Positions 1 through 64,000 of a stretch of 64,000 nt of DNA are shown one piece after another. Numbering within the stretch: the first letter of the stretch is position 1; each line of letters begins with the position of its first letter. The stretch lies in contig JAPPNM010000177.1 in the NCBI GenBank assembly GCA_028873825.1, forward strand, positions 4,212 to 68,211. The letters run 5' to 3'. A program made the translations under genes and the position numbers. A model generated the notes under the pieces. It worked only from the letters and a program-made list of their open reading frames with translations, had not been told where the DNA came from and searched no databases. The DNA comes from Gemmatimonadota bacterium (GTDB lineage: Bacteria > Gemmatimonadota > Gemmatimonadetes > Longimicrobiales > Gaopeijiaceae).

Positions 1-279
1 GAGCGCTGCCACCGTGTCGCGAAGCTGCCGGGCGTATTCGTACCACGCGTCGGCATTGCCCCAGGAGCCGGTTTCCGTGCCGAGCATCTCCCGGGTGATA
101 TGCAGGTCGACTCGGGCCGTGTCGAGCTGCGCCCGTGCCGTGTCGCGCTGGTACTGCTCGAAGCGCAGAAGAACCGCGCAGGCCAGCAGCAGAATGAAGA
201 CGACGATGCTGAACGTCTCCGCCAGGGTCAGACCCAGCGTGAGCCCCTTGCGGTAGTGCTTCTTCTCGGCGGGGAGCAT
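1..279 (-). CDS. MotB/TolR/ZorB-like membrane anchor protein, N-terminal part only (gene runs off the left edge)
   Basis: ATG at 279 on the minus strand. Translation is MLPAEKKHYRKGLTLGLTLAETFSIVVFILLLACAVLLRFEQYQRD... It has a basic N-terminus, then a single TM helix with an acidic residue at its mouth. Compare the TolR of this window, INVTSLVDIAFTLLVIFII. It lies 18 nt downstream of the MotA-like gene. It is absent from the ORF track because it is open at the window edge. Confidence 0.4.
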   Translation of the reverse strand, partial: MLPAEKKHYRKGLTLGLTLAETFSIVVFILLLACAVLLRFEQYQRDTARAQLDTARVDLHITREMLGTETGSWGNADAWYEYARQLRDTVAAL

Positions 280-297
280 CGCGATCCGGGGGTCGGA

Positions 298-1746
298 TCA
301 GGACTTGCGCCGGAACCGGGGAAGCCGCGTCAGCGCACGGGGCATGCGCCCCAGCGTCCTCCGGATCCCGCGAACCCGCGCCACCGCCGAGGCCACCGCC
401 CTCTTCACCCGCGAGACCTCCCGCAGGTGCGCGGACAACTCCCCGGCCTCACGCCTGGCCTCCTCGAGGGTGCTGGAGAGTTGGGCGGACCGCTCGCCGG
501 CCGCCGCCAGGTCGGCCTTCAGCTCCCGCGCCAGCCGGCGTACCGGCCCGACACGGTCGGCCAGCTCGGGTCCCATCTCGCGCAGTTGCTCATCGAGACT
601 GCCGGCCGTGCCGGGGATGGAGGCGAGCCCCTTCCGCGCGGCCCGCAGGGAGTCCCCCAGTCCTTCGAACCCCGCATTCATTTCCGCCGCGTGTCTGCCG
701 ATCCCGCGAATCCCCCGGGTTCCTTCGTGCAGTTGGTCCACGGCTTCCTTCCAGAGCGGCAGGACCTCATGCTCGTCCACGGCGTCGGCGATGCCGGTCA
801 GGGCCACCTTCGCCCGTTCCGCGCTTCCCCGCACGCCGGAAAGGGTGTCGCCGAGGGCGGACACGGCGGCGTCCATGCCGCCCACGCCCCGCAGGGTGGC
901 GGCGATCCGTTCCGCGGCGGGTCCCGCGACTTTGTTGATCCCGTCGAATGTGGCCTCGGCCCTGGCGAACCGGACCTGTACGTTGTCCAGACGCTCCCCG
1001 AGCTCCTCGGCCCGGCCCTGAAGGGTGCCGAGGGCTTGGCCGCCGGCGTCGCAAACCGCATTCAGCCGGTCCATCTCCCGGGCGAGCGACCGAGTTGCGG
1101 CGGTGATGTGGTCCGCGTATTCGTCCAAGGCCGCGTAGATCCCCGCCGTCCTCTTCGTGCCCTCCGCGATGGTCTCCGCCATCTCGCCCAGCCCCGCGGA
1201 CGAGTCCCGGAACTTGTGCGCCATGATGTCGAGGTCGTCGCGCGCCCGGTCGAGGCTCTCCTTCATCAGCGCCACGGTCTCCTCGAGCCGGGACCGGGTG
1301 GTGTCCACGATGTCGCCGGGCGACTCCTGCGACATCGTGAACCAGACCCGCCCGGCGAGCCCGACGATCGTCGTCAGCAGCGCGATCCCGAAGTTCCGGA
1401 TCGACCCGGTCGTCCCGCTCCCGTCACCGCCGGGCGCCCCCCAGTCGAAGGTGATCAACGCGGCGACCAGGGCGGCAAAGGTGAAGAGGAGACCCAGATA
1501 GTAGATGGATTCGCCCTTGGTGTCGCTCGGGACGTCGGCGTCGTCCACGGTCCGTGCGATGAAGAAGCCGTAGATGATCATCCATGCGGCAACGGTCGAA
1601 GCGAGCCACCACGGCCCGATCCCGATGAGATTCCCGAAGCCGATGGTCGTGCAGCCGATCAGCAGCGCGATCAGCCACGCGTCGCGGTATTCCCGTAGCG
1701 CTTCTTCGGATTGTGAGGCGGAGCGCTCTTCGTACGCGGGACTCAT
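298..1746 (-). CDS. MotA/ExbB/TolQ-family channel protein with about 330-aa C-terminal helical tail (ZorA-like architecture)
   Basis: ORF 298..1764. The ATG at 1746 forms an ATGA overlap with the upstream stop, so it is the preferred start. Four predicted TM helices. The last pair, YLGLLFTFAALVAAL...IRNFGIALLTTIVGLAGRVW, mirrors the TolQ signature in this window, LLGLMGTVIGIV...GVAEALITTVAGLAVAIP. The remainder is Ala/Arg/Glu/Leu-rich helical sequence. Confidence 0.6.
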   Translation of the reverse strand: MSPAYEERSASQSEEALREYRDAWLIALLIGCTTIGFGNLIGIGPWWLASTVAAWMIIYGFFIARTVDDADVPSDTKGESIYYLGLLFTFAALVAALITFDWGAPGGDGSGTTGSIRNFGIALLTTIVGLAGRVWFTMSQESPGDIVDTTRSRLEETVALMKESLDRARDDLDIMAHKFRDSSAGLGEMAETIAEGTKRTAGIYAALDEYADHITAATRSLAREMDRLNAVCDAGGQALGTLQGRAEELGERLDNVQVRFARAEATFDGINKVAGPAAERIAATLRGVGGMDAAVSALGDTLSGVRGSAERAKVALTGIADAVDEHEVLPLWKEAVDQLHEGTRGIRGIGRHAAEMNAGFEGLGDSLRAARKGLASIPGTAGSLDEQLREMGPELADRVGPVRRLARELKADLAAAGERSAQLSSTLEEARREAGELSAHLREVSRVKRAVASAVARVRGIRRTLGRMPRALTRLPRFRRKS

Positions 1747-2618
1747 CCCTCCACCATGATCCACCTGGGGCGGGCGAGCGGCGACGCTCCCTGGTCCAGG
1801 AAGTAGTCCTCCCAGAAGCCGCGCAGCGTCCCGCCCTGAATCCGGCCGGCCCCGCCGCGGCGGGCCAGCAGAAACACGGACACTTCGACGCCGGAGAGAT
1901 CCACCCTGAGCGTCCCGTAGTCCGGGTTGCGGGACAGGGGGCCGAAGTCCGCGGAATCACGGTAGAAGGAGAGGTGGCGGGAATTCTGGATCATGTCGGA
2001 TACGACCAGCAACCGGCGCGGGATGTCCGCGGCGCGCGGCTGGAACGCGTTCACCGCGGCACCCTGAATGGCTTCCATGATCGGCGAGATGGAGTCGCCT
2101 TGCACATCGAGCAGGGCCCCCAGCGTCTGCCGCAGCGGTGCCAGGAATTCCTCCCTGTAGCGCCGCTCCGCGAGCTGCGGATTGCCCGTGAGCGAGCCCA
2201 CGTCGTCCGGGTGGACGGGCTTGCAGACTCTGAACAACGCGCGCGTGCCGCCCCGGCCGGCCTGGCCGACGGTGTAGACCCGGATCTCGGCGGTGGCGGG
2301 CGCGCCGTTCTCGATGGCCTCCAGCACGCGGGGCGCGCCGGAACCCTCCTGTACGTCGGTCAGAGTGTCGGAGGGGTCAACCAGGATCGCGATCTGCGCG
2401 GCGTAGTCGCCGTCCTCGGGGCAGTTGGCGGCGTCGAAGGCGCGGCTGCCCCGTTGGCCGCGGACGAAGAGTGCGATCAGGATCGCCAGGGCCAGTACGC
2501 CGATCACACCCCCGATTGCATTTTTGCGCTTCGTCGTCTCGTTGCGTCTCGTCGCCCGCCCCCGGCCCGGTCCCCGCCTTCGCCTCGATCCGCGTGTGCG
2601 CCCGTGGTCCCGCCTCAC
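1743..2618 (-). CDS. membrane-anchored vWA-like domain protein
   Basis: In frame with ORF 1743..3173. The GTG at 2618 overlaps the upstream TGA (GTGA). The N-terminus is Arg-rich, followed by the TM helix AIGGVIGVLALAILIALFV. MIDAS-like elements are present: ILVDPSDTLT, SPIMEAIQ and RLLVVSDMIQN. Confidence 0.5.
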   Translation of the reverse strand: MRRDHGRTRGSRRRRGPGRGRATRRNETTKRKNAIGGVIGVLALAILIALFVRGQRGSRAFDAANCPEDGDYAAQIAILVDPSDTLTDVQEGSGAPRVLEAIENGAPATAEIRVYTVGQAGRGGTRALFRVCKPVHPDDVGSLTGNPQLAERRYREEFLAPLRQTLGALLDVQGDSISPIMEAIQGAAVNAFQPRAADIPRRLLVVSDMIQNSRHLSFYRDSADFGPLSRNPDYGTLRVDLSGVEVSVFLLARRGGAGRIQGGTLRGFWEDYFLDQGASPLARPRWIMVEG

Positions 2619-3772
2619 GCCGGTACGGCCTTGTCGTGGGGATCGAGCCTTGTGAATTCGTTCACAAGCTCGCAGCACTCGTCGTGAACGTCCCTCAGCC
2701 GCCGCTCGCGCTCTTCCAGCACCGCGCGCATCCGCCGGCTGCGTTCCTCCGCCTCCGCCTCGCTCGCCAGGCCCGAACTGTCGGGCGGCTCCGGCAGATC
2801 CCAGTCGGCAAGCCACGGCGTGCGCCAGACCTGCGGCTCCGGCGCGGAGCGCGCTTCCCGGTTGGCGTTCCGGTAGACGTCGAGCGCTCCGGCGCAGCTC
2901 TTCGCGAGGTCGCGCGCGAAGCCCAGGAAGTCGGTGTGCCTGGCATGAAGCTTGGCGTAGTCGCTCAGCGCGAGTTGGCGGGCCTGGACCGGGTCGCGGA
3001 AATCGTTGCGCAACCTGCGCCCCGCGTCGTCGTGGAGTTCGTTGAGGTCGCCCAGCAGCTCGCGGCGATCCTGCTCGAGCCTTTCCTCCGTCTTCCGCCG
3101 GTGCCGCTCCCGCTTCCCGTAGCCGGGGTACGGGTCGTCGGTCTTGAACCAGTCCATGGCGGCGGCGGCGCACATGGCAAGCCCGACCAGCAGCAGCATG
3201 TACGAGTAGAAGCCGCCCAGGCCGAACGGGCTGGCGCGGAAGAGGCAGAGCGCTTCCTGGTCGGCGTCGGCTTCGTCGGGGCCCCGCCAGCAGCTCTCGG
3301 GCAGGGAATTGGTCTGCGGGGTCTGCGCGGACGGGGATTGTGCGGCGGGAGACCGCCCGCCCGCGGCCAGCCCGCCCGGGGAGAACGCGGCGGGCGACGG
3401 GGCCGCCCCGGACCGGGTCGGCGGAGACTGCGCGGCCGCCGAATACGCAACCGGCGGGGCGTCGGGCGCCGGGGGATAGTCGTATGGCAGCGCCTCCCGG
3501 TAGTGGGCCACGAACAGATTCCAGAAGATCGCGATTGCGAGGACCGCGGCCAGTCCTGCCAACCCGCCGACCCGCCGTCGCGGATCACGGTGGTGGACCT
3601 GCCGCACCATCGCCGCGAGCAGCCAACCGAGCACCGCCACGTTGACGACGCTGATAAGCACTGCGTAACTCGTGCCGGCCAGCACTCCGCCCTCGACGTT
3701 GGCGCCGAAGAAGAGACCGTTGACGAGGCTCTCGAGGACCACCAGGGCAACCAGGATTCCCCAGTGCCACAT
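2615..3772 (-). CDS. multi-pass membrane protein with Pro/Ala-rich linker and C-terminal coiled coil
   Basis: ORF 2615..4006. The first 78 codons are Arg-rich junk, so the start is placed at the ATG at 3772 (MWHWGILVALVVLESLV...). There are three TM helices, a P/A/S-rich linker, a fourth TM helix (FYSYMLLLVGLAMCAAAAM), the motif DDPYPGYGKRERHRRK, and then a charged helical region. Confidence 0.45.
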   Translation of the reverse strand: MWHWGILVALVVLESLVNGLFFGANVEGGVLAGTSYAVLISVVNVAVLGWLLAAMVRQVHHRDPRRRVGGLAGLAAVLAIAIFWNLFVAHYREALPYDYPPAPDAPPVAYSAAAQSPPTRSGAAPSPAAFSPGGLAAGGRSPAAQSPSAQTPQTNSLPESCWRGPDEADADQEALCLFRASPFGLGGFYSYMLLLVGLAMCAAAAMDWFKTDDPYPGYGKRERHRRKTEERLEQDRRELLGDLNELHDDAGRRLRNDFRDPVQARQLALSDYAKLHARHTDFLGFARDLAKSCAGALDVYRNANREARSAPEPQVWRTPWLADWDLPEPPDSSGLASEAEAEERSRRMRAVLEERERRLRDVHDECCELVNEFTRLDPHDKAVPA

Positions 3773-5045
3773 GCGGCTCTCCGGGTAGTCGGCGTCGGCG
3801 TTGCGCCCCTGCTCGAGCCTGAAGCGATTGACCTCGCCGCGCTGCCCCGGCCCCTCCGCCTCGTCGCAACCGCAACACCTGCGGGTGCGGGCTCCCCGAC
3901 CGGTCCACCCAGGTTCCCAGAACCTCGTCCGTGCGGATCTGCCAGATCCTGAAGCCGGCCGGGACCTCGACGCCGCCCAGCCACGTCCCGGCGGAATCCA
4001 GCACAAGCCACTCGGCCGGCTCGTCGCGCTCGCCTGCCCCCACGTGGGGCCTGAGCCAGATCGCGCCGGCGGGGTCCACGAGGAGGTCCGAGAAGGCGGG
4101 GCGGGCGCCGGGGGCCGGCATGGTCTCGACGGCGTCGCGGATGAGCGGCGGCAGGCCCTCTCCCCTGGCCTCGCGCTCGGCCTCGATCTGCTTGTCCGTC
4201 AGGGCGAGCGGGTAGTCGGGAATCCTGAAAATGCGCAGCAGTTCCCCGCCGGGTCCCAGCTCCCGCACCTGCATGATGTCCGCGGCTCCGTAGTAGATCC
4301 TGCCGTCGTGCGTGGCGAAGTGGGAGCTCTTTGCGAAGAGCGGAGTTGCGCCCACGGCGGCGTTGTCGGCGTAGTGTTCCCTCCCGGCGGTTCGGCCGAT
4401 TGTGTCCAGCAGGGCGCCCGCCATGTCCAGGCGCACCAGGGCTCGCTCGTCGCGGAACAGCCCCGTGAGGGCGCGGTCGGGAGGGGGGATCGCCACTTCG
4501 CCTACCAGCGTTCCGTCGCCGAGGGACCGGAGGCTCTCGATCCGGTGGTCCGGCCGCATCGCGCGCACGAATTTCGGGCCGGGCGCGAAGACCGCGACGC
4601 GGCCGTCGGAGTCGCGCGCGAACAGGGAGTCTCCGACTAGCTCCAGCCGCCGCATGCCGGTGAACTGGCCCGGTCCTTCCCCCTCGCCGCCGGCCGATGC
4701 CACGAAGTAGCCTTCCGGCGTGAACTGCCGGATCTCGTTCGAGCCGGTGTTGCCGACCACGATGGACCCGTCCGACAGCCGTCCCATGCCGCGCACCAGG
4801 CTGAAGGAATAGACTTGGCCGAGTCCCCTCCGGGCCAGGTCCAGCACAGGCTCGGGGTCGATGCGCCACCGCGTGGTGTCGGTCCATACCGGCCAATGGG
4901 CTTCGACGATGGGGATGCCTGCGCTGTCCCGAACGGTGACGGACGGGCCCGAGCGAGGGTCGGAGCAGGCGTGGAGACAAAGGACGCATGCGGCGAAGGG
5001 AGCCGACGCTGGCACGCGCGCGAATCTCGGGAGCGAGCTGGTCAT
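3585..5045 (-). CDS. lipoprotein, probable beta-propeller (NHL/6-bladed-like); C-terminal about 95 aa look non-native
   Basis: ORF 3585..5045. Signal and lipobox: FAACVLCLHAC. Repetitive strand-rich body. After ...HPQVLRLRR the frame continues as Arg/Gly-rich sequence and overlaps the next gene. Confidence 0.5.
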   Translation of the reverse strand: MTSSLPRFARVPASAPFAACVLCLHACSDPRSGPSVTVRDSAGIPIVEAHWPVWTDTTRWRIDPEPVLDLARRGLGQVYSFSLVRGMGRLSDGSIVVGNTGSNEIRQFTPEGYFVASAGGEGEGPGQFTGMRRLELVGDSLFARDSDGRVAVFAPGPKFVRAMRPDHRIESLRSLGDGTLVGEVAIPPPDRALTGLFRDERALVRLDMAGALLDTIGRTAGREHYADNAAVGATPLFAKSSHFATHDGRIYYGAADIMQVRELGPGGELLRIFRIPDYPLALTDKQIEAEREARGEGLPPLIRDAVETMPAPGARPAFSDLLVDPAGAIWLRPHVGAGERDEPAEWLVLDSAGTWLGGVEVPAGFRIWQIRTDEVLGTWVDRSGSPHPQVLRLRRGGGAGAARRGQSLQARAGAQRRRRLPGEPHVALGNPGCPGGPREPRQRSLLRRQRRGRSAGRHELRSAYQRRQRGGARLAARGDGAAGPPP

Positions 5046-5101
5046 GTCGCGAAGCTACGGCCGGGGCCCCGTCGCGTCCACGGGGCATGCAGCCAGTAAA
5101 A

Positions 5102-5123
5102 TGGACGGCAAGTTTGCCGTCCA
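5102..5123. promoter_or_regulatory. perfect 10-2-10 palindrome (candidate operator) upstream of the brxA promoter
   Basis: TGGACGGCAA-GT-TTGCCGTCCA, read directly. The half-site core GCCGTCC recurs at 5144-5150, inside the promoter spacer. Confidence 0.5.
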
Positions 5124-5128
5124 CCATG

Positions 5129-5157
5129 TTGACACTCAGGACAGCCGTCCCTATCTT
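5129..5157 (+). promoter_or_regulatory. sigma70-type promoter of brxA (TTGACA-17 nt-TATCTT)
   Basis: TTGACA at 5129-5134, a 17-nt spacer, TATCTT at 5152-5157. The brxA ATG at 5166 is only 8 nt after the -10 element, implying a leaderless or near-leaderless mRNA. Confidence 0.5.
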
Positions 5158-5165
5158 TCCACGCC

Positions 5166-5951
5166 ATGTCCGACATCTTCAACAACCTGTCCCGCAACCC
5201 CGCCATGGAGCGAGCGGGCTTCCGCTTCGGCCCGCGCGGCACCCATGGGAGCCGCACCATCATGCTCCGCGAACTAACCGAGCTTCTCGCCGCGCTTCCC
5301 CCCGATGCGACCCGCGAAAATTACGCCACCGCCATCGTCGAGGAAAACGCCCTCGGGAAGCGGACCTACGCGACCCGCCTCAGCTCCCGCCAGCGCCTGA
5401 ACGAGATGTACGGTCTCGACCGGCGGCTGGCCCTCTTCCGAGTGCTCCGGCACCTCTGGAGAGTGGATCCCGACGGCCGCCCCATGCTTGCCATGCTCGC
5501 CGCCCTCGCTCGCGACCCGCTCCTCCGCGCGACCGCTTCCCCGGTCCTCGCGCTAGCCCCCGGCGAGGAGCTGGTTCGTTCCCGGTTCGCATCCGTCATC
5601 CGCGCCGCCGTCGGCTTGCGCCTGAACTCTGCCGTCCTCGACAAGGTGGCCCGCAACGCAGCGAGCTCGTGGGCGCAAGCGGGGCACCTGGAAGGCCGTG
5701 TCCGCAAGATCCGCCGCCGGATTGCCCCAACGCCCGCCGCCGCCGCCATGGCTCTGTGGCTGGGGCAGCTCGAAGGCCGTGCGGGTTTGTCTCTGCTCGA
5801 ATCCGCTTGGGCCACCGTGCTCGACGCTCCCGGCCGCGCCCTCCTTCCGGCCGCGCTCGATGCCAAGCGTCTCGGCTTGATTCATGCGCGGGTGGCGGGC
5901 AATGTGGTCGAGATCGATACCCGCATGCTTGACCCGGGGGTGAACTTGTGA
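5166..5951 (+). CDS. brxA: BREX protein BrxA (DUF1819-like)
   Basis: First gene of the canonical order brxA-brxB-brxC-pglX-pglZ-brxL. Its stop overlaps the brxB start (GTGA at 5948-5951). The assignment rests mostly on position and size. Confidence 0.6.
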   Translation: MSDIFNNLSRNPAMERAGFRFGPRGTHGSRTIMLRELTELLAALPPDATRENYATAIVEENALGKRTYATRLSSRQRLNEMYGLDRRLALFRVLRHLWRVDPDGRPMLAMLAALARDPLLRATASPVLALAPGEELVRSRFASVIRAAVGLRLNSAVLDKVARNAASSWAQAGHLEGRVRKIRRRIAPTPAAAAMALWLGQLEGRAGLSLLESAWATVLDAPGRALLPAALDAKRLGLIHARVAGNVVEIDTRMLDPGVNL

Positions 5952-6502
5952 ACCAGATCACGAAGCTGGCCGCAGTCTACCAGCGGCACGTCAGCGCGCC
6001 CTGGCAGCGCACCATGGCCGGAGCGCAACGAGTGATGATCATCGTGTACCCCAAGGAGCGGGAGCGGGCGCTGAGGGGCCGCATCGGCGAGTTCGAAGTG
6101 GCCACCCAAGAGGCCGGTCACCGCTGGGTTGATGTCGATACCACGCGCTGGTTCGCCGAATGGATGGCCGAGGATCCCTACCGCGATGCCTACTTCGAGG
6201 ACCCCGAACTGCTCGGCATGAAGCTGGAGGGCGAGTTCAAGACATTTGCCGCCGACCAGCTTACCGCGGCCCTGGAGGGCGCCGACAGGAACACCGTCGT
6301 CGCCCTCATCGGCAGCGCGTCGCTCTACGGATTCCTGCGCGTGTCCGAGCTGATCCAGTCGGTCGAACCCTTGATTCCGGGCCGTCTGGCCGTCTTCTTC
6401 CCCGGCACCAAGAACGACAACAACTACCGCCTGCTCGACGCCCGCGACGGATGGAGCTACCTGGCCCAGCCGATCACGCTGCACGACGCCTGGGTGCCGT
6501 AG
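5948..6502 (+). CDS. brxB: BREX protein BrxB (DUF1788-like)
   Basis: 184 aa, the position and size expected for BrxB. Translationally coupled to brxA. Confidence 0.65.
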   Translation: MNQITKLAAVYQRHVSAPWQRTMAGAQRVMIIVYPKERERALRGRIGEFEVATQEAGHRWVDVDTTRWFAEWMAEDPYRDAYFEDPELLGMKLEGEFKTFAADQLTAALEGADRNTVVALIGSASLYGFLRVSELIQSVEPLIPGRLAVFFPGTKNDNNYRLLDARDGWSYLAQPITLHDAWVP

Positions 6503-6539
6503 GAGCCCGCGAGATGCGGACACCTTCCGCCAAACCCGC

Positions 6540-9500
6540 ATGCCACGAATGAAGATCCACGAACTCCTCGACCGCGATCCGCTTCAAGTGAGACTGGCCA
6601 ACAACGGCCAGGCCCGAATCACCGGCGGGACCGACCCGAGGGTGATGCGCGAGCTGCGCGCCGAGCTCGAGACCTTCGTCTGCACCGGCCGTTTCGCCGA
6701 CGCCCTGCAACGCATCCTGGAGCGGTACCTGGCGCACCTTGACGCGCCCCGCCAGGATGCGGTCTGGGTGAGCGGTTTCTTCGGAAGCGGCAAGTCGCAT
6801 CTGCTCAAGATGCTGGCCCACCTCTGGGAGGATACGAAGTTCGACGACGGCGCCACGGCCCGCGGACTCGTCGCCGGCCGGCTGCCGTCGGAAGTCGGGG
6901 ACGCCCTGCGGGAGCTGGAGGTCCGTGCGCGCCGCATCGGCAGGCCGCCCGTGGCCGCCGCCGGGTCGCTGCTCGGAGGCACCATCGGCCATGTGCGGCT
7001 CTCCGTGCTGGCCGTCCTGTTGCGGGCGCGCGGGTTCCCCGAGCAGTACCCACAGGCCCGGTTCTGCTTCTGGTTGCGCCAAAACGGACTCCTGGACCGA
7101 GTCCGCGGCGCCGTCGACGCGGAAGGTCGGAGTTGGGAAGGCGAACTTCACAACCTCTACGTGAGCCCGGTCATCGCCAACGCGCTCATCGAAGCCGACC
7201 CGACGTTCGCCGCGGATGTCAAGGCGGCGCGGCAGCTCCTCTTCCAGCAATTCCCGCCGCCGAAAACGGACATCACGACCGACGAGTTCGTGACGGCAGC
7301 CAAGCAGGTGCTGGCCCCCGACGGCGAGATCCCGCCGACCGTTCTCGTGCTCGACGAAGTACAGCAGTACATCAACGAGGCCCAGGACCGTTCGGCCACC
7401 ATCACCGAGCTGGCGGAGGCGCTTCAGACGCGGTTCGACAGCCGCGTGCTCCTCGTCGCATCGGGCCAGTCCGCCCTCTCTGCAGGCACGACGGCCCTGC
7501 AGTGGCTCAGCGACCGGTTTCGCACGTCCGTGCAGCTCACCGACGCCGAGGTGGAGGCCGTCACGCGCGAGGTGCTGTTGCGGAAGCGCCCGACCGCGAC
7601 ACCGGCCGTCGAGCGGATGTTCGAAGACCACGCGGGCGAGGTGTCGCGGCACCTCGGCGGGACACGCCTGGCGGTGCGGCCGGAAGATACTGACAACAAC
7701 GTGGGCGACTACCCGCTTCTGCGGACCCGCAGGCGCTTCTGGGAGGAGTGTTTCCGGGCCGCCGACCCGTCGGGCACGCAGAGCCAGCTCCGTTCGCAGC
7801 TCAGGATCCTGTACGACTCGCTCCAGGAGGTTGCGGAGGAGCCGCTGGGTACCGTGATTCGCGCCAGCGACCTGTTTCGCGCGCTCGCGGCCGACCTGGT
7901 CGGCGCGGACGTGCTGCTGAACGAGATCAACACCCGCATCGCGAAGCTCGACGACGGAACGCCCGAGGGCACGCTCATGGCCGACCTGTGCGGGCTGGTG
8001 TTCCTCATCGGCAAGCTGCCCCGGCAGGATGCGGTGGATCTCGGGGTTCGGGCGAATGCCGGGACGCTCGCCGACTTGCTTGTGAAGGAAATCACAAGCG
8101 ACTCCGGGCCCTTCCGGCACACCGTGGCGGTCGAGTTGGAGAAGCTCGCCGACGAAGGCGTGTTGATGAAGGTGGCCGACGAGTACCGCATCCAGACCAC
8201 CGAGGGCGCCGACTGGGAGCGGGCCTTCCGGGAGGAGCGGACCGCGCTCGGCCGCAACGAGGTCGAGGTCGCGGCGCGCAGGGAGCAGCTTCTGCGCGGT
8301 GCGGTACAGGAGATCGTGGGGCAGGTTCGGCCCGTGCATGGGGAGGCGAAGATCCGGCGAAGGGTCGAGCTGCGGCTGCACGGCGACCCGGACCCGGCCG
8401 GGAGCAACGCCGTCGGTGTCCGGCTCGGCGACGAGTGGTCGGTGTCTTGGGCGCAGGTGCGCGACGAGGCGCTGAAGCGCGGCATGGAGGACCCCGTGCT
8501 TCACATGCACCTCCCGAAGCAGAGCGCCGAGGAGCTGCGAAGGCACATCGTGGCCGTGGAGGCGGCCCGCCGGGTCATGGACCACCGCGGCACGCCCGCG
8601 TCCAGAGAGGGTCAGGAGGCGCGCACGAGCATGAAGAGCAGGCTCGAGGGTTCCGAGGCCGCGCGCAACGAGATCGTGAGGACCATCGTGCGGTCGGCCA
8701 GGGTCCTGCAGAGCGGAGGCGCAGAGATCTACGGCGAGGACCTTGTGTCGAAGCTGCGGACGGGTGCCGACAAGTCGCTGTGCCGCCTGTTTCCGCACTT
8801 CACCGAGGGCGACCACCGGGCCTGGCAGCCGGCGCTCAAGCGGGCGCGGGAGGGGTCGGGGGAACCATTCAAGGCGGTGGGCTGGACGGGACCGGTGTCG
8901 GAGCACCCTGTCTCGAAGCGGGTCCTCGCCGTGGTGGGCGTCGCGGCCCAGGGATCGGCTGTCCGGCGAACCTTGGAATCCGCGCCGTACGGGTGGCCCC
9001 GGGACGCCATCGACGCGGCGCTGGTCGCCCTGCACCGGGACGGACACCTCAGGGCGGAGCGGAACGGCCGGCCGTTGGCCACGGCCCAGCTGGACCAGAC
9101 CGCCATCTCCAAGGCCCGGTTCCGTCCCGAGAAGGTGCGTCTGACGACCGGGCAGCGGGTTGAGCTGCGGGGGTTGTTCGGAAAGCTGGGGGTGCGGGCC
9201 AGGAGTGGTGAGGAGGAGGAGGGGGGGCGCAGGTTCTTGGTAGCCTTGGCGGAGCTTGCGGCGAGGGCGGGGGGCGAGCCGCCGCTGCCCGCGGTGCCGG
9301 GCACGGGCGTCGTGGACGGCATCTCCCAGCTCACGGGCAACGAACAGCTCGCGGCGATGCTGGAGCACCGGGAGGAGATCGAGGGTGCGATCGGGGAATG
9401 GGGTGGTTTGGCGGAGCGGGCCGAGGGGCGGTTGGGGCGTTGGAAGCTCGCGAAGGCTCTGCATCGTCATGCGCGGGGGGAGCTGGAGATAGCAGAGGTG

Positions 9501-10016
9501 GTTGGGGCGCAGTTGGCGGCCATCGAGGAGCAGCGCAGCCTGCTTGAGGCGACCGACCACGTTTCGCCGCGTCTGGCGAGGGTGGCCGGGGCGTTGAGGA
9601 CGGAGCTGGGGGCGCGGCACGGGGAGCTTGGTGAGGCGGTGGTGCGGGCCGTGGACGGGTTGGACTCCGATGCGACGTGGGCGAAGCTGGACGAGACGGT
9701 TCGGGCGGAGATTCTTGGTGTGGTGGGTTTGGTGATGCCGTCGCCGCTCGCGGTCGAAACGGACGAGGCGCTGAGGCGGGAGCTGGACCGGCGTGGGCTG
9801 GCGGCGTGGCGTTCGGAGATCGATGCGGTGCAGGTGCGGGCGGGGAGGGCGCTGGGGGAGGCGGCGGGGCGGTTGGGTGGGGAGGAGACGCCGGTGAACT
9901 ACGTGAACGTGCGCCTCGGCACGTTGAAGGACGAGGAAGCCGTTCAGCGGTGGGTTGCGGAGCATAGGGGCAAGCTTACTGAGGCGGTCCGCAAGGGGCC
10001 GGTGATAGTGCGGTGA
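6540..10016 (+). CDS. brxC: BREX ATPase BrxC/PglY (DUF499-type P-loop)
   Basis: 1158 aa. Walker A motif GFFGSGKSHLLK near residue 80, Walker B-like VLVLDEVQQY. Alternative ATG at 6549. Confidence 0.85.
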   Translation: MPRMKIHELLDRDPLQVRLANNGQARITGGTDPRVMRELRAELETFVCTGRFADALQRILERYLAHLDAPRQDAVWVSGFFGSGKSHLLKMLAHLWEDTKFDDGATARGLVAGRLPSEVGDALRELEVRARRIGRPPVAAAGSLLGGTIGHVRLSVLAVLLRARGFPEQYPQARFCFWLRQNGLLDRVRGAVDAEGRSWEGELHNLYVSPVIANALIEADPTFAADVKAARQLLFQQFPPPKTDITTDEFVTAAKQVLAPDGEIPPTVLVLDEVQQYINEAQDRSATITELAEALQTRFDSRVLLVASGQSALSAGTTALQWLSDRFRTSVQLTDAEVEAVTREVLLRKRPTATPAVERMFEDHAGEVSRHLGGTRLAVRPEDTDNNVGDYPLLRTRRRFWEECFRAADPSGTQSQLRSQLRILYDSLQEVAEEPLGTVIRASDLFRALAADLVGADVLLNEINTRIAKLDDGTPEGTLMADLCGLVFLIGKLPRQDAVDLGVRANAGTLADLLVKEITSDSGPFRHTVAVELEKLADEGVLMKVADEYRIQTTEGADWERAFREERTALGRNEVEVAARREQLLRGAVQEIVGQVRPVHGEAKIRRRVELRLHGDPDPAGSNAVGVRLGDEWSVSWAQVRDEALKRGMEDPVLHMHLPKQSAEELRRHIVAVEAARRVMDHRGTPASREGQEARTSMKSRLEGSEAARNEIVRTIVRSARVLQSGGAEIYGEDLVSKLRTGADKSLCRLFPHFTEGDHRAWQPALKRAREGSGEPFKAVGWTGPVSEHPVSKRVLAVVGVAAQGSAVRRTLESAPYGWPRDAIDAALVALHRDGHLRAERNGRPLATAQLDQTAISKARFRPEKVRLTTGQRVELRGLFGKLGVRARSGEEEEGGRRFLVALAELAARAGGEPPLPAVPGTGVVDGISQLTGNEQLAAMLEHREEIEGAIGEWGGLAERAEGRLGRWKLAKALHRHARGELEIAEVVGAQLAAIEEQRSLLEATDHVSPRLARVAGALRTELGARHGELGEAVVRAVDGLDSDATWAKLDETVRAEILGVVGLVMPSPLAVETDEALRRELDRRGLAAWRSEIDAVQVRAGRALGEAAGRLGGEETPVNYVNVRLGTLKDEEAVQRWVAEHRGKLTEAVRKGPVIVR

Positions 10017-10855
10017 GGAACTCGATCTCTTCCACGCCTCCGCGCAGGGTGCGAGCCGGCGCGGTCAGGACCATGCCGACCGAACTCTGGACCATCCCGT
10101 CGGCAACGGTGAACGAGATCGACATGGAGGCGTTCGACTCGTTCACCCGGGCGCGGAGCGGGCACCCGGAGGGCGGCACGCGACCAGGAACCGACGAGGA
10201 TCTACGCGACGCCTCGGTGTGTGTGGAAGTGGACGGCATTCTGCGCCCGACCTTCTACGGTCTGACGGTCTTCGGCAGAGGGCCGCAACGGTATTCTGGA
10301 ACCCTCAGCCTGTTCGTTCAGTGCGCCCGGTATGCGGGGCTCGATCGCGCCGCCAGGCCGATCAGCGTGGGGGAGGCCAAGGGGAGGCTCGAGGACCAGA
10401 TCGACAGGGCGATGGGGTGGTTCCGCAGCCTCGGGCGCCGGGAGGAGTACCACGGCATCCTTCGCGAGGACATACCGCTCATGCCGGAGTGGGTCCTCCG
10501 CGAGGCCCTGGTGAATGCCGTCGTCCACCGCGACTACGCGGAGCGCGGATCGAAGATCCTCCTGGAGGTCTTCAGCGACCGCATCGAGGTCTCCAGTCCG
10601 GGAACTCTGCCACACGACATCACGGTCGCGCAGGCGATCGGGGGCGGTGCCCCGCAGCCACGCAACGAGATGATGGCCAACGCGATGGTCGTGCAGGGGC
10701 GGATGCGGGGGAGGGGGAGGGGATGGCCGCTGATGCGGAAGGAGATGCGCGAGTTCAACGGGACGGAGCCCGAACTCATCAACGAGGTGGCAGGGAGATA
10801 TGTGCGGGTGAGGTTCCTGACGCCATTGGGAAAGGAAGCCGGGAGCAGCCGATGA
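10013..10855 (+). CDS. COG2865-family protein lacking the AlbA_2 N-domain (HATPase_c_4-like core only)
   Basis: The GTG at 10013 overlaps the brxC stop (GTGA). Contains the motif LREALVNAVVHRDY. Colinear with the C-terminal half of the 23172 gene: RPTFYGLTVFG vs RPTLYGLLAFG, and GRGRGWPLM vs KRGRGWLLM. The true start is uncertain. Confidence 0.6.
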   Translation: MRNSISSTPPRRVRAGAVRTMPTELWTIPSATVNEIDMEAFDSFTRARSGHPEGGTRPGTDEDLRDASVCVEVDGILRPTFYGLTVFGRGPQRYSGTLSLFVQCARYAGLDRAARPISVGEAKGRLEDQIDRAMGWFRSLGRREEYHGILREDIPLMPEWVLREALVNAVVHRDYAERGSKILLEVFSDRIEVSSPGTLPHDITVAQAIGGGAPQPRNEMMANAMVVQGRMRGRGRGWPLMRKEMREFNGTEPELINEVAGRYVRVRFLTPLGKEAGSSR

Positions 10856-10950
10856 GCGATCAGTCAGCCAACGAACACGGCAGTCCGGTGACATTCCGGT
10901 TCTCGAACATCGGCGCGCAGCCCTTCCGAGGTCCCTTGGGGAGCACATAG
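10852..10950 (+). pseudogene. 32-codon stub resembling the N-terminus of the following ATPase
   Basis: MSDQSANEHGSPVTFRFSNIGAQPF... compared with ...ASAVTFRFANLGPVREA of the 10952 gene. ATGA overlap with the preceding gene. TAG at 10948-10950. Confidence 0.45.
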
Positions 10951-10951
10951 A

Positions 10952-12412
10952 ATGAGTCGCCGAAGACAGGCAGGGCCCGCGAACTCGCAGTCCGCCGTCC
11001 CGGACGCGAGCGCCGTGACCTTCCGTTTCGCCAACCTGGGACCGGTCAGGGAGGCGTCCCTCCGCCCCGGTCGGCTGACCGTCGTCGCGGGACGCAACAA
11101 CACCGGGAAAACCTACATCGCGCACATGCTCTTCGGGTTTCTGCAGGCCTGGCGGCAGTGGCCCGGCGCGCTGGACACGATTCTGGAGCACCCGCGGGTC
11201 TTTCCCGACGTCCTCGCGGCCGCCGAGTCGCTGTTCGAGCGTGGCCGCGCGGTGATTCCGCTGGGCGACGCCTCGATCTTCGAACAGAGGCGGCTGCTCG
11301 CTGGCGAGCTTGGACGGGCCTTCTCGGAGCGGAACATGTCAGGGGTCATGGGATCGCGCGGGAACCGCTTCAAGGGCGCGACCCTGTCCCTTGCCGTCGA
11401 CGAGCGGGAGTTGCCGCCGGTGTTCTCGAACGCGCGCGTCCGCTTCGACGACGCCACGCTGGACGTGGGACGGGTCGGGAACAACGCGGTGATCTCGATC
11501 GACGAGGCGGAACGCGACGACCCCGATTTCGCGGCGCTGCCCGACTGGACGGCGACCGCCTACTGCTTCTTCCTCCTCCACGACCTGCTGCCTCCCCCCG
11601 TCGCACTGTCGGCGGACCGCGTCGGCATTTCCCTGTTCGCCGAGGATCTCGACTTCATGAAGGACCGGCTCGTGGATCTCCTGGTCGAGAGGGTGAACAA
11701 CGCCGGCGCCCAACCCGACCGCCCCTTCCTCGTAGTCGGCGACATCCCTGGCCGGTACGCCCTTCCCGTCCTCGAGAACATCGACTCCACGCGGCGGATG
11801 TCCACGCTGCCCCGTCGTGGCGATCTCGTCTCCGGCCAAGCGATTGCGGACGACATCAAGCGGATGACGGGGGGGTATTTCAGTCACGCCCGGGATCCGA
11901 TTCGGTTCATATCGCAGAAGCGCGACGGGAAGTTCAATGTCCCGCTTCGCCTGGCCTCGTCGTCGGCCCGGGCAATGGCCGACCTCTACTTCTTCGCCAG
12001 GTACGCCTCGGTCGGCAGGGAGTTCCTGATCATAGACACTCCGGAGAGCCACCTCGACACCGAGAACCAGGTGACTCTCGCCCGTGTGCTGGCGGGGCTG
12101 GTCCGCGAAGGCCTGCACCTGCTGATCACGACCCACAGCCCCTTTCTGCTCAAGGAGCTCAACAACCTGATCATGCTCCACGGAGACTCGCTCAAGAAGC
12201 TCGACCTCGCCCGCTCGCTGGGCTACAATCCCCGCGACGGGCTCGATCCGCGACTGGTTCGGGCCTACGTCGCCGAGGACGGCGGCCTCACGCCGGCCAG
12301 GGTCGACGACTTCGGCATCAGCCTGCCCTTCCTCGACGAGGTCGCGCGGGAAGTCTCCCGTGCGGCGGAACTGCTGGGCGATCTGGTGCGCGAGGAGGCG
12401 CGGGGCGAGTGA
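10952..12412 (+). CDS. ABC/AAA_15-AAA_21-type ATPase (OLD/abortive-infection-like ATPase without a visible nuclease domain)
   Basis: Walker A GRNNTGKTY, signature-like LASSSARAM, Walker B FLIIDTPESHLD, and the H-loop region LITTHSPFLL. Confidence 0.75.
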   Translation: MSRRRQAGPANSQSAVPDASAVTFRFANLGPVREASLRPGRLTVVAGRNNTGKTYIAHMLFGFLQAWRQWPGALDTILEHPRVFPDVLAAAESLFERGRAVIPLGDASIFEQRRLLAGELGRAFSERNMSGVMGSRGNRFKGATLSLAVDERELPPVFSNARVRFDDATLDVGRVGNNAVISIDEAERDDPDFAALPDWTATAYCFFLLHDLLPPPVALSADRVGISLFAEDLDFMKDRLVDLLVERVNNAGAQPDRPFLVVGDIPGRYALPVLENIDSTRRMSTLPRRGDLVSGQAIADDIKRMTGGYFSHARDPIRFISQKRDGKFNVPLRLASSSARAMADLYFFARYASVGREFLIIDTPESHLDTENQVTLARVLAGLVREGLHLLITTHSPFLLKELNNLIMLHGDSLKKLDLARSLGYNPRDGLDPRLVRAYVAEDGGLTPARVDDFGISLPFLDEVAREVSRAAELLGDLVREEARGE

Positions 12413-12432
12413 GGATGATTCCCGAAACGCAA

Positions 12433-12462
12433 GAGCCCCGAGGACGAAACGCCTCGGGGCTC
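12433..12462 (+). terminator. GC-rich hairpin after the ATPase gene
   Basis: GAGCCCCGAGG-ACGAAACG-CCTCGGGGCTC: an 11-bp perfect stem starting 21 nt after the stop. No clear U-tract follows. Confidence 0.45.
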
Positions 12463-12572
12463 CTACCTCAGCGTCTTGCTGCGCCCGAAGGCGTGTGCAG
12501 TAGAGGACGACCTGAGGAATTACACCAGGAGCATCGTCGATTCCCGCTCAGGACGCAACTCGCGGAGCTGCG

Positions 12573-13286
12573 ATGCTATCCATCGGAAGCCTTCGAAGTG
12601 CCCTCTCGGCGGAGCGGCTGGGTGCCTACGTCCGGCCAGGGGACACCGACGAAGTGGACAGCGTGGCCAGGTACCTGTGGAACTTGGCGCTGTGTAGCGC
12701 CCTCCAACCGGCGCTCCACATCCTTGAGGTCACCGTCCGGAACCACCTCTTCAAGGTTTCCAGAAGGATCGTGGATGAGACCACGCTCAGTTTCGACAGG
12801 ATTCCTTGTTGGCTCGACGCACGACCCTCGCTCCTTGCCGAACGCGAGCGTCAGGCCGTCGAGGAGGCGAAGGCCACGATCGAGATGCGGGGGAGTCCGA
12901 TGACCGAGGGACGGCTGGTTTCGGCACTGGGGTTTGGTTTCTGGGTCAGCCTGTGCAAGAGGCCGTACGAGCAGGGGCGCACTGTCGGGCCGCGTCTTTG
13001 GCCCGGACTGGCGAGGAAGGGATTTCCGCATCTGCCCAAACCGATGCGGACACGCAGTCAGGTATTCCACGCCTTGGATCCGCTCCGCGACCTGCGTATC
13101 CGCGTCTCGCACCATCAAGCCGTCCGGGACCGGAGGCTCGCGCGAAGCCATCAGGACATCCTCGACACCATTGCCTGGATCAACCGCGATCTGGCGGCAA
13201 CGCTAGAGGCACACTCGCCGCTCCCGGCAATACTCGGCAAGGGCGTGGCCGGCTTCCGGGCTCAGGCCGAGGCGATCATCAGGTGA
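12573..13286 (+). CDS. Abi_2 (AbiD/AbiF-like) abortive-infection family protein
   Basis: Contains LSAERLGAYV, ARYLWNLALCSALQPALHILEVTVRNHL, GFGFWVSL and DLRIRVSHHQAV. This is the pattern recalled for Pfam Abi_2. Confidence 0.7.
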   Translation: MLSIGSLRSALSAERLGAYVRPGDTDEVDSVARYLWNLALCSALQPALHILEVTVRNHLFKVSRRIVDETTLSFDRIPCWLDARPSLLAERERQAVEEAKATIEMRGSPMTEGRLVSALGFGFWVSLCKRPYEQGRTVGPRLWPGLARKGFPHLPKPMRTRSQVFHALDPLRDLRIRVSHHQAVRDRRLARSHQDILDTIAWINRDLAATLEAHSPLPAILGKGVAGFRAQAEAIIR

Positions 13287-13300
13287 CCTCGGAACCTCGA

Positions 13301-13570
13301 ATGACCAGGGTCACCGCCACGGAACTGCGGGTCGCGATCTCCGACCTCCTCGACCGCGTGGCCCGTCACGGCGAGCGGGTTGTGGTCGAGCGGTATGGGA
13401 AGCGGGTGGCCGCCCTCGTCAGCCCGGAGGACATCGAGCTGCTGGAAGCAATCGAGGACCGCGTGGACATCGAGGCGGCCCTGCAGGCGCTGAGGGAGCC
13501 CGGTCGGCGGAGTTGGCCCAAGGTGAAGGCCGAGTTGGCTCCGCATCGCCCTGAGGGTGAGCGACGATGA
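13301..13570 (+). CDS. Phd/YefM-family antitoxin-like protein (no cognate toxin gene)
   Basis: MTRVTATELRVAISDLLDRVARHGERVVVERYGKRVAALVSPEDIELLEAIED... Starts 14 nt after Abi_2. Its stop overlaps the pglX ATG (ATGA at 13567-13570). Confidence 0.7.
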   Translation: MTRVTATELRVAISDLLDRVARHGERVVVERYGKRVAALVSPEDIELLEAIEDRVDIEAALQALREPGRRSWPKVKAELAPHRPEGERR

Positions 13571-16500
13571 CCCCCCTCCCCCCCGACCTCCGCACCCTCC
13601 TCGCCAGGGCCATCCAGCAGGCCAGGCGCGTCGGGGAATCAGGCGCCCGTCAAGCCCTCCAATCCCTCGCCGTGGACCGCGCCAGGCCTTTCGACTCCAT
13701 GTCGCTCGGCGACAAGTCGCTCCGCAACCGCCTCCGCATGCGCGGCCGCCAAGCTGGCGACCGCCGCGAGCGCCGGACCGGCACGCAGAACCTCGTCCAT
13801 CTCGCCCACGAAGTTGCATACGAGAACTGGCACCGGATGCTCTTCGCCCGGTTCCTGGCCGAAAACGGCCTGCTCCGCGATCCCGAACACGGGGTCGACC
13901 TGTCGCTGGACGACTGCCGGGACCTGGCCGAGGAAGAAGGCACCGACGCCTGGGATTTCGCGGGCCGGTGCGCCGGACACATGCTCCCGGAGATCTTCCG
14001 CGGCGACGATCCGGTGCTCGACCTGTCTCTGCCGCCGGAGACGCGGCAGGAGCTCGAAGGGCTGCTGGACGGGCTGCCCGAGGCCGTGTTCGCGGCCCCC
14101 GACTCGCTGGGCTGGACCTACCAGTTCTGGCAGGCCGAGCGGAAGGAGGAAGTCAACCGGGAGGTCAAGAGCGGCAGGAAGATCGGAGCGGACGAACTCC
14201 CGGCGGTCACCCAGCTCTTCACCGAGACCTACATGGTCCGCTTCCTGCTTCACAACACCATCGGCGCCTGGCGCGCGGGCAGGCTGCTGGCCGACCGCCC
14301 CGACCTGGCCGGGAGTGCCTATGACGAGGAAGAGCTACGGCAGCTCGCACGCCTCGACACCGCCGGCGGCTACGACTTCTCCTACCTGCGCTTCGTGCGC
14401 GGCGTCCGCGAGGAGGACGAGGACGACTCACGCACGGGCCCTTGGCGTCCGGCCGCCGGATCCTTCCCGGACTGGCCCCGCGACGCTTCGGCCCTCCGCG
14501 TGCTCGACCCCTGTTGCGGCAGCGGCCACTTCCTCGTCGAGGCGTTCGAGCTGCTCGTGCGCCTGCGCATGGCCGAGGAGGGCGTGCAGGCCGACGAGGC
14601 AATCCGCCGCGTGCTCGCGGACAACCTCTTCGGCCTGGAGATCGACCCCCGCTGCACACAGATCGCCGCGTTCAACCTGGCTCTCGCGGCGTGGCGTCTG
14701 GCGGGGGAGCCCATCGACCTGCCGCCGCTCAACGTGGCATGCGCGGGACTCGCGCCGAACGCGTCGGAGGCCGAGTGGCGGGAGCTTGCGGAGCGGGCCG
14801 AGGGCGCGACCGGACTGGCCGGGGACCGTGACCTCTTCGGGGAGGACCAATCGCTGGCGAGCGGTTCGCTCAAGGACGAGATGGCCGCGCTGCACAAGCT
14901 GTTCAGACGGGCCCCGGAGCTCGGATCGCTGCTGGACCCGGGTTCCGTGGGACGCGACCTCTTCAGCGCCGACTTCAAGTCCGTCGCGAAGCTGCTCGAC
15001 ATCGCGATTGGGCGGGAGCGGGGGGTCGCGGGACGCGACGAGCGCGCCGTGGCGGCCGCGGGGATGGCCCGGGCCGCGGAGATCCTGCAGGGGCGGTACA
15101 CGCTCGTCGTCACCAACGTGCCGTTCCTGGCGCGGGGGAAGCAGGGGAGCGGGCTGCGCACGTTCGCGGAGGCGCACCACGGCGACGCCAAGGGGGATCT
15201 GGCCACGATGTTCGTGTCGCGGATCTTCGGGTGGCTCGGCAAGGGCGGAACGCAGGCGGTCGTGTCGCCGCAGAACTGGCTGTTCCTGAAGACCTACCGG
15301 AAGCTGCGCGAGAGGTTGTTGAAGGGGCGGACGTGGAATCTGGTGGCCCGGTTGGGTCCCGGTGCCTTCGAGACGGTCTCGGGGGAGGTGGTCAATGTCG
15401 CACTCGATGTCATTTCGGCCGGGCGTCCGGATCGTGACTGGGAGATGGCGGGGGTGGACGTGTCGTCTCCTCGGGGGCAGCGCCAGATCAAGGCTGCCGA
15501 GAAGGGGGAGAGGTTGCGGGGGGCGGCGGGGGTGGTGATGGCGGGGCAGGGGGAGCAGGTGAGAAATCCGGATTCGGCCGTGTTGATGCGGCCGATTGGG
15601 GATCGGGTGTTATTAGGAAACGTGGCTCACGGTCACCAGGGCATCGCATCCGCCGACTATCCTTCCTTTGGCAGACTATTCTGGGAGATTCCAACGGATG
15701 GCGAGACGTGGGTGTTCCAACAGAGCACGGTCAACGATACTACGGATTTCGGGGGACGAGAGCATGTCCTGCACTGGACGGGCGTCGCAGAAGTTGCCGA
15801 ACGACAAGTCGCACCTGGCGGCCGTAAAGCGGTACGTATACGAGGGGGCGGGATTTGGAGCCGTGAAGGCATCGCCGTCTCCCAGATCGGGCAGCTCCCC
15901 GTAACCCGTTACACCGGGGAGAAGTTCGACAACAACACGGCTGCGCTCGGCCCCCTCGCCGAAGACATCCTCCCCGCCGTCTGGTGCTTCTGCTCCTCGC
16001 CTGACTACGCAGCCGCAGTCCGTGAGATCGACCACGCGCTGAAAGTCACTAACGCGACCCTCGTCAAGGTCCCCTTCGACCTTGAACACTGGAAGCAGAT
16101 CGCCGCCGAGCAATATCCGCACGGCCTCCCGGAACCCTACTCCGACGACCCCACGCAGTGGATCTTCCACGGCGACCCGTGCCGTAGCGTCGTGTGGAAC
16201 GAAGAGACCAAACGCACCGACCACGCGCCCCCTCGCATTGACGCCACCGTTCTCCATGTCGCCGTCGCCCGCCTCCTCGGCTACCGCTGGCCCGCCGAAC
16301 TCGACCCCGACATGCGTCTCGCCTCCGAGCAGCGCGATGTCGCCGACGACTGCCGGGCGTTCGACGACTTCGCCGATCCCGACGGCATCGTCTGCCTGCC
16401 CGCCGTCCGTGGGGAACCGCCCGCCGCCGACCGTCTCCGCTCTCTGCTGGCCTCCGCGTACGGGGACGAGTGGTCCGCCGCCACCGAGCGCGCCCTGCTG

Positions 16501-17226
16501 ACGGCCACCAGCCCCAAGCGGCCCAAGTCATTGGAGGACTGGCTCCGCAACCGTTTCTTTCAGGAACACTGCAAGCTCTTCCACAACCGTCCCTTCCTCT
16601 GGCACGTCTGGGATGGCCGCAAGGACGGCTTCCACGCGCTCGTCAACTACCACCGGCTCGCTGGGCCAGAAGGCCAAGGCCGCCGGACCCTGGAATCCCT
16701 CACCTACGCCTACCTCAACGAGTGGATTGAGCGCCAGCGCGCGGAAAGCGAGGAGGGAACACCCGGAGCGGACGGACGCGTAGCGGCCGCACTCGACCTC
16801 CAGCAGCAACTCCAGCGCATCCTCACTGGCGAGCCTCCGTGCGACATCTTCGTGCGCTGGCGACCGCTGCACGGCCAAGCCATCGGCTGGGAGCCCAACA
16901 TCAACGACGGAGTGCGCCTGAACATCCGGCCCTTCATGCGCGCGGAGCTACGCACGGGCGGCCGCGCGGGTGCGGGCCTGCTGCGGTGGAAGCCCAACGT
17001 CAAGTGGGGAAAGGACCGGGGCAAGGAACCTGAGTCACCGAGGCCACGCGACGACTTCCCTTGGTTCTGTCGCTGTCCGGGTGGCGGTGGTGAGGCGGAG
17101 CGGATCGACTTCCGGGCCGCGCTCGACGCCGACTTTGATGGGAATCGCTGGAACAATCTTCACTATTCAGCGTCGTGCAAGAACGCGGCTCGACAACGGT
17201 TAAGTGACCAAGGAACAACATCATGA
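13567..17226 (+). CDS. pglX: BREX adenine-specific DNA methyltransferase PglX
   Basis: 1219 aa. SAM motif I VLDPCCGSGHFLV. Catalytic motif IV-like VVTNVPFLARG. N-terminal ...EVAYENWHRMLFARFLAENGLL. Position between brxC and pglZ. Confidence 0.9.
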   Translation: MTPLPPDLRTLLARAIQQARRVGESGARQALQSLAVDRARPFDSMSLGDKSLRNRLRMRGRQAGDRRERRTGTQNLVHLAHEVAYENWHRMLFARFLAENGLLRDPEHGVDLSLDDCRDLAEEEGTDAWDFAGRCAGHMLPEIFRGDDPVLDLSLPPETRQELEGLLDGLPEAVFAAPDSLGWTYQFWQAERKEEVNREVKSGRKIGADELPAVTQLFTETYMVRFLLHNTIGAWRAGRLLADRPDLAGSAYDEEELRQLARLDTAGGYDFSYLRFVRGVREEDEDDSRTGPWRPAAGSFPDWPRDASALRVLDPCCGSGHFLVEAFELLVRLRMAEEGVQADEAIRRVLADNLFGLEIDPRCTQIAAFNLALAAWRLAGEPIDLPPLNVACAGLAPNASEAEWRELAERAEGATGLAGDRDLFGEDQSLASGSLKDEMAALHKLFRRAPELGSLLDPGSVGRDLFSADFKSVAKLLDIAIGRERGVAGRDERAVAAAGMARAAEILQGRYTLVVTNVPFLARGKQGSGLRTFAEAHHGDAKGDLATMFVSRIFGWLGKGGTQAVVSPQNWLFLKTYRKLRERLLKGRTWNLVARLGPGAFETVSGEVVNVALDVISAGRPDRDWEMAGVDVSSPRGQRQIKAAEKGERLRGAAGVVMAGQGEQVRNPDSAVLMRPIGDRVLLGNVAHGHQGIASADYPSFGRLFWEIPTDGETWVFQQSTVNDTTDFGGREHVLHWTGVAEVAERQVAPGGRKAVRIRGGGIWSREGIAVSQIGQLPVTRYTGEKFDNNTAALGPLAEDILPAVWCFCSSPDYAAAVREIDHALKVTNATLVKVPFDLEHWKQIAAEQYPHGLPEPYSDDPTQWIFHGDPCRSVVWNEETKRTDHAPPRIDATVLHVAVARLLGYRWPAELDPDMRLASEQRDVADDCRAFDDFADPDGIVCLPAVRGEPPAADRLRSLLASAYGDEWSAATERALLTATSPKRPKSLEDWLRNRFFQEHCKLFHNRPFLWHVWDGRKDGFHALVNYHRLAGPEGQGRRTLESLTYAYLNEWIERQRAESEEGTPGADGRVAAALDLQQQLQRILTGEPPCDIFVRWRPLHGQAIGWEPNINDGVRLNIRPFMRAELRTGGRAGAGLLRWKPNVKWGKDRGKEPESPRPRDDFPWFCRCPGGGGEAERIDFRAALDADFDGNRWNNLHYSASCKNAARQRLSDQGTTS

Positions 17227-20200
17227 CCTTTCGAGATCAACGTCATGTCCATCGGATTTGCGAAGCCCTTTGGCGTCGTTCCGGCGCGGGTGCGTCGGTC
17301 ATGGTCGGGAGCGGGTTTAGCCGGAACGCACGTGCGTTGCGCCCAGGCTCGGACTCGTTGCCCATGTTGGCCGAGATCGGGCGGGCCCTATCCGCTGAGC
17401 TGTATCCCAACGCTACCACCAATCAAGAGATACCCCCGGAGCGACTCTTGAGATTGGCGCAGGCATACCAAGCCGAATTCAAACCCACCGGGTTGCACGC
17501 AGCACTCAGGACATTGGTGGCGGACGATGACTTCACGCCAGCCACTGCCCATGAGCGACTCCTTCGACTGCCGTGGGCCGATGTGTTTACCACCAACTGG
17601 GATACACTACTGGAACGTGCAAGCGAGACCGTTAGGGACCGTGTCTACACTATCGTCCGAAGCAAGCACGACATTCCTGGAGGAGCCCGGCCACGCATCA
17701 TCAAACTCCACGGGTCCCTTCCCGATTCCGCCCTCGTCCTAACCGAAGAGGACTATCGAACCTATCCTACCAAGTTCTTGCCCTTTGTGAATACCGTACA
17801 ACAGGCAATGATGGAGACGACATTCGTCCTAATTGGCTTTTCGGGCAATGATCCTAACTTCCTTCATTGGTCAGGTTGGGTTCGTGACCACCTCGATGAA
17901 GCTGCGCTGAACATCTATCTCGCTGGATTACTGAACCTGTCGCGCCCCGAGCGCCAGATGCTCCGAGATCGCAACGTAGTTGCCATCGATCTCGCGTTGC
18001 ACCCACGAGCAGACGAGTGGCCCGATGGCCTTCGTCATGAGTACGCCACAAAGTGGATTCTCTCAGCGCTCGAATGCGGACAACCCTACAACATATCGAA
18101 ATGGCCTACGCCTCGGCCTGCGACATTCTGTTCCGAAGAGGATCCTCTACTCGATCCGATCATCCGAAACGTGTCGGCAGAACCACGCAGGGAACCCTCG
18201 GAGTCGCCACGGGAGATACCTTCGGACGAGCGCTTGATCGCCGTCAAGAAGACTCTTGACATTTGGAAGTACAACCGGGACCTTTTTCCGCGCTGGTTGG
18301 TGGCTCCGGGGCGAGTGCGAAGTGAAGTATGGTATTCCACTGAGCGCTGGATGTCTTTCGTCGTGCAGGAGCTGACGCAATTGGCCGCTCTGGAACGCCT
18401 GACCGCGATTCGCGACATCATCTGGCGGTACGAGCTGACCCTTGAGACAATCCCGGATGAACTTCACGCCGCCGCGGAGGCGGTGCTGAGATCCATCGAC
18501 TGTACAGGGCGGACGGTTGAAGGGATTCGCCCAGATGACGTGGATTGGAGCGCGACTCGTGGGGCGTGGCAGGAGGTGACCCTCGCTCTCTTGACCGCTG
18601 CCAGATACCGACTCGACGGTGCCGCTTTCGAGAAGCACCTCAACGCAGTGCAGCCCATTCTGGACGATGATGTGGAGGCAGCCCATCGTGTGAATCATGA
18701 ACGCTGCCTGTGGGCGCTGTGGGCCTTGGACCATGCGACAGTCGGCGAACGGTTAGATGCATGGAGGACTGACGAAGGCGATTCCGCTTGGGCGATGCGC
18801 AAGAGCGCCCTCCTGAGAGAGATTGGACGCAAGGAGGATGCTGATCGCTTGACTATGCGCGTCGTTGAGCGGATCAGAGCGACTCGAGATGGCCCTGGCG
18901 ATCTTGGTGGTCGGTCACGTGAAGGATGGGCGCTATGGAGTCTGGTCGAGACGTTTGCGTATGATGGCAGCTTTCAAACCCGATGGGATAATGTCCAAGC
19001 ACGATGGGATGAGCTCGCGGTCGTCAAGTGCAATCCGTATCCCGACGTCCGTAACCTCAGCGATCAGTTGTCGACCGATCGGCGCGAAACTCGGGTCCCG
19101 GCTTTCGACCTCGGAATGCGTCCGACAGAGTCGCACACGATGCAGATGGTACGTCCGCCCTCTGCATCGCGGGGCATTCGACTGACCGAGGTCGCGGGTG
19201 TCGCCCCTACGACTGGTGTGCGGACGGTCGCGGGCGGCTTGGTGAAGCGGGCTGCCGAAGCACTGATCTCCGATGATGCCACCCTTGGAATGCGTCAGAT
19301 GATCCGCGTCGCCGAATCGGGCAACGACAAGGCGCTGAGGCGTGTGCTGACCCGTCCACGAGTGGCTGCGCTTACTGCTGCGAGCGCACGAGCACTGTCT
19401 CGCGATGTTCAGATCGCATTGAAGAACTCAGTATCGGATATTCGGACCACCAGAGACGAAACCCGATTCAAAGCGGTGAGGCACACGAGCGTCGCCATGG
19501 AGTCATTGTCACGGCTGGTGCTGCGACTGGAGCCTGGAGCGGCTCTCTCGATCTTTGACCGTGCGCTTGGCCTCTATCGGGACACGTCGGTGATGGAGTG
19601 GATTCAGCTGCACGGATCACTGCGTAACCTGTTGAGGAGAAGTTGGGAGACTCTTGACGACGAACAGCGCACGGAGCGAATACTCGATGTTCTTGAGACG
19701 CCGATCGTCGGGCTCGACGGGTATGCGAGTGCCGGTGATCACTGGCCTGATCCCAGTGAGATCCTGTCGGAGGATCTTTCGCCAGTGCGTTCTGAAGAGA
19801 ATGAGAATCGATGGAACTCAGTGGTGGCCACGTTGATTCGAGGGTCGAGCGCCGAGGGGCAGGTACGTGAACGGGCAGCAGTCAGGCTTGCCAAGATCGC
19901 GTTGTGGGGTCGCCTTGCGAAGACAGAGACGGAGAGAGTCGCTGAGGCTATCTGGGGAGTCGCAGCGGATGAAGAACAAGCGCTTCCAGATGGCACGTCG
20001 CTGCACGACTATGCCTTTATTCTGCTTCCCGAGCCCAAGGTTGGCGTTGGAAGAGCGCGCTTTGGGCGAAAGTGGCTGTCGGGGGATGTTGCCAATGTGC
20101 GGCTTGGCGGCGAGGTCGGCCACAAAGATTCGACTAGGGCAGACGACATTCTGTGGCAGGCGGGCATGTCCGTTGCGTTCGTACGTCGTCACGGGAGAAC

Positions 20201-21050
20201 GTTGGATCTGACCAATGAGGAGAAGGATTATCTGATCGGAGTGATTGATCATTGGTCACGGACTAGGGCTCCCAAGCCTTCGGTAGTGATTCCAGAGTTC
20301 TTTAGAGATTTGCGGACACGATCGATCTGGGATGCGTGCCGTGGGTTGCGGTGGCTTTTGACTGAGATTCGGATTCCCAATGGTCTTGCGGAGAGACTAT
20401 ATGGGCAAGTGCCGGAGTTGATCGATAGCGGGATTTCAGCGTACGGCATCCTTCCGGGCATCGACAATGTAGACGAGGATCTGCGTGAGGACATTGCGTT
20501 GCTTATGTCAACCGGATTGGCATCGGACGATCGCAAGATGGGGGAGAGCGCGATGTGGTCATTGCACTGTTGGTTGCGGTTCGCGTCAGAGTCGGCGCTT
20601 GACTTCGTCGGTCCCCCACAGCACTTGATTCGGGAAATTGGGGTTTCGGTGGCCACGAGGCGGCGAACGGTACTGGGAGAGGCGCTCCACGCGGCGAAGT
20701 GGATCTTTGAAGACGGCAGTGAAGAAGAGCGAGACGCGATCCGCGACTTGGTGCTGAAGGGCTTGGGCTACCTCGCCGAAGAGTTGCGGTACGATCGCGA
20801 GGACCCGCTCGATGAGAAACTCGATGTTCCGCTCGCACGGTGGCGCAGCATCCAAGTGGCGCGAGCGATGGCCGGGCAGGGTTTGGGCGGGCATCCCGTG
20901 GTCAAGCGGTGGTTGCAGTTGGGAATGGATGACCCGCTACCGGAAGTACGACGTGTCGCGAACAGGAGGCGGGAGGGTGATGCGATGGTCGAAGTGGCCG
21001 GTGCAGATGGGCGACATGAGTTCGCCGACGAGGGTGGGGCCGATGCCTAG
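17223..21050 (+). CDS. SIR2_2-domain protein with about 1000-aa helical C-terminal region (DSR-like candidate NADase effector)
   Basis: Contains VMVGSGFS, FTTNWDTLLERA, IIKLHGSL and LIGFSGNDPNFLHW within the first 260 aa. HEAT-like DDPLPEVRRVA near the C-terminus. The ATG overlaps the pglX stop (ATGA). GC is visibly lower than in the flanking genes. Confidence 0.8.
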   Translation: MTFRDQRHVHRICEALWRRSGAGASVMVGSGFSRNARALRPGSDSLPMLAEIGRALSAELYPNATTNQEIPPERLLRLAQAYQAEFKPTGLHAALRTLVADDDFTPATAHERLLRLPWADVFTTNWDTLLERASETVRDRVYTIVRSKHDIPGGARPRIIKLHGSLPDSALVLTEEDYRTYPTKFLPFVNTVQQAMMETTFVLIGFSGNDPNFLHWSGWVRDHLDEAALNIYLAGLLNLSRPERQMLRDRNVVAIDLALHPRADEWPDGLRHEYATKWILSALECGQPYNISKWPTPRPATFCSEEDPLLDPIIRNVSAEPRREPSESPREIPSDERLIAVKKTLDIWKYNRDLFPRWLVAPGRVRSEVWYSTERWMSFVVQELTQLAALERLTAIRDIIWRYELTLETIPDELHAAAEAVLRSIDCTGRTVEGIRPDDVDWSATRGAWQEVTLALLTAARYRLDGAAFEKHLNAVQPILDDDVEAAHRVNHERCLWALWALDHATVGERLDAWRTDEGDSAWAMRKSALLREIGRKEDADRLTMRVVERIRATRDGPGDLGGRSREGWALWSLVETFAYDGSFQTRWDNVQARWDELAVVKCNPYPDVRNLSDQLSTDRRETRVPAFDLGMRPTESHTMQMVRPPSASRGIRLTEVAGVAPTTGVRTVAGGLVKRAAEALISDDATLGMRQMIRVAESGNDKALRRVLTRPRVAALTAASARALSRDVQIALKNSVSDIRTTRDETRFKAVRHTSVAMESLSRLVLRLEPGAALSIFDRALGLYRDTSVMEWIQLHGSLRNLLRRSWETLDDEQRTERILDVLETPIVGLDGYASAGDHWPDPSEILSEDLSPVRSEENENRWNSVVATLIRGSSAEGQVRERAAVRLAKIALWGRLAKTETERVAEAIWGVAADEEQALPDGTSLHDYAFILLPEPKVGVGRARFGRKWLSGDVANVRLGGEVGHKDSTRADDILWQAGMSVAFVRRHGRTLDLTNEEKDYLIGVIDHWSRTRAPKPSVVIPEFFRDLRTRSIWDACRGLRWLLTEIRIPNGLAERLYGQVPELIDSGISAYGILPGIDNVDEDLREDIALLMSTGLASDDRKMGESAMWSLHCWLRFASESALDFVGPPQHLIREIGVSVATRRRTVLGEALHAAKWIFEDGSEEERDAIRDLVLKGLGYLAEELRYDREDPLDEKLDVPLARWRSIQVARAMAGQGLGGHPVVKRWLQLGMDDPLPEVRRVANRRREGDAMVEVAGADGRHEFADEGGADA

Positions 21051-22812
21051 ATCCCGCCGCGATGTTGAAGGACTTCTGGACCGGCTCGACGAGTTTCCCG
21101 CCCACGACCTCGAGTTCCAGAACCTCGACTTCAAGGAATGGGATCCCTGCCGCCTGAACCAATCGGTGCGATCCGCCGTGACCTCCGCCGTCTGCATGGC
21201 CAACGGCGGCGGTGGAACAGTGGTCTTCGGCGTCGCCGACAAGGTGGTAGGCCGCGACCGCGCGATCGTCGGCGTCCCGCCTGAAGTGTCGGTCAACCGC
21301 CTCAAGCTGGCGGTTCACGACGGAACGGATCCGAAGCTCACGCCGGTCTTCGAGGAACTCATGGTACCGGAAGGGACTGGACGCCTGATCCTCATGCGCG
21401 TTCATCCCGGGATCCCCCCCTACACGGATACCGCCGGTCGCGGCACGGTTCGGGTCGGCACGGACTGCAAGCCGCTGACCGGAACGATGAGGAGAAAGCT
21501 CCTCGAAGAGTCCGGAGAGAACGACTACACGGCGGTGACCATCGACGCTCCTCTTCCCGGGTTGATATCCCCCGCGGCCATGGAGACGCTTCGCGAGGCC
21601 GCGAAGTTGGACAGGGCGCCCCCTGACCTGCTTCGGCTTGGCGACACCGATCTGCTGCGCGCGATCGGCGTGATCCGCGACGGCAGGCCCACGCGGGCGG
21701 CGGTCCTTCTCGCCGGCTCGCCCGACGCCGTCCGCGACCATGTCCCCAGCTTCCTTTGGACCCACCTCCGAATGTCGTCGGACACCGAGTACTCCGACCG
21801 CGCCGACGGCCACCACGCAATCCCGGTCGCCCTGTCCCGCCTCCTCGACCGGATCATGGCGAACAACCTGATCGAGACGGTGCGTCGCGGAGTCTACCAC
21901 TTCGAGTACCGAACGTACCCGAAGACGGCTCTTCGAGAGGCCCTTCTCAACGCACTGTGCCACGGTGCCTTTCGTGTCGCCGGCCCGAGGATCGTGAGGC
22001 AGTATGCCGACCGAATCGAAATCTCCAACCCCGGTGGTCTGATCGGCGACATCACGCCGGACAACATCCTCCACCACGCGCCTGCGGCTCGGAATCCGTG
22101 CCTCGTCCAGGCCCTGGTGCGTCTCCGCCTTGTGAATCGAAGCAAACTCGGAATGGAGCGGATGTACTCTGCGCTTCTCATTGAGGGGAAGCCGCCGCCC
22201 GAGATCGAGGAGGTCGGCGGATCCGTCCGGTTGACGTTTAGGGCTTCCTCCGTTTCACCCCGGTTCCGCGGCTTCGTGGGCGAGGAGGCGCGAAAGGAGA
22301 TCGTGCTCGGCGCGGACCAGCTGCTCCTCCTGCGACACATGGTCCGCCACGGCGAGATCGACAATCCCACCGCATCTCGGCTCTGCCAGAGGCGGGAGTC
22401 CGCCGTCGCCGCAGTGCTGGCCCGGATGGAATCGGAGCTGGGATACGTGGAACACAGAGGCAGCGGCCCGGGCGCGTACTGGATGCTGTCGCCCGAAGCC
22501 CATGCCCGCTTGGCGCCCGCGAACGACTTTCGCGAGGGACCGAAGGTCGTCTTCGGAGCGGACGGAACGGTGACCCACCGGGATCCGCACGGAGCCTGGG
22601 ACGGTCTCAAGGCGCGGGTGATCCGGGTGATCAGGCGATGCGCCGATACCGGTGCCGATCCCCTCGTCAACGCCGATGTCCGCCGGATCACCGGCCTGGA
22701 TCGCCATCAGGTCCGCCGCATGATCCATGAGCTCCGGGACGACGGCCTCGTCGTGATCGAGGGCCACGGGCGTGCCGCCAGATACCTCTACGCCAGCCCC
22801 GGGAGCGAATAG
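21043..22812 (+). CDS. COG2865/Schlafen-like protein (AlbA_2-like N-domain + HATPase_c_4 + C-terminal wHTH-like regions)
   Basis: The ATG at 21043 lies 8 nt before the SIR2 stop. Contains DLEFQNLDFKEWD and LREALLNALCHGAF. C-terminal ...RHQVRRMIHELRDDGLVVIEG. The ORF track start at 20812 is judged too far upstream. Confidence 0.65.
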   Translation: MPRSRRDVEGLLDRLDEFPAHDLEFQNLDFKEWDPCRLNQSVRSAVTSAVCMANGGGGTVVFGVADKVVGRDRAIVGVPPEVSVNRLKLAVHDGTDPKLTPVFEELMVPEGTGRLILMRVHPGIPPYTDTAGRGTVRVGTDCKPLTGTMRRKLLEESGENDYTAVTIDAPLPGLISPAAMETLREAAKLDRAPPDLLRLGDTDLLRAIGVIRDGRPTRAAVLLAGSPDAVRDHVPSFLWTHLRMSSDTEYSDRADGHHAIPVALSRLLDRIMANNLIETVRRGVYHFEYRTYPKTALREALLNALCHGAFRVAGPRIVRQYADRIEISNPGGLIGDITPDNILHHAPAARNPCLVQALVRLRLVNRSKLGMERMYSALLIEGKPPPEIEEVGGSVRLTFRASSVSPRFRGFVGEEARKEIVLGADQLLLLRHMVRHGEIDNPTASRLCQRRESAVAAVLARMESELGYVEHRGSGPGAYWMLSPEAHARLAPANDFREGPKVVFGADGTVTHRDPHGAWDGLKARVIRVIRRCADTGADPLVNADVRRITGLDRHQVRRMIHELRDDGLVVIEGHGRAARYLYASPGSE

Positions 22813-22885
22813 ATCGTGAGCGAGAATGTGATTGAGGACGGTCGAGGCCGGAATGAAGACGGGTTCCCCGTGAGCTTTTCTCAGC

Positions 22886-23160
22886 GGAAATGCGCGAGAA
22901 TCGCAAGAAATAGCATTTCACACGCATTGATTATCAAAAATGCGAACGAAATGCGATTATACACAGTTCCAGATACATTTCCCTCGCGAGATGCGAACGG
23001 AATGCGCGAATCGCCTTTTCGAGTCGCATTTCTACCCGCACTCTGCTGGAAATGCGACAATTCCGGCCTCCCGCACCCATTCTTGACTCATTTCTCGACT
23101 CAATCTCCGAGAAATGAGTCACAGAGTGCCGTTCCGATCCGTTTTCTGACTCATTTCCCG
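22886..23160. repeat. AT-rich intergenic repeat cluster (AATGCG-type motifs and TGACTCATTTC motifs)
   Basis: About nine AATGCG or CGCATT copies. ATGCGAACG(A/G)AATGCG occurs twice. Perfect 14-bp inverted repeat TGACTCATTTCTCG / CGAGAAATGAGTCA at 23085-23122, with a third direct copy at 23147-23160. Confidence 0.7.
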
Positions 23161-23171
23161 CGCGCCGGAAG

Positions 23172-24353
23172 ATGAACCTGAACGAATTTCGCGAGAGAAT
23201 CCGAGCCGGCGAGAGCGAGCGGCTGGAGTTCAAGCGCGAGGCGCGCGACCTCCGGGCGGTCGGCCGGGCCGTCTGCGCGTTCGCCAACTCGTCCGGCGGC
23301 ACGGTCGTCATTGGCGTGGACGACCGGGGCGGAATCGTGGGCGTGGACGAAGATCCGGACGGGCTGCAGGAACGCCTGAGCGGCTTTCTCCACACCGGAC
23401 TGAGTTCCCCCGTTTCGGCGAGGTGCGGCTGTCTGGAGACTCCCGCCGGCTGGGTGCACTGGATCAGGGTCCCCCACCAGCAGCGCGGGTTCGAGCCCAT
23501 GCGCCACAGGGGCCGCTACTGGGTGCGCCGCGGCAGGAGCAGCGTCGAGCCGTCGCCCTCCGGGCTGGAGGAGCTCCTCCAAGTCTTCGGGTTCGTAATG
23601 ACGGAGGACCAAGTGATCCCGTCGGCGGAGGAACATCACATCGACCTGGCCGTGTTCACCGCCCACCTGCGGGCCATGGGACTCAAGCCCGACGAGGGGC
23701 CCCAGCCTTCCATGACCGACGACCTTCGCAATCGCGGAGTGACCGCGGAACTGGACGGGGTCATGCGTCCGACCCTCTACGGCCTGCTAGCGTTCGGCAA
23801 GCATCCGCAGCAATACCCCCAGATGGGGAACTTCGTCGTGCGTTGCGCCGCCTACCTGGGCGACCACCAGGGATCGGAGGTCATTTCGGCCAGCGAGAGC
23901 CGGGGACGTCTGGAGGAGCAGGTGAATCGCGCGCTGGAGTGGGTCCGATCCTTCGGCTGGCGCGAGGAATACCGGGGTCTCTACCGCCGCAACGTGCCGC
24001 TGGTCCCCGAGGACGCCCTCCGCGAGGCGCTGGTGAACGCGGTCGTGCACCGGGACTACTCGATCACCGGATCGCCGGTGTCGCTGGACGTGCTGCGGGA
24101 CCGGGTTCTGGTGACCAGTCCGGGGGCTCTTCCGAATCACATGACCGAGGAGAGCGTGCGCGCGGGCGGGCGGCCCCGGTCCCGCAACGAGCTCATGGTC
24201 AACGCGATGGTCGTGGCCAGGTTGATGGAGAAGCGCGGGAGGGGATGGCTGCTGATGAGTGAGGCGATGGCGGAGTTCGATCTGCCCGAGCCGGAGATCG
24301 AGAACGATCCCGCGGGACGCACAGTGCGGGTGACGCTGAGGCGCGTGCCATGA
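23172..24353 (+). CDS. COG2865/Schlafen-like protein (AlbA_2 + HATPase_c_4)
   Basis: 393 aa. Contains GESERLEFKREA, AFANSSGGTVVIGVDD and LREALVNAVVHRDY. Confidence 0.75.
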   Translation: MNLNEFRERIRAGESERLEFKREARDLRAVGRAVCAFANSSGGTVVIGVDDRGGIVGVDEDPDGLQERLSGFLHTGLSSPVSARCGCLETPAGWVHWIRVPHQQRGFEPMRHRGRYWVRRGRSSVEPSPSGLEELLQVFGFVMTEDQVIPSAEEHHIDLAVFTAHLRAMGLKPDEGPQPSMTDDLRNRGVTAELDGVMRPTLYGLLAFGKHPQQYPQMGNFVVRCAAYLGDHQGSEVISASESRGRLEEQVNRALEWVRSFGWREEYRGLYRRNVPLVPEDALREALVNAVVHRDYSITGSPVSLDVLRDRVLVTSPGALPNHMTEESVRAGGRPRSRNELMVNAMVVARLMEKRGRGWLLMSEAMAEFDLPEPEIENDPAGRTVRVTLRRVP

Positions 24354-24360
24354 CACCTCG

Positions 24361-24393
24361 GGACGGCTTCCACGCGCTCGTCAACCACCACCG
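24361..24393 (+). repeat. 33-nt copy (32/33 identical) of an internal pglX segment (16623-16655)
   Basis: GGACGGCTTCCACGCGCTCGTCAAC(T/C)ACCACCG, compared base by base. Lies 8 nt after the stop of the 23172 gene. Confidence 0.85.
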
Positions 24394-24422
24394 ACACGCG
24401 GCACGTCGCCCGGAGAAATCCG

Positions 24423-24758
24423 ATGCCCAAGACTAGAGCCGAGATACTCGACGTGCTGGAACGCCTCGACGAGTGCGTGGCGGACGATCTCGAGGGCCAG
24501 CATCTCGACTTCAAGCAGTGGGATCAACGCAGCGACCGGGGCGCGCTGCGACAAATTGCTTCATTTCCTTCCCCGATCCGCAAGACGGGTGCGCATCGTG
24601 GGGCGCGAGACCGGACACGCGTTACCTGGCAGGCTCGTGATGGTGGAGCGGGCACCTGGGACCGCGGGAAATGGGACAAATCGGGACGGGTCGGGGCGTT
24701 CCTTGTCCCAATTCGCGCCGGATCGTTGGAAATGTATCAGCAGCGGATGATCCCATGA
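24423..24758 (+). pseudogene. stub ORF: the first 36 or so codons resemble the N-terminus of the 21043 COG2865 gene, the rest is unrelated
   Basis: ILDVLERLDECVADDLEGQHLDFKQWD compared with LLDRLDEFPAHDLEFQNLDFKEWD. The ORF stop overlaps the ATG of the next gene (ATGA at 24755-24758). Confidence 0.4.
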
Positions 24759-26440
24759 CCCCTCTCCTCTCCCCCGCCGAGCTCCAGACCGTCCTGTCCC
24801 GCGGCGAAGGCCAGTTCGTCGAGTTCAAGTCCGCGTGGGACCGCACTACTTCACCGCGCAAGCCCGTCGCGCGCCGCGCCCTGCGCGACAAGATCGCCGA
24901 TGCCGTCGCCGCCTTCGCGAACGCCGACGGTGGCCTGCTCTTGGTCGGAGTGGACGACGACGGCACCGCCACCGGGCACCGCTACCCAGACCATGTCGTG
25001 GACGACCTGTTCGCCGTCCCCGACCGCCGACTGACCCCCGCCGTCGACTGCCGCACGGCGCGCTTGTCGCTCGATTGCCACGAGATCCTCGCCTTCCAGG
25101 TCCCGATTGCCTCCGAAGCCGTCATGATCGACGGGAACAGCTTCCCGTATCGGGTCGGCGCCCGGATCATCCGGGAGCCGCAGGAGATCATCAACCAGCG
25201 GAAGCAGGCGTATCGCCTCGTCGGCTACGAGCAACGCTTCAGCCCGGAAGCGACTGTGGACGATCTGGACCTGGCGCTGGCCGAGTCCTTCCTGAAGGAG
25301 ACGCCGGTTGGGGACCGTCCCGTCCTCGATGCCCTCGACTACTACGGCCTCATCGAGATGGACGTACGCGACTGGAGGGTGACCAACGCCGCTCTCCTGC
25401 TCTTTGCGCGCCGCCCGGCGCTCCGCTGGCATCCCCGCGCGGGCCTCCGGGTGTTCCGCGTCGCAGGAACGGAGATCAGGTACGGGCGCCGGCGGAACGT
25501 GACGCAGATCGGGCGGGCGGATCCTCCGCTGGCCCTGGCCGTCCACGAGATAGTGGAGCTGGCGCGGCACCAGGTGCGCAGGTCCGAGAAACTGGTCGGT
25601 CTCCACTTCGAGGACATCACCGAGTACCCCCACTTCGCGTGGCAGGAATCGTTGGTCAACGCCATTGCCCACCGCGACTACGAAGTGCAGGGCCGCGAAA
25701 CCGAAATCTGGTTCTTCGAGGACCGGCTCGAAGTGTCGAGTCCGGGAGAGCTCCTTCCGCCCGTCACCGTGGACACGCTGCGAGAGGGCCACAGGGCTCA
25801 TGTGACCCGCAATCCGATGCTGGTCCGGGTTCTCGCCGACACGGAGATCATGCGGGACGAGGGGGAGGGGATCGTGCGGGTCTTCCGCGAAATGGCGAAC
25901 AGCTTTCTCCGCGAACCGGAGATGACCTCCGCGAACGGCCTGTTCACGATCACGCTTCGCAACGAGCCCGACTGGGAGGCACACGGACCGGGTTGGAGGC
26001 ACTTCGTCGACTGGCTTCGCGTCACGGACGATCAGAAGAGGATGCTACTCCTGCGGCCGTACGGGTTCACACAGGCCGACTATGAGCGGCTGAACACGAT
26101 GTCGCCCGAGGAAGCGGCTCGGCGGATCGCGGATCTGGTAAGCGGAGAACTCGTGATCGGCCTTCCCGCTCCAGACAATGTCGGGCCGATGTTCGTGGTG
26201 CGGCCGGACAAGGAAAAGATGGGCCTCTTCCTGAACGACCGGATCCTTAGGCTCCGGGAGCATTTCCGGAAGCAGCCCTGGCTCAAGAATGCCGACTATC
26301 GCGAGGTCTTCGACGTTGACCGGCGAAAGGCGACCAGGGAGCTCCGCCAGCTCGCGGAGGTCTTCGGTCTGCTGCGGATGGAAGGGACCCGCCGGGGTGC
26401 CCACTACCGCCCAACGTCCGCGCTCGGAGCGAGCTTATGA
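24755..26440 (+). CDS. COG2865/Schlafen-like protein (AlbA_2 + HATPase_c_4 + C-terminal extension)
   Basis: MTPLLSPAELQTVLSRGEGQFVEFKSAWD..., AFANADGGLLLVGVDDDG, and WQESLVNAIAHRDY. The start is chosen at the ATG at 24755 within ORF 24671..26440. Confidence 0.75.
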   Translation: MTPLLSPAELQTVLSRGEGQFVEFKSAWDRTTSPRKPVARRALRDKIADAVAAFANADGGLLLVGVDDDGTATGHRYPDHVVDDLFAVPDRRLTPAVDCRTARLSLDCHEILAFQVPIASEAVMIDGNSFPYRVGARIIREPQEIINQRKQAYRLVGYEQRFSPEATVDDLDLALAESFLKETPVGDRPVLDALDYYGLIEMDVRDWRVTNAALLLFARRPALRWHPRAGLRVFRVAGTEIRYGRRRNVTQIGRADPPLALAVHEIVELARHQVRRSEKLVGLHFEDITEYPHFAWQESLVNAIAHRDYEVQGRETEIWFFEDRLEVSSPGELLPPVTVDTLREGHRAHVTRNPMLVRVLADTEIMRDEGEGIVRVFREMANSFLREPEMTSANGLFTITLRNEPDWEAHGPGWRHFVDWLRVTDDQKRMLLLRPYGFTQADYERLNTMSPEEAARRIADLVSGELVIGLPAPDNVGPMFVVRPDKEKMGLFLNDRILRLREHFRKQPWLKNADYREVFDVDRRKATRELRQLAEVFGLLRMEGTRRGAHYRPTSALGASL

Positions 26441-26701
26441 GCGTGCAGAGACCAGTTATGACCGTTGGTCACGTAAATCGTAAAATGTTGCAGTACAGTC
26501 TTTTACGAAAGATATGAACTTCAGCATCGTGAATATGACCACTAGCGTGGCCGCGTTTTCGGTTGCCATCCGGTGGAATCAGCGTCGCGCGGCTCCACCG
26601 GCTATGATCACCACTCACCGAGCTATGACCACCCGCGACGATCATCACAACCTGTTGTCGACAAATCTCTTACGAGACATATGCCCCCGAGGTCCGCACT
26701 T
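26441..26701 (+). promoter_or_regulatory. AT-rich repeat-bearing region upstream of pglZ (probable internal promoter/operator region)
   Basis: A 60-nt sample is about 37% GC. About eight TATGA(C/T/A) motifs. Palindrome TGACC-GTT-GGTCA at 26459-26471. T(T/C)TTACGA(A/G)A(G/C)ATATG occurs twice. Confidence 0.5.
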
Positions 26702-29047
26702 ATGACGGAACACGGCACCCAGGGCTCCCCCCCCACCCCCCTCGACCACCTTGCCCGCTCCCTCCGCGCCCGCGCCTCGGTCCCGAGCGGCCAGGCCGCC
26801 CCCGCCTCCATTCTGTGGACCGACCCCGGAGCCGAATGGCGCGGACTCCTCCCGGAAGCGCTTGCTCGCATCCCCGAGCTGCTCGTCCTTGGCGACTACG
26901 CTCCAGACGACCGCACCGGTCCCGCGATCTGGCTGCGCTGCGTGGTGGACGGCACGATCGAAGTCCCCGGACTCCCCGCCGACGCCACCCCCATCCTATA
27001 CCTCCCCGGAGTCGAACGCGGCGAGCTGCGCGCCGGCGAGGAGTGCCCCGACCGGCTCAAGCCGCTCGTCGAGCTCATGTACCGCGGCGTCCTCTGGCAC
27101 AATCCCAAGGGCCTCGACTGGACGGTGACAGCGTTCCTGACCTCATCCGGCGGCCCGGATCTCGACATCGCCCCCGACCGGGGAACGGCAGCGGCGCTGC
27201 ACGGCGCCCTCGACCACATCGCCACCACCCCGGTCAGCCACCTGCGCGGCCACCGCCTCGATGCCGCCGACTTCAACCGCATGGCCGGAGTCGATGTGTT
27301 CCGCGATATCCTGCGCTGGATGGGCGACCCCGAGCGCATGCGATCCGGGCCGGACGAGAGCCGCTGGAACGCCTTCCGCGCGGAGTGCCGGAGCGATCTC
27401 CGGTTCGACCCCGAGACGGAGCCGGACGTGTCGGCCGGAGCCAGGCTCGGCGAGGGATCGGGCCCCTGGGCCAAGGTGTGGGCCCGGTTCACCGAAGCGC
27501 CGGATGCCTTCCCCGGCGTGCCCGAAGTGCTGGCTCGCAGCCGTCCCGCGGGCGAGCTGGCACTGGATCGGGAACCGTGGCCCGACCTCAACGCCGAGGA
27601 CGAGGAGGCGGTGCGGAGCGCGCTGGCCGGTCTTCCGGGCCTGTCCCATACCGATGCGTGCCGGGCGGTCGCGCGGCTGGAGGGAGATCACGGCCATCGC
27701 CGGCGCTGGGTCTGGGCACGCCTGGGACGGTCTCCGCTCGCCGAAGTGCTGAAGCCGCTGGCCCGGCTGGCCGGGATTGCCGACAAGGCCATCGGTGGTG
27801 CAAGCCCGGACGATGTGGCCGAAGTCTATGCCGAGCGCGGTTGGCTGGCGGACGCGGGCGCCCGAGAGGCTCTATCCCTGGCTCCCGCCGAGCACGAAGA
27901 GACGGTTGCCGCCGCAGTGCGCCACCTGCTCGAGCCTTGGCTGGAAGACTCCGCCCGCGCGTTCCAGTCGGCGGTGGATCGCCGGCCGCTCCCCTCCGCC
28001 GGTGACCAGCCGGCGGTCACGGCCGGCGAAGACGAATGCATCCTGTTCGTCGACGGCCTCCGCTACGAGCTCGGACGGTCGCTCGCCGAACGGCTGGAGG
28101 CACGCGGATGTCGCACGGAGACGCGCCGCCGTTGGGCCGCGATCCCTACGGTGACCGGCACCGCCAAGCCCGCCGTAACCCCGGTAGCGCGCGATGTCGC
28201 CGGGGACCGGCTCGGCTCCGACTTCCGTCCCGCCATGCGGGGCTCCGGCCGACCCGCCCTGGCCAAGGACCTGCGCAAGGCCACGGAAGGGCGGGGCTAC
28301 CAGATTCTCGGTTCGGGCACCCTGGATATCCCGCTGAACTCCGGTGCCCGCGGCTGGTTGGAGACCGGTGAGATCGACAAGCACGGTCACCACCACCGCG
28401 CGGCGTCGTTCGCCCGCCAGATCGAAGAGGAGCTGGACCGGCTGGCCGGCCGGATCGCGGGGCTGCTGAAGGCGGGCTGGAGTTCGGTCCGCGTCGTCAC
28501 CGACCACGGGTGGCTGCTGCTCCCCGGCGGCCTCCCGATGGTCACCCTGCCCAAACACCTCACCGAGTCCAAGTGGGCACGGTGCGCCGTCGTTTCGGCC
28601 GGCTCCACGCCGGACGCGCCTCTTCATCCCTGGCACTGGAACCCGCAGGAGTGGTTCGCCTCTCCACCCGGAATCGCCTGCTTCAGCCAGACGCCGGAGT
28701 ATGCGCACGGCGGCCTCAGCATCCAGGAATGCCTGATCCCGGACATTCGTGTCGAAGGGACGGCTGACGGGGGCGCGACCGCGAAGATCCTATCCGTCTC
28801 CTGGGTCCGCTTCCGCTGCAAGGTCGTCGTCGAGGCCCGGGGCGGCCCCGTCACGGCCGATCTGCGGCTCGGCGGTCCGACGGGCGAATCGGTCGCGTCC
28901 TCGCCCAAAGCCATCGACGACAACGGACGGGCCAGCCTGGTCCTTGCCGGCGACGAATACGAGAACGCCGCGCTGGTCCTCGTGGTTACCGATGCCGGCG
29001 GCCGCGTCCTCGCCCAACAACCGACCCGCAAGGGAGAGAACATATGA
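26702..29047 (+). CDS. pglZ: BREX alkaline-phosphatase-superfamily protein PglZ
   Basis: About 780 aa from the ATG at 26702. The upstream part of ORF 26573 lies in the AT-rich region and is not protein-like. Position between pglX and brxL. C-terminal half contains ILFVDGLRYELG...VTDHGW. Confidence 0.85.
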   Translation: MTEHGTQGSPPTPLDHLARSLRARASVPSGQAAPASILWTDPGAEWRGLLPEALARIPELLVLGDYAPDDRTGPAIWLRCVVDGTIEVPGLPADATPILYLPGVERGELRAGEECPDRLKPLVELMYRGVLWHNPKGLDWTVTAFLTSSGGPDLDIAPDRGTAAALHGALDHIATTPVSHLRGHRLDAADFNRMAGVDVFRDILRWMGDPERMRSGPDESRWNAFRAECRSDLRFDPETEPDVSAGARLGEGSGPWAKVWARFTEAPDAFPGVPEVLARSRPAGELALDREPWPDLNAEDEEAVRSALAGLPGLSHTDACRAVARLEGDHGHRRRWVWARLGRSPLAEVLKPLARLAGIADKAIGGASPDDVAEVYAERGWLADAGAREALSLAPAEHEETVAAAVRHLLEPWLEDSARAFQSAVDRRPLPSAGDQPAVTAGEDECILFVDGLRYELGRSLAERLEARGCRTETRRRWAAIPTVTGTAKPAVTPVARDVAGDRLGSDFRPAMRGSGRPALAKDLRKATEGRGYQILGSGTLDIPLNSGARGWLETGEIDKHGHHHRAASFARQIEEELDRLAGRIAGLLKAGWSSVRVVTDHGWLLLPGGLPMVTLPKHLTESKWARCAVVSAGSTPDAPLHPWHWNPQEWFASPPGIACFSQTPEYAHGGLSIQECLIPDIRVEGTADGGATAKILSVSWVRFRCKVVVEARGGPVTADLRLGGPTGESVASSPKAIDDNGRASLVLAGDEYENAALVLVVTDAGGRVLAQQPTRKGENI

Positions 29048-31107
29048 GTGCGCCCGAATTCCAGATGGACGCGCTGGACCACACCGCCAACGAGGCCTTC
29101 CCCGGCTACCTGGTGCGGAAGGACCTCGTGCGGCGCTACGCCCGCCAGTACCCTGTCCCCACCTACGTCGTCGAGTTCCTCCTCGGCCGCTACTGCGCCA
29201 GCGTCGACCAAGAGGAGATCGACGAGGGCCTCGCGATCGTGAAGAACCAGCTCGAAGGGCGCACAGTCCGCGCCGCCGAGCGGGAGATCTTCAAGATGAG
29301 GGCGCGCGAGGAGGGATCCGTCCGCCTCATCGACATCCTGCGCGCCCGCCTGGACGCGAAGAACGACTGCTACCTCGCCGAACTACCCAGCCTCGGCCTC
29401 CGGGACATCCGCATCGAGAGCGGGTTCGTCACCGACCACCAGCGGATGCTCGCCGACGGGCTCTACGCCGAGGTGACGCTGGAATACGACCCGGTGATCG
29501 CCCAGGAAAAACAGGGACGCCCGTTCAGCATCGCGGCCATGCGCCCCATCCAGATGTCGAGCCCGTCGGTCCTCAAGGTGCTGGCCAAGGGACGGCGCCG
29601 CTTCAACACCGACGATTGGACCGACTTCCTCCTCCGTTCGACCGGCCTGGAGCCGTCCGCGCTGGACGATCGGGCCAAGCGTGTCGCGCTCCTCCGCCTG
29701 ATCCCCTTCGTCGAGCGCAACTACAACCTCGTCGAACTCGGTCCCCGCGGCACGGGCAAGAGTCACGTCTACCAGCAGCTCTCTCCGCACTCCCACCTGC
29801 TCTCGGGCGGCAAGGCCACCGTGGCGAAGATGTTCGTCAACATGGCCAACGGACAGCGAGGCCTAGTGTGCCAGTACGACGTGGTGTGCTTCGACGAGGT
29901 CGCCGGCATCTCCTTCGACCAGAAGGACGGCGTCAACATCATGAAGGGGTACATGGCGTCGGGCGAGTTCAGCCGGGGCAAGGAGAGCATCCGCGCGGAG
30001 GGGTCGCTGGTGCTGGTCGGCAACTTCGACGTTTCGGTGGAGCAGCAGCAGCGCATCGGCCACCTGTTGAGCCCGTTGCCGAAGCAGATGCGGGACGACA
30101 CGGCCTTCCACGACCGGATCCACGGCTACGCCCCCGGCTGGGACTTTCCCAAGCTCAATCCCGGCGAGCACCTCACCGATCATTTCGGCCTGGTCAACGA
30201 CTTCCTGAGTGCATGCTGGACCAAGCTGCGGGACACGACGCGCCTGCCGCTCCTGCAGAATCGGGTGTTCTGGGGCGGCGCGCTGTCCGGACGGGACATC
30301 GAGGCGGTCCACAAGACGGTCTCCGGGCTGATCAAGCTGCTGTTCCCGGATGGTGAGATGGAGGTGGACGACGAGGATCTGGAGTGGATGGTGCGGCTGG
30401 CCCTGGAGTCGCGCCGGCGCGTGAAGGAACAGCAGAAGCGGTGTCTGAAGGCCGAGTTCCGGAGCACCCACTTCTCGTACACGCTCGGTGTGGACGGGAC
30501 GGAGCAGTTCGTGGCGACGCCAGAGCTTCGCAGCGACGAGGCGATCGACAGCGACCCGTTGCCTCCCGGGCAGGTGTGGGCGATCGGGCCGGGGGTGGAG
30601 GGTACCGGGCCGGGGCTCTACCGGATCGAGGTGGTCGTGGGGCCGGGGGCGGGGGGCGCGAAGATCCTGAACCAGCCGGTGCCGCCTGCGTTTAGGGAGA
30701 GTGTCCGGGTGGGGGAGCAGAATCTGTACACGGGGGGGAAGGCGCTGGTGGGGGACCGCGACGCGCGGGCGCACCAGTACACCGTTCAGATGCAGCCTCG
30801 GGACAACGACAAATCGGGGACCGGGCTGGGACTGCCGGTGCTCGCGGCGATGGTGGGGGGATTGCTGGACCGGAAGACGCGTGGGGCGACCATCATCGTG
30901 GGGCCGCTGAACCTGGGGGGATCGCTGGAACGGATCGCGGACCCGGTGGCGATGGCGGAGCTGGCGGTGGACAAACAGGCTACCGTGCTGCTGATGCCGG
31001 TGGGGGCGCGCCGGGAGCTGATGAATCTCGACGACGATGTGTGGACGAAGGTGAATATCGAATTCTACCGGGACGCGCAGAACGGGCTGTTCAAGGTGTT
31101 GGAGTGA
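29044..31107 (+). CDS. brxL: BREX Lon-like protease BrxL
   Basis: 687 aa. ATGA overlap with pglZ. AAA+ Walker A LGPRGTGKSHVYQ. Lon-protease-like C-terminal region ...GLGLPVLAAMVGGLL... Confidence 0.85.
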   Translation: MSAPEFQMDALDHTANEAFPGYLVRKDLVRRYARQYPVPTYVVEFLLGRYCASVDQEEIDEGLAIVKNQLEGRTVRAAEREIFKMRAREEGSVRLIDILRARLDAKNDCYLAELPSLGLRDIRIESGFVTDHQRMLADGLYAEVTLEYDPVIAQEKQGRPFSIAAMRPIQMSSPSVLKVLAKGRRRFNTDDWTDFLLRSTGLEPSALDDRAKRVALLRLIPFVERNYNLVELGPRGTGKSHVYQQLSPHSHLLSGGKATVAKMFVNMANGQRGLVCQYDVVCFDEVAGISFDQKDGVNIMKGYMASGEFSRGKESIRAEGSLVLVGNFDVSVEQQQRIGHLLSPLPKQMRDDTAFHDRIHGYAPGWDFPKLNPGEHLTDHFGLVNDFLSACWTKLRDTTRLPLLQNRVFWGGALSGRDIEAVHKTVSGLIKLLFPDGEMEVDDEDLEWMVRLALESRRRVKEQQKRCLKAEFRSTHFSYTLGVDGTEQFVATPELRSDEAIDSDPLPPGQVWAIGPGVEGTGPGLYRIEVVVGPGAGGAKILNQPVPPAFRESVRVGEQNLYTGGKALVGDRDARAHQYTVQMQPRDNDKSGTGLGLPVLAAMVGGLLDRKTRGATIIVGPLNLGGSLERIADPVAMAELAVDKQATVLLMPVGARRELMNLDDDVWTKVNIEFYRDAQNGLFKVLE

Positions 31108-31146
31108 GGTGAGGCGGTGATTGGGTTGACATCCTTCGCAATCGGG

Positions 31147-31797
31147 TTATCGCGGACCGGCAGTCGGAAACCATCCTCGCAGTGTGTTCAGGAGCTTCCT
31201 GAAAGCAGGATCCTCACAACCCTCGACGGAGACGCTCGCGGCGATCTCACCGAAGATTCGGGCGGAACGCCGACGGCGAGTGGCGCGTGAAGCACCCTGA
31301 AGGGCCTGGATCATTGCACGTTTCGGGTCGCTCGGTTTCTGGAGTCCATCGTCCCAAAGCCCTCGTTGAGCCAACCAGGACCGAAGCTCACCGTGCCTTC
31401 CGCCCCAGCCGAGAGCAGCGGAGACCGCCGGCGAGCTAGACCACACCCATTGTTCCAGTTCCGGGTCGATGACCACGGCACGCGCCCGATGCTCCCATCC
31501 GTTTCGGGACAAATCGCCTTCCATGGCAGCCTCGATCTCTTCACGGGATGCATCGCTACCGCAGCCGTGCCGGTCGAACACCACCAAGCCGTATCGATGT
31601 GTGCGCAGGAACTGTCCGAGGAAATTGGTGGCGTCTCCCCTGCAACCGGCATCACGACCTGGGTGCCGGGTGATGTCGCACCGCAGCTCTCCGACGCCGA
31701 GAGCAGCGGTGCGCCGAAACAACTTGGCCAGGGCCTCTTCGATGTCCCTGTCCGCAACGAGTGCGACAAGCTTGTCGGATCCAGCTTCGTGCCTCAC
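31147..31797 (-). CDS. DUF4276-like (Toprim-like) protein, partner of the upstream ATPase
   Basis: The GTG at 31797 overlaps the ATPase TGA (GTGA). Contains KLVALVADRDIEEAL, LVVFDRHGCGSD, VVIDPELEQWVW and KPSDPKRAMIQAL, which resemble recalled DUF4276 blocks. The ORF track start at 31917 is judged too long. Confidence 0.5.
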   Translation of the reverse strand: MRHEAGSDKLVALVADRDIEEALAKLFRRTAALGVGELRCDITRHPGRDAGCRGDATNFLGQFLRTHRYGLVVFDRHGCGSDASREEIEAAMEGDLSRNGWEHRARAVVIDPELEQWVWSSSPAVSAALGWGGRHGELRSWLAQRGLWDDGLQKPSDPKRAMIQALQGASRATRRRRSARIFGEIAASVSVEGCEDPAFRKLLNTLRGWFPTAGPR

Positions 31798-33062
31798 CCA
31801 ACCACGCCCTTGGCAAAGAGCACATCCATATTGATCGATCCCTGCCAATCCGCCAGCACCGGATGCTCGTTTCCCCGAATTATGTCCGTCGCGCCCTCCC
31901 GGTTCTTCTCGAAGCACAGTACATCGCGTGGATCCACCGACGCGAGCAGCGTCGGCGAATGCGTGGCCACTAGGACCTGGGCATCATACGCCGACGACAG
32001 CGAATCGCGGATTCCATCCACCGCCAGCGGGTGGACCCCGTTCTCCGGCTCTTCGAGCAGATAGATTTCACGGTTGTCCGGCAGATAGGCGAGTAGTGTC
32101 AACGCCAGGAGCCTCATGGTTCCGTCCGACGCCATCCAGGACGGCACGTCCACACCGGTATAGTAGCGCAGTCGCAAGTACGCGTGCCGGTCCTCCGGCC
32201 GGTCGATTACGCGAATACCCCGAAGATCCGCGAGTACGGTCCGAACATGGCCAAGCCATTCCTCGAAGTCGGCTGGGTGCTCATCCTGAAGCCGCTTGAT
32301 GATCCACGGCAGGTTGGAACCGTCGGTTGCGAAACCGTTCCTGCCGTATTCAGGGGGACTCGCTCGGCGCATCTTGACGCTGTCAAGGAAGACCGGCTTC
32401 ACACCGTTCTCCAGCTTTCGCTTCACGAGAGTGGCCATCGGGAACTTCTCGGGAGATTCCGGCAGGTTCCCCAACGTGGACCGGTTGGGGCCGAACGCGA
32501 TGGTCGTCACCCATCCCTTCCCCGCTCTACTCTCGGTCTCGACGCTGAACGCGTCTGTTCCCCGAGCCGATTTGCTGAGTATGGTCCTCTTTCCACGCCG
32601 CCCACCGCCCACGAGTATTGTGGACGGAGGTGCTGGGGGAGCGGGGAACAAGGTCCTTTGCACGCTTTGCTGGCGCCTCCGCGCGGGCATCAGCAGCCCC
32701 CGCTCCGACGCGATACGCATTCCCCGTTCGTCTTCGCTGATCCCCACCTCATACCGAAAGACTCGAAAGTTCTTCTCGGCAGGCAGCCGCTTCCGCAACT
32801 CCTCCGGCACCTCCAATTCGATGGCCAGCTCGAACCCCATGTCGCGCTCAGGCCGCCCCCAGACCAGATCCTGGAAATTCGCGGTTCGGCTTCCGACCGC
32901 CCTCTCCAGCCCGTCCCGAACCAGATCACCCAGAAAGGCGATGGCGTCAAAGAGCGTACTCTTGCCGCTCGCGTTGGGGCCGATCAACACGTGGAATCTG
33001 TCGAGCGAGACATCTACGTACCGCAGACAACGGTAGTTGAGTGCCTGGATTCGACGGATCAT
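31794..33062 (-). CDS. AAA_15/AAA_21-type ATPase
   Basis: The start is set at the ATG at 33062 (MIRRIQALNYRCL...), preceded by GAGAGGA. Walker A IGPNASGKSTLFDAI, Walker B IYLLEEPENGVHP, and VLVATHSPTLL. Confidence 0.75.
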   Translation of the reverse strand: MIRRIQALNYRCLRYVDVSLDRFHVLIGPNASGKSTLFDAIAFLGDLVRDGLERAVGSRTANFQDLVWGRPERDMGFELAIELEVPEELRKRLPAEKNFRVFRYEVGISEDERGMRIASERGLLMPARRRQQSVQRTLFPAPPAPPSTILVGGGRRGKRTILSKSARGTDAFSVETESRAGKGWVTTIAFGPNRSTLGNLPESPEKFPMATLVKRKLENGVKPVFLDSVKMRRASPPEYGRNGFATDGSNLPWIIKRLQDEHPADFEEWLGHVRTVLADLRGIRVIDRPEDRHAYLRLRYYTGVDVPSWMASDGTMRLLALTLLAYLPDNREIYLLEEPENGVHPLAVDGIRDSLSSAYDAQVLVATHSPTLLASVDPRDVLCFEKNREGATDIIRGNEHPVLADWQGSINMDVLFAKGVVG

Positions 33063-33129
33063 GAGGATCCTCTCGCCTTGGGAAGCGGTTGCGATACGGT
33101 GACTCAAGGATTCCCCGTCCCTCTCCTAC

Positions 33130-33385
33130 TGTCAACCGCGACCGCCGACCGCACCTGGTGCTCTCGATGGCGCACGACGCGCGGGTCATCCTGATCAAGC
33201 TGGCCGACCGACTGCACAAAGCGCCGCTCGAGAACCCACCGGCCAGGAAGGAGGCCGGGACTGATCGCGCGCGAAACCCGGGAGATCCACGCCCCGCTGG
33301 CGCAGCGCTTGGTGGGGATTGCCGCGATCAAGTGGGAGCTGGAGGACCTCGCCTGCAAGTTCCTGCGGCCCCCCGATTCGACGCG
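33130..33385 (+). pseudogene. fragment of a relA/spoT (RSH) gene, HD-domain segment, with indels
   Basis: DNA is colinear with 43670-43915 of the intact relA. By hand count one block has 52/57 identical bases and another 43/45. The middle is diverged and out of frame. Translation fragments: AHDARVILIKLADRLH and AAIKWELEDLACKFL. Confidence 0.8.
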
Positions 33386-33470
33386 CGCCCAGCTCTCAAA
33401 CATCGAGACGGCAGCGATGAGCGACCAGACAACGCTTGACAGGCAATACCAACATGGTCACTATAGCCAG

Positions 33471-33770
33471 ATGAAAAAGGCTAGCGTCAGCGAGGCGAAG
33501 AACGGTCTCAGCGGTCTGCTGAGCGAGGTTCGGCGCGGCGAGTCGGTGCTGATCACCCACCGCGGGCGGCCCGTTGCGCGAATCGAACCGTGCCAGGTCG
33601 CCGGCCCGGACGCAGAGGACGCCATTTCCGAGCTCCTGCAGCGGGGTGTCGCATCCCCGCCTCGAGCGCCACTTGATGTCGAGCGCTTCCTGGGTGTCCC
33701 CGCCGCTCGGCTGACCGGGGGAGTCAGCGCAAGCGAGATCGTCGTGACCGAGCGCGGGGGGCGTCGTTGA
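33471..33770 (+). CDS. Phd/YefM-family antitoxin
   Basis: MKKASVSEAKNGLSGLLSEVRRGESVLITHRGRPVARIEP... TTGACA at 33436 with a -10-like CACTATAGC just upstream. Overlaps the vapC start. Confidence 0.75.
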   Translation: MKKASVSEAKNGLSGLLSEVRRGESVLITHRGRPVARIEPCQVAGPDAEDAISELLQRGVASPPRAPLDVERFLGVPAARLTGGVSASEIVVTERGGRR

Positions 33771-34186
33771 AGTACTGGGACTCGTCGGCTCTGGTGGCGC
33801 TCGTCGTGGACGAGCCGCGAAGCGCGGAGCGCCGGGCGACGATCCGCCGGGATCCGGTGATCGTGACGTGGTGGGGTAGCCGGATCGAATGTGCATCGGC
33901 GCTGAATCGCCTGGAACGTGATCACCGCTTCGAGGATGACGGGCTCGGCCGGTCGATGGACCAGCTCGGGATGCTGGCCGCGAGTTGGCTCGAGATCGAG
34001 CCTCTGGAGCAGGTGCGCAGGCGCGCGATCAGGCTGCTTCGGCTTCATCCGCTGCGCGCGGCGGACGCGTTGCAGCTGGCGGCGGCGCTCACCGCTTCGG
34101 ACGAGGACCCCCAGCGGCTGGATCTGGTCAGCAGCGATGATCGTCTCTCGGCCGCGGCGCGCCGCGAGGGGTTCACGGTTCTGTGA
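33767..34186 (+). CDS. vapC: PIN-domain toxin VapC
   Basis: TTG start overlapping the antitoxin stop. MKYWDSSALVALVVDE... with acidic PIN residues (D5, E..., DALQLAAAL, SSDDRL). Confidence 0.75.
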   Translation: MKYWDSSALVALVVDEPRSAERRATIRRDPVIVTWWGSRIECASALNRLERDHRFEDDGLGRSMDQLGMLAASWLEIEPLEQVRRRAIRLLRLHPLRAADALQLAAALTASDEDPQRLDLVSSDDRLSAAARREGFTVL

Positions 34187-34223
34187 GTCGCGCGGCGACC
34201 GGTCGGGTGCGGCGTTTCCGAAC

Positions 34224-35085
34224 GTGAGCGCCCGACCGCGGCCGCCGGACTTCTTCAAGGACCTCACCGCCCGGATCCTGGCCGTTCTCAGGGAGGGCGT
34301 GGTTCCGTGGCGACGGCCATGGCGCTCGCTGACGCCGACCCGGTACACCGGATTCCCCGTTCACGGGAACCAACAGCCTCGTGCTGTGGCTCGCGGCCGA
34401 CTCGAAGGGCTACTCGAATCCGTTCTGGCTGACCAGGGCCCAGGGAAGCCGGTGCGGCGCGAAGGTCCTGGACAGCGAGGAGGGCACGCTGGTGCTGCGG
34501 CCGCTCCCGTTCTCGGTCCCGCAGCGGGCGGAGGGTGCCCGGCACCGTCCACGCATCCCGCTCATGGAAGCCTACCGTGTGTTCAACGGCGAGCAGTTCG
34601 ACCGGCTGCCGCCCAGGTTCCACATCGATGAGCAGGGTCCCGCTCCCGGTCCGGTAGACAGGATCGACGTCGCCGAACACTTCTTCGGCGCGGTCGGCGC
34701 GAAGATCGTGCCGGGCGGCGACCGCGCGGTCTACGATCGCGGCGGGGACATCATCAGAATGCCGATCTTCCCCAGCTTCGACGATCCGGTCCGCTACTAC
34801 GCCACGCTCGCGCACGAGGCCATCCACTGGACCGGCCACCACGGCCGGATAGGCCGCGAGTTCGGAGTCCGTTTCGGCGACGTGGCCTACGCCTTCGAGG
34901 AGATCGTGGCCGAGCTCGGCGCCTCCTTCGTCATGGGCGGTCTCGGCCTTCCCTGCCGTGCCGAACGGGACCACGCGCCATACATCGATCACTGGATATC
35001 GGTACTGGAGAATGACGAGAGGGCAATCCACCGCGCCGCCTCCCATGCGCAGCGGGCCGCTGACTATCTCGTCATCAGGACGGTT
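34224..35085 (+). pseudogene. ArdC-like antirestriction protein (ssDNA-binding N-domain + HExxH metalloprotease), frameshifted
   Basis: Frame 1: ...LREGVVPWRRPW...TGFPVHG. Frame 2, from about 34370: NSLVLWLAADSKGYSNPFWLTRAQ...LAHEAIHWTGH...YAFEEIVAELGASF...AADYL. A 1-nt frame change lies near 34355-34380. Confidence 0.6.
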
Positions 35086-35865
35086 GCCGGGCGCGTGCGG
35101 GAGCTCGCGCAGCGGCCTCTGGACGACCGCGCCTGGATCGTGATCTACCTGGACTTCGTGGAGATTGGGCCGCATCCGCTGGTAGGCGCGGTCGGAGTGG
35201 ACACCGGGGGAACCAAGCGGGTGCTGGGGCTGCGGCTGGCCGCAGGCGACCCGGACGACTGGTCGGCCGCGGCCGAAGAGCTGCTGCGGAACGTTGTGAG
35301 CCGCGGCGTCCGCCCGGACCGGCGACGGCTCTTCGTGACCGACGGGTCCTCGCAGCTGAGGGACGCCGCGGTCGCGGTGTTCGGCGATGACATGTACGTG
35401 CAGGCCTGCCGGCCGCACCGCGAACGCGAAGTGCTGTCGCGCGTGCGCCTGAAGAAGGAGCGCGACAAGGCCAGGGAAGCGCTCCGGGAGGCATGGTTGG
35501 GCGGAGCGGAGCAGGGACCGCGCCTGCTGGAGCGGCTGGCGCGACGGCTCGCCCTGGATGGATGGGAAGGGGCGGCGAACCGGCTACGCGCCGGATCGGG
35601 CGACCTTTTCACCGTGGACCGGTTCGGACTGGACTCCGGGCTGGCCGGGAGCCTTGTCACCACGGGCGTGGTCGACTGCGCGAGCTCGGGGTTGCGGCGC
35701 CAGATCTGCGGCGTGCCGAACTGGGGCGACCGGGAGACGGCGCTCGCATGGGCGGCCGCATCGTTCCTCGAAACGGAGCGGGGATACATGAAGATCCGCG
35801 GCCACCGGCGCCTTCAGCTCCTCAGGGACCACCTGGACCAGATCGAGATGCCGTTCGGCTCCTAA
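35086..35865 (+). mobile_element. IS256-family (Mutator-type) transposase, C-terminal fragment fused in frame to the ArdC remnant
   Basis: ...RPLDDRAWIVIYLDFVEI...GAVGVDTGGTKRVLGLRL...WSAAAEELLRNVVSRGV...LFVTDGSSQLRDA...VQACRPHRERE... The N-terminal 150 or so aa are missing and no terminal inverted repeats were identified. Confidence 0.6.
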
Positions 35866-35961
35866 GGGGATGTGTGGCCGCCTGCGAGATCTCGTGGGCG
35901 ATCTTGCCGAGCGGGCCAGGAAGGCGAGTTCCGCGCCAAGGGGGGGGCCCGATGCCCCTTC

Positions 35962-37677
35962 CTACCTCCGGTCCACCTCGAACCGCCGTTCGGACGCGGC
36001 CCTGGAACCGGCCGGCCCCGCCACCTCAAGCTCCAGATCGTACACGCCGTCCTCCAGCGACCGGATGTCGATGGCGACGGCCATCGGGTGAGTCGGCGCG
36101 AATACCGGCTCCACCCAGGTGACCACGGGCGCCGCCGCGACCGCTTCCGCGCCGAGAGCGCGGAGGATCCGAGTCAGCAGTCCCTCGCGCCGACCCGCTA
36201 CCGACACCGAGACCTCCATCCGATCGCCGCTCTCCAGGCCGTAGACCTCCCAGTAGACGACGATTTCGTTGCCGCGGTGGATGGTCGTGCCCCCGCGCAT
36301 CGCCGCCACCGCCTCTTCGCGGCTACCCGGCAGCTCCCCGCCGGAACTCCGGACGAGGAGCGGGTCCGACAGGCCGACCCCGTCCCGGCCGAGCGGAAGG
36401 AGCCCCCGCCGCGCTCGGGCGGCCGTGCCGCGCTCGTCGACGGCCTCGATGCCGGCCAGCAGCGGTAACGGCGGGACGGGAGTGGTGAAGACGGGCCGCG
36501 TCTCGGCCTCCACGGGGCCGAGGAGCACCGAAAAGCTGCCCGGACCGTCGCTGGCGAAGAATCTGGCGCCGGCGGGGTCGAGCGGGGTCTCGTCGAGCTG
36601 CGCGGCCGCCGCCACTACCGTCGCCTCCCGGCTTCTGAACCGCGCGAACTGAGCGGGTAGAATCGAGAAGGGACCGTAGTCGGTGGGAGTGTAGCCTTCG
36701 TCGTACGGGCCCGCCTCCAGCTCGTACCGGAGCGAATCGAACCCCAGGCTGATCGCCGAAACGGGGGTGAAGCGGTATTGGGCCGCCTCGTAGCCGACCC
36801 AGCTCCGGAACATCCCGCCGCCGGTCGACCAGGAGTCCTCGAACCCGCGCCGTACGACCTGAGCCTCGTGCGAGTCCGGGTGCAGCCGGGTCAGCGAACC
36901 GCGGACGCCCCCTGCGTCGGTCCCGGTCACCTCGACCAGGCGCCGGTGCAGCAGCAGCTCGAATCTCCGGCTGACGTGTTCGGACCAGCGGTCGTTGCCG
37001 GGGATCGAGAGCATCGGATCGGAGAGCCACCAGAATCGCTCGGAGAACTCGATCCGTTCGGAGCAGGAGAGATCGTCGTAGATGCGTTCGTCGAAGTCCG
37101 CCAGCAGCTCGTCGATCGCGGTCAGCCGGCAGACCAGCTCGGGGTCGGCGTCCCGCAGTCCGGCGCGGAAGTGCGCTTCGGCCAGCCCCTCCCGGCCCGC
37201 GCGATGGTAGGCCATGCCGAGGAGCAGCCGGCACCACCAGCCGGCGGTCGCGCAGCCGTGGGCCAGATCGACCGCCGACAGGTGGCGTCCCAGTCTAGAA
37301 AAGGCGTACACGGCCTGGGCGATCGTGTGGGGGTCGTCCGCCCGGTCCCGGGCCGCCTCCTTGACGTCGGCCAGGAAGTCGTCGACGAAGGACTCGGGAC
37401 GGCACCCGGGTATCGAGCGACAGCCCCGATCCTCGTGGTCGCCGCCGAAACAGATGTCTCCGGCCTCCGGCGAACAGTAGGTCATGTCGAACGTGTTGTC
37501 GGGTCGGCGCCTGTAGTGGACGTCGAGGATCTGCCGGATGCTGTGGGCGACCGGCCGTTCCCAGCGAACCTCCTGGGCCGGGGCCGGTTCCGGGAGAAGG
37601 AGGGGCAGCGAGAACGCGGCGACAACCCACCCCGGCCACCGCCGCATGGCCGTTGATTCACGGGTTTGGGTATTCAA
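35962..37677 (-). CDS. secreted hypothetical protein
   Basis: 571-aa ORF with signal peptide MRRWPGWVVAAFSLPLLLPEPAPAQE. No family confidently recognised. Confidence 0.55.
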   Translation of the reverse strand: MNTQTRESTAMRRWPGWVVAAFSLPLLLPEPAPAQEVRWERPVAHSIRQILDVHYRRRPDNTFDMTYCSPEAGDICFGGDHEDRGCRSIPGCRPESFVDDFLADVKEAARDRADDPHTIAQAVYAFSRLGRHLSAVDLAHGCATAGWWCRLLLGMAYHRAGREGLAEAHFRAGLRDADPELVCRLTAIDELLADFDERIYDDLSCSERIEFSERFWWLSDPMLSIPGNDRWSEHVSRRFELLLHRRLVEVTGTDAGGVRGSLTRLHPDSHEAQVVRRGFEDSWSTGGGMFRSWVGYEAAQYRFTPVSAISLGFDSLRYELEAGPYDEGYTPTDYGPFSILPAQFARFRSREATVVAAAAQLDETPLDPAGARFFASDGPGSFSVLLGPVEAETRPVFTTPVPPLPLLAGIEAVDERGTAARARRGLLPLGRDGVGLSDPLLVRSSGGELPGSREEAVAAMRGGTTIHRGNEIVVYWEVYGLESGDRMEVSVSVAGRREGLLTRILRALGAEAVAAAPVVTWVEPVFAPTHPMAVAIDIRSLEDGVYDLELEVAGPAGSRAASERRFEVDRR

Positions 37678-37683
37678 TGGACT

Positions 37684-39069
37684 CTACTTGATCCAAATCA
37701 CGTAGATATCGGTGGAGCCGTCCCGATTCGACGCGAAAGCGATCTTGGTCCCGTCCGGCGACCACGCGAGGTCCCAGTCCCAATACCCGGCATCGTTATG
37801 CGTGAGGCGCGTCCGGTTGCTTCCGTCCGCGTCCATCACGTAGATATCAACGGAGTCGTCGCGATACGACGAGAAAGCGATCCTGGTCCCGTCCGGCGAC
37901 CACGCGGGGGCCCCCGACACTGGGGGGACGGTGTCGTTCGTGAGGCGTGTCCGGTTGGCTCCGTCCGCGTCCATCACGTGGATATCGAAGAAGGGGTCGG
38001 TGCGGGACACGAAAGCGATCTTGGTCCCGTCCGGCGACCACGCGGGCGAGTCATCGAGGTTGTCGCTCGGTAGGCGCGTCTGGTTGCTTCCGTCCGCGTC
38101 CATCACGTAGATATTTCGGATGATGGGGTAGCGGGAGGACGAGAATGCGATCCTGGTCCCGTCCGGCGACCACTCGGGGCCCAAATCTAGGAAGGTGTCG
38201 TTCGTGAGGCGTGTCCGGTTGCCTCCGTCCGCGTCCATCACGTAGATCTCCCAGGAGTCGTCGCGATTCGACGCGAAAGCGATCTTGGTCCCGTCCGGCG
38301 ACCACGCTGGGTCCCGATCCCCGGCATCGTTGTACGTGAGGCGCGTCTGGTTTCCTCCGTCCGCGTCCATCACGTAGATCTCCGAGTTGCCGTCCCGGTA
38401 GGAGTAGAAAGCGATCTTGGTCCCGTCCGGCGACCACGCGGGCGAGTAATCCGAGGCGGTGTCGTTCGTCAGCCGCTCGAGTGCAGCGACCATGAAGTCC
38501 TGGGTTGCCGCGAGCTCCTCCCAGTCGCGAGCTATCACCGTTACCGTGGCGTTGCCCGCGGCGACTACCGTCACCGTTACGATGCTGCCCTCCGCCGATG
38601 CGGTCACGACCGCGGGATTCGACGACATGGCGCCGTATTCCAGAGTTTCTCCGTCGGGATCGGTAAAGTACGAGGAGGCGTCCACCGTCCTCGTCTGCCC
38701 GACGGGAACGACGATCGAAGGCATGGCGCCTATTGGCTGCGGAGCGCGGTTCGGCACCGAGACCGAGAAGCTCAGCTTGCCCTCCAGGCCGCCCGGATCG
38801 GTTGCCGTGACCGTTACCGATGCGCTTCCCGGGCGCAACGCCCCGACGGTGACGGTGGTATCCCACACGGACGCCGTCGCCACGCTGGGGTTCGACGACG
38901 TGGCGGAGTAGACGAGCTCGTCCCCGTCGGGATCGGCGAAGCACGCGGCGACGGCGGCCGTATCGCCCGCGTAGACGGTCACCTGCGGGATGTCGGCGCA
39001 TGCGGAGGGGTGCTCCCGGCTCTCGCAGGCGGCCAGGGCGAGGAGAGGGAGAACTGCGATGCGCTTCAT
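37684..39069 (-). CDS. lipoprotein with Ig/cadherin-like repeats and TolB-type (PD40) beta-propeller repeats
   Basis: Lipobox LLALAAC. Repeats of ...DPDGDELVYSATSSNPSVATASV...VTVTATDPGGL... Followed by at least 6 repeats of WSPDGTKIAF.S.RDG..EIYVMDADG.NQTRLT. Confidence 0.75.
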   Translation of the reverse strand: MKRIAVLPLLALAACESREHPSACADIPQVTVYAGDTAAVAACFADPDGDELVYSATSSNPSVATASVWDTTVTVGALRPGSASVTVTATDPGGLEGKLSFSVSVPNRAPQPIGAMPSIVVPVGQTRTVDASSYFTDPDGETLEYGAMSSNPAVVTASAEGSIVTVTVVAAGNATVTVIARDWEELAATQDFMVAALERLTNDTASDYSPAWSPDGTKIAFYSYRDGNSEIYVMDADGGNQTRLTYNDAGDRDPAWSPDGTKIAFASNRDDSWEIYVMDADGGNRTRLTNDTFLDLGPEWSPDGTRIAFSSSRYPIIRNIYVMDADGSNQTRLPSDNLDDSPAWSPDGTKIAFVSRTDPFFDIHVMDADGANRTRLTNDTVPPVSGAPAWSPDGTRIAFSSYRDDSVDIYVMDADGSNRTRLTHNDAGYWDWDLAWSPDGTKIAFASNRDGSTDIYVIWIK

Positions 39070-39467
39070 CTTGGTGCTCCTTGCGGCTGCGGTGTGGAGC
39101 GATCAGGGACCCACAATAGGTACTCCGAGACTCGAGCAGACGGCAACCGGCCGCCGCACGGTCTGTCGGTTTTGGACCTGCGAGCCCTTCGGCCTTGTCC
39201 CGCGGTCTACCCGCCAGCGCGGCTCCCGTGCAGGCGGGGGGACTCCCGGGCGCGGCCGTGGTCCGGTTGATCTCACGCCTCGCCCGTTCGGCGCGAGGAC
39301 CTGCCAGACGGCCGCATTGCTACCGTCGGCGACGGCCGGAAGAAGTCCTTCTCCTTTCCCGTCCGGCAGTCGATGCAGCCGGCCGAAGGGCTTGCGGACC
39401 AGGACCAATCCCCCGCCCCCGGCGAGGTTCCGGCGCCGTCGCGGACTCGCAACGGCTGTCCGCGGCC

Positions 39468-39496
39468 TTGAACACGGGGTCGGCTTCCCGTATGAT
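39468..39496 (+). promoter_or_regulatory. sigma70-type promoter (TTGAAC-17 nt-TATGAT) for the 39612 gene
   Basis: Read directly. Lies about 115 nt upstream of the ATG. Confidence 0.45.
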
Positions 39497-39611
39497 GGTG
39501 TCGCACCGTCCGGGTGCCCTCCGTTTCGGGTCGTTTTTCGCTCGAAATCCCCCGAAACCCAAGGCCCCAGGCGGTGCCGACCCACCCCGCAACGCTGGAT
39601 CCGGGTTCAAG

Positions 39612-41384
39612 ATGCAGCGTCTCGCCGTTCTCTCCCTGCTCGCCCTCGCCGCCTGCGAGGGCCCGGAGCCCCCCGCCCGTTGCGCCGACATCCCGCAAGT
39701 GACCGTCAACGCGGGCGAGACGGCCACCGTCGCCGCGTGCTTCAACGACCCCAACGGGGACGCGCTCGTCTACTCCGCCACGTCGTCGAACCCCGGCGTG
39801 GCGACGACGTCCATATCGGGAACCGACATCACCGTCGCGGCGGTCGCGCCCGGGCGAGCGTCCGTCACGGTCACGGCAAGCGATCCGGGCGGCCTGCAGG
39901 CCGAGCAGAATTTCTCGGTCGAGGTGCCGAACCGCGCTCCGCAACCGCGGGGCGCCATTCCCCCGGCCACGGTTCCCGTCGGCCAGACGGCGACGGTGGA
40001 TGCCTCTTCGTACTTCACCGAGCCGGACGGAGAAGCGTTGGTCTACAGCGCCACATCGTCGGATCGCACGGTGGCCACTGTGTCGATGGCGGGCACCGCC
40101 GGCATAACGGTGACGGCCGTCGCCAAGGGCGACGCCACGGTGACGGTGACGGCCCGCGACCCCGGGGGGCTCACGGCCAGCCAGGGTTTCCTGGCGACGG
40201 TCCCCAACCGGGCACCGGAGCCGGTGGGAACGATCGCGGACCGGGAGGTGGCGGCGGACGCGGCGGCGGAGGTGGACGTTGCCGGGCACTTCACCGACCC
40301 CGACGGGGATGTTCTGTACTACGCGGCCTCGTCGTCGAGCCCGGCCAACGTGCGAGTGAGCGTGTCGGGAAGCGTGGTCACGGTGAGCGGTGTGGCGAAG
40401 GGCAGCGCCGCCGTCACGGTGACGGCCCGCGACCCCGGGGAGCTCACGGCCAGCCAGGGATTCATGGTGACGGTGACAATCCCGGATCGGGCGGTGCTGG
40501 AGGAGCTGTACGACGCACTGGGCGGAAGCGACTGGACCACGAATACGAACTGGCTGACCGATGCTGATTTGGCCACATGGTACGGGGTCACGACGAATGA
40601 GGCGAAACGGGTCGTCCGGCTGGAACTGCAAGCAAACGGTCTCACCGGGACGATTCCGCCCGAGCTGGGCAGCCTGTCGAGACTCGAACGCCTCTATGTG
40701 CATGAAAACCGTCGCCTTTCCGGTCCGTTGCCACTGGCACTCGAGGGTCTGCCGCTGGATTGGTTCCACTATTCCGGCACGAACCTGTGCGTCCCGCCGA
40801 AAGCCTCGTTTCGGACATGGCTGGATAACATCCCGAACCACTCGGGAACGGGAGTGGATTGCCTCAGGCGGCTGACGAACAACGGCGACGACGATCTGTA
40901 CCCCGCGTGGTCGCCGGACGGGACCGAGATCGCTTTCTACTCCGACCGGGACGACAACTGGGAGGTCTACGCGATGGACGCGGACGGAAGCAACCAGACG
41001 CGCCTGACGAACAACCGTGCCTTAGATGGCGCGCCCGCGTGGTCGCGGTCCGGGGACAGTATCGCTTTCGAGTCCAACCGGGACGGCAACTGGGAGATCT
41101 ACGTGATGGACGCGGACGGAAGCGACCAGGAGCGCCTGACGAACAACAGTGACAGGGACGAATACCCCGAGTGGTCGCCGGACGGGACCGAGATTGCTTT
41201 CCACTCCAACCGTGACGGCAACTGGGAGGTCTACTTGATGGACGCGGACGGCAGCAACCAGGATAACCTGACGAACAACAGTGCCTGGGATGCGTTGCCC
41301 GCGTGGTCGCCGGACGGCACCGAGATCGTTTTCATGTCCCGCCGGGACGGCGACTTCGAGATTTACGTGATGCAGATCAAGTAA
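39612..41384 (+). CDS. lipoprotein with three Ig/cadherin-like repeats, an LRR segment and PD40 beta-propeller repeats
   Basis: ATG at 39612 (MQRLAVLSLLALAAC) within ORF 39195. LRR segment: LELQANGLTGTIPPELGSLSRLERLYVHEN. PD40 repeats: WSPDGTEIAF.S.RDGNWE.Y.MDADGSNQ. Paralogue of 37684..39069, divergently oriented. Confidence 0.75.
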   Translation: MQRLAVLSLLALAACEGPEPPARCADIPQVTVNAGETATVAACFNDPNGDALVYSATSSNPGVATTSISGTDITVAAVAPGRASVTVTASDPGGLQAEQNFSVEVPNRAPQPRGAIPPATVPVGQTATVDASSYFTEPDGEALVYSATSSDRTVATVSMAGTAGITVTAVAKGDATVTVTARDPGGLTASQGFLATVPNRAPEPVGTIADREVAADAAAEVDVAGHFTDPDGDVLYYAASSSSPANVRVSVSGSVVTVSGVAKGSAAVTVTARDPGELTASQGFMVTVTIPDRAVLEELYDALGGSDWTTNTNWLTDADLATWYGVTTNEAKRVVRLELQANGLTGTIPPELGSLSRLERLYVHENRRLSGPLPLALEGLPLDWFHYSGTNLCVPPKASFRTWLDNIPNHSGTGVDCLRRLTNNGDDDLYPAWSPDGTEIAFYSDRDDNWEVYAMDADGSNQTRLTNNRALDGAPAWSRSGDSIAFESNRDGNWEIYVMDADGSDQERLTNNSDRDEYPEWSPDGTEIAFHSNRDGNWEVYLMDADGSNQDNLTNNSAWDALPAWSPDGTEIVFMSRRDGDFEIYVMQIK

Positions 41385-41500
41385 ACCGGCAGCCCGTCGA
41401 CAAGACCCCCACTCAGCAGACGCGCACCCTCCTTTCTTCGCACACGCCGCCCCGCGCTTCGCTGGCATCCGCGCGGCGACCGCCCCGCCCCCGCCCCGCC

Positions 41501-42259
41501 TCACCCCCTCACCCGAATCGACCGCCCGTTCAGCGGCTGCACCGGGCGCGCGTTCATCGGATACCGCGCCGCGAACGCGTCGAGCTGCTCTTGCGAAACT
41601 GGAATGGGCGCGGTCATCACCGCCCAGCTGACCACCTCGGAGCAGGGCGGCGTGGTCAGTGAGCCCTCGTAGCGGAAGTAGTCCCCTCCCCCGGGTCCCG
41701 GGGGCAGAAGCGCGCGCGGGTTGAACCCGGCAACGACACCGGGGTCGTCGCGGTAGCGGGGAACGACGTTGAGGATGCGCTCGATGCTGGGATGGGCTTC
41801 GGCGGCGTGCGCAAGGACTCCGATCACCGCGAGATCGCCCTCCCCGTCCTCGGCCCGGTGCACGAACTGTATCTCCATCGGCGAGACCTCGCCGTCGACC
41901 GTGTGCTCGCTCGGAAGGTGGAAGTGAAACTGCGCGAGCGAGAACCGCCGCCCCTCCAGGACGATCGAGCTTCCCTCCTCCACATCCGCTTGAATGGCAT
42001 GGCCGTTGTCCAGCACCTGCACGTCGCCGGACCGCCACCGGATGCCGAGCGCGCTCCCGGCGCGCGGGGTCGCTCCCGCGAGATCGACGGGGGACTGCCG
42101 CATGCCGCTTGCGCACGCCGCGTACGTCGAGTCGATCGAGGCCCAGCGGTCGGGGCCGGTGTCGCCTTCGTAGGACCAGTCCCGGTCCGGCCCGCAGGCC
42201 TGGAGGGTGCCGACGAGGCACATGATCGCGAGCAGGGCGGGGAGTGCGGGGCGTCGCAT
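41501..42259 (-). CDS. alpha-class carbonic anhydrase, secreted
   Basis: Contains QSPVDL, QFHFHLPSEHTVDG, LAVIGVL and YEGSLTTPPCSEVVSW. The ATG at 42259 is preceded by GGAGAGGA. Signal peptide MRRPALPALLAIMCLVGTLQAC. Confidence 0.85.
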   Translation of the reverse strand: MRRPALPALLAIMCLVGTLQACGPDRDWSYEGDTGPDRWASIDSTYAACASGMRQSPVDLAGATPRAGSALGIRWRSGDVQVLDNGHAIQADVEEGSSIVLEGRRFSLAQFHFHLPSEHTVDGEVSPMEIQFVHRAEDGEGDLAVIGVLAHAAEAHPSIERILNVVPRYRDDPGVVAGFNPRALLPPGPGGGDYFRYEGSLTTPPCSEVVSWAVMTAPIPVSQEQLDAFAARYPMNARPVQPLNGRSIRVRG

Positions 42260-42327
42260 GGAGTTTCCTCTCCTTTTCGTGTGGTTGAGTCCATGGGGCG
42301 GAAGCCCCCGTGGCGCCGCCAACCGGG

Positions 42328-43107
42328 TCATCCGCCCATGATGCTGACAGTGTAAGGTATCCGCGCTTCCACCGGCTTGCCGTGGCGCCGGGCCGGCTCA
42401 TAGCGAAGACGGCGAACCACGCCAAGCATGGCCGCATCCAGCTGCGAGTCGCCGGAACTCTCCGCGACCTCGGCGCTCCGGACGATCCCTTCCGCGTCGA
42501 CATTCAGCCACAACCGGATCGTCCCCCCAGGTGTCCCGGGCGACCATGCCTCAGCCAACGTGCGCTCCATCAAGCGCAAGACCTCATCGGTGTTGACCTC
42601 TTTCGGGGGAGCGTATTCGTACACACCGTCAGCGGTTCCCGCGGGGCCGTCGCCCATGAGGCGGCTCCGAGTGGCAGAAGCTCCTCGAGTTCGGCTGCCG
42701 TCAACGGTTCCCGCGGGGCCGTCGCCCATGAGGCTGACAGGGAAAAGTACCCGCGCTTCCACCGGCGTGCCGTAGCGCCGGGCCGGCTTGAAGCGAAGAC
42801 GGCGCACCACGCCAAGCACGGCCGCATCCAGCAGCGAGTCGCCGGAACTCTCCGCGATCTCGGCGCTCCGGACGATCCCTTCCGCGTCGACATTCAGCCA
42901 CGACCGGATCGTCACCGAAGGTCTCTCGGGTGACCATGCCTGAGCCAACGTGCGCTCCAACATGCGCAAGACCTGATCAGCGTTGACGATTCTCGCGGGA
43001 ACGTATTCGTACGCACCGTCCACGGTTCCCGCGGGGCCGTCCGGTGCCGTGACGCATCCGGCCGCAAGCAGAACCGAGGCCGCGACTATAGTTCGGTTCG
43101 ATCGCAT
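42328..43107 (-). CDS. lipoprotein with two tandem TonB_C-like domains
   Basis: Lipobox LLAAGC. Two ~105-aa repeats, roughly three-quarters identical by eye (...WLNVDAEGIVRSAE.AESSGDS.LDAA.LGVVRRLR..PARR.G.PVEAR...). Confidence 0.7.
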   Translation of the reverse strand: MRSNRTIVAASVLLAAGCVTAPDGPAGTVDGAYEYVPARIVNADQVLRMLERTLAQAWSPERPSVTIRSWLNVDAEGIVRSAEIAESSGDSLLDAAVLGVVRRLRFKPARRYGTPVEARVLFPVSLMGDGPAGTVDGSRTRGASATRSRLMGDGPAGTADGVYEYAPPKEVNTDEVLRLMERTLAEAWSPGTPGGTIRLWLNVDAEGIVRSAEVAESSGDSQLDAAMLGVVRRLRYEPARRHGKPVEARIPYTVSIMGG

Positions 43108-43282
43108 GACTACAGCCTACACTACCCCGCCCCGCATCGCAAAGTCAGCCTCGCCGCATCCGATTCCCGGTTCCCGTCCCCGGGGCACGAAGAGCGGGCT
43201 CCCGGCAACGATCCCGGCCCGGTGCGCGAAGGGCCTTCCGCCGCATTGGTCGCCGAGTTGCGCGCGAACGTAGATTACCCGC

Positions 43283-45484
43283 ATGGCGACCACGGCTACC
43301 GCACCGCGCACGGAGACCATTCGGGGTCTCCCCCGCCCCCTTGCCCGCGCCCTCGAGGCGTACGCCCCCCGCCTCGATGTCGGCACGATCCGTGCCGCCT
43401 ACGATCTCGCGGCCGAGGCGCACTCCGAACAGCGCCGCGCCTCGGGCGAGCCGTTCATCAACCACGCCGTCGAGGTGGCCACGATCGTCGCCGAGCTCCG
43501 GCTGGACACCGCTTCGGTCGTGTCGGCGCTGGTCCACGACGTTCCCGAGGACACCGTCGTCTCGGTGCAGGGGATCCGCGAGCTCTTCGGCGAGGAGGTG
43601 GGCGCGATCGTCGACGGGGTCACCAAGATCGGGCGGGTGCGCTTCCGCTCCAGCACGGAGCGCCAGGTCGAGAACTACCGCAAGCTGCTGCTCTCGATGG
43701 CGCAGGACGCGCGGGTCATCCTCGTCAAGCTGGCCGACCGCCTTCACAACATGCGCACGCTGGAGCACCTGCCGGCCGCCAGGCGGCGGCTCATAGCGCG
43801 CGAGACCCGCGAGATCTACGCCCCGCTGGCCCACCGGCTGGGCATGGCCGCGATCAAGTGGGAGCTGGAGGACCTGGCCTTCAAGTTCCTGGAGCCGGAG
43901 GCGTACGCGAACCTGCGCAAGCTGGTCCGGCAGCGGCGCCGGGCCCGCGAGCGGCACATCCTGGAGCTGCAGCGTCCCCTCGAGGACGCCCTGGCCGGCG
44001 CCGGCATCCCCGCCGACGTCACGGGGCGCCCGAAGCACCTGTGGTCCATACACCGCAAGATGGTTACCCAGGACCGGAGCTACGACGAGATCTACGACCT
44101 CATGGCGCTGAGGGTCATCGCCGACTCGGTGCAGCACTGCTACGCGGCGCTGGGCGTCGTCCACAGCCGCTGGACCCCGATCCAGGAGCGGTTCCACGAC
44201 TACGTGGCCACGCCCAAGTCCAACATGTACCGGTCCATCCACACCACGGTCTACGGGCCGGGCGGGCGCAGGTACGAGGTGCAGATCCGCACCGAGGAGA
44301 TGCACCGCACGGCCGAGTACGGGATCGCGGCGCACTGGCGCTACAAGGCCGGCGGAAGGGAGAGCGGCGTCGACGACGCCCTCACCTGGTTCAGGCAGGT
44401 GCTGGAGTGGCAGAAGGACGCCAGCGAGCCGGAGGAGTTCATGGAGTTCCTCCGCATGGACCTCTTCCAGGGCGAGATCTTCGTCTTCACGCCCAAGGGC
44501 GAAGTAAAGCAGCTGCCCGTCGGTTCCTCCCCCATCGACTTCGCGTTCTCGGTTCACACCGAGGTGGGCGTCCACTGCGCGGGCGCCAAGGTGAACGGGC
44601 GCATCGCGCCGCTGTCGCGCGAGCTCACCAGCGGCGACTCTGTCGAGATCATCACCAACCCGCGCCAGTGGCCCAACCGGGACTGGCTGGAATTCGTGAA
44701 GACCTCGCGCGCGCGCCAGCGGATCCGCCAGTCGATCCGCCGCCGGGAGTTCGCCGCCGCGCTCAGGCTCGGCCAGGAGCTCTTCGCGCGGGCGTTGCGG
44801 AAGGGGCGCCTGCCCAGACCCGGCGACGACGAGGCGCAGCGCGTGGCGGGCAAGCTCGGCTTCAGGAGCTTCGACGAGACGCTCGCCGCGCTGGCCCGGG
44901 GCGACATCGGCCCGTCGGCGGTCATCCGCGGCTTCTACCCCGAAGAGGACCCCTCCCGGGTGGTGAGGCGCTCGCCCTCGGCGCTGGAGCGCATCGCCGA
45001 GAAGATCCGCAAGTCGAACCGCGGCGTCACCATCCACGGCATGGACAGCATGATGATCCGCTACTCGCGGTGCTGCCAGCCGGTCCCGGGAGACGGAGTG
45101 ATCGGGTACATCACGCGCGGGAGGGGGATATCGATCCACCGGGCCGACTGCCCGAACGTCCTCAACCTGAGGAAGGACCCGGAGCGCAGGGTGGAGATCG
45201 AGTGGAAGGCCGAAAGGGGCGACCGCTTCTTCGTCCACCTGCACATGGAGGGGACCGACCGGCGCGGCCTCCTGGGCGACGTGGCCCGCACGATCAGCGA
45301 AACCGCCACCGACATCCAGCACGCCGACATGCGGGCCAGCGACGGCGGCATGACCGCCGCGTTCGTCGTCGAGGTGCAGGACCTGAGCCACCTCAGGCGG
45401 GTCATGCAGGCCGTTCGGCAGGTAAAGGGCGTCGTCTCGGTGGTGCGCCGCGAGAGCTTCCAGGAGAGCGACCTCGTTCGATGA
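43283..45484 (+). CDS. relA: bifunctional (p)ppGpp synthetase/hydrolase, RelA/SpoT (RSH) family
   Basis: 733 aa. HD domain (HDVPEDT), synthetase region (...YRSIHTTVYGP...EVQIRT), then TGS and ACT-like C-terminus. Confidence 0.9.
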   Translation: MATTATAPRTETIRGLPRPLARALEAYAPRLDVGTIRAAYDLAAEAHSEQRRASGEPFINHAVEVATIVAELRLDTASVVSALVHDVPEDTVVSVQGIRELFGEEVGAIVDGVTKIGRVRFRSSTERQVENYRKLLLSMAQDARVILVKLADRLHNMRTLEHLPAARRRLIARETREIYAPLAHRLGMAAIKWELEDLAFKFLEPEAYANLRKLVRQRRRARERHILELQRPLEDALAGAGIPADVTGRPKHLWSIHRKMVTQDRSYDEIYDLMALRVIADSVQHCYAALGVVHSRWTPIQERFHDYVATPKSNMYRSIHTTVYGPGGRRYEVQIRTEEMHRTAEYGIAAHWRYKAGGRESGVDDALTWFRQVLEWQKDASEPEEFMEFLRMDLFQGEIFVFTPKGEVKQLPVGSSPIDFAFSVHTEVGVHCAGAKVNGRIAPLSRELTSGDSVEIITNPRQWPNRDWLEFVKTSRARQRIRQSIRRREFAAALRLGQELFARALRKGRLPRPGDDEAQRVAGKLGFRSFDETLAALARGDIGPSAVIRGFYPEEDPSRVVRRSPSALERIAEKIRKSNRGVTIHGMDSMMIRYSRCCQPVPGDGVIGYITRGRGISIHRADCPNVLNLRKDPERRVEIEWKAERGDRFFVHLHMEGTDRRGLLGDVARTISETATDIQHADMRASDGGMTAAFVVEVQDLSHLRRVMQAVRQVKGVVSVVRRESFQESDLVR

Positions 45485-45543
45485 CGCGATGCGGCGATGA
45501 CGCCATGTCCTGACGCGCGGGCCGGTTCACCCGCGGAGACCAG

Positions 45544-47528
<1,985 letters not shown>

Positions 47529-47532
<4 letters not shown>

Positions 47533-47993
47533 GCCGGGTCGGAGCGAGGGTGACGGAAGAGGAGCTGCGCGCGCTGGGACGCCGCGTCGGCGCGGAGGCG
47601 GCGCCGCCCGTGTTCATCGGCCTGAGGGGGCCGCTGGGCGCGGGGAAGTCCGTCTTCGCGCGGGCGGTGGCGCGGGGAGCGGGGGTGGAGGGGGCGCTGC
47701 CGTCGCCCACCTTCAACATCGTCTTCCGGTACCCGCTGCCGGGCGGGCGCGCGGTCGTCCACGCCGACCTCTTCCGGATCGAGTCCGCGGGGGAGCTGGC
47801 CCTGGTCGGGTGGGAGGACGTGCTCGGCGACGAGGGAGCGATCGTGCTGGCGGAGTGGTGCGGGCGGGCGGGGGAGGAGCTGCCGCCGGATCGCTGGGAG
47901 ATGCGGCTGGGCTTCGTGCCGGGCGAGGCGGGGCGGCGGGGGATGGCGGTGGAACGGTTCGGAGAGCCGGAGTCTCTGCCGTGGCGGGGTTGA
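47529..47993 (+). CDS. tsaE: tRNA t6A biosynthesis ATPase TsaE
   Basis: The GTG overlaps the uvrB stop. Contains [13 protein letters not shown] and LPSPTFNIV. Confidence 0.8.
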
Positions 47994-48763
47994 CCGGCCG
48001 GGCGGGGCGCGGGAGCCCGCCCCCGGGATGCGTTCTCGCGATCGAAACGTCGTGGCGGGTGGGTTCGGTCGCGCTCGCAGTCGACGGGTCGGTGGCGGCG
48101 CGGCGCTTCCTGACGACCCCCTCCTCCCACGCGTCCGGGCTGATCCCGGCCATACGCGAGGTCCTTCGGGACGCCGGGGCCGGCGTCGCCCACCTCGCCG
48201 GCGTCGCGGTCGGCGCCGGACCGGGATCGTTCACCGGGGTCCGCATCGGGGGCGCCGCGGCCAAGGGGCTGGCGACCAGCCTCGGCGTGCCGCTCTACGC
48301 CGTTTCGAGTCTCCGCGCGGCCTCCTGGGCGGAAGAGGCGCTGGGAGCCGGGGTCCGTCTGCCTTCCGAGCTGCGCGGCGAAGGCGTTCCGTCCGGCCGG
48401 CCGGCGGGGACCGGCGTCCCGGCCGGCGGCGGGCGCGAGCACCGGTACGTGCTCCTCGACGCCCGCCGCGAACGGGTCTTCGGGGCATGCTACGACGTGG
48501 GCGCGGAGGGTCCCGTCCAGGTCGTCGCGCCGCACGGGGGCACGATCCTGGACGTCATCAACAGCCGTCCGGCCCGCGGAACCGTGTTCATGGGCGAAGG
48601 CGCCCTGGCGCACGGGGCGCTCGTTCGGGCGGCGGGCTACCGGACGCGCTCCCACCCCGCCGGGGTCCCGGTGGCCGACGCGGTGTTGTCGTGCTGCGCG
48701 TGGGAGCCCGTCGACGCCGCCGGCTGGGAACCCGACTACGTCAGGCGATGGCGCCCCGGGTGA
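47990..48763 (+). CDS. tsaB: tRNA t6A biosynthesis protein TsaB
   Basis: In frame with ORF 47810. Start is TTG at 47990 or GTG at 47981, overlapping the tsaE stop. Contains VLAIETS and GAGPGSFTGVRIG. Confidence 0.75.
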   Translation: MTGRAGRGSPPPGCVLAIETSWRVGSVALAVDGSVAARRFLTTPSSHASGLIPAIREVLRDAGAGVAHLAGVAVGAGPGSFTGVRIGGAAAKGLATSLGVPLYAVSSLRAASWAEEALGAGVRLPSELRGEGVPSGRPAGTGVPAGGGREHRYVLLDARRERVFGACYDVGAEGPVQVVAPHGGTILDVINSRPARGTVFMGEGALAHGALVRAAGYRTRSHPAGVPVADAVLSCCAWEPVDAAGWEPDYVRRWRPG

Positions 48764-48840
48764 CGGCCCGGCCCGGCGCCGGGGACTTCTCGTTTTCGCC
48801 TGAGCGGCTACCTTTCTGAAACACAGGCTACGCAACCCCT

Positions 48841-49818
48841 ATGGAGAAGATGCCCCACGAGAGCCGCAGGGTCCTGGTAACCGGCGGTGCCGGCTTCATA
48901 GGGAGCCATGTCGCCGACGCCCACCTCGAGCGCGGCGACCGGGTGTGGGTCGTGGACGACCTTTCCTCGGGACGACGCGAGAACGTCCCGGCGGGCGCCG
49001 AGTTCCACCGGCTCGACATCGCCGGCGAACGGCTCGGCGATCTCGTCCGGCGCGTGGGCTTCGACCTCGTCAGCCACCACGCGGCGCAGATCGACGTGCG
49101 CGCGTCGGTGGCCGATCCGGTGCGGGACGCCCGCGTCAACGTGGCGGGTCTCCTGAACATCCTGGAGGCGGCCCGCGCCGGCGGAACCGGGCGGATAGTC
49201 TTCGCCTCCAGCGGCGGCGCGGTCTACGGCGAACCCCGCGAGCTCCCCACGCCGGAGAGCGCGCCCAAGGAGCCCCTGTCTCCGTACGGAGTGGCCAAGC
49301 TGGCGGGCGAGCACTACCTGAACTACTACCGGGAAGTACACGGCGTGGACTACGTGGCGCTGCGCTACGGGAACGTCTACGGCCCGCGCCAGGACCCGCG
49401 CGGCGAGGCCGGAGTTGTGGCGGTCTTCTCGCGGCGACTGCTCCGCGGCGAGCCCCTGGCGGTCTACGGCGACGGCGAGCAGACCCGCGACTACGTGTAC
49501 GTCGGAGACGTGGTGCGGGCGAACCTTCTCGCGGCCGGCATGGAACTCTCCGCCGCGCCCGGGATCGACGCGCGGGCCTACAACGTGTCGACCGGAAGGG
49601 AGACGTCGGTGAACCGGCTCGCCGCCGCGCTCGAAGACGCGGCCGGGATGCGGACGGGCCGCGTCTACCTGGACGCCCGCCCGGGGGAGCTCCGCCGCAG
49701 CGCGCTGGCGGCGGCGAGCATCGGCGAGCGCGGATGGATCCCCGCGCCGAGCCTGCGCCAGGGCCTTGCCGCGACCTTCGAGTCCATCGCCTCCGCCGAA
49801 GCCGCGCGGGTCGCATGA
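48841..49818 (+). CDS. NAD-dependent epimerase/dehydratase (GalE-like SDR)
   Basis: Contains VLVTGGAGFIGSHV and YGVAKLAGE (YxxxK). Confidence 0.85.
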   Translation: MEKMPHESRRVLVTGGAGFIGSHVADAHLERGDRVWVVDDLSSGRRENVPAGAEFHRLDIAGERLGDLVRRVGFDLVSHHAAQIDVRASVADPVRDARVNVAGLLNILEAARAGGTGRIVFASSGGAVYGEPRELPTPESAPKEPLSPYGVAKLAGEHYLNYYREVHGVDYVALRYGNVYGPRQDPRGEAGVVAVFSRRLLRGEPLAVYGDGEQTRDYVYVGDVVRANLLAAGMELSAAPGIDARAYNVSTGRETSVNRLAAALEDAAGMRTGRVYLDARPGELRRSALAAASIGERGWIPAPSLRQGLAATFESIASAEAARVA

Positions 49819-50525
49819 CCGGGGCCCTCCTCCAGCCCCAGGCGCCGCGAAACCCGGCGGAGATGATCATGGGGGCCAGCGTGCCCACCCAGGTCGTCCT
49901 CGTGGTGCTGGTGCTCTTCTCGGTCCTCTCGCTGTGGGTGATAATCTCGAAGGTCAGGCACTTCCGCGGCGTGCGCCGGGAGGGGGACCGGTTCCTGGGC
50001 CGGATGGAGGAGGTGGCCAACCTCACCGAGGCGTCGGAGGCCCTGATAGGGCTTCCCGAGTCGCCGTACACGCGCCTCTTTCGCGGCGGCCTGTCCTTCT
50101 TCGCCGAGCTCAGTCCGGGGGCGCTCTTCGGGGCGAGCCAGGCGGCGGGCCTGTCGCTGACGCAGCTCGAGGCGCTGCGGCTGGTGATGGACAAGGTGCA
50201 GGCCGAGGAGATCGACGAGCTCGCTCACGGGATGAACTGGCTCGCCATCATCGGTTCGGTGTCGCCGCTGCTCGGACTCATGGGCACCGTCATCGGCATC
50301 GTGAACACCTTCCTGGGGATCACGGCCTCCGGCTCCACGAACATCAGCGCGGTGGCTCCGGGGGTGGCCGAGGCGCTCATAACCACGGTGGCGGGGCTCG
50401 CCGTCGCCATCCCGTCCGTGATCGCCTACAACCACTTCGCGTCGCGGCTCAACCTCGTGCGCGGCGAGTTCGAGGGCTTCGCCAGCGAGTTCATCGGAAC
50501 GCTGGCCAAGGAGCGGCACGTGTGA
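49815..50525 (+). CDS. tolQ: MotA/TolQ/ExbB proton channel protein
   Basis: ATGA overlap with the epimerase stop. Contains SPLLGLMGTVIGIV...GVAEALITTVAGLAVAIP. Followed by tolR/tolA/tolB/pal. Confidence 0.85.
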   Translation: MTGALLQPQAPRNPAEMIMGASVPTQVVLVVLVLFSVLSLWVIISKVRHFRGVRREGDRFLGRMEEVANLTEASEALIGLPESPYTRLFRGGLSFFAELSPGALFGASQAAGLSLTQLEALRLVMDKVQAEEIDELAHGMNWLAIIGSVSPLLGLMGTVIGIVNTFLGITASGSTNISAVAPGVAEALITTVAGLAVAIPSVIAYNHFASRLNLVRGEFEGFASEFIGTLAKERHV

Positions 50526-50556
50526 CCGGGCCGGCGCCGGGCCGCAGGGGCCGCCC

Positions 50557-51018
50557 GTGGAGGAGGCGCGAGGAGGCGGCGCCAGGGAGCGGGAGCCGCG
50601 CGTGAGGAGGCGGGAGCGGCAGCGCGCCGGACTCCCGGTTCGCGCGGAGATCAACGTCACCAGCCTCGTGGACATCGCCTTCACCCTGTTGGTGATCTTC
50701 ATCATCACCGCCCCGGTGATGCAGGGCGGAATCGAGGTGAACGTGCCCCAGGGTCCCGTGAACGTCATCGAGGCGTCGGACGATCACATAATCCTCAATG
50801 TCGAACGCGACAACACGATTACCGTCGGGGAGTCGCCGGTGGCGGAGGAAATGCTGGACGCGACTCTCGCCGAGCTGATCGAGGCGCGCAACGCGGACGT
50901 GGTCTTCGTGAAGGGGGACTCGGCGGCGCTGTACGGGCGCGTGGCCCGCGCGATCGCCGCCGTTGCCGCCAACGAGGGGGTGCGCCTGTCGCTGGTCATG
51001 CGGGAGTTCCGCCGATGA
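50557..51018 (+). CDS. tolR: ExbD/TolR biopolymer transport protein
   Basis: EINVTSLVDIAFTLLVIFIITAP. The exact start is uncertain; an alternative is the GTG near 50602. Confidence 0.8.
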   Translation: MEEARGGGAREREPRVRRRERQRAGLPVRAEINVTSLVDIAFTLLVIFIITAPVMQGGIEVNVPQGPVNVIEASDDHIILNVERDNTITVGESPVAEEMLDATLAELIEARNADVVFVKGDSAALYGRVARAIAAVAANEGVRLSLVMREFRR

Positions 51019-51749
51019 GGGGGACGGGGGCGGGCCGGGAAGGCGCCGGCGGCGCGAGGCGCCGGCCCTTGGACGGGGGCGCCTTGGGCGTGTCGCTCGC
51101 CGTGCACTTCGCGGCGCTCGTCATCCTCTTCGGGGTGGTTCCGGCGCTGCGGGAACCTGCGATCGTCTACGAGGTCGTTCAAATCGACATGTCCGCCGCG
51201 GCGCCTCCCCCCGAGGACCGGCTCGTCGTCGAGACGCCCGAGGACCCTCCGCCCGCCGAGGAGGAGGCCCCGATGCCGGACCCCGACCCCGAACCCGAGC
51301 CGGATTCCGCCGAGACGCCGCCGCCGGCCGAGGAGCCGCCGCTCCCGGACCCCGAGGAGGCCGCCCCCGCCGAGGAGCCGGAAGACGGAACCGACGCGGT
51401 TACCCGGCGCGTCGAGGCGTTCCGCCGGGACTACCCGGAGTACTACCGGAACATCCAGAACCAGATCGAGCGCTGCTTCCGATGGCAGGGCTCCGGGCGG
51501 CTCGAAGTGCTGGTAACCTTCATGATTCGCCGGGACGGGACCACGACCGGGTTGGAGGTCGCGGCGCCTTCCGGGAACCACGCCTTCGACATCGACGCGC
51601 TGGGGGCCGTCGAATGCGCGGGAATGAACGACCGCCTGGGTCCGCTGCCCGAGGACTACCCGTTTTCGATGCTTCCGGTCCGCTTCACCATCGCCTCCAG
51701 GGTTGGAGGAAGGGGGCCCCCGGACGAGCCGGTGGAGGAATCCCCTTGA
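51015..51749 (+). CDS. TolA/TonB-like protein (TM anchor, Pro/Glu-rich linker, TonB_C-like domain)
   Basis: ATGA overlap with tolR. Linker PPPEDRLVVETPEDPPPAEEE... Position within the tol-pal cluster. Confidence 0.7.
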   Translation: MRGTGAGREGAGGARRRPLDGGALGVSLAVHFAALVILFGVVPALREPAIVYEVVQIDMSAAAPPPEDRLVVETPEDPPPAEEEAPMPDPDPEPEPDSAETPPPAEEPPLPDPEEAAPAEEPEDGTDAVTRRVEAFRRDYPEYYRNIQNQIERCFRWQGSGRLEVLVTFMIRRDGTTTGLEVAAPSGNHAFDIDALGAVECAGMNDRLGPLPEDYPFSMLPVRFTIASRVGGRGPPDEPVEESP

Positions 51750-53143
51750 GAAGACCGACGTTACTTGCGAAGGCCCTGCCGCGCGCGCTGCCGGCGGTGG
51801 CGGCCGCCACGGGGCTCGCGGCCCAGGAGGAGGAACGGGGGATTCCGGGCGTGGAGCTCGGCATCGTCGTGGAGGACCGGTACGTACCGCCCGTCGCCGT
51901 GCGGCCGTTCACCCTCCTGATCGCGGGAGACGACGCGCTCGGGCGCGAGATCGAGCTGATCTTGGCCCGGGACCTCGACCACAGCGACCGCTTCGCGGTG
52001 CGCGACACGCTGCCCGCCGAGTTCGCGGGAGGGGCGGTTCAGTACGCGCTCTGGGAGCAGTTCCAGGTGGACTGGCTCGTCGCGGGGACGCTCGAGGGCG
52101 ACGCGACCGGCGAGGGCAGGATTCTCACGGTGGAGCTGCACGACGTGGTCTACGGCAGCCTGCACGAGCGCGAGCGCTTCGTGCTGCCGGAACCGGGCAG
52201 CGCGGACTTCCGAATGGCGGTTCACGCGGTCTCGGACGCCCTGGTCGAGTGGGTGAGCGGGGAACGGGGCATGGCGGCGACCCGCGTCGTGCTGGCCATG
52301 CGCGCCTTCGGCGAAGAGCGCGGCAAGGAGCTGTACGTCGTCGACGCCGACGGCGAGAATCTCCAGCGCCTGACCTGGGACCAGAGCATCGTGGCGTCGC
52401 CGACCTGGTCGCCGGACGGGACGCGGATCGCGTACACCTCCTGGAAGTCGGGCGTCCCCCGGCTCTACGAGCGCGACCTGGAGACGGGCCGGGACCGGGA
52501 ACTCGTACCCGGCGGCCACGGGCACCAGCTGACGCCCTCCTATCATCCGGACGGGCACACCGTCGCCTTCTCGGTGATCGGAGCCGAGCCGAACGGACTG
52601 CACACCTACAACATCCGCGACGGCTGCTGCATGGCGCGCCTGGGCGGCGGAGCCTACCACGACATCTCGCCCGGCTATTCGCCCGACGGGACGCGTCTCG
52701 TCTTCAATTCCAACCGTCTGGGAGTCGCCACGCCCCAGGTCTACGTGCGTCCGGCCGGAAGCGGCAGCGCCGAGCTCCTGTCGCCGTACCGCTTCGGCGA
52801 GGGCGGCTACTTCGCCGACCCGGACTGGTCTCCCGGGTCGAGCAAGGTGGCCTTCGCGGGCGGGATCCGGGGCAGGCGCCAGGCCAACCGCTACAATATT
52901 CTGGTTGCCGATTTCGAGAAGGGGGACAACCGGCTGGTCCAGCTTACTCGGGAAGGCAACAACGAGGATCCGAGCTGGGCGCCGGACGACAGGCACATCG
53001 TCTTCAAGGGCACGCGCAGCTACGGAACCGGGGTCTTCATCGTCGACGCCGCCACGGGGCGCACCCGCATTCTGGTGGCGAACGTGCTCGCCGAAGACCC
53101 CGACTGGTCTCCGCCGCTCGCCGGAAACGGCGGGGACGGGTGA
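51746..53143 (+). CDS. tolB: Tol-Pal system beta-propeller protein TolB
   Basis: The TTG at 51746 overlaps the tolA stop (in frame with ORF 50963). PD40 repeats: TWSPDGTRIAYTS and SPGYSPDGTRLVFNS. Confidence 0.85.
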   Translation: MRRPTLLAKALPRALPAVAAATGLAAQEEERGIPGVELGIVVEDRYVPPVAVRPFTLLIAGDDALGREIELILARDLDHSDRFAVRDTLPAEFAGGAVQYALWEQFQVDWLVAGTLEGDATGEGRILTVELHDVVYGSLHERERFVLPEPGSADFRMAVHAVSDALVEWVSGERGMAATRVVLAMRAFGEERGKELYVVDADGENLQRLTWDQSIVASPTWSPDGTRIAYTSWKSGVPRLYERDLETGRDRELVPGGHGHQLTPSYHPDGHTVAFSVIGAEPNGLHTYNIRDGCCMARLGGGAYHDISPGYSPDGTRLVFNSNRLGVATPQVYVRPAGSGSAELLSPYRFGEGGYFADPDWSPGSSKVAFAGGIRGRRQANRYNILVADFEKGDNRLVQLTREGNNEDPSWAPDDRHIVFKGTRSYGTGVFIVDAATGRTRILVANVLAEDPDWSPPLAGNGGDG

Positions 53144-53280
53144 GCCGGGCGCCCGCTCCGGCGCGTCCCGCCGGGGCTCGCGGATCCCCTTTACCGCCTT
53201 CTTCGATTTCGCCTATATTTGACGGGTGTCGAGTCAGGCCCGCTTGCCGCAACGCTCACCTTCACTGATCGGGAGAAGGG

Positions 53281-53871
53281 ATGTTCAACCCACGGTTGGT
53301 CCCAGCCGCCTTCGTCGCCGTTGTCATCGCCGCCGCCTGCCGCCCGGAGCCGCCTCCTCCTCCGCCTCCGCCGCCGCCGGGGCCCACGCCCGAGGAAGTG
53401 GAGGCGCAACGAATAGCTGACTCGATCGCCGCGGCGCAGATGGAGGCCGCGCGATTGGCCGAAGAGGAAGAACGCCTGGAACGGGAGCGCGCGGAGCGGC
53501 GGAGACAGCTTCGGGCGACGCTCGAGGAGATGGTCTTCTTCGACTACGACGAGGCCGCCATCCGAATCGACACGAGGAGCCGGCTCGAAGCGAAGCTCGA
53601 AATCCTGCGCGACCACCCCGGCGTCCACCTCCGCCTCGAGGGCCATGCGGACGAACGGGGAACGTCGGAGTACAACATCGCGCTGGGGAACGAACGTGCC
53701 GAATCGGTGATGCGGTTCCTGACGGGCTACGGTCTCGAGGGGTCGCGCTTCGCGTCGGTTTCGTACGGGGAGGAAAGCCCCATCGCCCGGGGATCCAACG
53801 AGGCGGCCTGGGCCCAGAACCGGCGCGTCGAGTTCGTCATCACGGACGGTGCCGACGGCCTCGGCCGGTAG
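53281..53871 (+). CDS. pal: peptidoglycan-associated lipoprotein (OmpA family)
   Basis: Lipobox VIAAAC. OmpA-like block: FFDYDEAAI...LEGHADERGTSEYNIALGNERA...NRRVEFVI. Confidence 0.88.
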   Translation: MFNPRLVPAAFVAVVIAAACRPEPPPPPPPPPPGPTPEEVEAQRIADSIAAAQMEAARLAEEEERLERERAERRRQLRATLEEMVFFDYDEAAIRIDTRSRLEAKLEILRDHPGVHLRLEGHADERGTSEYNIALGNERAESVMRFLTGYGLEGSRFASVSYGEESPIARGSNEAAWAQNRRVEFVITDGADGLGR

Positions 53872-54016
53872 GCGGCCGTTACCGTTGCGGGCGCGGTTCG
53901 TCCCCGGCCGCCGGGCCCTCCGGCGCCCCGCGGCAGGGTTCGAGCGAAGGTGTCCGCAGCCGTGCCGGCCCGGTCGTCGGCGGGATGGAGCCGCCGGAGT
54001 GCGAACCGGAGGACCG

Positions 54017-54832
54017 GTGACGCGAACGGCAACCGCGCGAAGCGCCGCCGCCGCCCTGTCGCTCGCGCTTGGCGCGTGCGCGACACGGGGTGACGTCGTG
54101 GAGCTGCAGAGCGAGGTGCGGGCGCTCTCGGCGCGCCAGGACTCGGCCTTCGCCGAGCTGCGCCGGTCGCTCGCGGAGCAGAACAGGGCGGCAACGGACT
54201 CGGTGCGCCTCCTCTCCGACCTGGTGTTCAACTTCAGGGGAGACACCAACAGCCGCCTCTTGGCGATTCACGGCCAGCAGCTCCGTCTCGGCGAGATCCT
54301 GGGCCAGAGCCAGCGCAGCCTGGACCAGATGAGCCAGGAGATGGACGACCAGTGGGAGCGCCTGCAGCAGCGGATGCACGAGCGCGGGGCGGAAGGCGGA
54401 GACACGCTCGGGGATTCCGGGGACGAAGGCGCCGAGCCTCCCGGGCAGGGCGGCACGGCGGCGGAGGAGGCGCTCTACAACGCTGCGGTGAGCCACTTCG
54501 AGAGGGACCTGCGAACGTCCGCCCGCCGGGGGTTCACGCAGTTCCTCCAGGAGTACCCGCGCAGCGAACTGGCTCCCGCCGCCTATCTGCATCTGGGCGA
54601 GCTGCTGACGCTGGAGGGTCTGCTGACGAGAGCGGTCGAAAACTACCTGGAGGTGCCCAGGCTGTTTCCCACCGCGGAACAGATTCCGGCGGCCCTGTTC
54701 CGGGCCGGCGGGCTCTGTGTCGAGATGGAGGACTACGACCGGGCCCGCGAGCTCCTGGAGCGGGTGATCAACACCTATCCGGACGACATGTTCGCCGAGC
54801 TGGCGCGGGAAGAACTCGAGAAGATTCCCTAA
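54017..54832 (+). CDS. cpoB: Tol-Pal system protein YbgF/CpoB (coiled coil + TPR)
   Basis: GTG at 54017 within ORF 53849. Signal or lipoprotein sequence ALSLALGAC. TPR-like C-terminus ...YPRSELAPAAYLHLGE... Position directly after pal. Confidence 0.7.
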   Translation: MTRTATARSAAAALSLALGACATRGDVVELQSEVRALSARQDSAFAELRRSLAEQNRAATDSVRLLSDLVFNFRGDTNSRLLAIHGQQLRLGEILGQSQRSLDQMSQEMDDQWERLQQRMHERGAEGGDTLGDSGDEGAEPPGQGGTAAEEALYNAAVSHFERDLRTSARRGFTQFLQEYPRSELAPAAYLHLGELLTLEGLLTRAVENYLEVPRLFPTAEQIPAALFRAGGLCVEMEDYDRARELLERVINTYPDDMFAELAREELEKIP

Positions 54833-54841
54833 CGGGCGGCC

Positions 54842-55366
54842 GTGCTCTGCCCCGTCTGCAAGTCCGCCTCGAAGGTCGTCGACTCGCGCACGGCCCGCGG
54901 GGGCCGCGCCATTCGCAGGAGGCGCGAATGTCTGGATTGCGCCGGCCGCTTCACGACCTACGAGCGAGTCGAGGAACGGCCCCTGCAGGTCGTCAAGCAG
55001 GACGGCAGCGCGGAGGACTTCCGGCGCGACAAGCTCGAAGCGAGCGTCGCCGTGGCGTGCGCCAAGCGCCCGGTCTCGCCGGGTGACATCGAGGCGCTGG
55101 TGGACCGCATCGAGGACGGCCTCTCCGGTTCGGCCCGGAAGGAGGTCACTTCCGCGCGGATCGGCGAGGAGGTCATGGAGGGGCTCAAGCCGCTCGACCG
55201 GGTCGCCTATGTGCGCTACGCGTCGGTGTACCGGAACTTCCAGCGCATCGACGAGTTCCAGGAGGTCGTGGACGAGCTTATCGTCCGGGAGCGGCGCGAG
55301 GGCCGGCGGCGCCTCCAGGGCGAGCTCCCGCTCCCGGCGGGCGGCAGCCGGAGCGGCGACGGCTGA
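54842..55366 (+). CDS. nrdR: transcriptional repressor NrdR
   Basis: MLCPVCKSASKVVDSR...RRRECLDCAGRFTTYERVE (zinc ribbon), followed by an ATP-cone. Confidence 0.9.
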   Translation: MLCPVCKSASKVVDSRTARGGRAIRRRRECLDCAGRFTTYERVEERPLQVVKQDGSAEDFRRDKLEASVAVACAKRPVSPGDIEALVDRIEDGLSGSARKEVTSARIGEEVMEGLKPLDRVAYVRYASVYRNFQRIDEFQEVVDELIVRERREGRRRLQGELPLPAGGSRSGDG

Positions 55367-56181
55367 TGGGGAGGCTTGGCGACGTCCTCGCGTCGCGGGG
55401 GAAGGGAAATCCCAAGGCCGAGATGCCCTTCCTGGACCATCTGGAGGAGCTGCGCCGGCGGATCCTGTGGAGCTTCCTCGCGGTGATCCTGGGCTTAGCC
55501 GCGGGTCTCTTCCTCGTCACGAACCCGCACGTCGACGTGATGCAGATCCTGCTCGGACCCGGCCGGGACCTGTTCGGAGAGGATTGGCTGCCCCAGGCGC
55601 TGTCTCCCACCGATCATTTCTTCGTCCTCCTGAAGGTCTCGCTGTGGATAGGCTTCATCCTGGCCTCTCCCACCCTCGTCCACCAGGCGTGGGCGTTCCT
55701 CGCGCCCGCGCTGGAGAAACGCGAAAAGCGGGCCATCGTTCCGGCGCTGTACATGGGGCTCGTCCTCTTCCTGCTCGGCGTGGCGGCGGCGTACTTCGTC
55801 GTCCTGCCGGTCTCCCTGCGGTTCCTGGTCGGCATCGGGACCGAGTTCATGACCCAGGGATGGACGGCCAACCTCTACTACGGTTTCATCGTCAAACTGC
55901 TGTTGGCGATGGGGTTCGTCTTCGAGCTGCCGGTGGTCATACTGGTGTTGAGCGCGCTGGGCGTGGTCACGCCCCGCTTTCTCAGAGCCAAGAGGCGCCA
56001 CGCCGTCGTCGCGGGCACGATCGTGGCCAGCATGATCTCGCCGGGGGACCTGCTGCTGGCGACGGTCATAATGGCGGGTTCGCTGATGCTGCTCTACGAA
56101 TTCGGTATCTTTCTCTCGGTGCTGGTCTGGAGAAGGCGGGCGGAGCGGGACGGCGGGTCCGAAGCGGAAGCCCGCGGGTGA
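55366..56181 (+). CDS. tatC: twin-arginine translocase subunit TatC
   Basis: MPFLDHLEELRRRIL... with six predicted TM helices. Confidence 0.88.
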   Translation: MGRLGDVLASRGKGNPKAEMPFLDHLEELRRRILWSFLAVILGLAAGLFLVTNPHVDVMQILLGPGRDLFGEDWLPQALSPTDHFFVLLKVSLWIGFILASPTLVHQAWAFLAPALEKREKRAIVPALYMGLVLFLLGVAAAYFVVLPVSLRFLVGIGTEFMTQGWTANLYYGFIVKLLLAMGFVFELPVVILVLSALGVVTPRFLRAKRRHAVVAGTIVASMISPGDLLLATVIMAGSLMLLYEFGIFLSVLVWRRRAERDGGSEAEARG

Positions 56182-56349
56182 ACCCGCGCGAGCGCCGGGG
56201 GGCGGCGCGTTGGCGGGGCGCTCTCGAGGCGGGAACGGCGCCGCCGCGAAGGTCCCCGGCGACGTGTCCGGTCCCTCGCGAGGATTCGCCCCCGGAGGCG
56301 ACGCCGAGCGGAGCCGCGAAGAGACGGGAAGTACAGTAAACATGACATA

Positions 56350-59295
56350 TTGGAAACCAGAGTTTACATCGTGACCGGACCGGCGCGGCGACCGGGCCCG
56401 GCGCCTCGCCGCTCGGGCGGTTTTATCCACGGACTGCTGGCCCTTGCGGCGGTTGCGGCGGCGCCGTCTCCGGCGTCCGGACAGCAGCTGACGGACTCGC
56501 TTCGCGACGTGGTCCGGTCGCGGCTGGAACGGCTCACGCGCGCGTGGGGGGACTCGACCGACCTGCTGCCGGACACTCTGTCGGCGGACTCGGCCGCGGC
56601 GCCGATGGTCCGGGACTCCACGCTCGGGCAGCTGCTGGGCCTCGAGGGCTACACCATGGTGGAGTACCGGGCGGAGGGGGCGGTCTTCGAACCTGAGGCC
56701 CGGCTGCTCACCCTGACGGGGTCGGAGGCGAACAGAGCCGTCATGCACCGCGACGGCCTCGAGCTGGAGGCGGACTCGGCGCTGGTCTTCGACGAGAACG
56801 CCGGCCGCCTGGTCACCGTCGGCGAGGAGGCCACCTTCACCCCCGAGGACGGAGATTCCGTGCTCACGCGCCAGATCATCTTCGACCTCAACGAGGACCG
56901 CGCCACCGCGGTGGACGCGCAAACGACGACGCAGGCCGGCGCGGGGAGCTGGCTCGTTCGCGGCGACTGCCCCTGGGTCGACGGAGACCGGTCGTACTGC
57001 CACCGGCTGCGGTTCACGAGCTGCGAAGAGGAGGAGCCCCACTACCACTTCCTCGCGCGCGAGATCAAGATCACCCCGGGGGGCACGATGGTCGCGCGCA
57101 ACGTTATCCTCTACTTCGCGGACGTAGGGGTCCTGTGGCTTCCCTTCATTGCGCAGAGCACCCAGACGGAGCGCCGCTCGGGCCTGCTCCCGGTTCGCTT
57201 CTCGGTGAACGACATCGTGCGCACCTCGGAGAGCTACTCGCGCCGGGTGTCCAACATGGGGTACTACTGGGCGATCAACGACTACGCCGACGCCGAGGTC
57301 GGAATCGACTGGTGGAGCGGCAACTACATGGCGGTAACGGGCGCGCTTCGGTACGAATGGGCACGCCAGTTCCTGGAGGGCGGGGCCAATTTCAGGCAGT
57401 TCTGGAGAGAGGGGGGCGGATCCGAACTCGCCGTCGACACCCGGCACCGCTGGGAGATTTCGGAGCGCAGCCGGGCGCAGGCCTCGTTCCGGTACGCGTC
57501 GAGTTCGTCCTTCGTGCGACGCAATTCGTTCGACCCCAGGGAGGTCACCCAGTCGATCGACTCGGAGGGCGGGTTCAGCCGGCGCTTCGACTGGGGGAAC
57601 CTCTCGGTGAACGCCAACCGCCGGCAGTTCCTGTCGGACGACAAGGTCGAGATGACGCTCCCCACCGTCAACCTCTCCCTGTCGCCGATCACCCTCTTCG
57701 GCGCGCCCCCCAACCGGGCCCGCTTCTACAACAACCTGACGTGGTCGGCTTCCGGCCGCATGTCTCGGTCGATACGCGACCTTCCGGCGCAGCCGCCCGA
57801 CACCTTCAGGCTGAGGTCCGCCGACACCGAGGCGTGGCGCGGCAGTTTCTCGACCAGCCTCTCGGCGGGCGCCCTCTCCGTTTCGCAGAGCGTCAACCTC
57901 AACCGGAACGTCGTCCTCGACGTGCCGCCGGGCTTCTTCGACCCCGACACCGCGACTCCCCCGGCGGGCGTGGGGAGCGTGGGGGACCTTCGGCAACCCC
58001 TCTTCCACACCCCGGCGGCCGCCGACAGCATGGACCACCGGGACGAGGAGCTGACCTGGTCGACCAGCGTCAACTACCAGGTGAACCTCGTGGGGTCCTC
58101 GTCGCTAACCCCGAGTCTCTCCGTTTCGGGCCGGTCGATCCGGTCCGACACCCTCTCGGCCGGCGACGGCGGTTTCGTCGCCGCTCCCCGCCGCCTTTCC
58201 TTCGGCGCGAGGCTCAAGGTCGACGTCTACGGCTTCTTCCTGGGAGACCGCATCCGGCACAAGTGGTCGCCGAGCTTCAACTACGCGTACTCGCCCGAGA
58301 CGAGACCGACCGATCTGCAGAAGCAGGTCTTCGGCGACCGCGCTATCCAGCCGAAGAACGAGATTCGGGTGGGGATGACCCAGACCTTCGAAATGAGGGT
58401 CTCGGATCCGGCCAAGGATTCGGCGGCCGCGGAGGAACCCGCGCGCGACCGGTCCGCCGGGCCCCGCCGGTTGCCCAAGGCGCGGAAGGTCACCCTGCTG
58501 GGGCTGCGAACCAGCGCCGTGACCTACGATTTCGAGCAAGCGGACGAGGCGGGCCACTTCAGCCGGGGTTTTGCGGAGAACCTGCGAATCTCGAACCAGA
58601 TCAGCTCGGACTACCTCCGGGGACTGTCCATTTCGGTGGAGCACGACATCTTCGAGCCCCCGGCCGAAGGCGGCGAGGCTGCGGCTGCGCTCGTCTTCGC
58701 TCCTTTCGCTTCCCGCGCGAACCTGTCGTTTTCGCTGAGCAACAAGTCCGGGCTGTTCCGCTGGCTGGGCGGGCTGGCGGGCGGCGGGGCGGAGGGAGAA
58801 TCCGCGTCCGCGGGGACCGGCGACGGGGAAGACGCGTCGGACCCGACGGGGCTGGAGACGGCGGATCTGGGCGAATCGACGGTCGTGCCGCGTTCCGGCG
58901 ACCGGCGCCGTTCGTCGCTCGGTTCCCGTAGGGGAGGAGGCAAGGTGGGCGAGTGGTCCGCCTCGCTCGCCTACTCCCTGGCGCGCGCCCGGGGAGCCGA
59001 AACGGACGGTAGCCGGATGCTGCAGGCGAACGTCCGGTTTCAGCCCACGGAGAAGTGGTCGGTGAATTGGAGGACTTCCTACGACATGGTGGCGGGCTCC
59101 TTCAACGACCATGTGATCAACCTCAAGCGGGAGATGCACCGCTGGGAGGCCGACTTCGCCTTCCGGCAGACGGCCACCGGCAACTGGACCTTCGTCTTCG
59201 AGGTGGCGTTGACGGACAACCGGGACCTGCACTTCGACTACGAGCAGCGGACCGGGGGACTGCAGACCGGGCCGAGCGGGTCCGGGCGGCGTTAG
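56350..59295 (+). CDS. large outer-membrane protein, LptD/OstA-like
   Basis: Signal peptide (GLLALAAVAAAPSPASGQQ; the start may be the GTG at 56371). OstA-like N-domain. Contains ARNVILYFADVGVLWLPFI and a long beta-rich region ending in an aromatic-rich strand. Confidence 0.6.
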   Translation: METRVYIVTGPARRPGPAPRRSGGFIHGLLALAAVAAAPSPASGQQLTDSLRDVVRSRLERLTRAWGDSTDLLPDTLSADSAAAPMVRDSTLGQLLGLEGYTMVEYRAEGAVFEPEARLLTLTGSEANRAVMHRDGLELEADSALVFDENAGRLVTVGEEATFTPEDGDSVLTRQIIFDLNEDRATAVDAQTTTQAGAGSWLVRGDCPWVDGDRSYCHRLRFTSCEEEEPHYHFLAREIKITPGGTMVARNVILYFADVGVLWLPFIAQSTQTERRSGLLPVRFSVNDIVRTSESYSRRVSNMGYYWAINDYADAEVGIDWWSGNYMAVTGALRYEWARQFLEGGANFRQFWREGGGSELAVDTRHRWEISERSRAQASFRYASSSSFVRRNSFDPREVTQSIDSEGGFSRRFDWGNLSVNANRRQFLSDDKVEMTLPTVNLSLSPITLFGAPPNRARFYNNLTWSASGRMSRSIRDLPAQPPDTFRLRSADTEAWRGSFSTSLSAGALSVSQSVNLNRNVVLDVPPGFFDPDTATPPAGVGSVGDLRQPLFHTPAAADSMDHRDEELTWSTSVNYQVNLVGSSSLTPSLSVSGRSIRSDTLSAGDGGFVAAPRRLSFGARLKVDVYGFFLGDRIRHKWSPSFNYAYSPETRPTDLQKQVFGDRAIQPKNEIRVGMTQTFEMRVSDPAKDSAAAEEPARDRSAGPRRLPKARKVTLLGLRTSAVTYDFEQADEAGHFSRGFAENLRISNQISSDYLRGLSISVEHDIFEPPAEGGEAAAALVFAPFASRANLSFSLSNKSGLFRWLGGLAGGGAEGESASAGTGDGEDASDPTGLETADLGESTVVPRSGDRRRSSLGSRRGGGKVGEWSASLAYSLARARGAETDGSRMLQANVRFQPTEKWSVNWRTSYDMVAGSFNDHVINLKREMHRWEADFAFRQTATGNWTFVFEVALTDNRDLHFDYEQRTGGLQTGPSGSGRR

Positions 59296-59603
59296 CGGTG
59301 CGGCGGAGGTGTTCTTCCCAGGGCCGCCGGCCGCCGGGCCCGTCCCGAAGACTGTCCGCCAACCGATGAACCCTCGTCCCCCGGTGAGGACGGGATCGAA
59401 CCGCTGCACGGTCGTAAGTCCGTTTGCAGCATGGCTTTTTCAGCTTGGCACAAAAAATGCTGTAGACAGCGTGCGGAAACTGGGACCCGTGGATCCGAAC
59501 CGGGCCCCGCGTCACGACCATTCCATTTCGCGCAATGAAATTGCAATGTCAGGTCGCGACGCGGTTGCGGGCCCGCGGAAGTGGAAATGAAACGAGGGAG
59601 AGT

Positions 59604-60710
59604 ATGCGATACCGGATGGTGGTAGCGGCTGCGGTCTGCCTGGGAGCTTGCGACGGGACGCTGGATCCCGTGGATGATCCCGCCCCGCCTCGCAATCTCG
59701 ACGGCGAATACTACAACATGGGGGTGGACCTGCGGTGGGAGCTGGATGACAGGTGGGACGGGGAGGCCTTCCGCGTCTACGGAAAACGGACCACCGAGGC
59801 GGAGTTCTTCTTCATTGCGGAGGTGACGAGCTGCGCCGAGGGCGTGTGCGTGTACCGGGACATCAACATCAGCCCGGAGCGCGCTTACGAGTACTACGCC
59901 GCGTCCGTGGACGGAGAGACGGGGACGGAGGCGGCCAGCCCGCGTTCGGTCGAGGTCTTCGTGCCCGCCCCCGTCCCCCCGCCGGTGCCCGCCGATGTCG
60001 AAGCCGTGGCGCTGGACGACGCGGTGTTTCTGCGCTGGAGGGACAACAGCTCCGGGGACGACGACTTCTCCGCGTACCGGGTCTACTCCAAGGGGGTCGA
60101 CGAGGACTATCTCCTCGGGGATACCGACTCTCCGGGATTCATCGACTTTCTGGCCGAGAACGGCGAGACATCCGAGTACTACGTCACGTCGGTGGACGTG
60201 CAGGGCCACGAGAGCGTCGCAAGCCGGACGGTGGAGAGCACGCCCCGGCCGGACTACGCGGGCGAGGTCGTTTTCGCCCACGACAACAAGCCGAAATCCT
60301 CCGGATTCCGCTTCCAGGAGTCGGACGACCTCCAGGCCGTCATCGACGGAAACAATGCCTACCGCCACTTCAGGATCGAGTACGACGACGGCAGGTTCTG
60401 GTTCGTTCCCGGACCGGACGCCTACGTTCACGGGACGCGCAAGGAGACCTCGGCTCTGAAGTGCGGTCCGCGGGCGGATTCGGACTGCGTTTCCTGGGAG
60501 GAGGCGCCGAGATCGGGGTATCTTTCGGATGAAATGCACCTGGAGGTCGGCTTCACCTACATGTTCTACGTTCCGGGAGACGACGGGGAGATGCGATACG
60601 GAGCGGTGCGCCCCACGCACACCGCAGCGTGCCCCGATCACTTCGTCATCTTCGACTGGGCGTATCAGACCCAGGCGGGAAACCCGCAACTGTCGCTGCC
60701 GCGGGGGTAG
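59604..60710 (+). CDS. lipoprotein with FN3-like domains, function unknown
   Basis: The ATG at 59604 is preceded by GAGGGAG. Lipobox AAVCLGAC. FN3-like patterns PPRNLDGEY...LRWE and PPVPADVEAVALDDAVFLRWRDN. Confidence 0.6.
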   Translation: MRYRMVVAAAVCLGACDGTLDPVDDPAPPRNLDGEYYNMGVDLRWELDDRWDGEAFRVYGKRTTEAEFFFIAEVTSCAEGVCVYRDINISPERAYEYYAASVDGETGTEAASPRSVEVFVPAPVPPPVPADVEAVALDDAVFLRWRDNSSGDDDFSAYRVYSKGVDEDYLLGDTDSPGFIDFLAENGETSEYYVTSVDVQGHESVASRTVESTPRPDYAGEVVFAHDNKPKSSGFRFQESDDLQAVIDGNNAYRHFRIEYDDGRFWFVPGPDAYVHGTRKETSALKCGPRADSDCVSWEEAPRSGYLSDEMHLEVGFTYMFYVPGDDGEMRYGAVRPTHTAACPDHFVIFDWAYQTQAGNPQLSLPRG

Positions 60711-60775
60711 CCGCCCGTGGACGGACCCGCCTCCCGCGCGGGCGCCGGGAGCGGCGGCGGCGCGGGCCGGCCGCC

Positions 60776-61711
60776 GTGACGACGGTGGTGGAGGCCGTAC
60801 CGAACTTCAGCGCGGGCCGGGATCCGGAATTCGTCGCGGAGGTGGCGGAGACGTTCGCGCGGGCGGGGTGCGAGGTTCTTAGCACCGATTCGGATCCCGA
60901 CCACAATCGCAGCGTCGTGACGGTGATCGGCGCGCCCCGCTCCGTGGAGGACGGCGCGGTGGAGGCGGCCCGGCTCGCCCGCGAACGCGTCGACCTTCGC
61001 GTTCACCGGGGCGTGCATCCCCGGGTGGGCGCACTCGACGTGCTGCCCTTCGTGCCCCTGGGGGGAATGGCCATGTCTCAGGCCGTCGAGATGGCCCGTC
61101 GCGCCGCCGCACGCATCAGTCGGCTGGGTATTCCCGCGTACCTCTACGGGAGGGCTTCGGAGCCGCCCGGCCGCGGACTCGCGTCCATCCGGCGGGGCGG
61201 ATTCGAGGCGCTCGTCGCCCGGGAGCCGGCCGGGCGAACGCGGGCCGACCTCCCCGGGCTGGACGAAGACGGGAACCCCGCCCACCTCTTCGCCCACCCG
61301 ACGGCCGGAGCCGCTTGCGTGGGAGCCAGGGCGGTCCTTCTGGCCTGGAACGTGGATGTGGAGGGGGTTTCCCCCGAGGAAGCCGGTAGGATCGCCTCGG
61401 GCATTCGGGAATCGGGCGGGGGCTTTCGCGGCTTGCGGGCGCTGGCGCTCTTCCTGCCGCGGCAGGGCCGGACCCAGGTCTCCATGAGCCTGGAGGCGCC
61501 TGACGAGACCGACCCGGCGGAGGTGTTCGCCGCGATCGAGGCGGGCGTCGGACGAGTCGGGGGGCGCGTGGCGGGGTCCGAGGTGATCGGCATGGCACCC
61601 GACGCCGTTACGGACTCCGTCGCCCGGGCGATTTTGATACGGGACTGGTCCCCCGACCGGGTCCTGAGCCGCCGGGTCGCCGCGCGCGCGGAGGCGGGTC
61701 CGGTCGGATGA
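60776..61711 (+). CDS. glutamate formimidoyltransferase (FtcD N-terminal type)
   Basis: GTG at 60776 within ORF 60629. Contains VEAVPNFSAGRD...DPDHNRSVVT... Confidence 0.7.
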   Translation: MTTVVEAVPNFSAGRDPEFVAEVAETFARAGCEVLSTDSDPDHNRSVVTVIGAPRSVEDGAVEAARLARERVDLRVHRGVHPRVGALDVLPFVPLGGMAMSQAVEMARRAAARISRLGIPAYLYGRASEPPGRGLASIRRGGFEALVAREPAGRTRADLPGLDEDGNPAHLFAHPTAGAACVGARAVLLAWNVDVEGVSPEEAGRIASGIRESGGGFRGLRALALFLPRQGRTQVSMSLEAPDETDPAEVFAAIEAGVGRVGGRVAGSEVIGMAPDAVTDSVARAILIRDWSPDRVLSRRVAARAEAGPVG

Positions 61712-61822
61712 CGGACCGTCCGTCACCGGCGGCCGGGTCGCCGCGCGCGTGGAAGCGGACCAGACAGTAGGGGTAGGGCACCCCTACTGGAAGCCGGGTC
61801 GCCGCGCGCGTGGAAGCGGATC
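61671..61822 (+). repeat. three direct repeats of about 28 nt at 61-nt period; intervening segments are palindromic
   Basis: GCCGGGTCGCCGCGCGCG(C/T)GGA(G/A)GCGG at 61671, 61732 and 61793. Copies 2 and 3 are identical over 28 nt. Between the copies: TGACGGAC-C-GTCCGTCA (61709-61725) and CAGTAGGGGT-AGGGC-ACCCCTACTG (61765-61789). Confidence 0.8.
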
Positions 61823-62001
61823 CGCCGGTGCGATGCGAAGACCGCGGTGCGGGCGGTGCGGGAGCGGCACCGACCGAGCGCGCGCGCGCGCGCAATGTGC
61901 CTTTCCCGGTCCTCATGCTAACTTGTCTCCGGGTGGCAGGTGGCTTCCGGGGAAGATTCCGTCCCGGGCCGTCGGCGGGATAATCCTCACAACGCGCGCG
62001 C

Positions 62002-63006
62002 ATGTCCGACACCACGACGGTTCGGCGGGGGGCGACGACGGTGTCGCCCGGCATCCAGGCCCCCGTGAGGGACCGCCTCGATCTGGTGCTGGAGAATCTG
62101 CGCGGGATCGCGGTTTCGGACTTCTCCATGATCGAGGAGGTCAACGCCTACCTGCTCGACGTGCCGGGCAAGCTGTTTCGGCCCACGCTGCTGCTCCTCG
62201 CTAGCGATGTCGGGGGAGAGTCGTCCGAAGACGCGGTGACGCTGGGGGCCGTGGTGGAACTCGTCCATATCGCGACGCTCGTACACGACGACGCCGTGGA
62301 TCATTCGGTGCTCCGGCGCGGGATGCCGACCGTCAATTCGCTGTGGACGCACCAGATCGCGATCATCATGGGCGACTACCTGTACAGCCGCGCCGTGACC
62401 GAACTGGCGCGGCTCGGAAACCTGGAGGCGGTGCGGGTTCTGGCGACCGCGGCCAACACGATGAGCGTGGGGGAGATGCGGCAGCTTCTTTCCTACGACG
62501 ACGTCACCTACTCCGAGGCCGAGTACTACCGTCTCATCGCCGCCAAGACCGCGTCGCTCATGTCGGCGGCGTGCGAGATGGGAGCGTTGGCGGGCGTGCG
62601 GGCCCTCCGCGTCCCGTTCAGGCGTTTCGGGCATTTCCTCGGCATGGCCTTTCAGATCGCCGACGACATGCTCGACTACGCCGGACGCGAAGACGTGACC
62701 GGCAAGCCCGGCGGCCTCGACCTGCGGGAACGGAAGGTCACCCTGCCGCTGGTGGGCGCGCTGAGGGAGATGTCGCCTCCGGAGGTCGACCAGATCCGTC
62801 ATGTGTTCACGCTGACGGATCCGGGCGACGACGAAGTCGGGGCCGCGATCGACCTGGTGCGCCGAAACGGAGGGCTCGAGTACGCGCGCCGCAAGGCGCT
62901 GGAGTACGCCGGTTCGGCAGAGGCGGAGATCGCGGGGCTCACGCCCGGCCCGGCCCTCGACGCCCTCTCCGAAGCCGTCGTATACGCTGTGGACCGGTCA
63001 CGATAG
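62002..63006 (+). CDS. polyprenyl diphosphate synthase (trans-IPPS, long-chain type)
   Basis: First Asp-rich motif LVHDDAVD. Second Asp-rich motif FQIADDMLD. Confidence 0.88.
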   Translation: MSDTTTVRRGATTVSPGIQAPVRDRLDLVLENLRGIAVSDFSMIEEVNAYLLDVPGKLFRPTLLLLASDVGGESSEDAVTLGAVVELVHIATLVHDDAVDHSVLRRGMPTVNSLWTHQIAIIMGDYLYSRAVTELARLGNLEAVRVLATAANTMSVGEMRQLLSYDDVTYSEAEYYRLIAAKTASLMSAACEMGALAGVRALRVPFRRFGHFLGMAFQIADDMLDYAGREDVTGKPGGLDLRERKVTLPLVGALREMSPPEVDQIRHVFTLTDPGDDEVGAAIDLVRRNGGLEYARRKALEYAGSAEAEIAGLTPGPALDALSEAVVYAVDRSR

Positions 63007-63012
63007 AGCCGA

Positions 63013-63291
63013 ATGGAATCGAGTTACAAGCGAAACATCACGCGTGGGCTCTGGACCCTGGTCCTGGGGCTGTTCCTGGGCGGACTTCTCACGAAGCTCG
63101 CCGAGAGATTCCTGCTGCCGGAGAGCGCGCCGCGTTCGTTCCTCACCACCTCGGTGAGCGCGTCGTTCGGCCCGGTGTCCGTCAATCTCGTGTCCGTCGA
63201 CTTCACGGTGGGACCCGTGTCCTTCGTGTTGAACGTGCTCACGCTGGTCGGCATTGCGCTCGTGGCGCTGGTGATTCGCTCCTGGTTCTAG
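63013..63291 (+). CDS. small membrane protein, function unknown
   Basis: 92 aa with predicted TM helices (GLWTLVLGLFLGGLL and LNVLTLVGIALVALVI). Lies 6 nt after the synthase gene. Confidence 0.4.
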   Translation: MESSYKRNITRGLWTLVLGLFLGGLLTKLAERFLLPESAPRSFLTTSVSASFGPVSVNLVSVDFTVGPVSFVLNVLTLVGIALVALVIRSWF

Positions 63292-63488
63292 CGGGTCCGC
63301 GGACAAAATCCCGCCGGTAGTTCGGGCGGCCGCTCGGGGTGCTCGCGGGGCTTCATCCACGGATTGCCAGCGGTCCGCGGACTCGGTCTTTCGCGAACGG
63401 CGCGGGGAAGGTTAGGTTGTCCAAACGGCCCGCCGCGGGGGTTCGAGGGCGCGATCCCGCATTTCCAGATCACAAGGAGGCAGCGGAC

Positions 63489-63743
63489 ATGCCATTCAAT
63501 TTCGGCATCGGCGAAACGATCCTGATCTTCCTTGTCGTGCTGCTCCTCTTCGGCGCCAAGCGGCTTCCCGAGATCGGGACGTCCCTGGGGAAGGGAATCA
63601 GGGAGTTCAAGTCCTCGGTGCGTGAAATCGAGTCCTCGGTGCGAAACGAAGGCGAACTGAAACCCCCTCGCGAAGACGTCTCCGCGGCCGAGACCGCGGA
63701 CGCCGGCGAAAGGGGCGCGCCCCGGCGCCTCACCCGGGGCTGA
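63489..63743 (+). CDS. tatA: twin-arginine translocase subunit TatA/E
   Basis: MPFNFGIGETILIFLVVLLLFGAKRLPEIGTSLGKGIREFK. AAGGAGG lies 9 nt upstream of the ATG. Confidence 0.9.
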   Translation: MPFNFGIGETILIFLVVLLLFGAKRLPEIGTSLGKGIREFKSSVREIESSVRNEGELKPPREDVSAAETADAGERGAPRRLTRG

Positions 63744-63762
63744 TTCGCACGACCGCCTGCCG

Positions 63763-64000
63763 TCAGAAGACGGGGGGCAGCCTCACCTGATCCTCGGTCT
63801 CGGGCGGGTCGAGCACCTCCTCGCGCCGGTCGACGATCTCGGCCTCCTCGCGCAGCGCTTCGATCCATTGGAAGAGCCGCTGCTCCCGAAGTGCGCCGAG
63901 CAGCCGGGACCGCTGAACGTCGATCTGGTCGCGCCAAGCCAGGCTGTCGGCGGCTTGCAGGGCCGTGAGTTCGATGACGAAGGCGTTCTGGTTCGCCTGA
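63763..64000 (-). CDS. C-terminal end of a gene continuing beyond the right edge (possibly a SurA/PpiD-like chaperone tail)
   Basis: Hand translation of the minus strand: ...QANQNAFVIELTALQAADSLAWRDQIDVQRSRLLGALREQRLFQWIEALREEAEIVDRREEVLDPPETEDQVRLPPVF*. Stop at 63763-63765. The product guess is weak. Confidence 0.35.
   Translation of the reverse strand, partial: QANQNAFVIELTALQAADSLAWRDQIDVQRSRLLGALREQRLFQWIEALREEAEIVDRREEVLDPPETEDQVRLPPVF

Follow-up and report, generated by a model that had tools for sequence, protein, structure and literature searches.

The 64-kb stretch of DNA analysed here (the window) belongs to a 3.3-Mb genome assembly that is 93% complete and whose relatives are labelled Longimicrobiales or Gemmatimonadota. 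It carries a type 1 BREX operon in which all six core genes, brxA, brxB, brxC, pglX, pglZ and brxL, were matched by PADLOC or Pfam (Table 1). Cargo genes occupy two intervals of the operon. The interval between brxC and pglX holds a truncated HATPase_c_4 protein, a PD-T4-4-like ATPase, a 237-aa protein and phd, the small gene at the center of this report, while the interval between pglX and pglZ holds a DSR2-like SIR2 protein and three Schlafen/AlbA_2-HATPase_c_4 proteins. The 237-aa protein matched no Pfam family, Abi_2 included, at E-values up to 1; its gene stops 14 nt before the ATG of phd, and no equivalent gene precedes phd in other loci. On the other side of phd, the initial annotation had given PglX a normal full-length N-terminus, and our analysis agrees, pglX being a full-length gene: PglX residues 1–1213 align to positions 1–1123 of the PADLOC PglX model, and the N-terminal sequence MTPLPPDLR is common to relatives. 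Past brxL, at a distance of 2.4 kb, is an intact and separate toxin-antitoxin pair in which the gene of a Phd-like antitoxin (PF02604, E 9e-9) overlaps that of a PIN-domain toxin (PF01850, E 2e-7) by 4 nt.

The phd gene encodes an 89-aa protein that had been read as Phd/YefM antitoxin-like, correctly so by both family profiles. Pfam PF02604 (PhdYeFM_antitox) matches with 47 bits against a cut-off of 29.8 (E 2.2e-12), pairing Phd residues 1–69 with profile positions 1–69 of 74, and NCBIfam TIGR01552 (phd_fam) matches with 26.2 bits against a cut-off of 20.8; no PADLOC model matches the protein. Gene callers picked an alternative start on identical contigs, a GTG at 13283 that yields 95 aa and a GTGA overlap with the upstream gene; family homology begins at the ATG at 13301, not at this GTG. 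We defined conserved positions as those with an identical residue in at least 90% of 115 unique toxin-paired relatives, which gave 17 positions. The window Phd deviates at none of them and could, for this reason, still be functional. Judged by profiles and conserved residues, the small gene before pglX is a real Phd/YefM antitoxin gene, and its protein still looks competent.

Phd/YefM antitoxins are dimers with a flexible C-terminus, and their C-terminal tail is the toxin-binding end. An AlphaFold2 monomer of the window Phd, built from a 12-sequence alignment, is of low confidence (mean pLDDT 62.6) and consists of a helix (res. 6–23), two strands (res. 27–31 and 34–38) and C-terminal helices, with no N-terminal strand. 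Foldseek comparison of this low-confidence model with the PDB gave chance-level matches, none of them significant, and a single-sequence search of the PDB found nothing. A profile search of the PDB returned weak antitoxin matches, of which the nearest structure is 9g12_C, an antitoxin named RelB (E 2e-6).

The stop codon of phd (TGA, 13568–13570) overlaps the start codon of pglX (ATG, 13567–13569) as ATGA. The initial annotation had reported this overlap and had seen in it the position that an antitoxin holds relative to its toxin. The overlap itself is confirmed; its value as a toxin-antitoxin signature is not, since four other junctions of the same operon also overlap by 4 nt (five including phd/pglX) and since the window overlap stems from a 1-nt deletion, described below. 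A promoter scan around phd returned a single weak promoter-like site, inside the ATPase gene, and a terminator scan of the plus strand from the ATPase gene to pglX returned no terminator-like site.

Table 1 Features of the window and of related loci (window positions unless a contig is named)
Feature	Position	Strand	Basis or remark
brxA	5166-5951	+	PADLOC/Pfam
brxB	5948-6502	+	PADLOC/Pfam
brxC	6540-10016	+	PADLOC/Pfam
Cargo ABC-type ATPase in brxC-pglX slot	10952-12412	+	PADLOC PD-T4-4_A, 227 bits
Upstream cargo gene, 237 aa	12573-13286	+	Weak PADLOC PD-T4-5 match, E 8e-10
Left recombination junction	13287-13300	+	phd-cassette homology begins here
Orphan phd (Phd/YefM antitoxin)	13301-13570	+	89 aa, intact; Pfam, NCBIfam, conserved residues
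Right junction	13556-13566	+	1-nt deletion site, old stop, ~three-codon parE stub joined to pglX start
pglX, BREX type 1 methyltransferase, full length	13567-17226	+	PADLOC PglX, 1464 bits
39-nt segment inside pglX	16623-16661
Recurrence of the 39-nt segment	24361-24399		92% identical
DSR2-like SIR2 cargo gene after pglX	17223-21050	+	Pfam/PADLOC
pglZ	26573-29047	+	Completes BREX core
brxL	29044-31107	+	Completes BREX core
Separate toxin-antitoxin pair	33471-34186		Antitoxin 33471-33770, toxin 33767-34186
phd-parE cassettes in BREX loci	L142 (G231) 5001-5536; L144 5001-5527; L009-L014 6001-6536; L061 2335-2867
AT-rich TTGTAKA-repeat stretch	L142 4930-4965; also L012, L145		Upstream of phd; probably promoter/operator
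pglX 5' fragment after phd	L056 (G192) 14373-14534	-	Followed by unrelated cargo
pglX 5' fragment after phd	L222 481-612		Followed by unrelated cargo
pglX 5' fragment after phd	L223 1105-1170		Followed by unrelated cargo
Mosaic phd	L225 553-792		Window-like first half, G192-like second half
pglX beside a phd identical to the window's	L023 3832-7464

ParE as the usual partner of Phd

A protein search returned more than 100 clusters 58–90% identical to the window Phd, most of them 87 aa long. For homologues 72–81% identical, the next gene in every long contig inspected is a 91-aa PF05016 (ParE/RelE superfamily) gene; in these paired cassettes phd ends GTT TGA and the TTG start of parE spans the phd stop. 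From metagenomes and one genome per species we collected 159 loci with Phd relatives, all of them metagenome-derived and many on short contigs, and 153 are not cut by a contig end. A ParE/RelE homologue lies directly downstream on the same strand in 140 of these 153 informative loci and is full length in 129 of the 140, a pairing that spans Gemmatimonadota, Planctomycetota, Acidobacteriota and other phyla. Therefore, this Phd subfamily is a regular ParE-type antitoxin across these phyla. In the window, the gene directly 3' of phd is pglX instead of a toxin gene, and the 93%-complete genome contains no cognate toxin, its best ParE-like match being 35% identical and located on another contig. 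The orphan status assigned to phd at the outset is thereby upheld.

Some phd-parE pairs 75–80% identical to the window gene are found on contigs that bear genes for relaxase, ParA and integrase, and others directly follow brxL in a BREX locus that closely resembles the window's. Taken together, type 1 BREX loci of Longimicrobiales harbour the cassette at three positions: in the brxC-pglX interval, ahead of brxA (L144) and following brxL (L061 and L009–L014). Three genomes of the same genus carry it, or phd with a parE remnant, in the slot before pglX. Specifically, G231 has the order brxA-brxB-brxC-phd-parE, with a full parE, followed by a HATPase_c_4 fragment, 1.2 kb and pglX. A decayed BREX locus in G064 reads phd-parE-pglX, and the stop of parE overlaps an ATG that opens the pglX frame. 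G192 has brxC, a 300-aa gene, phd, a parE remnant of 16 codons, a 34-codon pglX 5' fragment, a 332-aa gene and pglX. In a further contig, L141, the cassette follows brxC and its parE is frameshifted. Because it is found at several BREX positions, the cassette is a recurrent passenger of these loci and not a companion of pglX. The genes to the left of phd vary by locus (the 237-aa protein, an unrelated 300-aa protein, DUF3226, peptidase S8 or brxC), so phd has no conserved upstream partner; the two candidates for such a partner, the 237-aa protein of the window and the 300-aa protein of G192, were rejected, as they are unrelated to each other and neither has a Pfam match.

A search of 400 genomes from the phylum with the first 400 residues of PglX gave 22 close-homologue loci in 19 other genomes. 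A phd gene lies within ~2 kb upstream of pglX in three of the 22, each time accompanied by parE or a parE remnant, and none of the 22 has a toxin-less phd abutting pglX. The other 19 loci lack phd, and conserved co-occurrence of phd with the BREX core genes is therefore not observed; the pairing of phd with pglX, whose presence in other BREX loci the initial annotation had thought worth surveying, is not conserved.

These counts weigh against the proposal that Phd might be devoted to neutralising or regulating PglX, or the DSR2-like SIR2 protein, in analogy to Streptomyces Pgl. The placement of phd directly upstream of pglX, overlapping it, speaks for such a role, but deletion of parE explains this adjacency. 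The available text of a paper on Pgl reports toxicity of PglX in the absence of PglZ (PMC4365076), but pglZ is present in the window locus. The pairing does persist across variants with PglX N-terminal regions 90–94% identical to the window's; however, phd also occurs with a mere stub of pglX, the great majority of related pglX loci do without it, and contigs whose phd is identical have another gene behind pglX, which leaves no link to SIR2. Selection on phd is also relaxed (see below), and no publication connecting BREX with Phd/YefM or ParE turned up in literature searches. In the sequences, nothing supports a PglX-specific role, and we regard a dedicated partnership as extremely improbable.

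Junctions of the toxin-less copies

A toxin-less phd joined to the 5' end of pglX was found in six diverged variants, represented by the window, L021, L022, L220, L222 and L223. The window's phd recurs unchanged in metagenome contigs L023 and L024, where a different gene follows pglX; in L023 this gene takes the place of the DSR2-like SIR2 gene. In L021, L022 and L220, the N-terminal parts of PglX are 90–94% identical to the window's. In L222 and in L223/L224, phd is followed by merely 22–43 codons of pglX and then by other cargo. All six variants keep open phd frames of 85–89 codons, and in five of the six the phd stop lies 6–8 nt before the pglX ATG, with the spacer GCGACC in four.

DNA alignment resolves how phd and pglX were joined. 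Homology to the paired cassettes extends through the phd stop plus ~5 nt and then switches to CATGACCCCCCTCCC, the start of pglX; the ~5 nt past the stop are a stub of the first three parE codons (TTG AGC GAC). The initial annotation had held that a degraded ParE remnant between phd and pglX would speak against a role of Phd towards PglX. Such remnants are present in relatives, and the window keeps about three codons in the form of this stub. The window junction carries one further change, a 1-nt deletion where relatives read GGATTGA and the window, L023 and L024 read GGG-TGA, on which three independent assemblies agree. The old phd stop (TGA, 13558–13560) is out of frame in the window, and the deletion adds the residues GERR, so that the frame ends in the ATGA overlap.

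On the left side, phd-cassette homology begins with GGAACCTCGA before the ATG. Left of this junction, the 3' end of the unrelated 237-aa cargo gene replaces an AT-rich region that, in the paired cassettes, carries three TTGTAKA repeats ~40 nt before the ribosome-binding site in an otherwise G+C-rich genome. This stretch is probably the promoter/operator of the phd-parE cassette. The TTGTAKA-repeat motif does not occur in the 64-kb window, and the three matches with two mismatches found elsewhere in the genome adjoin no Phd genes. The window phd is accordingly not preceded by the putative promoter/operator region of its own cassette. Autoregulation of a pglX-SIR2 operon by Phd, one of the roles considered at the outset, is weakened because the window copy has lost this native upstream AT-rich repeat region.

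The geometry of the right junction has to be weighed for another reading, that the phd frame is a leader for pglX. Ribosomes ending phd would restart at the pglX ATG (translational coupling), selection would preserve the open frame and the place where it ends, not the protein sequence, and, where the cassette promoter is kept, Phd would repress the promoter now driving pglX. The phd stop indeed lies 6–8 nt before the pglX ATG or overlaps it in every toxin-less variant, the window frame after the deletion ends exactly at ATGA, and open frames with elevated dN/dS fit selection for an open frame alone. No Shine-Dalgarno-like motif is visible before the window pglX, which is in keeping with coupling, but related pglX genes without phd likewise have no clear motif. 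Furthermore, all that follows phd in L222, L223 and G192 is a short 5' piece of pglX and then other cargo, which means that the pair can also move when no functional pglX goes with it, and the upstream repeat region of the cassette is lost in the window. On balance, a leader function appears very unlikely.

The pglX 5' fragments of 22–43 codons that directly follow phd and precede unrelated cargo (Table 1) include that of G192, where the full pglX lies ~1 kb beyond the fragment. Cargo seems to have been inserted or swapped at the conserved first ~100 nt of pglX, duplicating that end; a second copy of the pglX 5' end, sought in the window as the scar of a cargo insertion, was not present there. 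The phd gene also recombines internally. Nucleotides 1–120 of the mosaic phd in L225 are identical to the window and nucleotides 121–240 are identical to G192 bar one mismatch; therefore, homologous recombination occurs inside phd. Within pglX itself, the window and L023 proteins are 98–100% identical over the first 500 residues and 33–73% identical over residues ~500–900, a pattern that fits a target-recognition region at about residues 500–900 swapped between close strains. In addition, a 39-nt segment of pglX recurs just after the gene of the 393-aa Schlafen-like protein and is likely another recombination scar in the cargo region.

Relaxed selection and the origin of the orphan

In a maximum-likelihood tree of the first 243 nt of phd, the six toxin-less variants and the mosaic L225 form one group (support 83/83), whose terminal branches are long and which is nested among toxin-paired copies from Longimicrobiales. 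The AU test found monophyly of the toxin-less copies compatible with the data (p 0.17), neither rejecting nor proving it, and recombination within phd, as in L225, blurs both this tree and pairwise dN/dS. Pairwise dN/dS values, calculated by the Nei-Gojobori method over 80 codons and to be read as rough, are 0.13 between paired copies (171 pairs) and 0.42 between toxin-less copies (15 pairs, range 0.28–1.3), compared with 0.15–0.21 for the adjacent pglX on the same contigs (dS about 0.2). The window copy and the nearest of the other toxin-less variants, L022, are separated by 14 non-synonymous and 7 synonymous differences, giving a dN/dS of 0.71, which is indistinguishable from 1 (p 0.47) and departs from 0.13 (p 1e-4). 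Against L220 the value is 0.39, below 1 with p 0.02 against neutrality. Deeper comparisons of toxin-less copies gave 0.28–0.47, and some constraint therefore persists or persisted for a time. Conserved positions are damaged in other toxin-less copies (K34 is deleted in L021, and L222 carries G33E, K34E and A37P), and the C-terminal tail is altered in all of them, in the window by the frameshift that extends it. Constraint on the toxin-less phd is clearly relaxed, though not demonstrably zero.

The residual constraint raises a further possibility, that Phd is kept as an anti-addiction or immunity factor. It would bind ParE proteins of the same family, protect the cell from post-segregational killing by plasmids and integrative elements of the same communities that bear the 75–80% identical cassettes, and could buffer ParE that arrives with swapped BREX cargo. 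Near-identical cassettes abound on contigs that also encode relaxase, ParA and integrase. The window Phd keeps all conserved residues, but some toxin-less copies have lost conserved residues, and the altered C-terminal tail is the toxin-binding part of the protein. The toxin-less copies are still open frames with dN/dS below 1 in deeper comparisons; nevertheless, their dN/dS is about three times that of paired copies and near 1 on the shortest branches. Orphan antitoxins have been discussed as possible anti-addiction modules (PMC7192599). Weighing both sides, we consider retention for this purpose unlikely in the window.

The account that we favour, and that we think quite likely correct, is that the window phd is the remainder of an ordinary phd-parE cassette after deletion of its toxin gene in a BREX cargo hotspot. 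It builds on the antitoxin family of the protein, its orphan status, the ancestral pairing with parE, the two junctions and the relaxed dN/dS. The canonical two-gene cassette is a frequent passenger of Longimicrobiales BREX loci, and an ancestor of this lineage would have carried it between brxC and pglX, in the slot where cargo varies. Deletion or recombination would then have removed parE from about its fourth codon, plus everything up to the pglX start, leaving phd 6 nt upstream of pglX. In the window sub-lineage, the 1-nt deletion would have removed the original stop, making the frame three codons longer and creating the ATGA overlap with pglX, and a cargo swap on the left would have put the 3' end of an unrelated gene where the cassette's own upstream region had been. 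Production of Phd most likely continues, since phd would be transcribed along with the rest of the long BREX operon and the conserved core of the protein is intact. It would now have no toxin to neutralise and no native operator to bind and would be drifting under relaxed selection, a gene copy carried inside the operon, used as a homology arm in cargo swaps and slowly decaying. We infer that it has no present function towards PglX.

The initial annotation had offered three readings of phd, as a regulator or neutraliser of PglX, as an autoregulator of the pglX-SIR2 operon, or as a toxin-antitoxin remnant. The last is the one that stands, given that ParE is the next gene in nearly all informative loci, that same-genus genomes have phd-parE or its remnant in the slot before pglX, that constraint on phd is relaxed and that most related pglX genes occur without phd; of the other two, autoregulation is weakened and a PglX-specific role has nothing in its support. 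We give a small chance to a later co-option of this remnant, whether of the phd frame as a fixed 5' leader of pglX through coupling or of its product as a trans-acting shield against incoming ParE cassettes. If true, co-option of either kind would explain why the frame is open in six diverged variants and why phd is transferred jointly with the first pglX codons, as the left arm in swaps of BREX cargo.

Relation to known systems

The findings leave the current view of how BREX works unchanged. They remove an attractive and unsupported idea, a Phd-type neutraliser of the BREX methyltransferase, and put in its place a documented loss of a toxin gene from a cassette in BREX cargo slots. Their wider value is modest: BREX loci of Longimicrobiales repeatedly host phd-parE cassettes, at three positions; swaps of defence cargo use both phd and the conserved pglX 5' end as recombination arms; and an orphan antitoxin can stay an open frame over a synonymous divergence of about 0.1–0.5 under relaxed constraint.

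The nearest known systems are type II modules of a Phd/YefM antitoxin and a ParE/RelE-superfamily toxin (PF02604 plus PF05016). The window gene shares with them the antitoxin domain and the 17 conserved residues, and its closest relatives (72–81% identical) are the first gene of such modules. It departs from them in having no toxin gene downstream or elsewhere in the genome, no native upstream repeats, and an altered and extended C-terminal tail.

Among BREX-associated proteins, the comparison that suggests itself is BrxR, a WYL-domain protein encoded upstream of type 1 BREX operons and described, in the available text of its report, as a regulatory element of its BREX system (PMC9122589). Both BrxR and Phd are small proteins of DNA-binding type encoded in or next to a BREX operon. 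As far as that text describes it, however, BrxR belongs to an unrelated family and precedes brxA, whereas the window Phd is encoded ahead of pglX, stems from a toxin-antitoxin cassette and is missing from most related loci. Auxiliary and embedded BREX cargo has been surveyed and includes Schlafen-like, OLD/TOPRIM, HEPN and other proteins (PMC12839542). The window locus resembles these, with its three Schlafen/AlbA_2-HATPase_c_4 genes, DSR2-like gene and PD-T4-4-like ATPase, and phd sits in one such slot. In that survey, Phd and ParE each have 0 occurrences, and the passenger in the window is of the toxin-antitoxin cassette kind rather than a nuclease effector.

Orphan antitoxins as such are already well documented. 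In Klebsiella pneumoniae they have been read as degrading toxin-antitoxin pairs or as possible anti-addiction factors (PMC7192599), and the likeness is close, an antitoxin gene near in sequence to paired ones, with no toxin and with a different downstream context. Unlike the Klebsiella orphans, the window phd sits inside a BREX operon, where the block that it forms with about the first 20–35 codons of pglX recurs between cargo variants.

What the first reader, a model, noticed from the sequence alone, without database searches (positions are those of the whole stretch)
17223..21050. 1275-aa SIR2-domain giant fused into the BREX operon at the pglX stop codon
The N-terminal 260 or so aa carry the SIR2_2 motif set: GSGFS, TTNWD, KLHGS and GFSGNDPNF. 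The remaining 1000 or so aa are helical repeats (TPR/HEAT-like). This is the architecture of DSR1/DSR2-type NAD+-depleting defence proteins.

The context is what stands out. The ATG overlaps the pglX TGA, and its TAG is overlapped by the next gene. Hand counts of 60-nt samples give about 58-60% GC inside the gene, against about 77% in a pglX sample, so it was acquired from elsewhere yet sits precisely in frame-coupled position.

The restriction arm of BREX is not understood. A NADase effector co-translated with PglX would be a new BREX variant, or a stacked BREX + DSR hybrid.
Basis: partly seen in the sequence, partly recalled or inferred. Interest (0 to 1): 0.8.

Follow-up and report, generated by a model that had tools for sequence, protein, structure and literature searches.

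The report
DSR2-like sirtuin cargo inside BREX
The 1275-aa gene is a real, intact but divergent member of the DSR2 family of NAD+-destroying anti-phage proteins, and it occupies a swappable cargo slot just after pglX in a BREX operon, so it is most likely a stacked second defence rather than a new part of BREX.

Summary
ORF 17223-21050 (+) encodes 1275 aa with all four SIR2 motifs. It overlaps the pglX stop (ATGA), and the next gene most likely starts 8 nt before its stop (ATGCCTAG). Its GC is 0.59 and GC3 0.64, against GC3 0.77-0.91 in neighbouring genes.

It is DSR2-like over its full length: PADLOC Dsr2 E=6e-146, NCBIfam Dsr2 E=2e-150 (below the equivalog cutoff). An AlphaFold model (pLDDT 83) has B. 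subtilis DSR2 chains as all of its top 50 PDB matches. The catalytic-type residues N125 and H163 are invariant.

In close relatives of the same Gemmatimonadota type 1 BREX lineage, the same slot holds other SIR2 alleles (44-88% identity), an IS-disrupted SIR2 gene, an unrelated PIN-TPR protein, a Type II R-M pair, or nothing. Homology breaks about 60 nt before the pglX stop and resumes at the next gene's start, which defines an exchangeable cassette.

Only 4 of 80 species-level family members are BREX-flanked. None of 36 more distant BREX loci has the gene. The low GC is family-wide, so it does not show recent acquisition here. Four-nt overlaps are routine in this operon.

Best reading: an autonomous abortive-infection NADase that is probably co-transcribed with BREX. 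One open lead is that the family often sits directly downstream of methyltransferase genes.

The parts
17223..21050 (+). DSR2-like defence sirtuin gene, 1275 aa, intact
   Evidence: ORF. PADLOC Dsr2 PDLC02184: E=6.3e-146, aa 8-1200 on model positions 12-1171 of 1222. NCBIfam NF041819 Dsr2: E=2.1e-150, 503 bits, aa 8-1202, below the 1400-bit equivalog cutoff. The top 50 Foldseek PDB matches are all B. subtilis DSR2 chains. Homologues at 80-88% identity cover 100% of the query, which supports the ATG at 17223 as the start.
17223..18092 (+). N-terminal SIR2 (Rossmann-type alpha/beta) NADase domain, about aa 1-290. It carries GSGFS (17307-17321), TTNWD (17589-17603, N125 at 17595-17597), KLHGS (17703-17717, H163 at 17709-17711) and GFSGNDPNF (17835-17861).
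   Evidence: Pfam SIR2_2 E=4e-18. A family-profile search against the PDB matches aa 45-222 to DSR2 residues 55-234 with E=2.5e-13, and matches ThsA equally well. N125 and H163 are invariant in 24- and 50-sequence family alignments. With the +8 offset of the PDB alignment they correspond to DSR2 N133 and H171, the catalytic residues reported in PMC11087589. SIR2-only DSR2 chains superpose at TM 0.69-0.81 and rmsd 3.6-4.1 A. Beta strands and helices alternate over aa 24-256 in the model.
18222..20792 (+). All-alpha helical-repeat body (aa 334-1190), corresponding to the DSR2 middle and C-terminal solenoid domains. It is the presumed sensor. The region aa 761-1200 diverges fastest.
   Evidence: The AlphaFold2 model shows helices only from aa 334 to 1190, mostly at pLDDT 85-95. 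Foldseek alignments to DSR2 run over the full length, 1200-1300 columns. Identity between the window and its closest alleles (L001, L007) falls to 0.62-0.68 over aa 901-1040, against 0.93-1.00 over aa 1-330.
17166..21050 (+). Exchangeable cassette: the last ~20 codons of pglX plus the whole DSR2-like gene
   Evidence: blastn homology between the window and loci with other cargo (L167, L168, L169) stops at 17165-17166 and resumes at 21054-21100. PglX is conserved up to ...FDGNRWNDLHY, and its last 17-20 residues then differ according to cargo type.
13567..17226 (+). pglX, the BREX type 1 adenine methyltransferase. Its stop overlaps the DSR2 start.
   Evidence: PADLOC PglX PDLC02528: 1464 bits, aa 1-1213 on model positions 1-1123 of 1125. 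Pfam Eco57I, N6_Mtase and MmeI_Mtase. NCBIfam BREX_1_MTaseX: 312 bits, below the 500-bit cutoff.
21043..22812 (+). Schlafen/AlbA_2 + HATPase_c_4 (+ weak MarR-type wHTH) gene whose likely start overlaps the DSR2 stop by 8 nt. It is the downstream anchor of the cassette.
   Evidence: Pfam. In-frame ATG at 21043. 95% identical in L001, with the same 8-nt overlap in L001, L003, L168 and L171. This protein type is listed as BREX-associated in PMC12839542.
5166..5951 (+). Gene in the brxA position (first gene of the BREX operon)
   Evidence: GC3 0.83 and a 4-nt overlap with brxB. Homologues lie upstream of brxB in most related BREX loci. No Pfam or NCBIfam match, so the name rests on position and conservation only.
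5948..6502 (+). brxB
   Evidence: PADLOC BrxB E=3.7e-71.
6540..10016 (+). brxC
   Evidence: PADLOC BrxC 1202 bits. NCBIfam BREX_BrxC 640 bits, above the 400-bit cutoff.
10013..13286 (+). Second cargo interval, between brxC and pglX: a HATPase_c_4 gene (10013-10855), a PD-T4-4_A-like AAA_15/AAA_21 ATPase (10952-12412) and an unassigned ORF (12573-13286)
   Evidence: The contents of this interval differ among related loci.
23172..26440 (+). Two further Schlafen/AlbA_2 + HATPase_c_4 paralogues (23172-24353 and 24671-26440), lying between the cassette and pglZ
   Evidence: Pfam.
26573..29047 (+). pglZ (BREX-1 type B)
   Evidence: PADLOC PglZ 854 bits. NCBIfam BREX_PglZ_1_B 812 bits, above the 400-bit cutoff.
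29044..31107 (+). brxL
   Evidence: PADLOC BrxL 919 bits. NCBIfam TIGR02688 445 bits, above the 329-bit cutoff.

Best explanation
The gene encodes a divergent member of the DSR2 family of single-protein abortive-infection systems. It has an N-terminal SIR2 NADase domain and a helical-solenoid body of about 900 residues.

By analogy with B. subtilis DSR2, the protein would sit auto-inhibited, probably as an oligomer built around the SIR2 domains. Its C-terminal solenoid would bind a phage protein made during infection. The SIR2 domain would then hydrolyse NAD+ and stop the infected cell. These steps are inferred, not shown.

The gene is not a BREX component. It is the current occupant of a recombination-exchangeable cargo slot that runs from the last ~20 codons of pglX to the start of a Schlafen-type gene, in one Gemmatimonadota lineage of type 1 BREX. 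Because its start and stop overlap the neighbouring genes, it is most likely transcribed with pglX, and perhaps translationally coupled to it. BREX would then be the first defence and NAD+ depletion a second layer.

Shown here: family membership at profile and fold level, conserved catalytic-type residues, the cassette boundaries, alternative occupants of the slot, the empty site, and family members outside BREX. Inferred: NADase activity, the trigger, oligomerisation, co-transcription, and independence from BREX.
For: DSR2 family:
- The PADLOC and NCBIfam Dsr2 models match over the full length (E=6e-146 and 2e-150).
- The AlphaFold2 model (pLDDT 83.1, pTM 0.69) has B. subtilis DSR2 chains as all of its top 50 PDB matches. 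Most align over the full length, with E down to 1.5e-12.
- N125 and H163 are invariant and align with DSR2 N133 and H171.
- The C-terminal region diverges fastest among close alleles, as expected of a sensor.

Cargo rather than core:
- In close relatives of this PglX (74-88% identity), the slot holds an IS-disrupted SIR2 gene (L167), a PIN-TPR-GreABC protein with no similarity to DSR2 (L168, L171), a Type II R-M pair (L169), another SIR2 allele (L170), or nothing (L172, with the six core BREX genes present).
- The homology breakpoints lie at 17165 and 21054-21100, and the PglX tail varies with the cargo.
- SIR2 alleles in the slot are 44-88% identical while BrxL stays at 94-97%, and allele identity does not track PglX identity. 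L005 pairs PglX at 79% with SIR2 at 46%. L167 pairs PglX at 88% with a divergent SIR2 remnant that is only about 66% identical in nucleotide sequence over the one short stretch that still aligns.
- None of 36 more distant type 1 BREX loci has the gene, and 23 of those 36 carry other cargo between pglX and pglZ.
- Only 4 of 80 species-representative family loci are BREX-flanked. One relative (L006) lies among metabolic genes.

Precedent: embedded 'backup' effectors in BREX loci are already described (PMC12839542). B. subtilis DSR2 has NADase activity in vitro with only its phage activator added (PMC11087589).
Against: - Sequence identity to the only characterised DSR2 is 10-12%. Outside the SIR2 domain, sequence searches against the PDB find nothing, even with a family profile. 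The global TM-score is at most 0.52, and the NCBIfam score is far below the equivalog cutoff. The trigger and regulation may therefore differ from B. subtilis DSR2.
- The family sits directly downstream, on the same strand, of a methyltransferase or restriction gene from four different system types more often than simple island clustering would suggest. About 16 of 80 species-level loci have such a gene within 500 nt, and 42 of 87 loci within 10 kb. This leaves room for a functional link.
- No expression or activity data exist, and the promoter and terminator scans were uninformative.
Confidence: 0.7

Rival explanations
1. Guard model. The DSR2-like protein monitors the methyltransferase it is co-expressed with (PglX here; Type I, IIG or III methyltransferases elsewhere). 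It fires NAD+ depletion when a phage anti-restriction protein, such as an Ocr-like DNA mimic, inhibits that enzyme. From my own knowledge, this would resemble PrrC held latent by EcoprrI, or PARIS sensing Ocr.
For: - The gene is tightly and co-directionally placed immediately 3' of a modification gene in several unrelated system types. These are pglX (4-nt overlap in 8 of the 9 BREX loci examined), large Type III-like N6_N4 methylases (gaps of 5-37 nt in L014, L072, L074; also L012, L056), Type IIG/ISP enzymes (L030, L031, L063, L025) and Type I HsdR or HsdM (L040, L004).
- 42 of 87 loci have such a system within 10 kb, using only nine query proteins.
- Translational coupling would favour matched synthesis of the two proteins.
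- The clade that holds all BREX-embedded copies also holds a Type I R-M-embedded copy. That copy is preceded by a 102-aa ORF that weakly resembles the PglX C-terminus (pairwise E=9e-5).
Against: - About half of the family loci have no R-M or BREX gene nearby, and one lies among metabolic genes.
- In the Type III-like loci the gene lies at the end of the operon among other defence genes, which is typical island structure.
- Unrelated cargo occupies the same slot with the same overlaps, so the coupling belongs to the slot and not to the SIR2 gene.
- SIR2 alleles are shuffled relative to PglX.
- The only characterised family member senses a phage tail tube protein and needs no partner.
Confidence: 0.12
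2. Core-effector model. The NADase is the missing restriction arm of this BREX subtype and is required for exclusion.
For: The gene lies between pglX and pglZ with overlapping codons. The placement recurs in at least ten loci of the lineage besides the window.
Against: - L172 has the six core BREX genes (brxA-position gene, brxB, brxC, pglX, pglZ, brxL) plus the Schlafen-type gene, with no gene in the slot.
- L167 has the SIR2 gene truncated to 251 aa by two transposase genes.
- L168, L171 and L169 have unrelated genes in the slot.
- None of 36 outgroup type 1 BREX loci has the gene, and 13 of them have pglX directly followed by pglZ.
- Most family members have no BREX nearby.
Confidence: 0.03
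3. The gene was acquired recently from a lower-GC donor and has no settled role, or it is a decaying or inactive passenger.
For: GC3 is 0.64 against 0.77-0.91 in the neighbours, and the drop is confined to the gene and the last ~200 nt of pglX.
Against: - The same GC deficit is present in every BREX-embedded allele down to 44% identity and in 68 of 71 family loci.
- The cassette is shared at 81-88% protein identity with at least three other genomes.
- The ORF is intact over 1275 codons, and all invariant family residues are present.
Confidence: 0.05

Closest known systems
DSR2 (defence-associated sirtuin 2) of Bacillus subtilis 29R (PDB 8K98, 8WKX, 8WY8 and others)
   Same: It has an N-terminal SIR2 domain with the same catalytic-type Asn and His (N125/H163 against N133/H171), followed by an all-helical middle and C-terminal solenoid. 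It is a single large polypeptide. It is the best full-length structural match in the PDB, and the curated Dsr2 profiles match end to end.
   Different: It shares only 10-12% identity. It is about 270 residues longer (1275 against 1005 aa). The body is undetectable by sequence against the PDB. It scores below the NCBIfam equivalog cutoff (503 against 1400 bits). The trigger is unknown, so tail-tube sensing and DSAD1 inhibition are not established for this clade. It is embedded in an operon here rather than free-standing.
Accessory or backup effectors embedded in BREX loci (catalogued in PMC12839542; from my own knowledge also BrxU/GmrSD in pEFER and PARIS in E. coli and Salmonella BREX loci)
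   Same: It is an accessory abortive-type effector gene placed between core BREX genes on the same strand, in a variable interval. The same slot holds a PIN-domain protein in sister loci, and Schlafen-histidine-kinase-wHTH genes lie alongside.
   Different: That catalogue lists nucleases only and does not mention SIR2 or NADases (0 occurrences). I found no paper that links DSR2 with BREX. In this case the cassette boundaries can be mapped to within about 50 nt.
ThsA (the Thoeris SIR2 effector)
   Same: The SIR2 domain scores as well against ThsA as against DSR2 in sequence searches.
   Different: No SLOG or STALD sensor domain and no thsB partner were detected. The C-terminal body is a helical solenoid.
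PrrC / EcoprrI (an anticodon nuclease embedded in a Type Ic R-M locus), from my own knowledge
   Same: It is a suicide effector gene placed inside a restriction-modification operon next to the modification genes. It is the model for the guard hypothesis.
   Different: There is no evidence here of any physical or functional link to PglX, and the effector chemistry is different.

Membership tests
DSR2 (defence-associated sirtuin 2) | N-terminal SIR2 (Rossmann-type) domain | tested here: met
   Pfam SIR2_2 E=4e-18. A PDB profile search matches the DSR2 SIR2 domain with E=2.5e-13. SIR2-only DSR2 chains superpose at TM 0.69-0.81 and rmsd 3.6-4.1 A.
DSR2 (defence-associated sirtuin 2) | Catalytic Asn and His of the NAD+ site (N133 and H171 in B. 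subtilis DSR2; PMC11087589) | tested here: met
   N125 and H163 are invariant in 24 and 50 homologues. They align with N133 and H171 through the +8 offset. The H171A chains score lower than wild type.
DSR2 (defence-associated sirtuin 2) | Middle domain plus C-terminal helical solenoid following the SIR2 domain in one polypeptide | tested here: met
   The model is all-alpha over aa 334-1190. Most of the top 50 PDB matches are full-length alignments to DSR2 (1200-1300 columns, probability 1.00), but the global TM-score is only 0.3-0.5, so domain arrangement or detail differs.
DSR2 (defence-associated sirtuin 2) | Match to curated family profiles | tested here: inconclusive
   PADLOC Dsr2 matches over the full length with E=6e-146. 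NCBIfam NF041819 matches over the full length with E=2e-150, but 503 bits is far below its 1400-bit equivalog cutoff. The protein is a homologue, not an equivalog.
DSR2 (defence-associated sirtuin 2) | Phage-triggered NAD+ depletion that causes abortive infection | not testable with these tools
   This needs NAD+ measurements during infection and N125A/H163A mutants.
DSR2 (defence-associated sirtuin 2) | Activation by the phage tail tube protein, inhibition by DSAD1, and tetramer formation through the SIR2 domains | not tested
   No cognate phage is known and no multimer prediction was available. The sensor region is not detectably similar in sequence to that of B. subtilis DSR2.
DSR2 (defence-associated sirtuin 2) | Works as a single-gene system without partner genes | tested here: inconclusive
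   76 of 80 species-level homologues have no BREX flanks, and one relative sits among metabolic genes. However, 42 of 87 loci have some R-M or BREX gene within 10 kb. Autonomy of this particular copy is untested.
Type 1 BREX core component | Present in all or nearly all loci of the system | tested here: not met
   The gene is absent from 36 of 36 outgroup type 1 BREX loci. In the same lineage it is absent (L172), replaced (L168, L169, L171) or disrupted (L167).
Type 1 BREX core component | Co-divergence with the other BREX genes | tested here: not met
   BrxL is 94-97% identical across loci whose SIR2 alleles are 44-88% identical. L005 pairs PglX at 79% with SIR2 at 46%. Homology breakpoints flank the gene.
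BREX-embedded accessory (backup) effector (PMC12839542) | Effector gene located between or immediately next to core BREX genes, on the same strand, recurring across taxa | tested here: met
   The gene lies between pglX and pglZ with overlapping codons. The arrangement recurs in L001, L002, L003, L005, L007, L017, L064, L079 and L170, and in IS-disrupted form in L167.
Thoeris ThsA | SIR2 domain fused to a SLOG/STALD sensor, with a thsB TIR partner | tested here: not met
   Only the SIR2 part matches the ThsA models, at aa 75-231. No SLOG domain or TIR gene was found in the locus.

The most novel reading that the evidence does not exclude
This ~1250-aa DSR2-like family may be a guard of DNA-modification enzymes. 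It would be co-expressed from the 3' end of methyltransferase genes (PglX of BREX; Type I, IIG and III-like methyltransferases). It would be held inactive until a phage anti-restriction factor disables the methyltransferase or its complex, and would then deplete NAD+. That would give BREX and R-M systems a built-in counter to anti-restriction, and would give DSR2-like proteins a trigger other than a tail tube protein.
Probability: 0.12. Interest if true: 0.75.

Novelty: new member of a known kind. Interest (0 to 1): 0.35.

Why it matters
For BREX, the result is negative. The SIR2 protein does not explain how BREX restricts phage, because the same BREX lineage works as a locus without it.

What is useful is the mapped example of how defence operons exchange cargo. 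A cassette bounded by the last ~20 codons of pglX and the start of a Schlafen-type gene carries, in different genomes, a DSR2-like NADase (several alleles), a PIN-TPR protein, a Type II R-M pair, or nothing.

It adds an NAD+-depleting effector to the list of backup effectors embedded in BREX, which so far names only nucleases. It also shows that a large DSR2-like clade (more than 2800 homologues, mostly from uncultured Gemmatimonadota, Latescibacterota, Chloroflexota and others) frequently trails methyltransferase genes. That pattern gives a concrete, testable guard hypothesis.

Tried and rejected
1. Effector swap on a shared sensor. I asked whether the 1294-aa PIN-TPR-GreABC protein that replaces the SIR2 protein in L168 shares its C-terminal body. 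BLASTP found no similarity (best E=3), so whole systems replace each other.
2. Sequence-only membership. phmmer and a 24-sequence profile against the PDB matched DSR2 only over the SIR2 domain and no better than ThsA. A fold comparison was needed.
3. A conserved small upstream partner gene. The ORFs of 100-200 aa ending at the SIR2 start in L004, L008, L016 and L032 are unrelated to each other. The exception is a shared 10-residue tail in L004 and L008. Only L004's ORF weakly resembles the PglX C-terminus. There is no partner family.
4. Promoter and terminator scans of 12300-27000 gave counts no higher than the shuffled controls. Operon structure therefore rests on gene spacing only.
5. The metagenome scan with the PglX alignment returned only relatives at 45-58% identity. 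It served as an outgroup but did not sample the close lineage. Close relatives came from protein-cluster look-ups instead.
6. GC as evidence of recent transfer was rejected after the family-wide comparison.
7. No tRNA gene was found in the window, so the island has no tRNA anchor.

Full report
**1. The observation**

The window has an intact ORF at 17223..21050 on the + strand, 1275 aa with an ATG start. Pfam SIR2_2 matches aa 121-235 with E=4e-18.

The ATG overlaps the pglX stop as ATGA. The next gene has an in-frame ATG at 21043, preceded by GAGGGTGGGG, which gives an 8-nt overlap ATGCCTAG with the TAG. Gene calls in related loci place the downstream start at the same spot.

GC is 0.59 and GC3 0.64, against GC3 0.77-0.91 for the twelve neighbouring genes. 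The drop is confined to this gene and the last ~200 nt of pglX.

The source's own gene call starts the protein at M48 (P0001, 1228 aa). Homologues at 80-88% identity cover 100% of the query, and residues 1-33 are nearly invariant. M1 is therefore the start.

**2. The surroundings**

The + strand carries a complete type 1 BREX operon:
- brxA-position gene, 5166-5951
- brxB, 5948-6502
- brxC, 6540-10016
- pglX, 13567-17226
- pglZ type B, 26573-29047
- brxL, 29044-31107

Two intervals hold extra genes. Between brxC and pglX lie a HATPase_c_4 gene, a PD-T4-4_A-like ATPase and an unassigned ORF. Between pglX and pglZ lie the SIR2 gene and three Schlafen/AlbA_2 + HATPase_c_4 genes. Four of the twelve gene junctions in the island are 4-nt overlaps. 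The ATGA at pglX/SIR2 is therefore the usual style of this operon.

**3. What the protein is**

The PADLOC Dsr2 model matches aa 8-1200 with E=6e-146. NCBIfam Dsr2 (NF041819) matches aa 8-1202 with E=2e-150, but its 503 bits are far below the 1400-bit equivalog cutoff.

Against PDB sequences, both the single protein and a 24-sequence family profile match B. subtilis DSR2 only over the SIR2 domain (aa 45-222, E=2.5e-13). They match ThsA equally well.

I therefore predicted the structure of aa 1-1200 from a 50-sequence alignment, which gave mean pLDDT 83.1 and pTM 0.69. Residues 1-290 form an alpha/beta domain, and residues 334-1190 contain only helices.

In a Foldseek search of the PDB, the top 50 matches are all chains of B. 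subtilis DSR2. Most align over the full length (1200-1300 columns, E down to 1.5e-12, probability 1.00) at 10-12% identity. Global TM-scores are 0.3-0.5. SIR2-only chains superpose at TM 0.69-0.81 and rmsd 3.6-4.1 A.

N125 and H163 are invariant across the family. They align with N133 and H171, the catalytic residues of DSR2.

The protein is thus a divergent DSR2-family member with an intact active site. Among the closest alleles, the region aa 761-1200 diverges fastest: identity is 0.62-0.68 over aa 901-1040, against 0.93-1.00 over aa 1-330. This fits a sensor region under selection.

**4. Is it part of BREX?**

The family is large, with more than 2853 homologues at E<=1e-10, nearly all 1240-1300 aa.

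Close relatives at 88, 83, 81 and 70% identity sit in exactly the same place, with the same 4-nt and 8-nt overlaps. More distant alleles at 44-50% identity also follow pglX in the same BREX lineage (L005, L017, L064, L079). Taken alone, this looks like a conserved BREX accessory gene.

Four further results argue that it is cargo.

(a) Only 4 of 80 species-representative family loci have BREX flanks, and all four are Gemmatimonadota. Another relative lies in a Type I R-M operon (L004), and one lies among metabolic genes (L006).

(b) In 36 more distant type 1 BREX loci (PglX 45-58% identical) with at least 4 kb of sequence downstream of pglX, none has the gene. In 13 of them pglZ directly follows pglX. 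The other 23 have 0.4-6.7 kb of other cargo.

(c) I looked up six close PglX relatives (74-88% identity) that shared no contig with a listed DSR2 homologue. The slot held:
- a SIR2 gene truncated to 251 aa by two transposase genes (L167)
- a 1294-aa PIN-TPR-GreABC protein (L168, L171)
- a GHKL-type restriction-enzyme-like gene plus a C5 methylase (L169)
- a different SIR2 allele (L170)
- nothing: pglX, a 169-nt gap, the Schlafen-type gene, pglZ, brxL (L172)

The PIN-TPR protein has no similarity to the SIR2 protein.

(d) Nucleotide homology between the window and these loci stops at 17165-17166 and resumes at 21054-21100. PglX is conserved up to ...FDGNRWNDLHY, and its last 17-20 residues then vary with the cargo type. 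The Type II R-M cargo keeps the ATGA overlap with pglX, and the PIN-TPR cargo keeps the 8-nt overlap into the Schlafen-type gene.

In addition, BrxL is 94-97% identical across loci whose SIR2 alleles are 44-88% identical. Allele identity does not track PglX identity.

The SIR2 gene is therefore one of several interchangeable occupants of a defined cassette site.

**5. The GC argument**

Every BREX-embedded allele has GC 0.59-0.61 and GC3 0.64-0.67, against flanks of 0.61-0.68. The gene is below its flanks in 68 of 71 family loci, with a median difference of -0.048. The dip is a family trait. It fits a gene that moves often, but it does not date an acquisition in this genome.

**6. An association that remains open**

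In a neighbour-joining tree, all BREX-embedded copies fall in one clade. That clade also contains the Type I R-M-embedded L004 and three non-BREX loci. The 102-aa ORF before the SIR2 gene in L004 weakly resembles the PglX C-terminus (pairwise E=9e-5), which suggests a cassette that left BREX.

Outside this clade, the gene often lies a few nucleotides downstream, on the same strand, of one of the following:
- a large Type III-like N6_N4 methylase (L012, L014, L056, L072, L074)
- a Type IIG/ISP enzyme (L025, L030, L031, L063)
- Type I HsdR (L040)

With only nine query proteins, 42 of 87 loci have such a gene within 10 kb.

In the Type III-like loci the order is res, mod, SIR2, followed by other defence genes such as OLD/AAA_15-type ATPases and UvrD helicases. 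NB-ARC, Mrr and a serine recombinase follow in the Type IIG and Type I loci. There the gene trails the R-M operon inside a defence island and is not embedded in it.

I could not compute a background-corrected enrichment. The pattern may be ordinary island clustering, or it may reflect a functional tie to methyltransferases.

**7. Mechanism**

The best-supported reading (confidence 0.7) is an autonomous DSR2-type abortive-infection NADase. By analogy with B. subtilis DSR2 (PMC11087589), the protein is auto-inhibited, its helical C-terminal region binds a phage protein, and the SIR2 domain then hydrolyses NAD+. Here it is expressed from the BREX operon as a second layer of defence. NADase activity, the trigger, the oligomeric state and co-transcription are all inferred.

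The main rival (0.12) is a guard that senses inhibition of the adjacent methyltransferase. A role as the BREX restriction effector (0.03) is contradicted by the empty, replaced and IS-disrupted sites.

**8. Comparison with what is known, and novelty**

DSR2 is known, and so is the embedding of backup effectors in BREX loci. A 2026 survey lists PIN, HEPN, OLD/TOPRIM and Schlafen-histidine-kinase-wHTH effectors in BREX loci, but it does not mention SIR2 or NADases (PMC12839542). Literature searches found no paper linking DSR2 with BREX.

The finding is a new member of a known kind: a divergent DSR2-family protein in an arrangement of a type already described, with an effector class not yet listed for it. 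I score interest at 0.35, for the mapped exchangeable cassette and the methyltransferase-adjacency lead.

**9. Likely source**

The closest PglX and SIR2 relatives are from Gemmatimonadetes/Gemmatimonadota MAGs, and the window's GC is 0.68. The window probably comes from an uncultured Gemmatimonadota genome.

Noticed in passing
window 15600-16060 (inside pglX, about aa 680-830): This block has no nucleotide homology among pglX genes that are otherwise 85-96% identical on both sides (L001, L002, L167, L168, L169). It is also the unconserved stretch of the PglX alignment. It looks like a swapped target-recognition region, which would mean different BREX motif specificities among sister loci.
   Followed up: partly
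window 10013-13286: There is a second cargo interval between brxC and pglX. It holds a HATPase_c_4 gene, a PD-T4-4_A-like AAA_15/AAA_21 ATPase (PADLOC E=9e-68) and an unassigned 237-aa ORF with a weak PD-T4-5 match. Sister loci carry other sets there, including a Phd antitoxin and AAA_21 + DUF4276 pairs.
   Followed up: partly
window 21043-22812, 23172-24353, 24671-26440: Three paralogous Schlafen/AlbA_2 + HATPase_c_4 genes lie between the cassette and pglZ, and the first also has a weak MarR-type wHTH match. The number of copies varies among sister loci. They match the 'Schlafen RNase-histidine kinase-wHTH' proteins reported as BREX-associated in PMC12839542.
   Followed up: partly
L168 13742-17626 and L171 13733-17617: A 1294-aa PIN-TPR-GreABC (PF20698) protein occupies the same slot after pglX in two sister BREX loci, with the same 8-nt overlap into the Schlafen-type gene. 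It has no PADLOC match. It may be an uncharacterised single-protein defence system of similar size.
   Followed up: partly
L167 13639-19135: The SIR2 gene after a pglX that is 88% identical to the window's is cut to 251 aa by two DDE transposase genes. This is a natural knockout of the cargo in an otherwise similar locus.
   Followed up: no
window 31147-33107 (- strand): An AAA_21/AAA_15 ATPase (PADLOC HEC-01A E=1e-44; also mad3-like) and a small mad4-like gene lie convergent to brxL. Their GC is lower, 0.61-0.62. This is probably another two-gene defence system at the edge of the island.
   Followed up: no
window 33309-35865: A Phd/YefM antitoxin-like ORF lies at 33309-33770. It is followed by an ORF (34381-35865) that combines an ArdC N-terminal domain, a zincin MPTase-PolyVal domain and a Mutator-family transposase segment. 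This is an anti-restriction-type gene with a transposase scar next to a BREX island, and it may mark a mobile-element boundary.
   Followed up: no
L004 9696-10004: A 102-aa ORF lies between hsdM and the SIR2 gene in a Type I R-M operon. It weakly resembles the PglX C-terminus (aa 1165-1210, pairwise E=9e-5) and shares its last 10 residues and its GTGA overlap with L008. It may be a remnant of pglX carried along with the cassette.
   Followed up: partly
window 17223-17363: The public gene call for this protein (P0001) starts at M48 and so omits the GSGFS glycine loop. Homologues show that the first 47 residues are conserved.
   Followed up: yes

Follow-up and report, generated by a model that had tools for sequence, protein, structure and literature searches.

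Organization of the BREX locus

The window analysed here is a 64,000-nt stretch of contig JAPPNM010000177.1, from the genome of a sponge-associated member of the Longimicrobiales (Gemmatimonadota). It contains a type 1 BREX locus. The core BREX genes lie in order on one strand, with full-length PADLOC matches for BrxC, PglX, PglZ and BrxL (Table 1), and a weak Pfam match to BrxB is present at 5948-6502. The intact pglX belongs to the Pfam families Eco57I, N6_Mtase and MmeI_Mtase. The space between pglX and pglZ is occupied by cargo genes. The first is a Dsr2-type SIR2 defence gene whose start overlaps the pglX stop, and it is followed by three genes (g7, g8 and g9) that share a Schlafen/AlbA_2 plus HATPase_c_4 architecture. 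Proteins combining Schlafen, histidine-kinase-like and wHTH domains are found among the auxiliary effectors embedded in BREX loci (PMC12839542). The architecture of those effectors is the same as that of g7, g8 and g9, and its association with BREX core loci has been reported for at least 1017 taxa (PMC12839542). That study covers gene content; neither pglX fragments nor cargo turnover are described in it. A fragment of pglX is what the window adds: a short internal segment of the gene (R1) recurs as an isolated piece (R2) between g8 and g9.

No integrase or recombinase was found when all genes of the locus, brxC through brxL, and the flanking ORFs were scanned with Pfam and PADLOC. The sole mobile-element signal is a partial Mutator-family transposase domain at 34381-35865, about 10 kb downstream of R2.

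Table 1. Features of the BREX locus and of the region around the second repeat copy (window coordinates).
Feature	Position	Strand	Basis or remark
brxC/pglY (type 1 BREX)	6540..10016	+	PADLOC BrxC model, full length, 1202 bits
pglX, intact BREX adenine methyltransferase, 1219 aa	13567..17226	+	PADLOC PglX residues 1-1213, 1464 bits
R1	16623..16661 (33 nt; 39 nt with extension)	+	inside pglX; codes for DGFHALVNYHR(LA)
Dsr2-type SIR2 defence gene	17223..21050	+	PADLOC Dsr2, E = 6e-146, full length; Pfam SIR2_2
g7, Schlafen/AlbA_2 + HATPase_c_4 (COG2865)	21043..22812	+	ATG overlaps Dsr2 stop
g8, second Schlafen/AlbA_2 + HATPase_c_4 gene	23172..24353	+	95-96% identical to L006 and L004
28-codon ORF, MTPRDGFHALVNHHRHAARRPEKSDAQD then stop	24350..24437	+	runs through R2 in the pglX frame
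Joint	24354..24360	+	collinearity with L006 and L004 ends here (alignment)
Lineage-specific insert, ~395 nt	24358..24754	+	absent in L006 and L004; R2 is its left edge
R2	24361..24399	+	isolated pglX-derived fragment; 33 nt at 32/33, 39 nt at 36/39
ORF111	24423..24758	+	starts with ~105 nt from the 5' end of a g7-type Schlafen gene; stop overlaps g9 ATG
g9, third Schlafen/AlbA_2 + HATPase_c_4 gene, 561 aa	24755..26440	+	
pglZ	26702..29047	+	PADLOC PglZ, E = 2.5e-257; start per 781-aa gene call
brxL	29044..31107	+	PADLOC BrxL, E = 3.4e-277

A short direct repeat of pglX

The 33-nt near-perfect direct repeat that had been noticed in an initial annotation is real. The copies at 16623-16655 and 24361-24393 are identical at 32 of 33 positions, and the single difference, T/C, changes Tyr to His. 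Their likeness extends beyond the 33 nt (16623-16661 versus 24361-24399), and the longest uninterrupted perfect match is 25 nt. R1 is read in the pglX frame and encodes residues ~1020-1030 of the 1219. R2 has the same orientation as pglX and lies in its reading frame. A flank comparison confirmed that the surroundings of the two copies are unrelated. The interval between them holds the pglX 3' end, the Dsr2-type gene and the Schlafen/COG2865 genes g7 and g8. R2 does follow directly after the g8 stop, and the spacing from the TGA is 7 nt rather than the 8 nt first given.

A match of this kind is not expected by chance, as none appeared in 100 dinucleotide-preserving shuffles. By BLAST against the whole 3.3-Mb genome the match has E = 4.7e-9, and R1 and R2 are the only copies of the repeat in that genome. 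All other genomic matches to the R2 segment that were examined lie inside full-length pglX ORFs. R1 is the fifth most conserved non-overlapping 33-mer of pglX among 30 relatives, with a mean identity of 88% as against 66% for the whole gene, and it is found within three mismatches in 16 of the 30. Because R1 is among the five most conserved 33-mers of the gene, a piece of whatever pglX allele would be expected to show almost the same sequence here. The near-identity of R2 to R1 is best explained by conservation of this part of pglX and not by recent copying of R1.

The genome is a short-read metagenome-assembled genome of 183 contigs, and the repeat contains a repeated 25-mer, the kind of shared k-mer at which a chimeric join could form. 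An artefact is nevertheless scarcely credible. A chimera through the repeat would require that a flank of R2 continue into pglX context, and neither does. A second assembly also contains the arrangement. A 977-nt contig of JGI 3300000400 (L098) is 100% identical to the window from 23900 to 24876, across g8, R2, the insert and g9, although both assemblies may go back to common or related raw data. The arrangement around R2 is thus not confined to one assembly.

Comparison with related loci

Two related loci, L006 and L004, are collinear with the window in the order pglX, Dsr2, g7, g8, g9 and pglZ. Both are without R2, and in both the g8 stop overlaps the g9 start in an ATGA. R2 does not bound the cargo block, since L006 and L004 carry the block without it, and R2 instead forms the left edge of a lineage-specific insert. 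The comparison with L006 and L004 places the real indel at 24358-24754, so the repeats do not coincide with the ends of inserted DNA.

One proposal of the initial annotation was that the repeats are att-like ends, or junction scars, of an event that delivered the 7.7-kb block together with a replacement pglX 3' end. Across up to eight relatives, no similarity break was seen at R1, either in the identity profiles or in the informative sites. The 3' third of pglX is a mosaic with several switches, none of which is tied to R1. The annotation had named an identical pglX 3' end in relatives without the cargo as a finding that would speak against a replacement. L036 and L003, which carry other cargo, share the 3' end at an identity equal to that upstream of R1, and the proposed replacement is thus not supported.

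Could R1 and R2 still be attL- and attR-like sites of a site-specific cassette that brought the pglX 3' end, Dsr2 and two Schlafen genes? Integrative elements typically have direct repeats of this length (about 33 nt) on either side of their cargo and spare the target gene, and R2 does adjoin a recombination joint. In these respects the window resembles those elements whose att duplications rebuild the 3' end of the gene they enter. It differs from them in that neither the block nor the surroundings of the locus contain an integrase or recombinase, in that identity does not break and informative sites do not switch at R1, and in that R2 is not followed by a displaced pglX 3' end. Further, L006 and L004 have the block running seamlessly into g9, and the pglX 3' ends of L036 and L003 are homologous despite their different cargo. 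A site-specific origin of the 7.7-kb block is extremely unlikely on this evidence. The part of the proposal that fares better is the scar: R2 lies within a few bases of what appears to be an illegitimate joint and is probably debris of cargo turnover, derived from a second pglX.

The insert between g8 and g9

R2 starts 3 nt past the end of collinearity with L006 and L004. The window retains CCATGACACC of the g8/g9 junction, directly followed by R2. The first four bases of the joint (CACC) still agree with codons 2-3 of g9, which in L006 and L004 comes immediately behind g8. The insert is flanked by CCATGACaCCT and CCATGACcCCT. It is a mosaic of four parts: the 33-39-nt pglX piece, 29 nt, about 105 nt from the 5' end of a Schlafen gene, and about 230 nt without a homologue. 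The 29-nt part resembles the native Dsr2/g7 junction in that a stop overlaps the next ATG. The insert as such was not found in 52 same-genus or 300 same-order genomes, where the pglX and Schlafen pieces occur only separately.

Two small frames cross the insert. The 28-codon ORF starts at an ATGA overlap with g8, and its stop overlaps the next ATG. ORF111 follows. Its Schlafen fragment is 77% identical to 21076-21145 and 75% to L004, and identity to any paralogue is 75-77% at most. No homologue was found for its last ~230 nt. A protein search of a 5.8-billion-protein collection returned identical proteins from the same population only. The 42 nt that follow R2 were compared with PglX C-terminal tails, and the similarity was no better than in codon-shuffled controls. 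For this reason the idea that R2 and the following tail represent a pglX with an internal deletion is a conjecture.

It is highly improbable that the segment is functional, either as a small translationally coupled peptide or as a cis element that regulates g9, pglZ and brxL. The frames of g8, the 28-codon ORF, ORF111 and g9 are joined by unbroken overlaps of the ATGA type, and the right part of the insert holds the position of the regions upstream of g9 in L003, L005 and L007, both of which would suit a function. However, ORF111 has no homologues outside its own population, and the segment is missing from every relative sampled. The insert has no Rfam match and no promoter-like or terminator-like site, and its predicted RNA folding gave no excess of structure (z = 0.06).

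R2 could also have been copied locally from R1, by template switching or patch repair while a break between g8 and g9 was being mended. No other match to R2 is as good as R1 of the same genome (36/39, E = 4e-9), and all 32 positions besides the T/C site are identical. Against local copying, pglX genes of other genomes match R2 nearly as well: those of L013, L022 and L024 do so at 31 of 33 positions, and L024 at 33 of 35 when the upstream CG is counted. R2 is preceded by the codon CGG (Arg), which L011 and L024 also have at this point, and not by the AAG of the window's own pglX. The insert as a whole is not locally templated, because the Schlafen fragment next to R2 reaches just 77% identity with the local g7, and for the other 230 nt there is no local template. 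If R2 and the Schlafen fragment were local copies of the same age, 32/33 in one beside 77% in the other would have P ~2e-3 by our own arithmetic. The difference in identity fits an origin from a diverged pglX and not same-age copies of local genes. We consider local copying unlikely.

The repeats as a putative deletion substrate

Recombination between R1 and R2 had been predicted to truncate PglX in frame, leaving a tail that ends in DGFHALVNHHRHAARRPEKSDAQD before the stop. As a prediction from sequence this is correct. The further suggestion, that recurrent deletion between the repeats turns BREX off by cutting PglX short after residue ~1030, is very unlikely. In its favour, the predicted fusion would be in frame and the deletion would remove the conserved C-terminal region of PglX. 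In the Salmonella PglX, the equivalent region (residues 961-1225) holds residues needed for DNA and Ocr binding (PMC11341690), and variation of pglX is common in BREX systems (PMC11341690, PMC9881135). The structure of the repeat argues the other way, with just 25 perfect bases in copies that lie 7.7 kb apart. The minimal processing segment for RecA-dependent exchange in E. coli is about 23-27 bp, and the perfect stretch is thus close to the minimum. R2 is also missing from all relatives sampled and is therefore not a conserved design. Nor would the deletion be phase variation, because it would be irreversible and would remove Dsr2 and the two Schlafen genes g7 and g8 as well.

In Streptomyces, PglX switching involves a homopolymer tract. 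The longest homopolymers of pglX in the window are C6/C7 at codons 2-6 and two G6 tracts. Other documented switching of PglX relies on inverted repeats and a recombinase (PMC9881135). The locus contains neither such a homopolymer tract nor inverted repeats with a recombinase; its repeat is direct. Inversion-type phase variation in Lacticaseibacillus rhamnosus and Brevibacterium casei shares with the window the presence of repeated pglX segments in a type 1 BREX locus and an altered PglX coding sequence. Those systems are reversible and possess inverted repeats, silent pglX cassettes and an adjacent recombinase (PMC9881135). In contrast, the window has one short direct repeat and no recombinase, and an irreversible deletion is the sole possible outcome.

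A probable relic of a second pglX

Debris and duplications of pglX are found in related loci. In L005, the Dsr2-like gene ends in a relic of the pglX tail, ADAEFDGNRWNDLH (17357-17395 versus pglX 13527-13565 of that locus; 33/39, tblastn E = 3e-4). In L004, an inserted gene of 332 aa lies between two copies of the first 88 nt of pglX. In L011, L024 and L027, the cargo is flanked by two full-length pglX genes and consists of a UvrD-like gene with DUF2290, or of GmrSD. The 1.2 kb of 3' sequence is 88-92% identical within these tandem pairs, and the target-recognition regions are divergent. A Schlafen-type gene begins at the stop of the second pglX in L011 and L024. If R2 is the remnant of a second pglX, the layout of the window would equal that of L011 and L024.

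R2 is probably a non-functional relic of a second pglX, either a displaced resident or a foreign allele, left at an illegitimate-recombination joint in the pglX-pglZ cargo region. We infer the following mechanism, in which either side may have been the resident or the incoming one. DNA would have been exchanged between BREX loci, with one side resolved by homologous recombination in a conserved BREX gene. The other end would have been joined without homology, a process known as homology-facilitated illegitimate recombination. At this non-homologous joint, the first 4-10 bases of g9, in the place right after g8 that the gene holds in relatives, would have been fused to a pglX remnant starting at the DGFHALVN(Y/H)HR segment. 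Later deletions may have shortened this remnant, along with the Schlafen-type gene that follows it, until about 395 nt were left. No donor or intermediate with a longer insert was found in ~350 genomes (52 same-genus and 300 same-order). Exact-pattern scans of genome and metagenome contig collections for the passage from the repeat into the sequence behind R2 gave no hit either, but these scans evidently left out records nearly identical to the window, such as the JGI contig, and so carry no weight.

Two further observations run counter to the relic model. The two breaks must fall near both ends of a conserved 33-mer, which is a coincidence, although in part a detection effect. The overlapping chain of g8, the 28-codon ORF, ORF111 and g9 has been kept in frame, which could hint at selection over pure decay.

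R2 is best compared with the displacement relics of polymorphic loci. It is an anchor-gene fragment on the same strand as the intact gene, located downstream of it and starting at a non-homologous joint, and the signature recurs in related loci (L005, L004, L011, L024 and L027). Precedent for the mechanism comes from T6SS effector-immunity arrays and from C-terminal displacement in Rhs genes (Kirchberger et al. 2017, PMC5361080; Jackson et al. 2009, cited there). In those systems, as proposed here, a conserved gene serves as the homologous anchor for the arrival of new downstream modules. Parts of the older copy end up further downstream with their orientation unchanged, which yields direct repeats of a conserved internal segment without a recombinase. 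The window differs from them in that the relic is just 33-39 nt long and is followed by neither an alternative C-terminal module nor an orphan immunity gene. The anchor here would be the methyltransferase of a defence system, and the mechanism is proposed from locus comparison.

Implications for BREX loci

Taken alone, the R2 scar is probably without effect. It is useful as a marker: viewed alongside the relics and duplications of the relatives, it suggests that the space between pglX and pglZ in these BREX systems turns over by recombination anchored in pglX. It also calls for caution, as a short, near-perfect repeat may be neither recent nor functional when it falls where a gene is most conserved. 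A tentative generalization, which we hold to be possible rather than probable, is that type 1 BREX loci of Longimicrobiales and other Gemmatimonadota acquire their cargo through one-sided homologous recombination with pglX as the anchor and duplicate part or all of pglX each time. R2, the relic in L005, the duplication in L004 and the tandem pairs in L011, L024 and L027 would then be stages of one process. If this is true, recombination within tandem pglX pairs could change BREX specificity, and no dedicated recombinase would be needed. Such pglX-anchored turnover would offer a concrete route by which defence islands come to nest inside other defence systems.

Gene order of the BREX locus

Cargo genes are nested within this type 1 BREX locus, and its relatives place the organism among Longimicrobiales/Gemmatimonadota of sponge-type metagenomes. 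Genes of the Schlafen + kinase-like + wHTH type are known from earlier work as common auxiliaries linked to BREX (PMC12839542). The interval between brxC and pglX (10013-13286) is a second cargo slot of the same locus. Directly after the start codon of pglX (MTPLPPD), at 13571-13584, are C6 and C7 tracts, which, though short, are the longest homopolymers of the gene. A single ORF at 34381-35865 carries ArdC-N, a zincin MPTase-PolyVal domain and part of a Mutator-family transposase domain, a combination that points to remnants of a mobile element downstream of BREX. Dense 200-600-nt repeats of 72-89% identity, in both orientations, occupy 37685-43891.

Coordinates of BREX, cargo and duplicated features in the window and in related loci
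Locus	Feature	Position	Remark
Window	brxC	6540-10016	
Window	Truncated Schlafen-family gene	10013-10855	HATPase_c_4 only; between brxC and pglX
Window	PD-T4-4-like ATPase	10952-12412	Between brxC and pglX
Window	Partner of PD-T4-4-like ATPase	12573-13286	Sole match: weak PADLOC PD-T4-5, E 8e-10
Window	pglX	13567-17226	Intact, 1219 aa
Window	Dsr2-type SIR2 gene	17223-21050	
Window	g7	21043-22812	Schlafen/AlbA_2 + HATPase_c_4
Window	g8	23172-24353	Schlafen/AlbA_2 + HATPase_c_4
Window	g9	24755-26440	Schlafen/AlbA_2 + HATPase_c_4
Window	pglZ and brxL	After g9	
L004	Duplicated pglX start	10000-10162	
L004	Inserted gene	10120-11118	Unknown function
L004	pglX	11108-14752	Intact
L011	Tandem pglX	9884-20383	
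L024	Tandem pglX	2445-13645	
L027	Tandem pglX	9974-19208	

The repeat pair

The direct repeat is real. Its copies R1 (16623-16655, inside pglX) and R2 (24361-24393) lie where the initial annotation placed them, match at 32 of 33 bases and, as it also stated, have unrelated flanks. Extended to 16661 and 24399, they match at 36/39, with a longest uninterrupted identity of 25 nt. Shuffled sequence yields no such match by chance, and in a BLAST search of the 3.3-Mb genome (183 contigs, 93% complete) the R2 region finds only R1 (E = 4.7e-9). The pair is the sole exact repeat of at least 18 nt linking pglX to the remainder of the window.

Recombination between the copies was earlier proposed to delete the intervening DNA and truncate PglX as a switch. 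The predicted in-frame fusion is correct as sequence: PglX would end ...DGFHALVN(Y/H)HRHAARRPEKSDAQD and a stop, and Dsr2, g7 and g8 would also be lost. Such a switch is nevertheless very improbable, since the copies offer only 25 perfect bases 7.7 kb apart, the deletion would be irreversible, no sampled relative has the repeat, and the known mode of PglX switching relies on inverted repeats and a recombinase (PMC9881135). No integrase or invertase is present in or near the BREX locus.

R1 within pglX

R1 encodes DGFHALVNYHR, approximately residues 1020-1030 of PglX. With 2-6 mismatches, the 33-mer is found in the pglX genes of several phyla (more than 45 loci), and all other inspected genomic matches sit within full-length pglX ORFs. 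Across 30 relatives, its mean identity is 88% as against 66% for whole pglX, so that it ranks fifth in conservation among the non-overlapping 33-nt windows of the gene and first within the 3' third. Several foreign pglX genes match R2 at 31/33, nearly as well as the resident R1 does, and the codon before R2 is CGG, as in loci L011 and L024, and not AAG as in the resident pglX. Because R1 is a conserved stretch, its near-identity to R2 gives no date for R2.

Identity profiles against eight relatives (100-nt bins) are smooth across R1. The real breaks in pglX lie at ~16100, the end of the target-recognition region, and at the gene end. Informative sites resolve the 3' third as a mosaic; it has several switches, but R1 coincides with none of them (Fisher P 0.11-1.0 at this position), nor does a fine map place a break there. 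Loci L036 and L003 carry different cargo and share the pglX 3' end at an identity equal to that upstream of R1, a pattern that the initial annotation itself named as refuting its proposal of a replaced 3' end; no replacement is borne out.

R2 and a lineage-specific insert

Collinearity with the window extends over pglX-Dsr2-g7-g8-g9-pglZ in two loci, L006 and L004, both of which are without 24358-24754. Their g8 stop and g9 start overlap (...CCATGACACCCCTCCTC...). Since the window retains CCATGACACC, which runs directly into R2, and the native g9 start (CCCATGACCCCTC) returns ~395 nt further on, R2 is the left edge of a lineage-specific insert between two Schlafen genes. Contrary to the earlier proposal, it does not bound the cargo block, because both relatives carry that block without the insert.

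The insert is a mosaic of R2, 29 nt, ~105 nt of a Schlafen-gene 5' end and ~230 nt that match nothing anywhere. The 29 nt end in a stop overlapping the next ATG (GATGCCCAAGACTAG), arranged like the native Dsr2/g7 junction (GATGCCTAG). The Schlafen piece is only 75-77% identical to g7 or L004. Searches of 300 genomes of the same order and 52 of the same genus recovered neither the insert nor a donor for it, and ORF111 (24423-24758) has no homologues apart from identical copies from the same population. A 977-nt metagenome contig (JGI 3300000400, BBAY34_1069369) is 100% identical to 23900-24876, which rules out a single-assembly artefact. The 42 nt after R2 were considered as a PglX tail and dropped after failing a shuffle test.

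In the equivalents of 23000-24950, the two different genomes L006 and L004 agree at ~100% over g8 and the initial 200 nt of g9, whereas identity falls to 60-90% in the flanking sequence. Their sequences indicate a very recent exchange of this segment.

pglX fragments and duplicates in related loci

A Dsr2-like gene in locus L005 (13624-17460) ends in the PglX C-terminal motif (...HVAADAEFDGNRWNDLHDTGATKESAR...), and 17357-17395 matches pglX 13527-13565 at 33/39; a pglX tail fragment therefore recurs directly after a cargo gene. The C-terminal relic reads ADAEFDGNRWNDLH, and a pglX 3' fragment thus brackets the Dsr2 gene; other BREX-embedded Dsr2 genes retain only N/D-R-W there. Locus L004 carries a second copy of the initial 88 nt of pglX (about 30-54 codons) 1.1 kb further upstream, and the two copies enclose an inserted 332-aa gene; this mirrors the window's repeat at the 5' end of pglX.

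Full-length pglX is present as a tandem pair in three BREX loci of Longimicrobiales, with cargo between the two genes: GmrSD in L027, and a UvrD-like helicase gene with DUF2290 in both L011 and L024. The pairs in L024 and L027 are 88-92% identical over the 3' 1.2 kb, with divergent target-recognition middles, and the L011 pair is 82% identical over its whole length. The second pglX of L027 appears frameshifted. In both L011 and L024, the stop of the second pglX coincides with the start of a Schlafen-type gene, a layout that the window would share if R2 is a remnant of a second pglX.

Origin of R2

The simplest account would make R2 a piece of a second pglX left by cargo turnover. One side would have recombined by homology within a conserved BREX gene; the other would have been joined illegitimately, leaving the piece at the joint for further deletions to trim. 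The same one-sided homologous/illegitimate recombination explains T6SS effector-immunity arrays and Rhs loci (PMC5361080). Either side could be the resident or the incoming one. Possibly R2 alone was copied by local templating from R1, although this would leave the rest of the insert unexplained, and two copies of equal age would be unlikely to differ so much, one matching at 32/33 and its neighbour at 77% (about 2e-3 by our own arithmetic).

R2 is most likely an unremarkable scar of recombination within a highly recombinogenic defence locus. The pglX relics and tandem pglX genes across loci are a more interesting by-product than the repeat itself, and the tandem pairs could provide dual specificity or a substrate for recombination.

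What the first reader, a model, noticed from the sequence alone, without database searches (positions are those of the whole stretch)
21043..26440. Array of COG2865/Schlafen-like paralogues between SIR2 and pglZ (plus a truncated fourth after brxC)
Three consecutive genes (589, 393 and 561 aa) share the AlbA_2-like N-domain (..EFK.., ..GG.(V/L)..GV.D) and the HATPase_c_4 motif (R/Q)E(A/S)LVNA(V/I).HRDY. Their C-terminal wHTH-like extensions differ. A fourth copy lacking AlbA_2 follows brxC.

COG2865 is known to be enriched in defence islands, and its AlbA_2 core is the Schlafen nuclease fold. I am not aware of a defined role in BREX. Multiple diverged paralogues in one operon suggest a diversified sensor or effector set.
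Basis: partly seen in the sequence, partly recalled or inferred. Interest (0 to 1): 0.6.

Follow-up and report, generated by a model that had tools for sequence, protein, structure and literature searches.

The report
Three Schlafen-ATPase genes stacked inside BREX
Three intact, very different genes of the bacterial Schlafen-nuclease/ATP-switch family (probable suicide-type antiviral enzymes) sit side by side, with leftovers of two more, in the exchangeable cargo slot of a BREX anti-phage locus. The family and its link to BREX were published in 2025-26, so this is a rich example of a known kind and not a new one.

Summary
Genes at 21043-22812 (589 aa), 23172-24353 (393 aa) and 24755-26440 (561 aa) each carry SLFN_AlbA_2 plus HATPase_c_4 above Pfam cut-offs. 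A fourth gene (10013-10855, 280 aa) after brxC has only the ATPase part. A 36-codon stub of a fifth lies at 24423.

They belong to the published 'Schlatpase' / pSlfn-HisKinase(-HTH) family (COG2865). Its link to BREX core loci was reported in 2026 (PMC12839542, PMC13462974).

They are not local duplicates. They are 26-30% identical and fall in three deep clades.
- The c3 type is the usual occupant of the pglX-pglZ slot of type 1 BREX in several phyla.
- The c1 type usually sits between brxC and pglXI in type 3 BREX.
- The c2 type was solitary in the three cross-phylum contexts checked.

Congeners show swapped, missing or truncated cassettes, so the slot is a recombination hotspot.

The catalytic Ex4(E/D)xK motif and the GHKL motifs are intact. 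The most likely function is ATP-switched tRNA cleavage as abortive-infection back-up; this is inferred, not shown.

One less ordinary point: c1 is followed by a unique array of GAAATGCG-like repeats. In relatives the repeat motif varies together with the last DNA-binding domain. This scan has noted similar Schlafen-in-BREX genes, arrays and repeats on other DNA.

The parts
21043..22812 (+). c1: Schlafen (AlbA_2) - GHKL ATPase - two winged-helix domains, 589 aa. Its start overlaps the Dsr2 stop by 8 nt. It belongs to the 'c1 type', the usual resident of type 3 BREX.
   Evidence: Pfam. Motifs E24x4D29FK, GVAD and E299..N303. Model with two C-terminal wHTH. Clade placement. A unique D309A change in the otherwise conserved H-x-D motif.
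22887..23190 (.). Array of about 12 GAAATGCG-like repeats on both strands, plus a TGACTCATTTC inverted repeat, in the 360-bp spacer (22813-23171) after the c1 stop. It is the only such cluster in the genome.
   Evidence: Conserved in congeners. A recurrent feature after c1-type genes.
23172..24353 (+). c2: minimal Schlafen - GHKL ATPase, 393 aa, with no winged-helix tail ('c2 type').
   Evidence: Pfam. Cross-phylum orthologues at 55-60% identity. Profile alignment to the SLFN13/14 catalytic residues.
24361..24399 (+). 39-nt fragment of a conserved internal pglX segment (92% identical to 16623-16661). A recombination scar.
   Evidence: (D8).
24423..24530 (+). 5' stub of about 36 codons of a c1-type gene (77% nt identity to 21076-21145). 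The ORF runs on into unrelated sequence up to 24758.
   Evidence: (D1).
24755..26440 (+). c3: Schlafen - GHKL ATPase - two winged-helix domains, 561 aa. It belongs to the 'c3 type', the usual occupant of the pglX-pglZ slot of type 1 BREX.
   Evidence: Pfam. Structure model (pLDDT 77) and fold matches. Contexts.
26441..26572 (.). Spacer after c3 and before pglZ with TATGAC-type repeats. The repeats continue into the annotated 5' end of pglZ, to about 26701. A link to the c3 tail is only weakly supported.
   Evidence: window p=0.055; 2 of 64 loci at p<=0.01.
10013..10855 (+). c4: c2-type gene lacking the whole Schlafen domain (280 aa). The GHKL motifs are intact and the start overlaps the brxC stop.
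17223..21050 (+). Context: Dsr2-like SIR2 defence gene, cargo in the same slot and coupled to c1.
13567..17226 (+). Context: BREX methyltransferase PglX, the left edge of the cargo slot.
26573..31107 (+). Context: PglZ (BREX-1 type B) and BrxL, the right edge of the cargo slot.
6540..10016 (+). Context: BrxC. A second cargo slot follows it (c4, a PD-T4-4_A-like ATPase at 10952-12412, and a 237-aa gene).

Best explanation
The three genes are intact members of the prokaryotic Schlafen-GHKL ATPase family. This family is called the 'Schlatpase' supradomain, or pSlfn-HisKinase and pSlfn-HisKinase-HTH, and was formerly COG2865.

Each comes from a different old subfamily. They are stacked as exchangeable defence cargo, together with Dsr2, in the pglX-pglZ slot of a type 1 BREX locus of a sponge- or coral-associated Gemmatimonadota (Longimicrobiales) genome.

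Most likely mechanism, inferred from the RzAgo and pSlfn work and not shown here:
- Oligomerisation pairs single-lobed Schlafen domains into an active nuclease.
- The nuclease cuts tRNA and stops growth of the infected cell. It therefore acts as a back-up or second layer beside BREX.
- The C-terminal winged-helix domains of c1 and c3 act as the sensing or DNA-binding part.

The copy after brxC and the stub at 24423 are leftovers of further cassettes. The array was built by recombination between related loci, not by duplication in place.
For: Family:
- Pfam domains are above cut-off in all copies.
- The c2-type profile aligns Ex4EFK and GVDD with the catalytic E/E/D of SLFN13 and SLFN14.
- The c3 model matches DIP2311 (3LMM) over its full length, Schlafen C-lobes, the SAMD9 tRNase domain, a GHKL kinase (PDK2) and MarR-type wHTH.
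- The catalytic and N-box residues are invariant in cross-phylum orthologues.

Separate origin:
- Pairwise identity is 26-30%.
- The three genes fall in three clades with 100/100 support.
- Each has orthologues of the same length at 55-60% identity in other phyla.

Cargo slot:
- c3-type genes lie between pglX and pglZ in 19 of 53 informative loci, spanning Gemmatimonadota, Acidobacteriota, Planctomycetota, Latescibacterota and a gammaproteobacterial MAG.
- c1-type genes have BrxC (DUF6079) upstream in 25 of 36 loci and a PglXI-type methylase downstream in 21 of 30.
- Congeners carry Dsr2-c1-c2-c3, Dsr2-c1-c3, or Dsr2-(c1 remnant)-c3. Identities are mosaic: for example c1 is 65% against 95% and Dsr2 83% against 46%, while the BREX core genes brxC, pglX, pglZ and brxL are 89-97% identical to G020.
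- The scars are shown.

Genome-wide: there are 18 GHKL and 16 Schlafen hits in 3.3 Mb, several beside type I restriction-modification genes.

Literature: 10.64898/2026.05.29.728809, 10.1101/2025.07.24.666596, PMC12839542, PMC13462974.
Against: - In the papers I read I found no stand-alone Schlafen-GHKL(-wHTH) protein that was shown experimentally to defend. The biochemistry comes from a fusion to an Argonaute (RzAgo) and from Schlafens with other partners.
- In the Taboada preprint only two of seven tested pSlfn genes protected, and neither was of this class.
- c2-type relatives often sit among ordinary metabolic genes.
- The window's c1 has a unique D309A change in a near-invariant GHKL-domain residue, so this copy may be impaired.
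Confidence: 0.72

Rival explanations
1. BREX-dependent accessory. The c3-type gene (and perhaps the others) is functionally wired into BREX. It might be a guard that fires when a phage anti-restriction protein (an Ocr-like DNA mimic) blocks PglX or BREX, or an auxiliary effector acting on BREX-marked targets. On this reading it is not an autonomous system.
For: - c3-type genes hold the same position, immediately upstream of pglZ, in type 1 BREX of at least five phylum-level groups.
- c1-type genes hold a fixed position in type 3 BREX.
- Other copies in this genome lie in type I restriction-modification loci.
- PMC12839542 proposes 'backup suicidal effectors'.
- A winged-helix tail is a plausible bait for DNA mimics. 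This is my inference.
Against: - 34 of 53 informative c3-type loci show no BREX gene within 10 kb.
- The BREX loci compared here differ in which of these genes they carry: c2 is absent in G004, and c1 is only a remnant in L056 and L076.
- The c2 type was solitary in the three cross-phylum contexts checked.
Confidence: 0.25
2. Mainly DNA-binding regulators. The winged-helix tails bind the repeat arrays placed after c1 (and perhaps c3) and control transcription of the downstream genes (c2-c3, pglZ-brxL). The Schlafen and GHKL parts would serve as a ligand-sensing or oligomerisation module, not as a toxin.
For: - The only genomic cluster of GAAATGCG-like repeats lies directly after c1 and upstream of c2.
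- Such arrays recur after c1-type genes, and their motif variant follows the last winged helix.
- COG2865 was historically annotated as a transcriptional regulator.
- There is a weak MarR_2 hit (19.2 bits) and MarR-like fold matches.
Against: - The nuclease motif Ex4(E/D)xK and the catalytic Asp are invariant across phyla. That is not expected for a pure regulator.
- c2 has no DNA-binding tail.
- The array and the last winged helix are physically adjacent, so their co-variation may partly reflect linkage.
- Only 14 of 60 loci have a clearly significant array.
Confidence: 0.15
3. Decaying passenger DNA. The array is a graveyard of cassettes with no present function.
For: - The locus holds a truncated c4, a c1 stub and a pglX fragment.
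- At least five short GHKL-only fragments lie elsewhere in the genome.
- c1 carries the unique D309A change.
- c4 has a long terminal branch.
Against: - c1, c2 and c3 are full-length, without frameshifts, and 93-97% identical to copies in other species, with all key motifs kept.
- Orthologues are strongly conserved across phyla.
Confidence: 0.05

Closest known systems
'Schlatpase' supradomain (SLFN_AlbA_2 PF04326 + GHKL PF13749), defined with the Schlafen-Argonaute RzAgo (bioRxiv 10.64898/2026.05.29.728809)
   Same: The two-domain core is the same, and the PADLOC pAgo model PDLC02394 matches c2 and c3 over that core. The nuclease motif and the N-box Glu/Asn are conserved. Most family members are small proteins with a C-terminal HTH, like c1 and c3.
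   Different: There is no Argonaute sensor, so the trigger is unknown. ATP-driven tetramerisation and tRNA cleavage are shown only for RzAgo and not for stand-alone proteins.
pSlfn-HisKinase and pSlfn-HisKinase-HTH classes of prokaryotic Schlafens (Taboada et al., bioRxiv 10.1101/2025.07.24.666596)
   Same: c2 has the HisKinase architecture (34% of pSlfns). c1 and c3 have the HisKinase-HTH architecture (19%). All carry the Ex4(E/D)xK motif and lie in a defence island.
   Different: The experimentally proven members of that study have other partner domains (Ig-like, DUF262). These two classes were not shown to protect.
BREX-associated Schlafen RNase - minimal histidine kinase - wHTH genes (PMC12839542, at least 1017 taxa; 'Cluster 2' of PMC13462974)
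   Same: The gene type is the same and it is embedded within BREX core loci. It is interpreted there as a back-up abortive effector.
   Different: Those papers, as far as I searched them, do not describe stacks of several different subfamilies in one slot, slot-specific subfamilies (c3 in BREX-1, c1 in BREX-3), or a repeat array after the gene.
DIP2311 of Corynebacterium diphtheriae (PDB 3LMM), a structural-genomics COG2865 protein
   Same: It gives a full-length fold match to the c3 model (E 2e-23) and a profile match to the c2-type GHKL part.
   Different: About 19% identity. Its function has not been characterised.
Mammalian Schlafens (SLFN11/12/13/14) and the SAMD9 tRNase domain
   Same: The nuclease fold and the catalytic E-E/D-D constellation are shared, as is the antiviral logic of tRNA cleavage.
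   Different: The bacterial proteins have a single lobe (the C-lobe equivalent only) and a GHKL ATPase instead of an SF1 helicase domain.
Other defence cargo nested in BREX loci, such as the HEPN, PIN and TOPRIM/OLD effectors catalogued in PMC12839542; from my memory, not checked here: BrxU (GmrSD) and PARIS
   Same: The slots between BREX core genes are exchangeable. Here they also hold Dsr2 and a PD-T4-4_A-like ATPase.
   Different: The effector chemistry differs. Here up to three Schlafen-type genes plus remnants occupy one slot.

Membership tests
Schlatpase / pSlfn-HisKinase(-HTH) (COG2865) | N-terminal SLFN_AlbA_2 domain (PF04326) above the gathering score | tested here: met
   c1 51.3, c2 71.5 and c3 55.9 bits against a cut-off of 25.3. 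Not met by the truncated copy c4.
Schlatpase / pSlfn-HisKinase(-HTH) (COG2865) | GHKL-type HATPase_c_4 domain (PF13749) above the gathering score | tested here: met
   c1 70.2, c2 66.2, c3 74.9 and c4 63.7 bits against a cut-off of 26.
Schlatpase / pSlfn-HisKinase(-HTH) (COG2865) | Catalytic Ex4(E/D)xK motif plus the downstream acidic residue (GVxD) | tested here: met
   c1 has EFQNLDFK and GVAD. c2 has ESERLEFK and GVDD. c3 has EGQFVEFK and GVDD. These align with the SLFN13/14 catalytic residues and are conserved in orthologues.
Schlatpase / pSlfn-HisKinase(-HTH) (COG2865) | GHKL N-box Glu...Asn (E314 in RzAgo) and glycine-rich lid motifs | tested here: met
   E..xN is present in all four copies, as are the (S/T)(S/N)PG and RN(E/P) motifs. 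c1 has a unique D309A in the adjacent H-x-D motif.
Schlatpase / pSlfn-HisKinase(-HTH) (COG2865) | C-terminal helix-turn-helix tail (HTH subclass only) | tested here: met
   The c3 and c1 models show two winged-helix units with MarR-type fold matches. c2 and c4 have no tail, which places them in the HisKinase-only subclass.
Schlatpase / pSlfn-HisKinase(-HTH) (COG2865) | ATP-dependent oligomerisation and tRNA cleavage | not testable with these tools
   Needs purified protein. Shown only for RzAgo.
Anti-phage defence system (functional class) | Protection against phage on expression | not testable with these tools
   Only context supports it: the BREX, Dsr2 and PD-T4-4 neighbours and type I RM neighbours of other copies.
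BREX core component | Present in every locus of the BREX subtype | tested here: not met
   Content varies among congeners: c2 is absent in G004, and c1 is a remnant in L056 and L076. 34 of 53 c3-type loci lie outside BREX.
Mammalian-type Schlafen (groups I-III) | Bilobed N-lobe/C-lobe nuclease domain; SF1 helicase in group III | tested here: not met
   Only one AlbA_2 unit per protein, matching the C-lobe. The ATPase is GHKL, not SF1.
MarR-family transcription factor | MarR/MarR_2 domain above the gathering score as the main domain | tested here: not met
   MarR_2 scores 19.2 bits against a cut-off of 27, in c1 only. It is a tail on a much larger enzyme-like protein.

The most novel reading that the evidence does not exclude
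The last winged-helix domain of c1-type (and perhaps c3-type) Schlafen-ATPases recognises a private array of short repeats placed right after its own gene. Here these are about 12 GAAATGCG-like sites at 22887-23190, the only such cluster in the genome.

The protein would be parked, or its expression set, on this 'home' DNA. Displacement from it, for example by phage DNA mimics or by competing DNA, would be part of how the nuclease is released.

Stacking c1, c2 and c3, each with a different tail or none, would then give one BREX locus several independent triggers.
Probability: 0.3. Interest if true: 0.6.

Novelty: new member of a known kind. Interest (0 to 1): 0.38.

Why it matters
The locus is a compact natural experiment for a family that is very abundant (tens of thousands of genes) but for whose stand-alone form I found no experimental test in the papers I read. 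It holds three intact, deeply diverged Schlafen-ATPases, one copy without the nuclease domain, and datable recombination scars, all in one BREX locus, with congeners that lack one or another cassette.

It shows that BREX subtypes have their own habitual Schlafen subfamily, and that these can be combined.

The repeat array that travels with the c1 type gives a concrete, cheap hypothesis about how the DNA-binding tail works. None of this changes the published picture that Schlafen-type nucleases are back-up effectors nested in BREX.

Tried and rejected
- **Local tandem duplication.** Rejected: the genes are 26-30% identical and fall in three separate clades. c4 is not sister to the neighbouring c2.
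- **Obligate c2-c3 hetero-oligomer.** The c2-c3-pglZ order recurs in Gemmatimonadota and in Acidobacteriota (L048, L062). However, most BREX-embedded c3 genes stand alone and the three cross-phylum c2-type contexts checked were solitary, so I did not adopt this.
- **The 119-codon ORF at 22816-23175 as a gene.** No family hit, and it lies in the repeat array. Rejected.
- **The stub's tail (24530-24754) as the remains of a c1 repeat array.** The alignment with the c1-c3 spacers of relatives was not convincing, apart from about 35 nt in front of the c3 start.
- **Repeat array after c3-type genes.** Only 2 of 64 loci reached p<=0.01 and the window gave p=0.055. Left as weak.
- **c4 as a member of a conserved Schlafen-less family.** Proteins of similar length exist, but their N-termini differ and some may be contig-edge fragments. 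Inconclusive.
- **NCBIfam.** It has no model for these proteins.
Full report
**Layout**

The window holds a type 1 BREX locus:
- brxC at 6540-10016
- pglX at 13567-17226
- pglZ at 26573-29047 (NCBIfam BREX_PglZ_1_B, 812 bits)
- brxL at 29044-31107

Cargo lies in two slots.
- After brxC: a 280-aa HATPase_c_4-only gene (10013-10855), a PD-T4-4_A-like ATPase (10952-12412) and a 237-aa gene.
- Between pglX and pglZ: a Dsr2-like sirtuin (17223-21050; PADLOC Dsr2 E 6e-146) and the three genes of the finding.

**Observation**

c1 (21043-22812, 589 aa), c2 (23172-24353, 393 aa) and c3 (24755-26440, 561 aa) each match SLFN_AlbA_2 and HATPase_c_4 well above Pfam's cut-offs. Orthologue N-termini fix the starts.

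Pairwise identities are 29.5% (c1-c2), 28.4% (c1-c3) and 26.3% (c2-c3).

The copy after brxC (c4) is a c2-type protein missing residues 1-143. It is 50% identical to c2 over 244 residues without gaps, and all its GHKL motifs are kept.

Between c2 and c3 lie two scars:
- a 39-nt fragment of a conserved internal part of pglX (92% to 16623-16661; it also matches pglX of many relatives)
- the first 36 or so codons of a c1-type gene

c1 overlaps the Dsr2 stop by 8 nt. After c1 come a terminator-like hairpin and a 360-bp spacer of lower G+C that is rich in repeats. The three genes are therefore probably not one operon.

**What they are**

The c2-type profile aligns its ExxxxEFK and GVDD with the catalytic Glu/Glu/Asp of SLFN13 and SLFN14. 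It also matches the GHKL part of DIP2311 (PDB 3LMM).

An AlphaFold model of c3 (mean pLDDT 77, pTM 0.67) matches the following:
- 3LMM over its whole length (E 2e-23)
- Schlafen C-lobes (SLFN12, 14, 11, 13, 5) and the SAMD9 tRNase domain with its N-terminal part
- pyruvate dehydrogenase kinase (a GHKL fold)
- MarR-type winged helices with its tail

The c1 model is weaker (pLDDT 64) but has the same order of domains, with two C-terminal winged helices.

In alignments of cross-phylum orthologues, the Ex4(E/D)xK motif, the following acidic residue, and the N-box Glu and Asn are invariant in all three subfamilies.

This is the family that recent papers describe:
- It is named the 'Schlatpase' supradomain, with 60,692 proteins, more than 90% of which have a C-terminal HTH. 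ATP binding drives tetramerisation, which rebuilds a bilobed Schlafen nuclease; the result is tRNA cleavage and abortive infection in the Argonaute fusion RzAgo (10.64898/2026.05.29.728809).
- It is also named pSlfn-HisKinase and pSlfn-HisKinase-HTH, the two commonest prokaryotic Schlafen architectures (10.1101/2025.07.24.666596).

The BREX link is published too:
- Schlafen RNase-minimal histidine kinase-wHTH genes are closely linked to BREX and BREX-related core loci in at least 1017 taxa, and are read as back-up suicidal effectors (PMC12839542).
- A BREX-associated Schlafen-ATPase cluster is named in PMC13462974.

**Origin of the array**

A maximum-likelihood tree was built from the genome's own copies, representatives from other phyla and array members from other loci. 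It puts c1, c2 and c3 in three clades, each with 100/100 support and stems of about one change per site. c4 lies inside the c2-type clade but is not next to the neighbouring c2.

Each subfamily has orthologues of constant length at 55-60% identity in distant phyla.

Contexts differ by subfamily:
- **c3 type.** Of 53 c3-type loci with at least 2.5 kb on both sides, 19 lie next to pglX and/or pglZ of type 1 BREX (14 of 24 at 60% identity or more). These span Gemmatimonadota, Acidobacteriota, Planctomycetota, Latescibacterota and a gammaproteobacterial MAG.
- **c1 type.** c1-type genes from metagenomes have a DUF6079 protein (1817 bits; the canonical BrxC according to PMC12839542) directly upstream in 25 of 36 loci. 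They have an N6_N4 methylase downstream in 21 of 30. A small BrxF-like ATPase, an SNF2 helicase and PglZ are often nearby, so this is a type 3 BREX operon.
- **c2 type.** c2-type genes in three cross-phylum loci stood alone; two lay among ordinary genes and one within about 5 kb of a SIR2_2 gene.

The locus has therefore collected the habitual Schlafen gene of BREX-1, that of BREX-3, and a free-living type.

**Cassette exchange**

Related genomes of the same genus and order carry several arrangements:
- Dsr2-c1-c2-c3, with c2 and c3 only 2 nt apart and no scar (G020/L008, L009)
- Dsr2-c1-c3 without c2 (G004/L010)
- Dsr2-(c1 remnant)-c3 (L056, L076)
- a c1 remnant followed by c3, with no Dsr2 detected (L019)
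- pglX...c3 (L011)

Identities to the window are mosaic (per cent; a dash means not listed):

| Gene | G020 (L008) | G004 (L010) | L009 |
|---|---|---|---|
| brxC | 93 | - | - |
| pglX | 89 | - | 69 |
| pglZ | 92 | 94 | 88 |
| brxL | 97 | - | - |
| Dsr2 | 83 | 46 | 46 |
| c1 | 65 | 95 | 56 |
| c2 | 97 | gene absent | 96 |
| c3 | 93 | 82 | 86 |

Stacks of two to four Schlafen-ATPase genes in the same slot also occur in Acidobacteriota (L048, L055, L062) and Latescibacterota (L024).

**Genome-wide picture**

The genome is a 3.3-Mb MAG, 93% complete. It has 18 HATPase_c_4 hits and 16 SLFN_AlbA_2 hits. Several are short fragments.

Several copies lie beside type I restriction-modification genes. 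Examples are two tandem copies next to hsdS on contig 98 and one abutting an N6 methylase on contig 45.

All 24 sampled genomes of the genus have the family, with 2-20 hits each. Among 16 sampled genomes of two other families of the same order, only 7 have a hit, with 1-4 hits each.

**The repeat array**

Two earlier notes of this scan, on other genomes, reported repeats right after BREX-embedded Schlafen genes. I tested this here.

In the window:
- 12 of the 55 matches to GAAATGCG with at most one mismatch, and 4 of the 5 exact ones, fall in 22887-23190.
- This is the only cluster of five or more such sites within 300 bp in the whole genome.
- The core of the spacer is conserved in two congeners.

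Across 60 distinct c1-type loci, looking at the 400 nt after the stop codon:
- In 14 loci a 6-mer is more frequent than in all 200 shuffles (23 loci at p<=0.05).
- In 35 of 60 loci the top 6-mer contains AATG/CATT.
- AATG/CATT counts average 9.3, against 5.1 in shuffles and 2.4 in coding DNA.

The array stays with c1 whatever gene follows: c2 here, c3 in G004, pglXI in BREX-3.

The motif variant tracks the predicted recognition helix of the last winged helix:

| Recognition helix | Repeat motif |
|---|---|
| DRKQVIR | AATGTC |
| DRFQVIR | AAATGT |
| DRAQVKR | AATGGC |
| DRNQVVR | ATGCGC |
| DRNQVTR | AATTGC |
| DRHQVRR | GAAATGC |

It does not track the first winged helix. L137 and L140 share the first helix with L144 and L107 but share the last helix and the motif with L091 and L106.

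One caveat applies. The last helix and the array are adjacent, so linkage alone can produce some of this pattern.

For c3-type genes a similar TATG-core pattern is seen among close relatives, but it is statistically weak.

**Mechanism and its status**

Shown here: domain content, intact catalytic signatures, fold, contexts, the cassette history and the repeat array.

Inferred from published relatives: ATP-switched oligomerisation, tRNA cleavage, abortive infection, and the role as a back-up beside BREX.

Open: the trigger, whether the genes depend on BREX, and whether the tails bind the repeats.

One caution concerns the window's c1. It has Ala where 105 of 119 homologues have Asp, and none has Ala, in the H-x-D motif next to the N-box.

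**Verdict**

This is a real, well-preserved and unusually rich example of a known kind. The BREX association is already in the literature. The 'paralogue' picture should be replaced by 'three old subfamilies stacked by recombination'. The repeat array is the part most worth a bench test.

Noticed in passing
window 22887-23190: About 12 GAAATGCG-like sites on both strands, plus a TGACTCATTTC inverted repeat, directly after the c1 stop. It is the only such cluster in the 3.3-Mb genome. Similar AATG-core arrays follow c1-type genes in many metagenomes.
   Followed up: yes
window 21967-21969 (c1 codon 309): c1 reads H-G-A-F where 105 of 119 homologues have Asp at the third position and none has Ala. 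The change is either possibly inactivating or an assembly error.
   Followed up: partly
window 10952-13286: A PD-T4-4_A-like ATPase (PADLOC E 9e-68) and a 237-aa gene with a weak PD-T4-5 match fill the slot after brxC. The ATPase is conserved in G020 (90%).
   Followed up: partly
own genome, contig C98:5804-10183: Two tandem Schlafen-ATPase genes (616 and 500 aa) lie directly next to an hsdS gene of a type I restriction-modification locus. This is a second stack in the same genome.
   Followed up: partly
own genome, contig C19:37495-37905: An AlbA_2 domain sits inside a 1297-codon open frame, in an island that also holds hsdM, hsdS, another Schlafen-ATPase and a GHKL fragment. The large fusion partner was not identified.
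   Followed up: no
own genome and genus (genome search): The family is expanded in this sponge/coral-associated Longimicrobiales genus (2-20 HATPase_c_4 hits per genome in 24 of 24 genomes). Among 16 sampled genomes of two other families of the same order, 7 have a hit, with 1-4 each.
   Followed up: partly
L046:11225-13084 and five related loci: A short c3-like form (about 400 aa, no tail, 62-67% identical to c3) is followed in six loci by a conserved 619-aa gene on the opposite strand with no Pfam match.
   Followed up: no
window 26441-26701: TATGAC-type repeats lie between c3 and pglZ. Close relatives have TATGAA or GCGCATA variants that go with different c3 tails, but the statistics are weak.
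   Followed up: partly
L111:14810-16582: A GmrSD_N (type IV restriction-like) gene lies two genes downstream of c1-type genes in four metagenome loci. It is further cargo in type 3 BREX.
   Followed up: no
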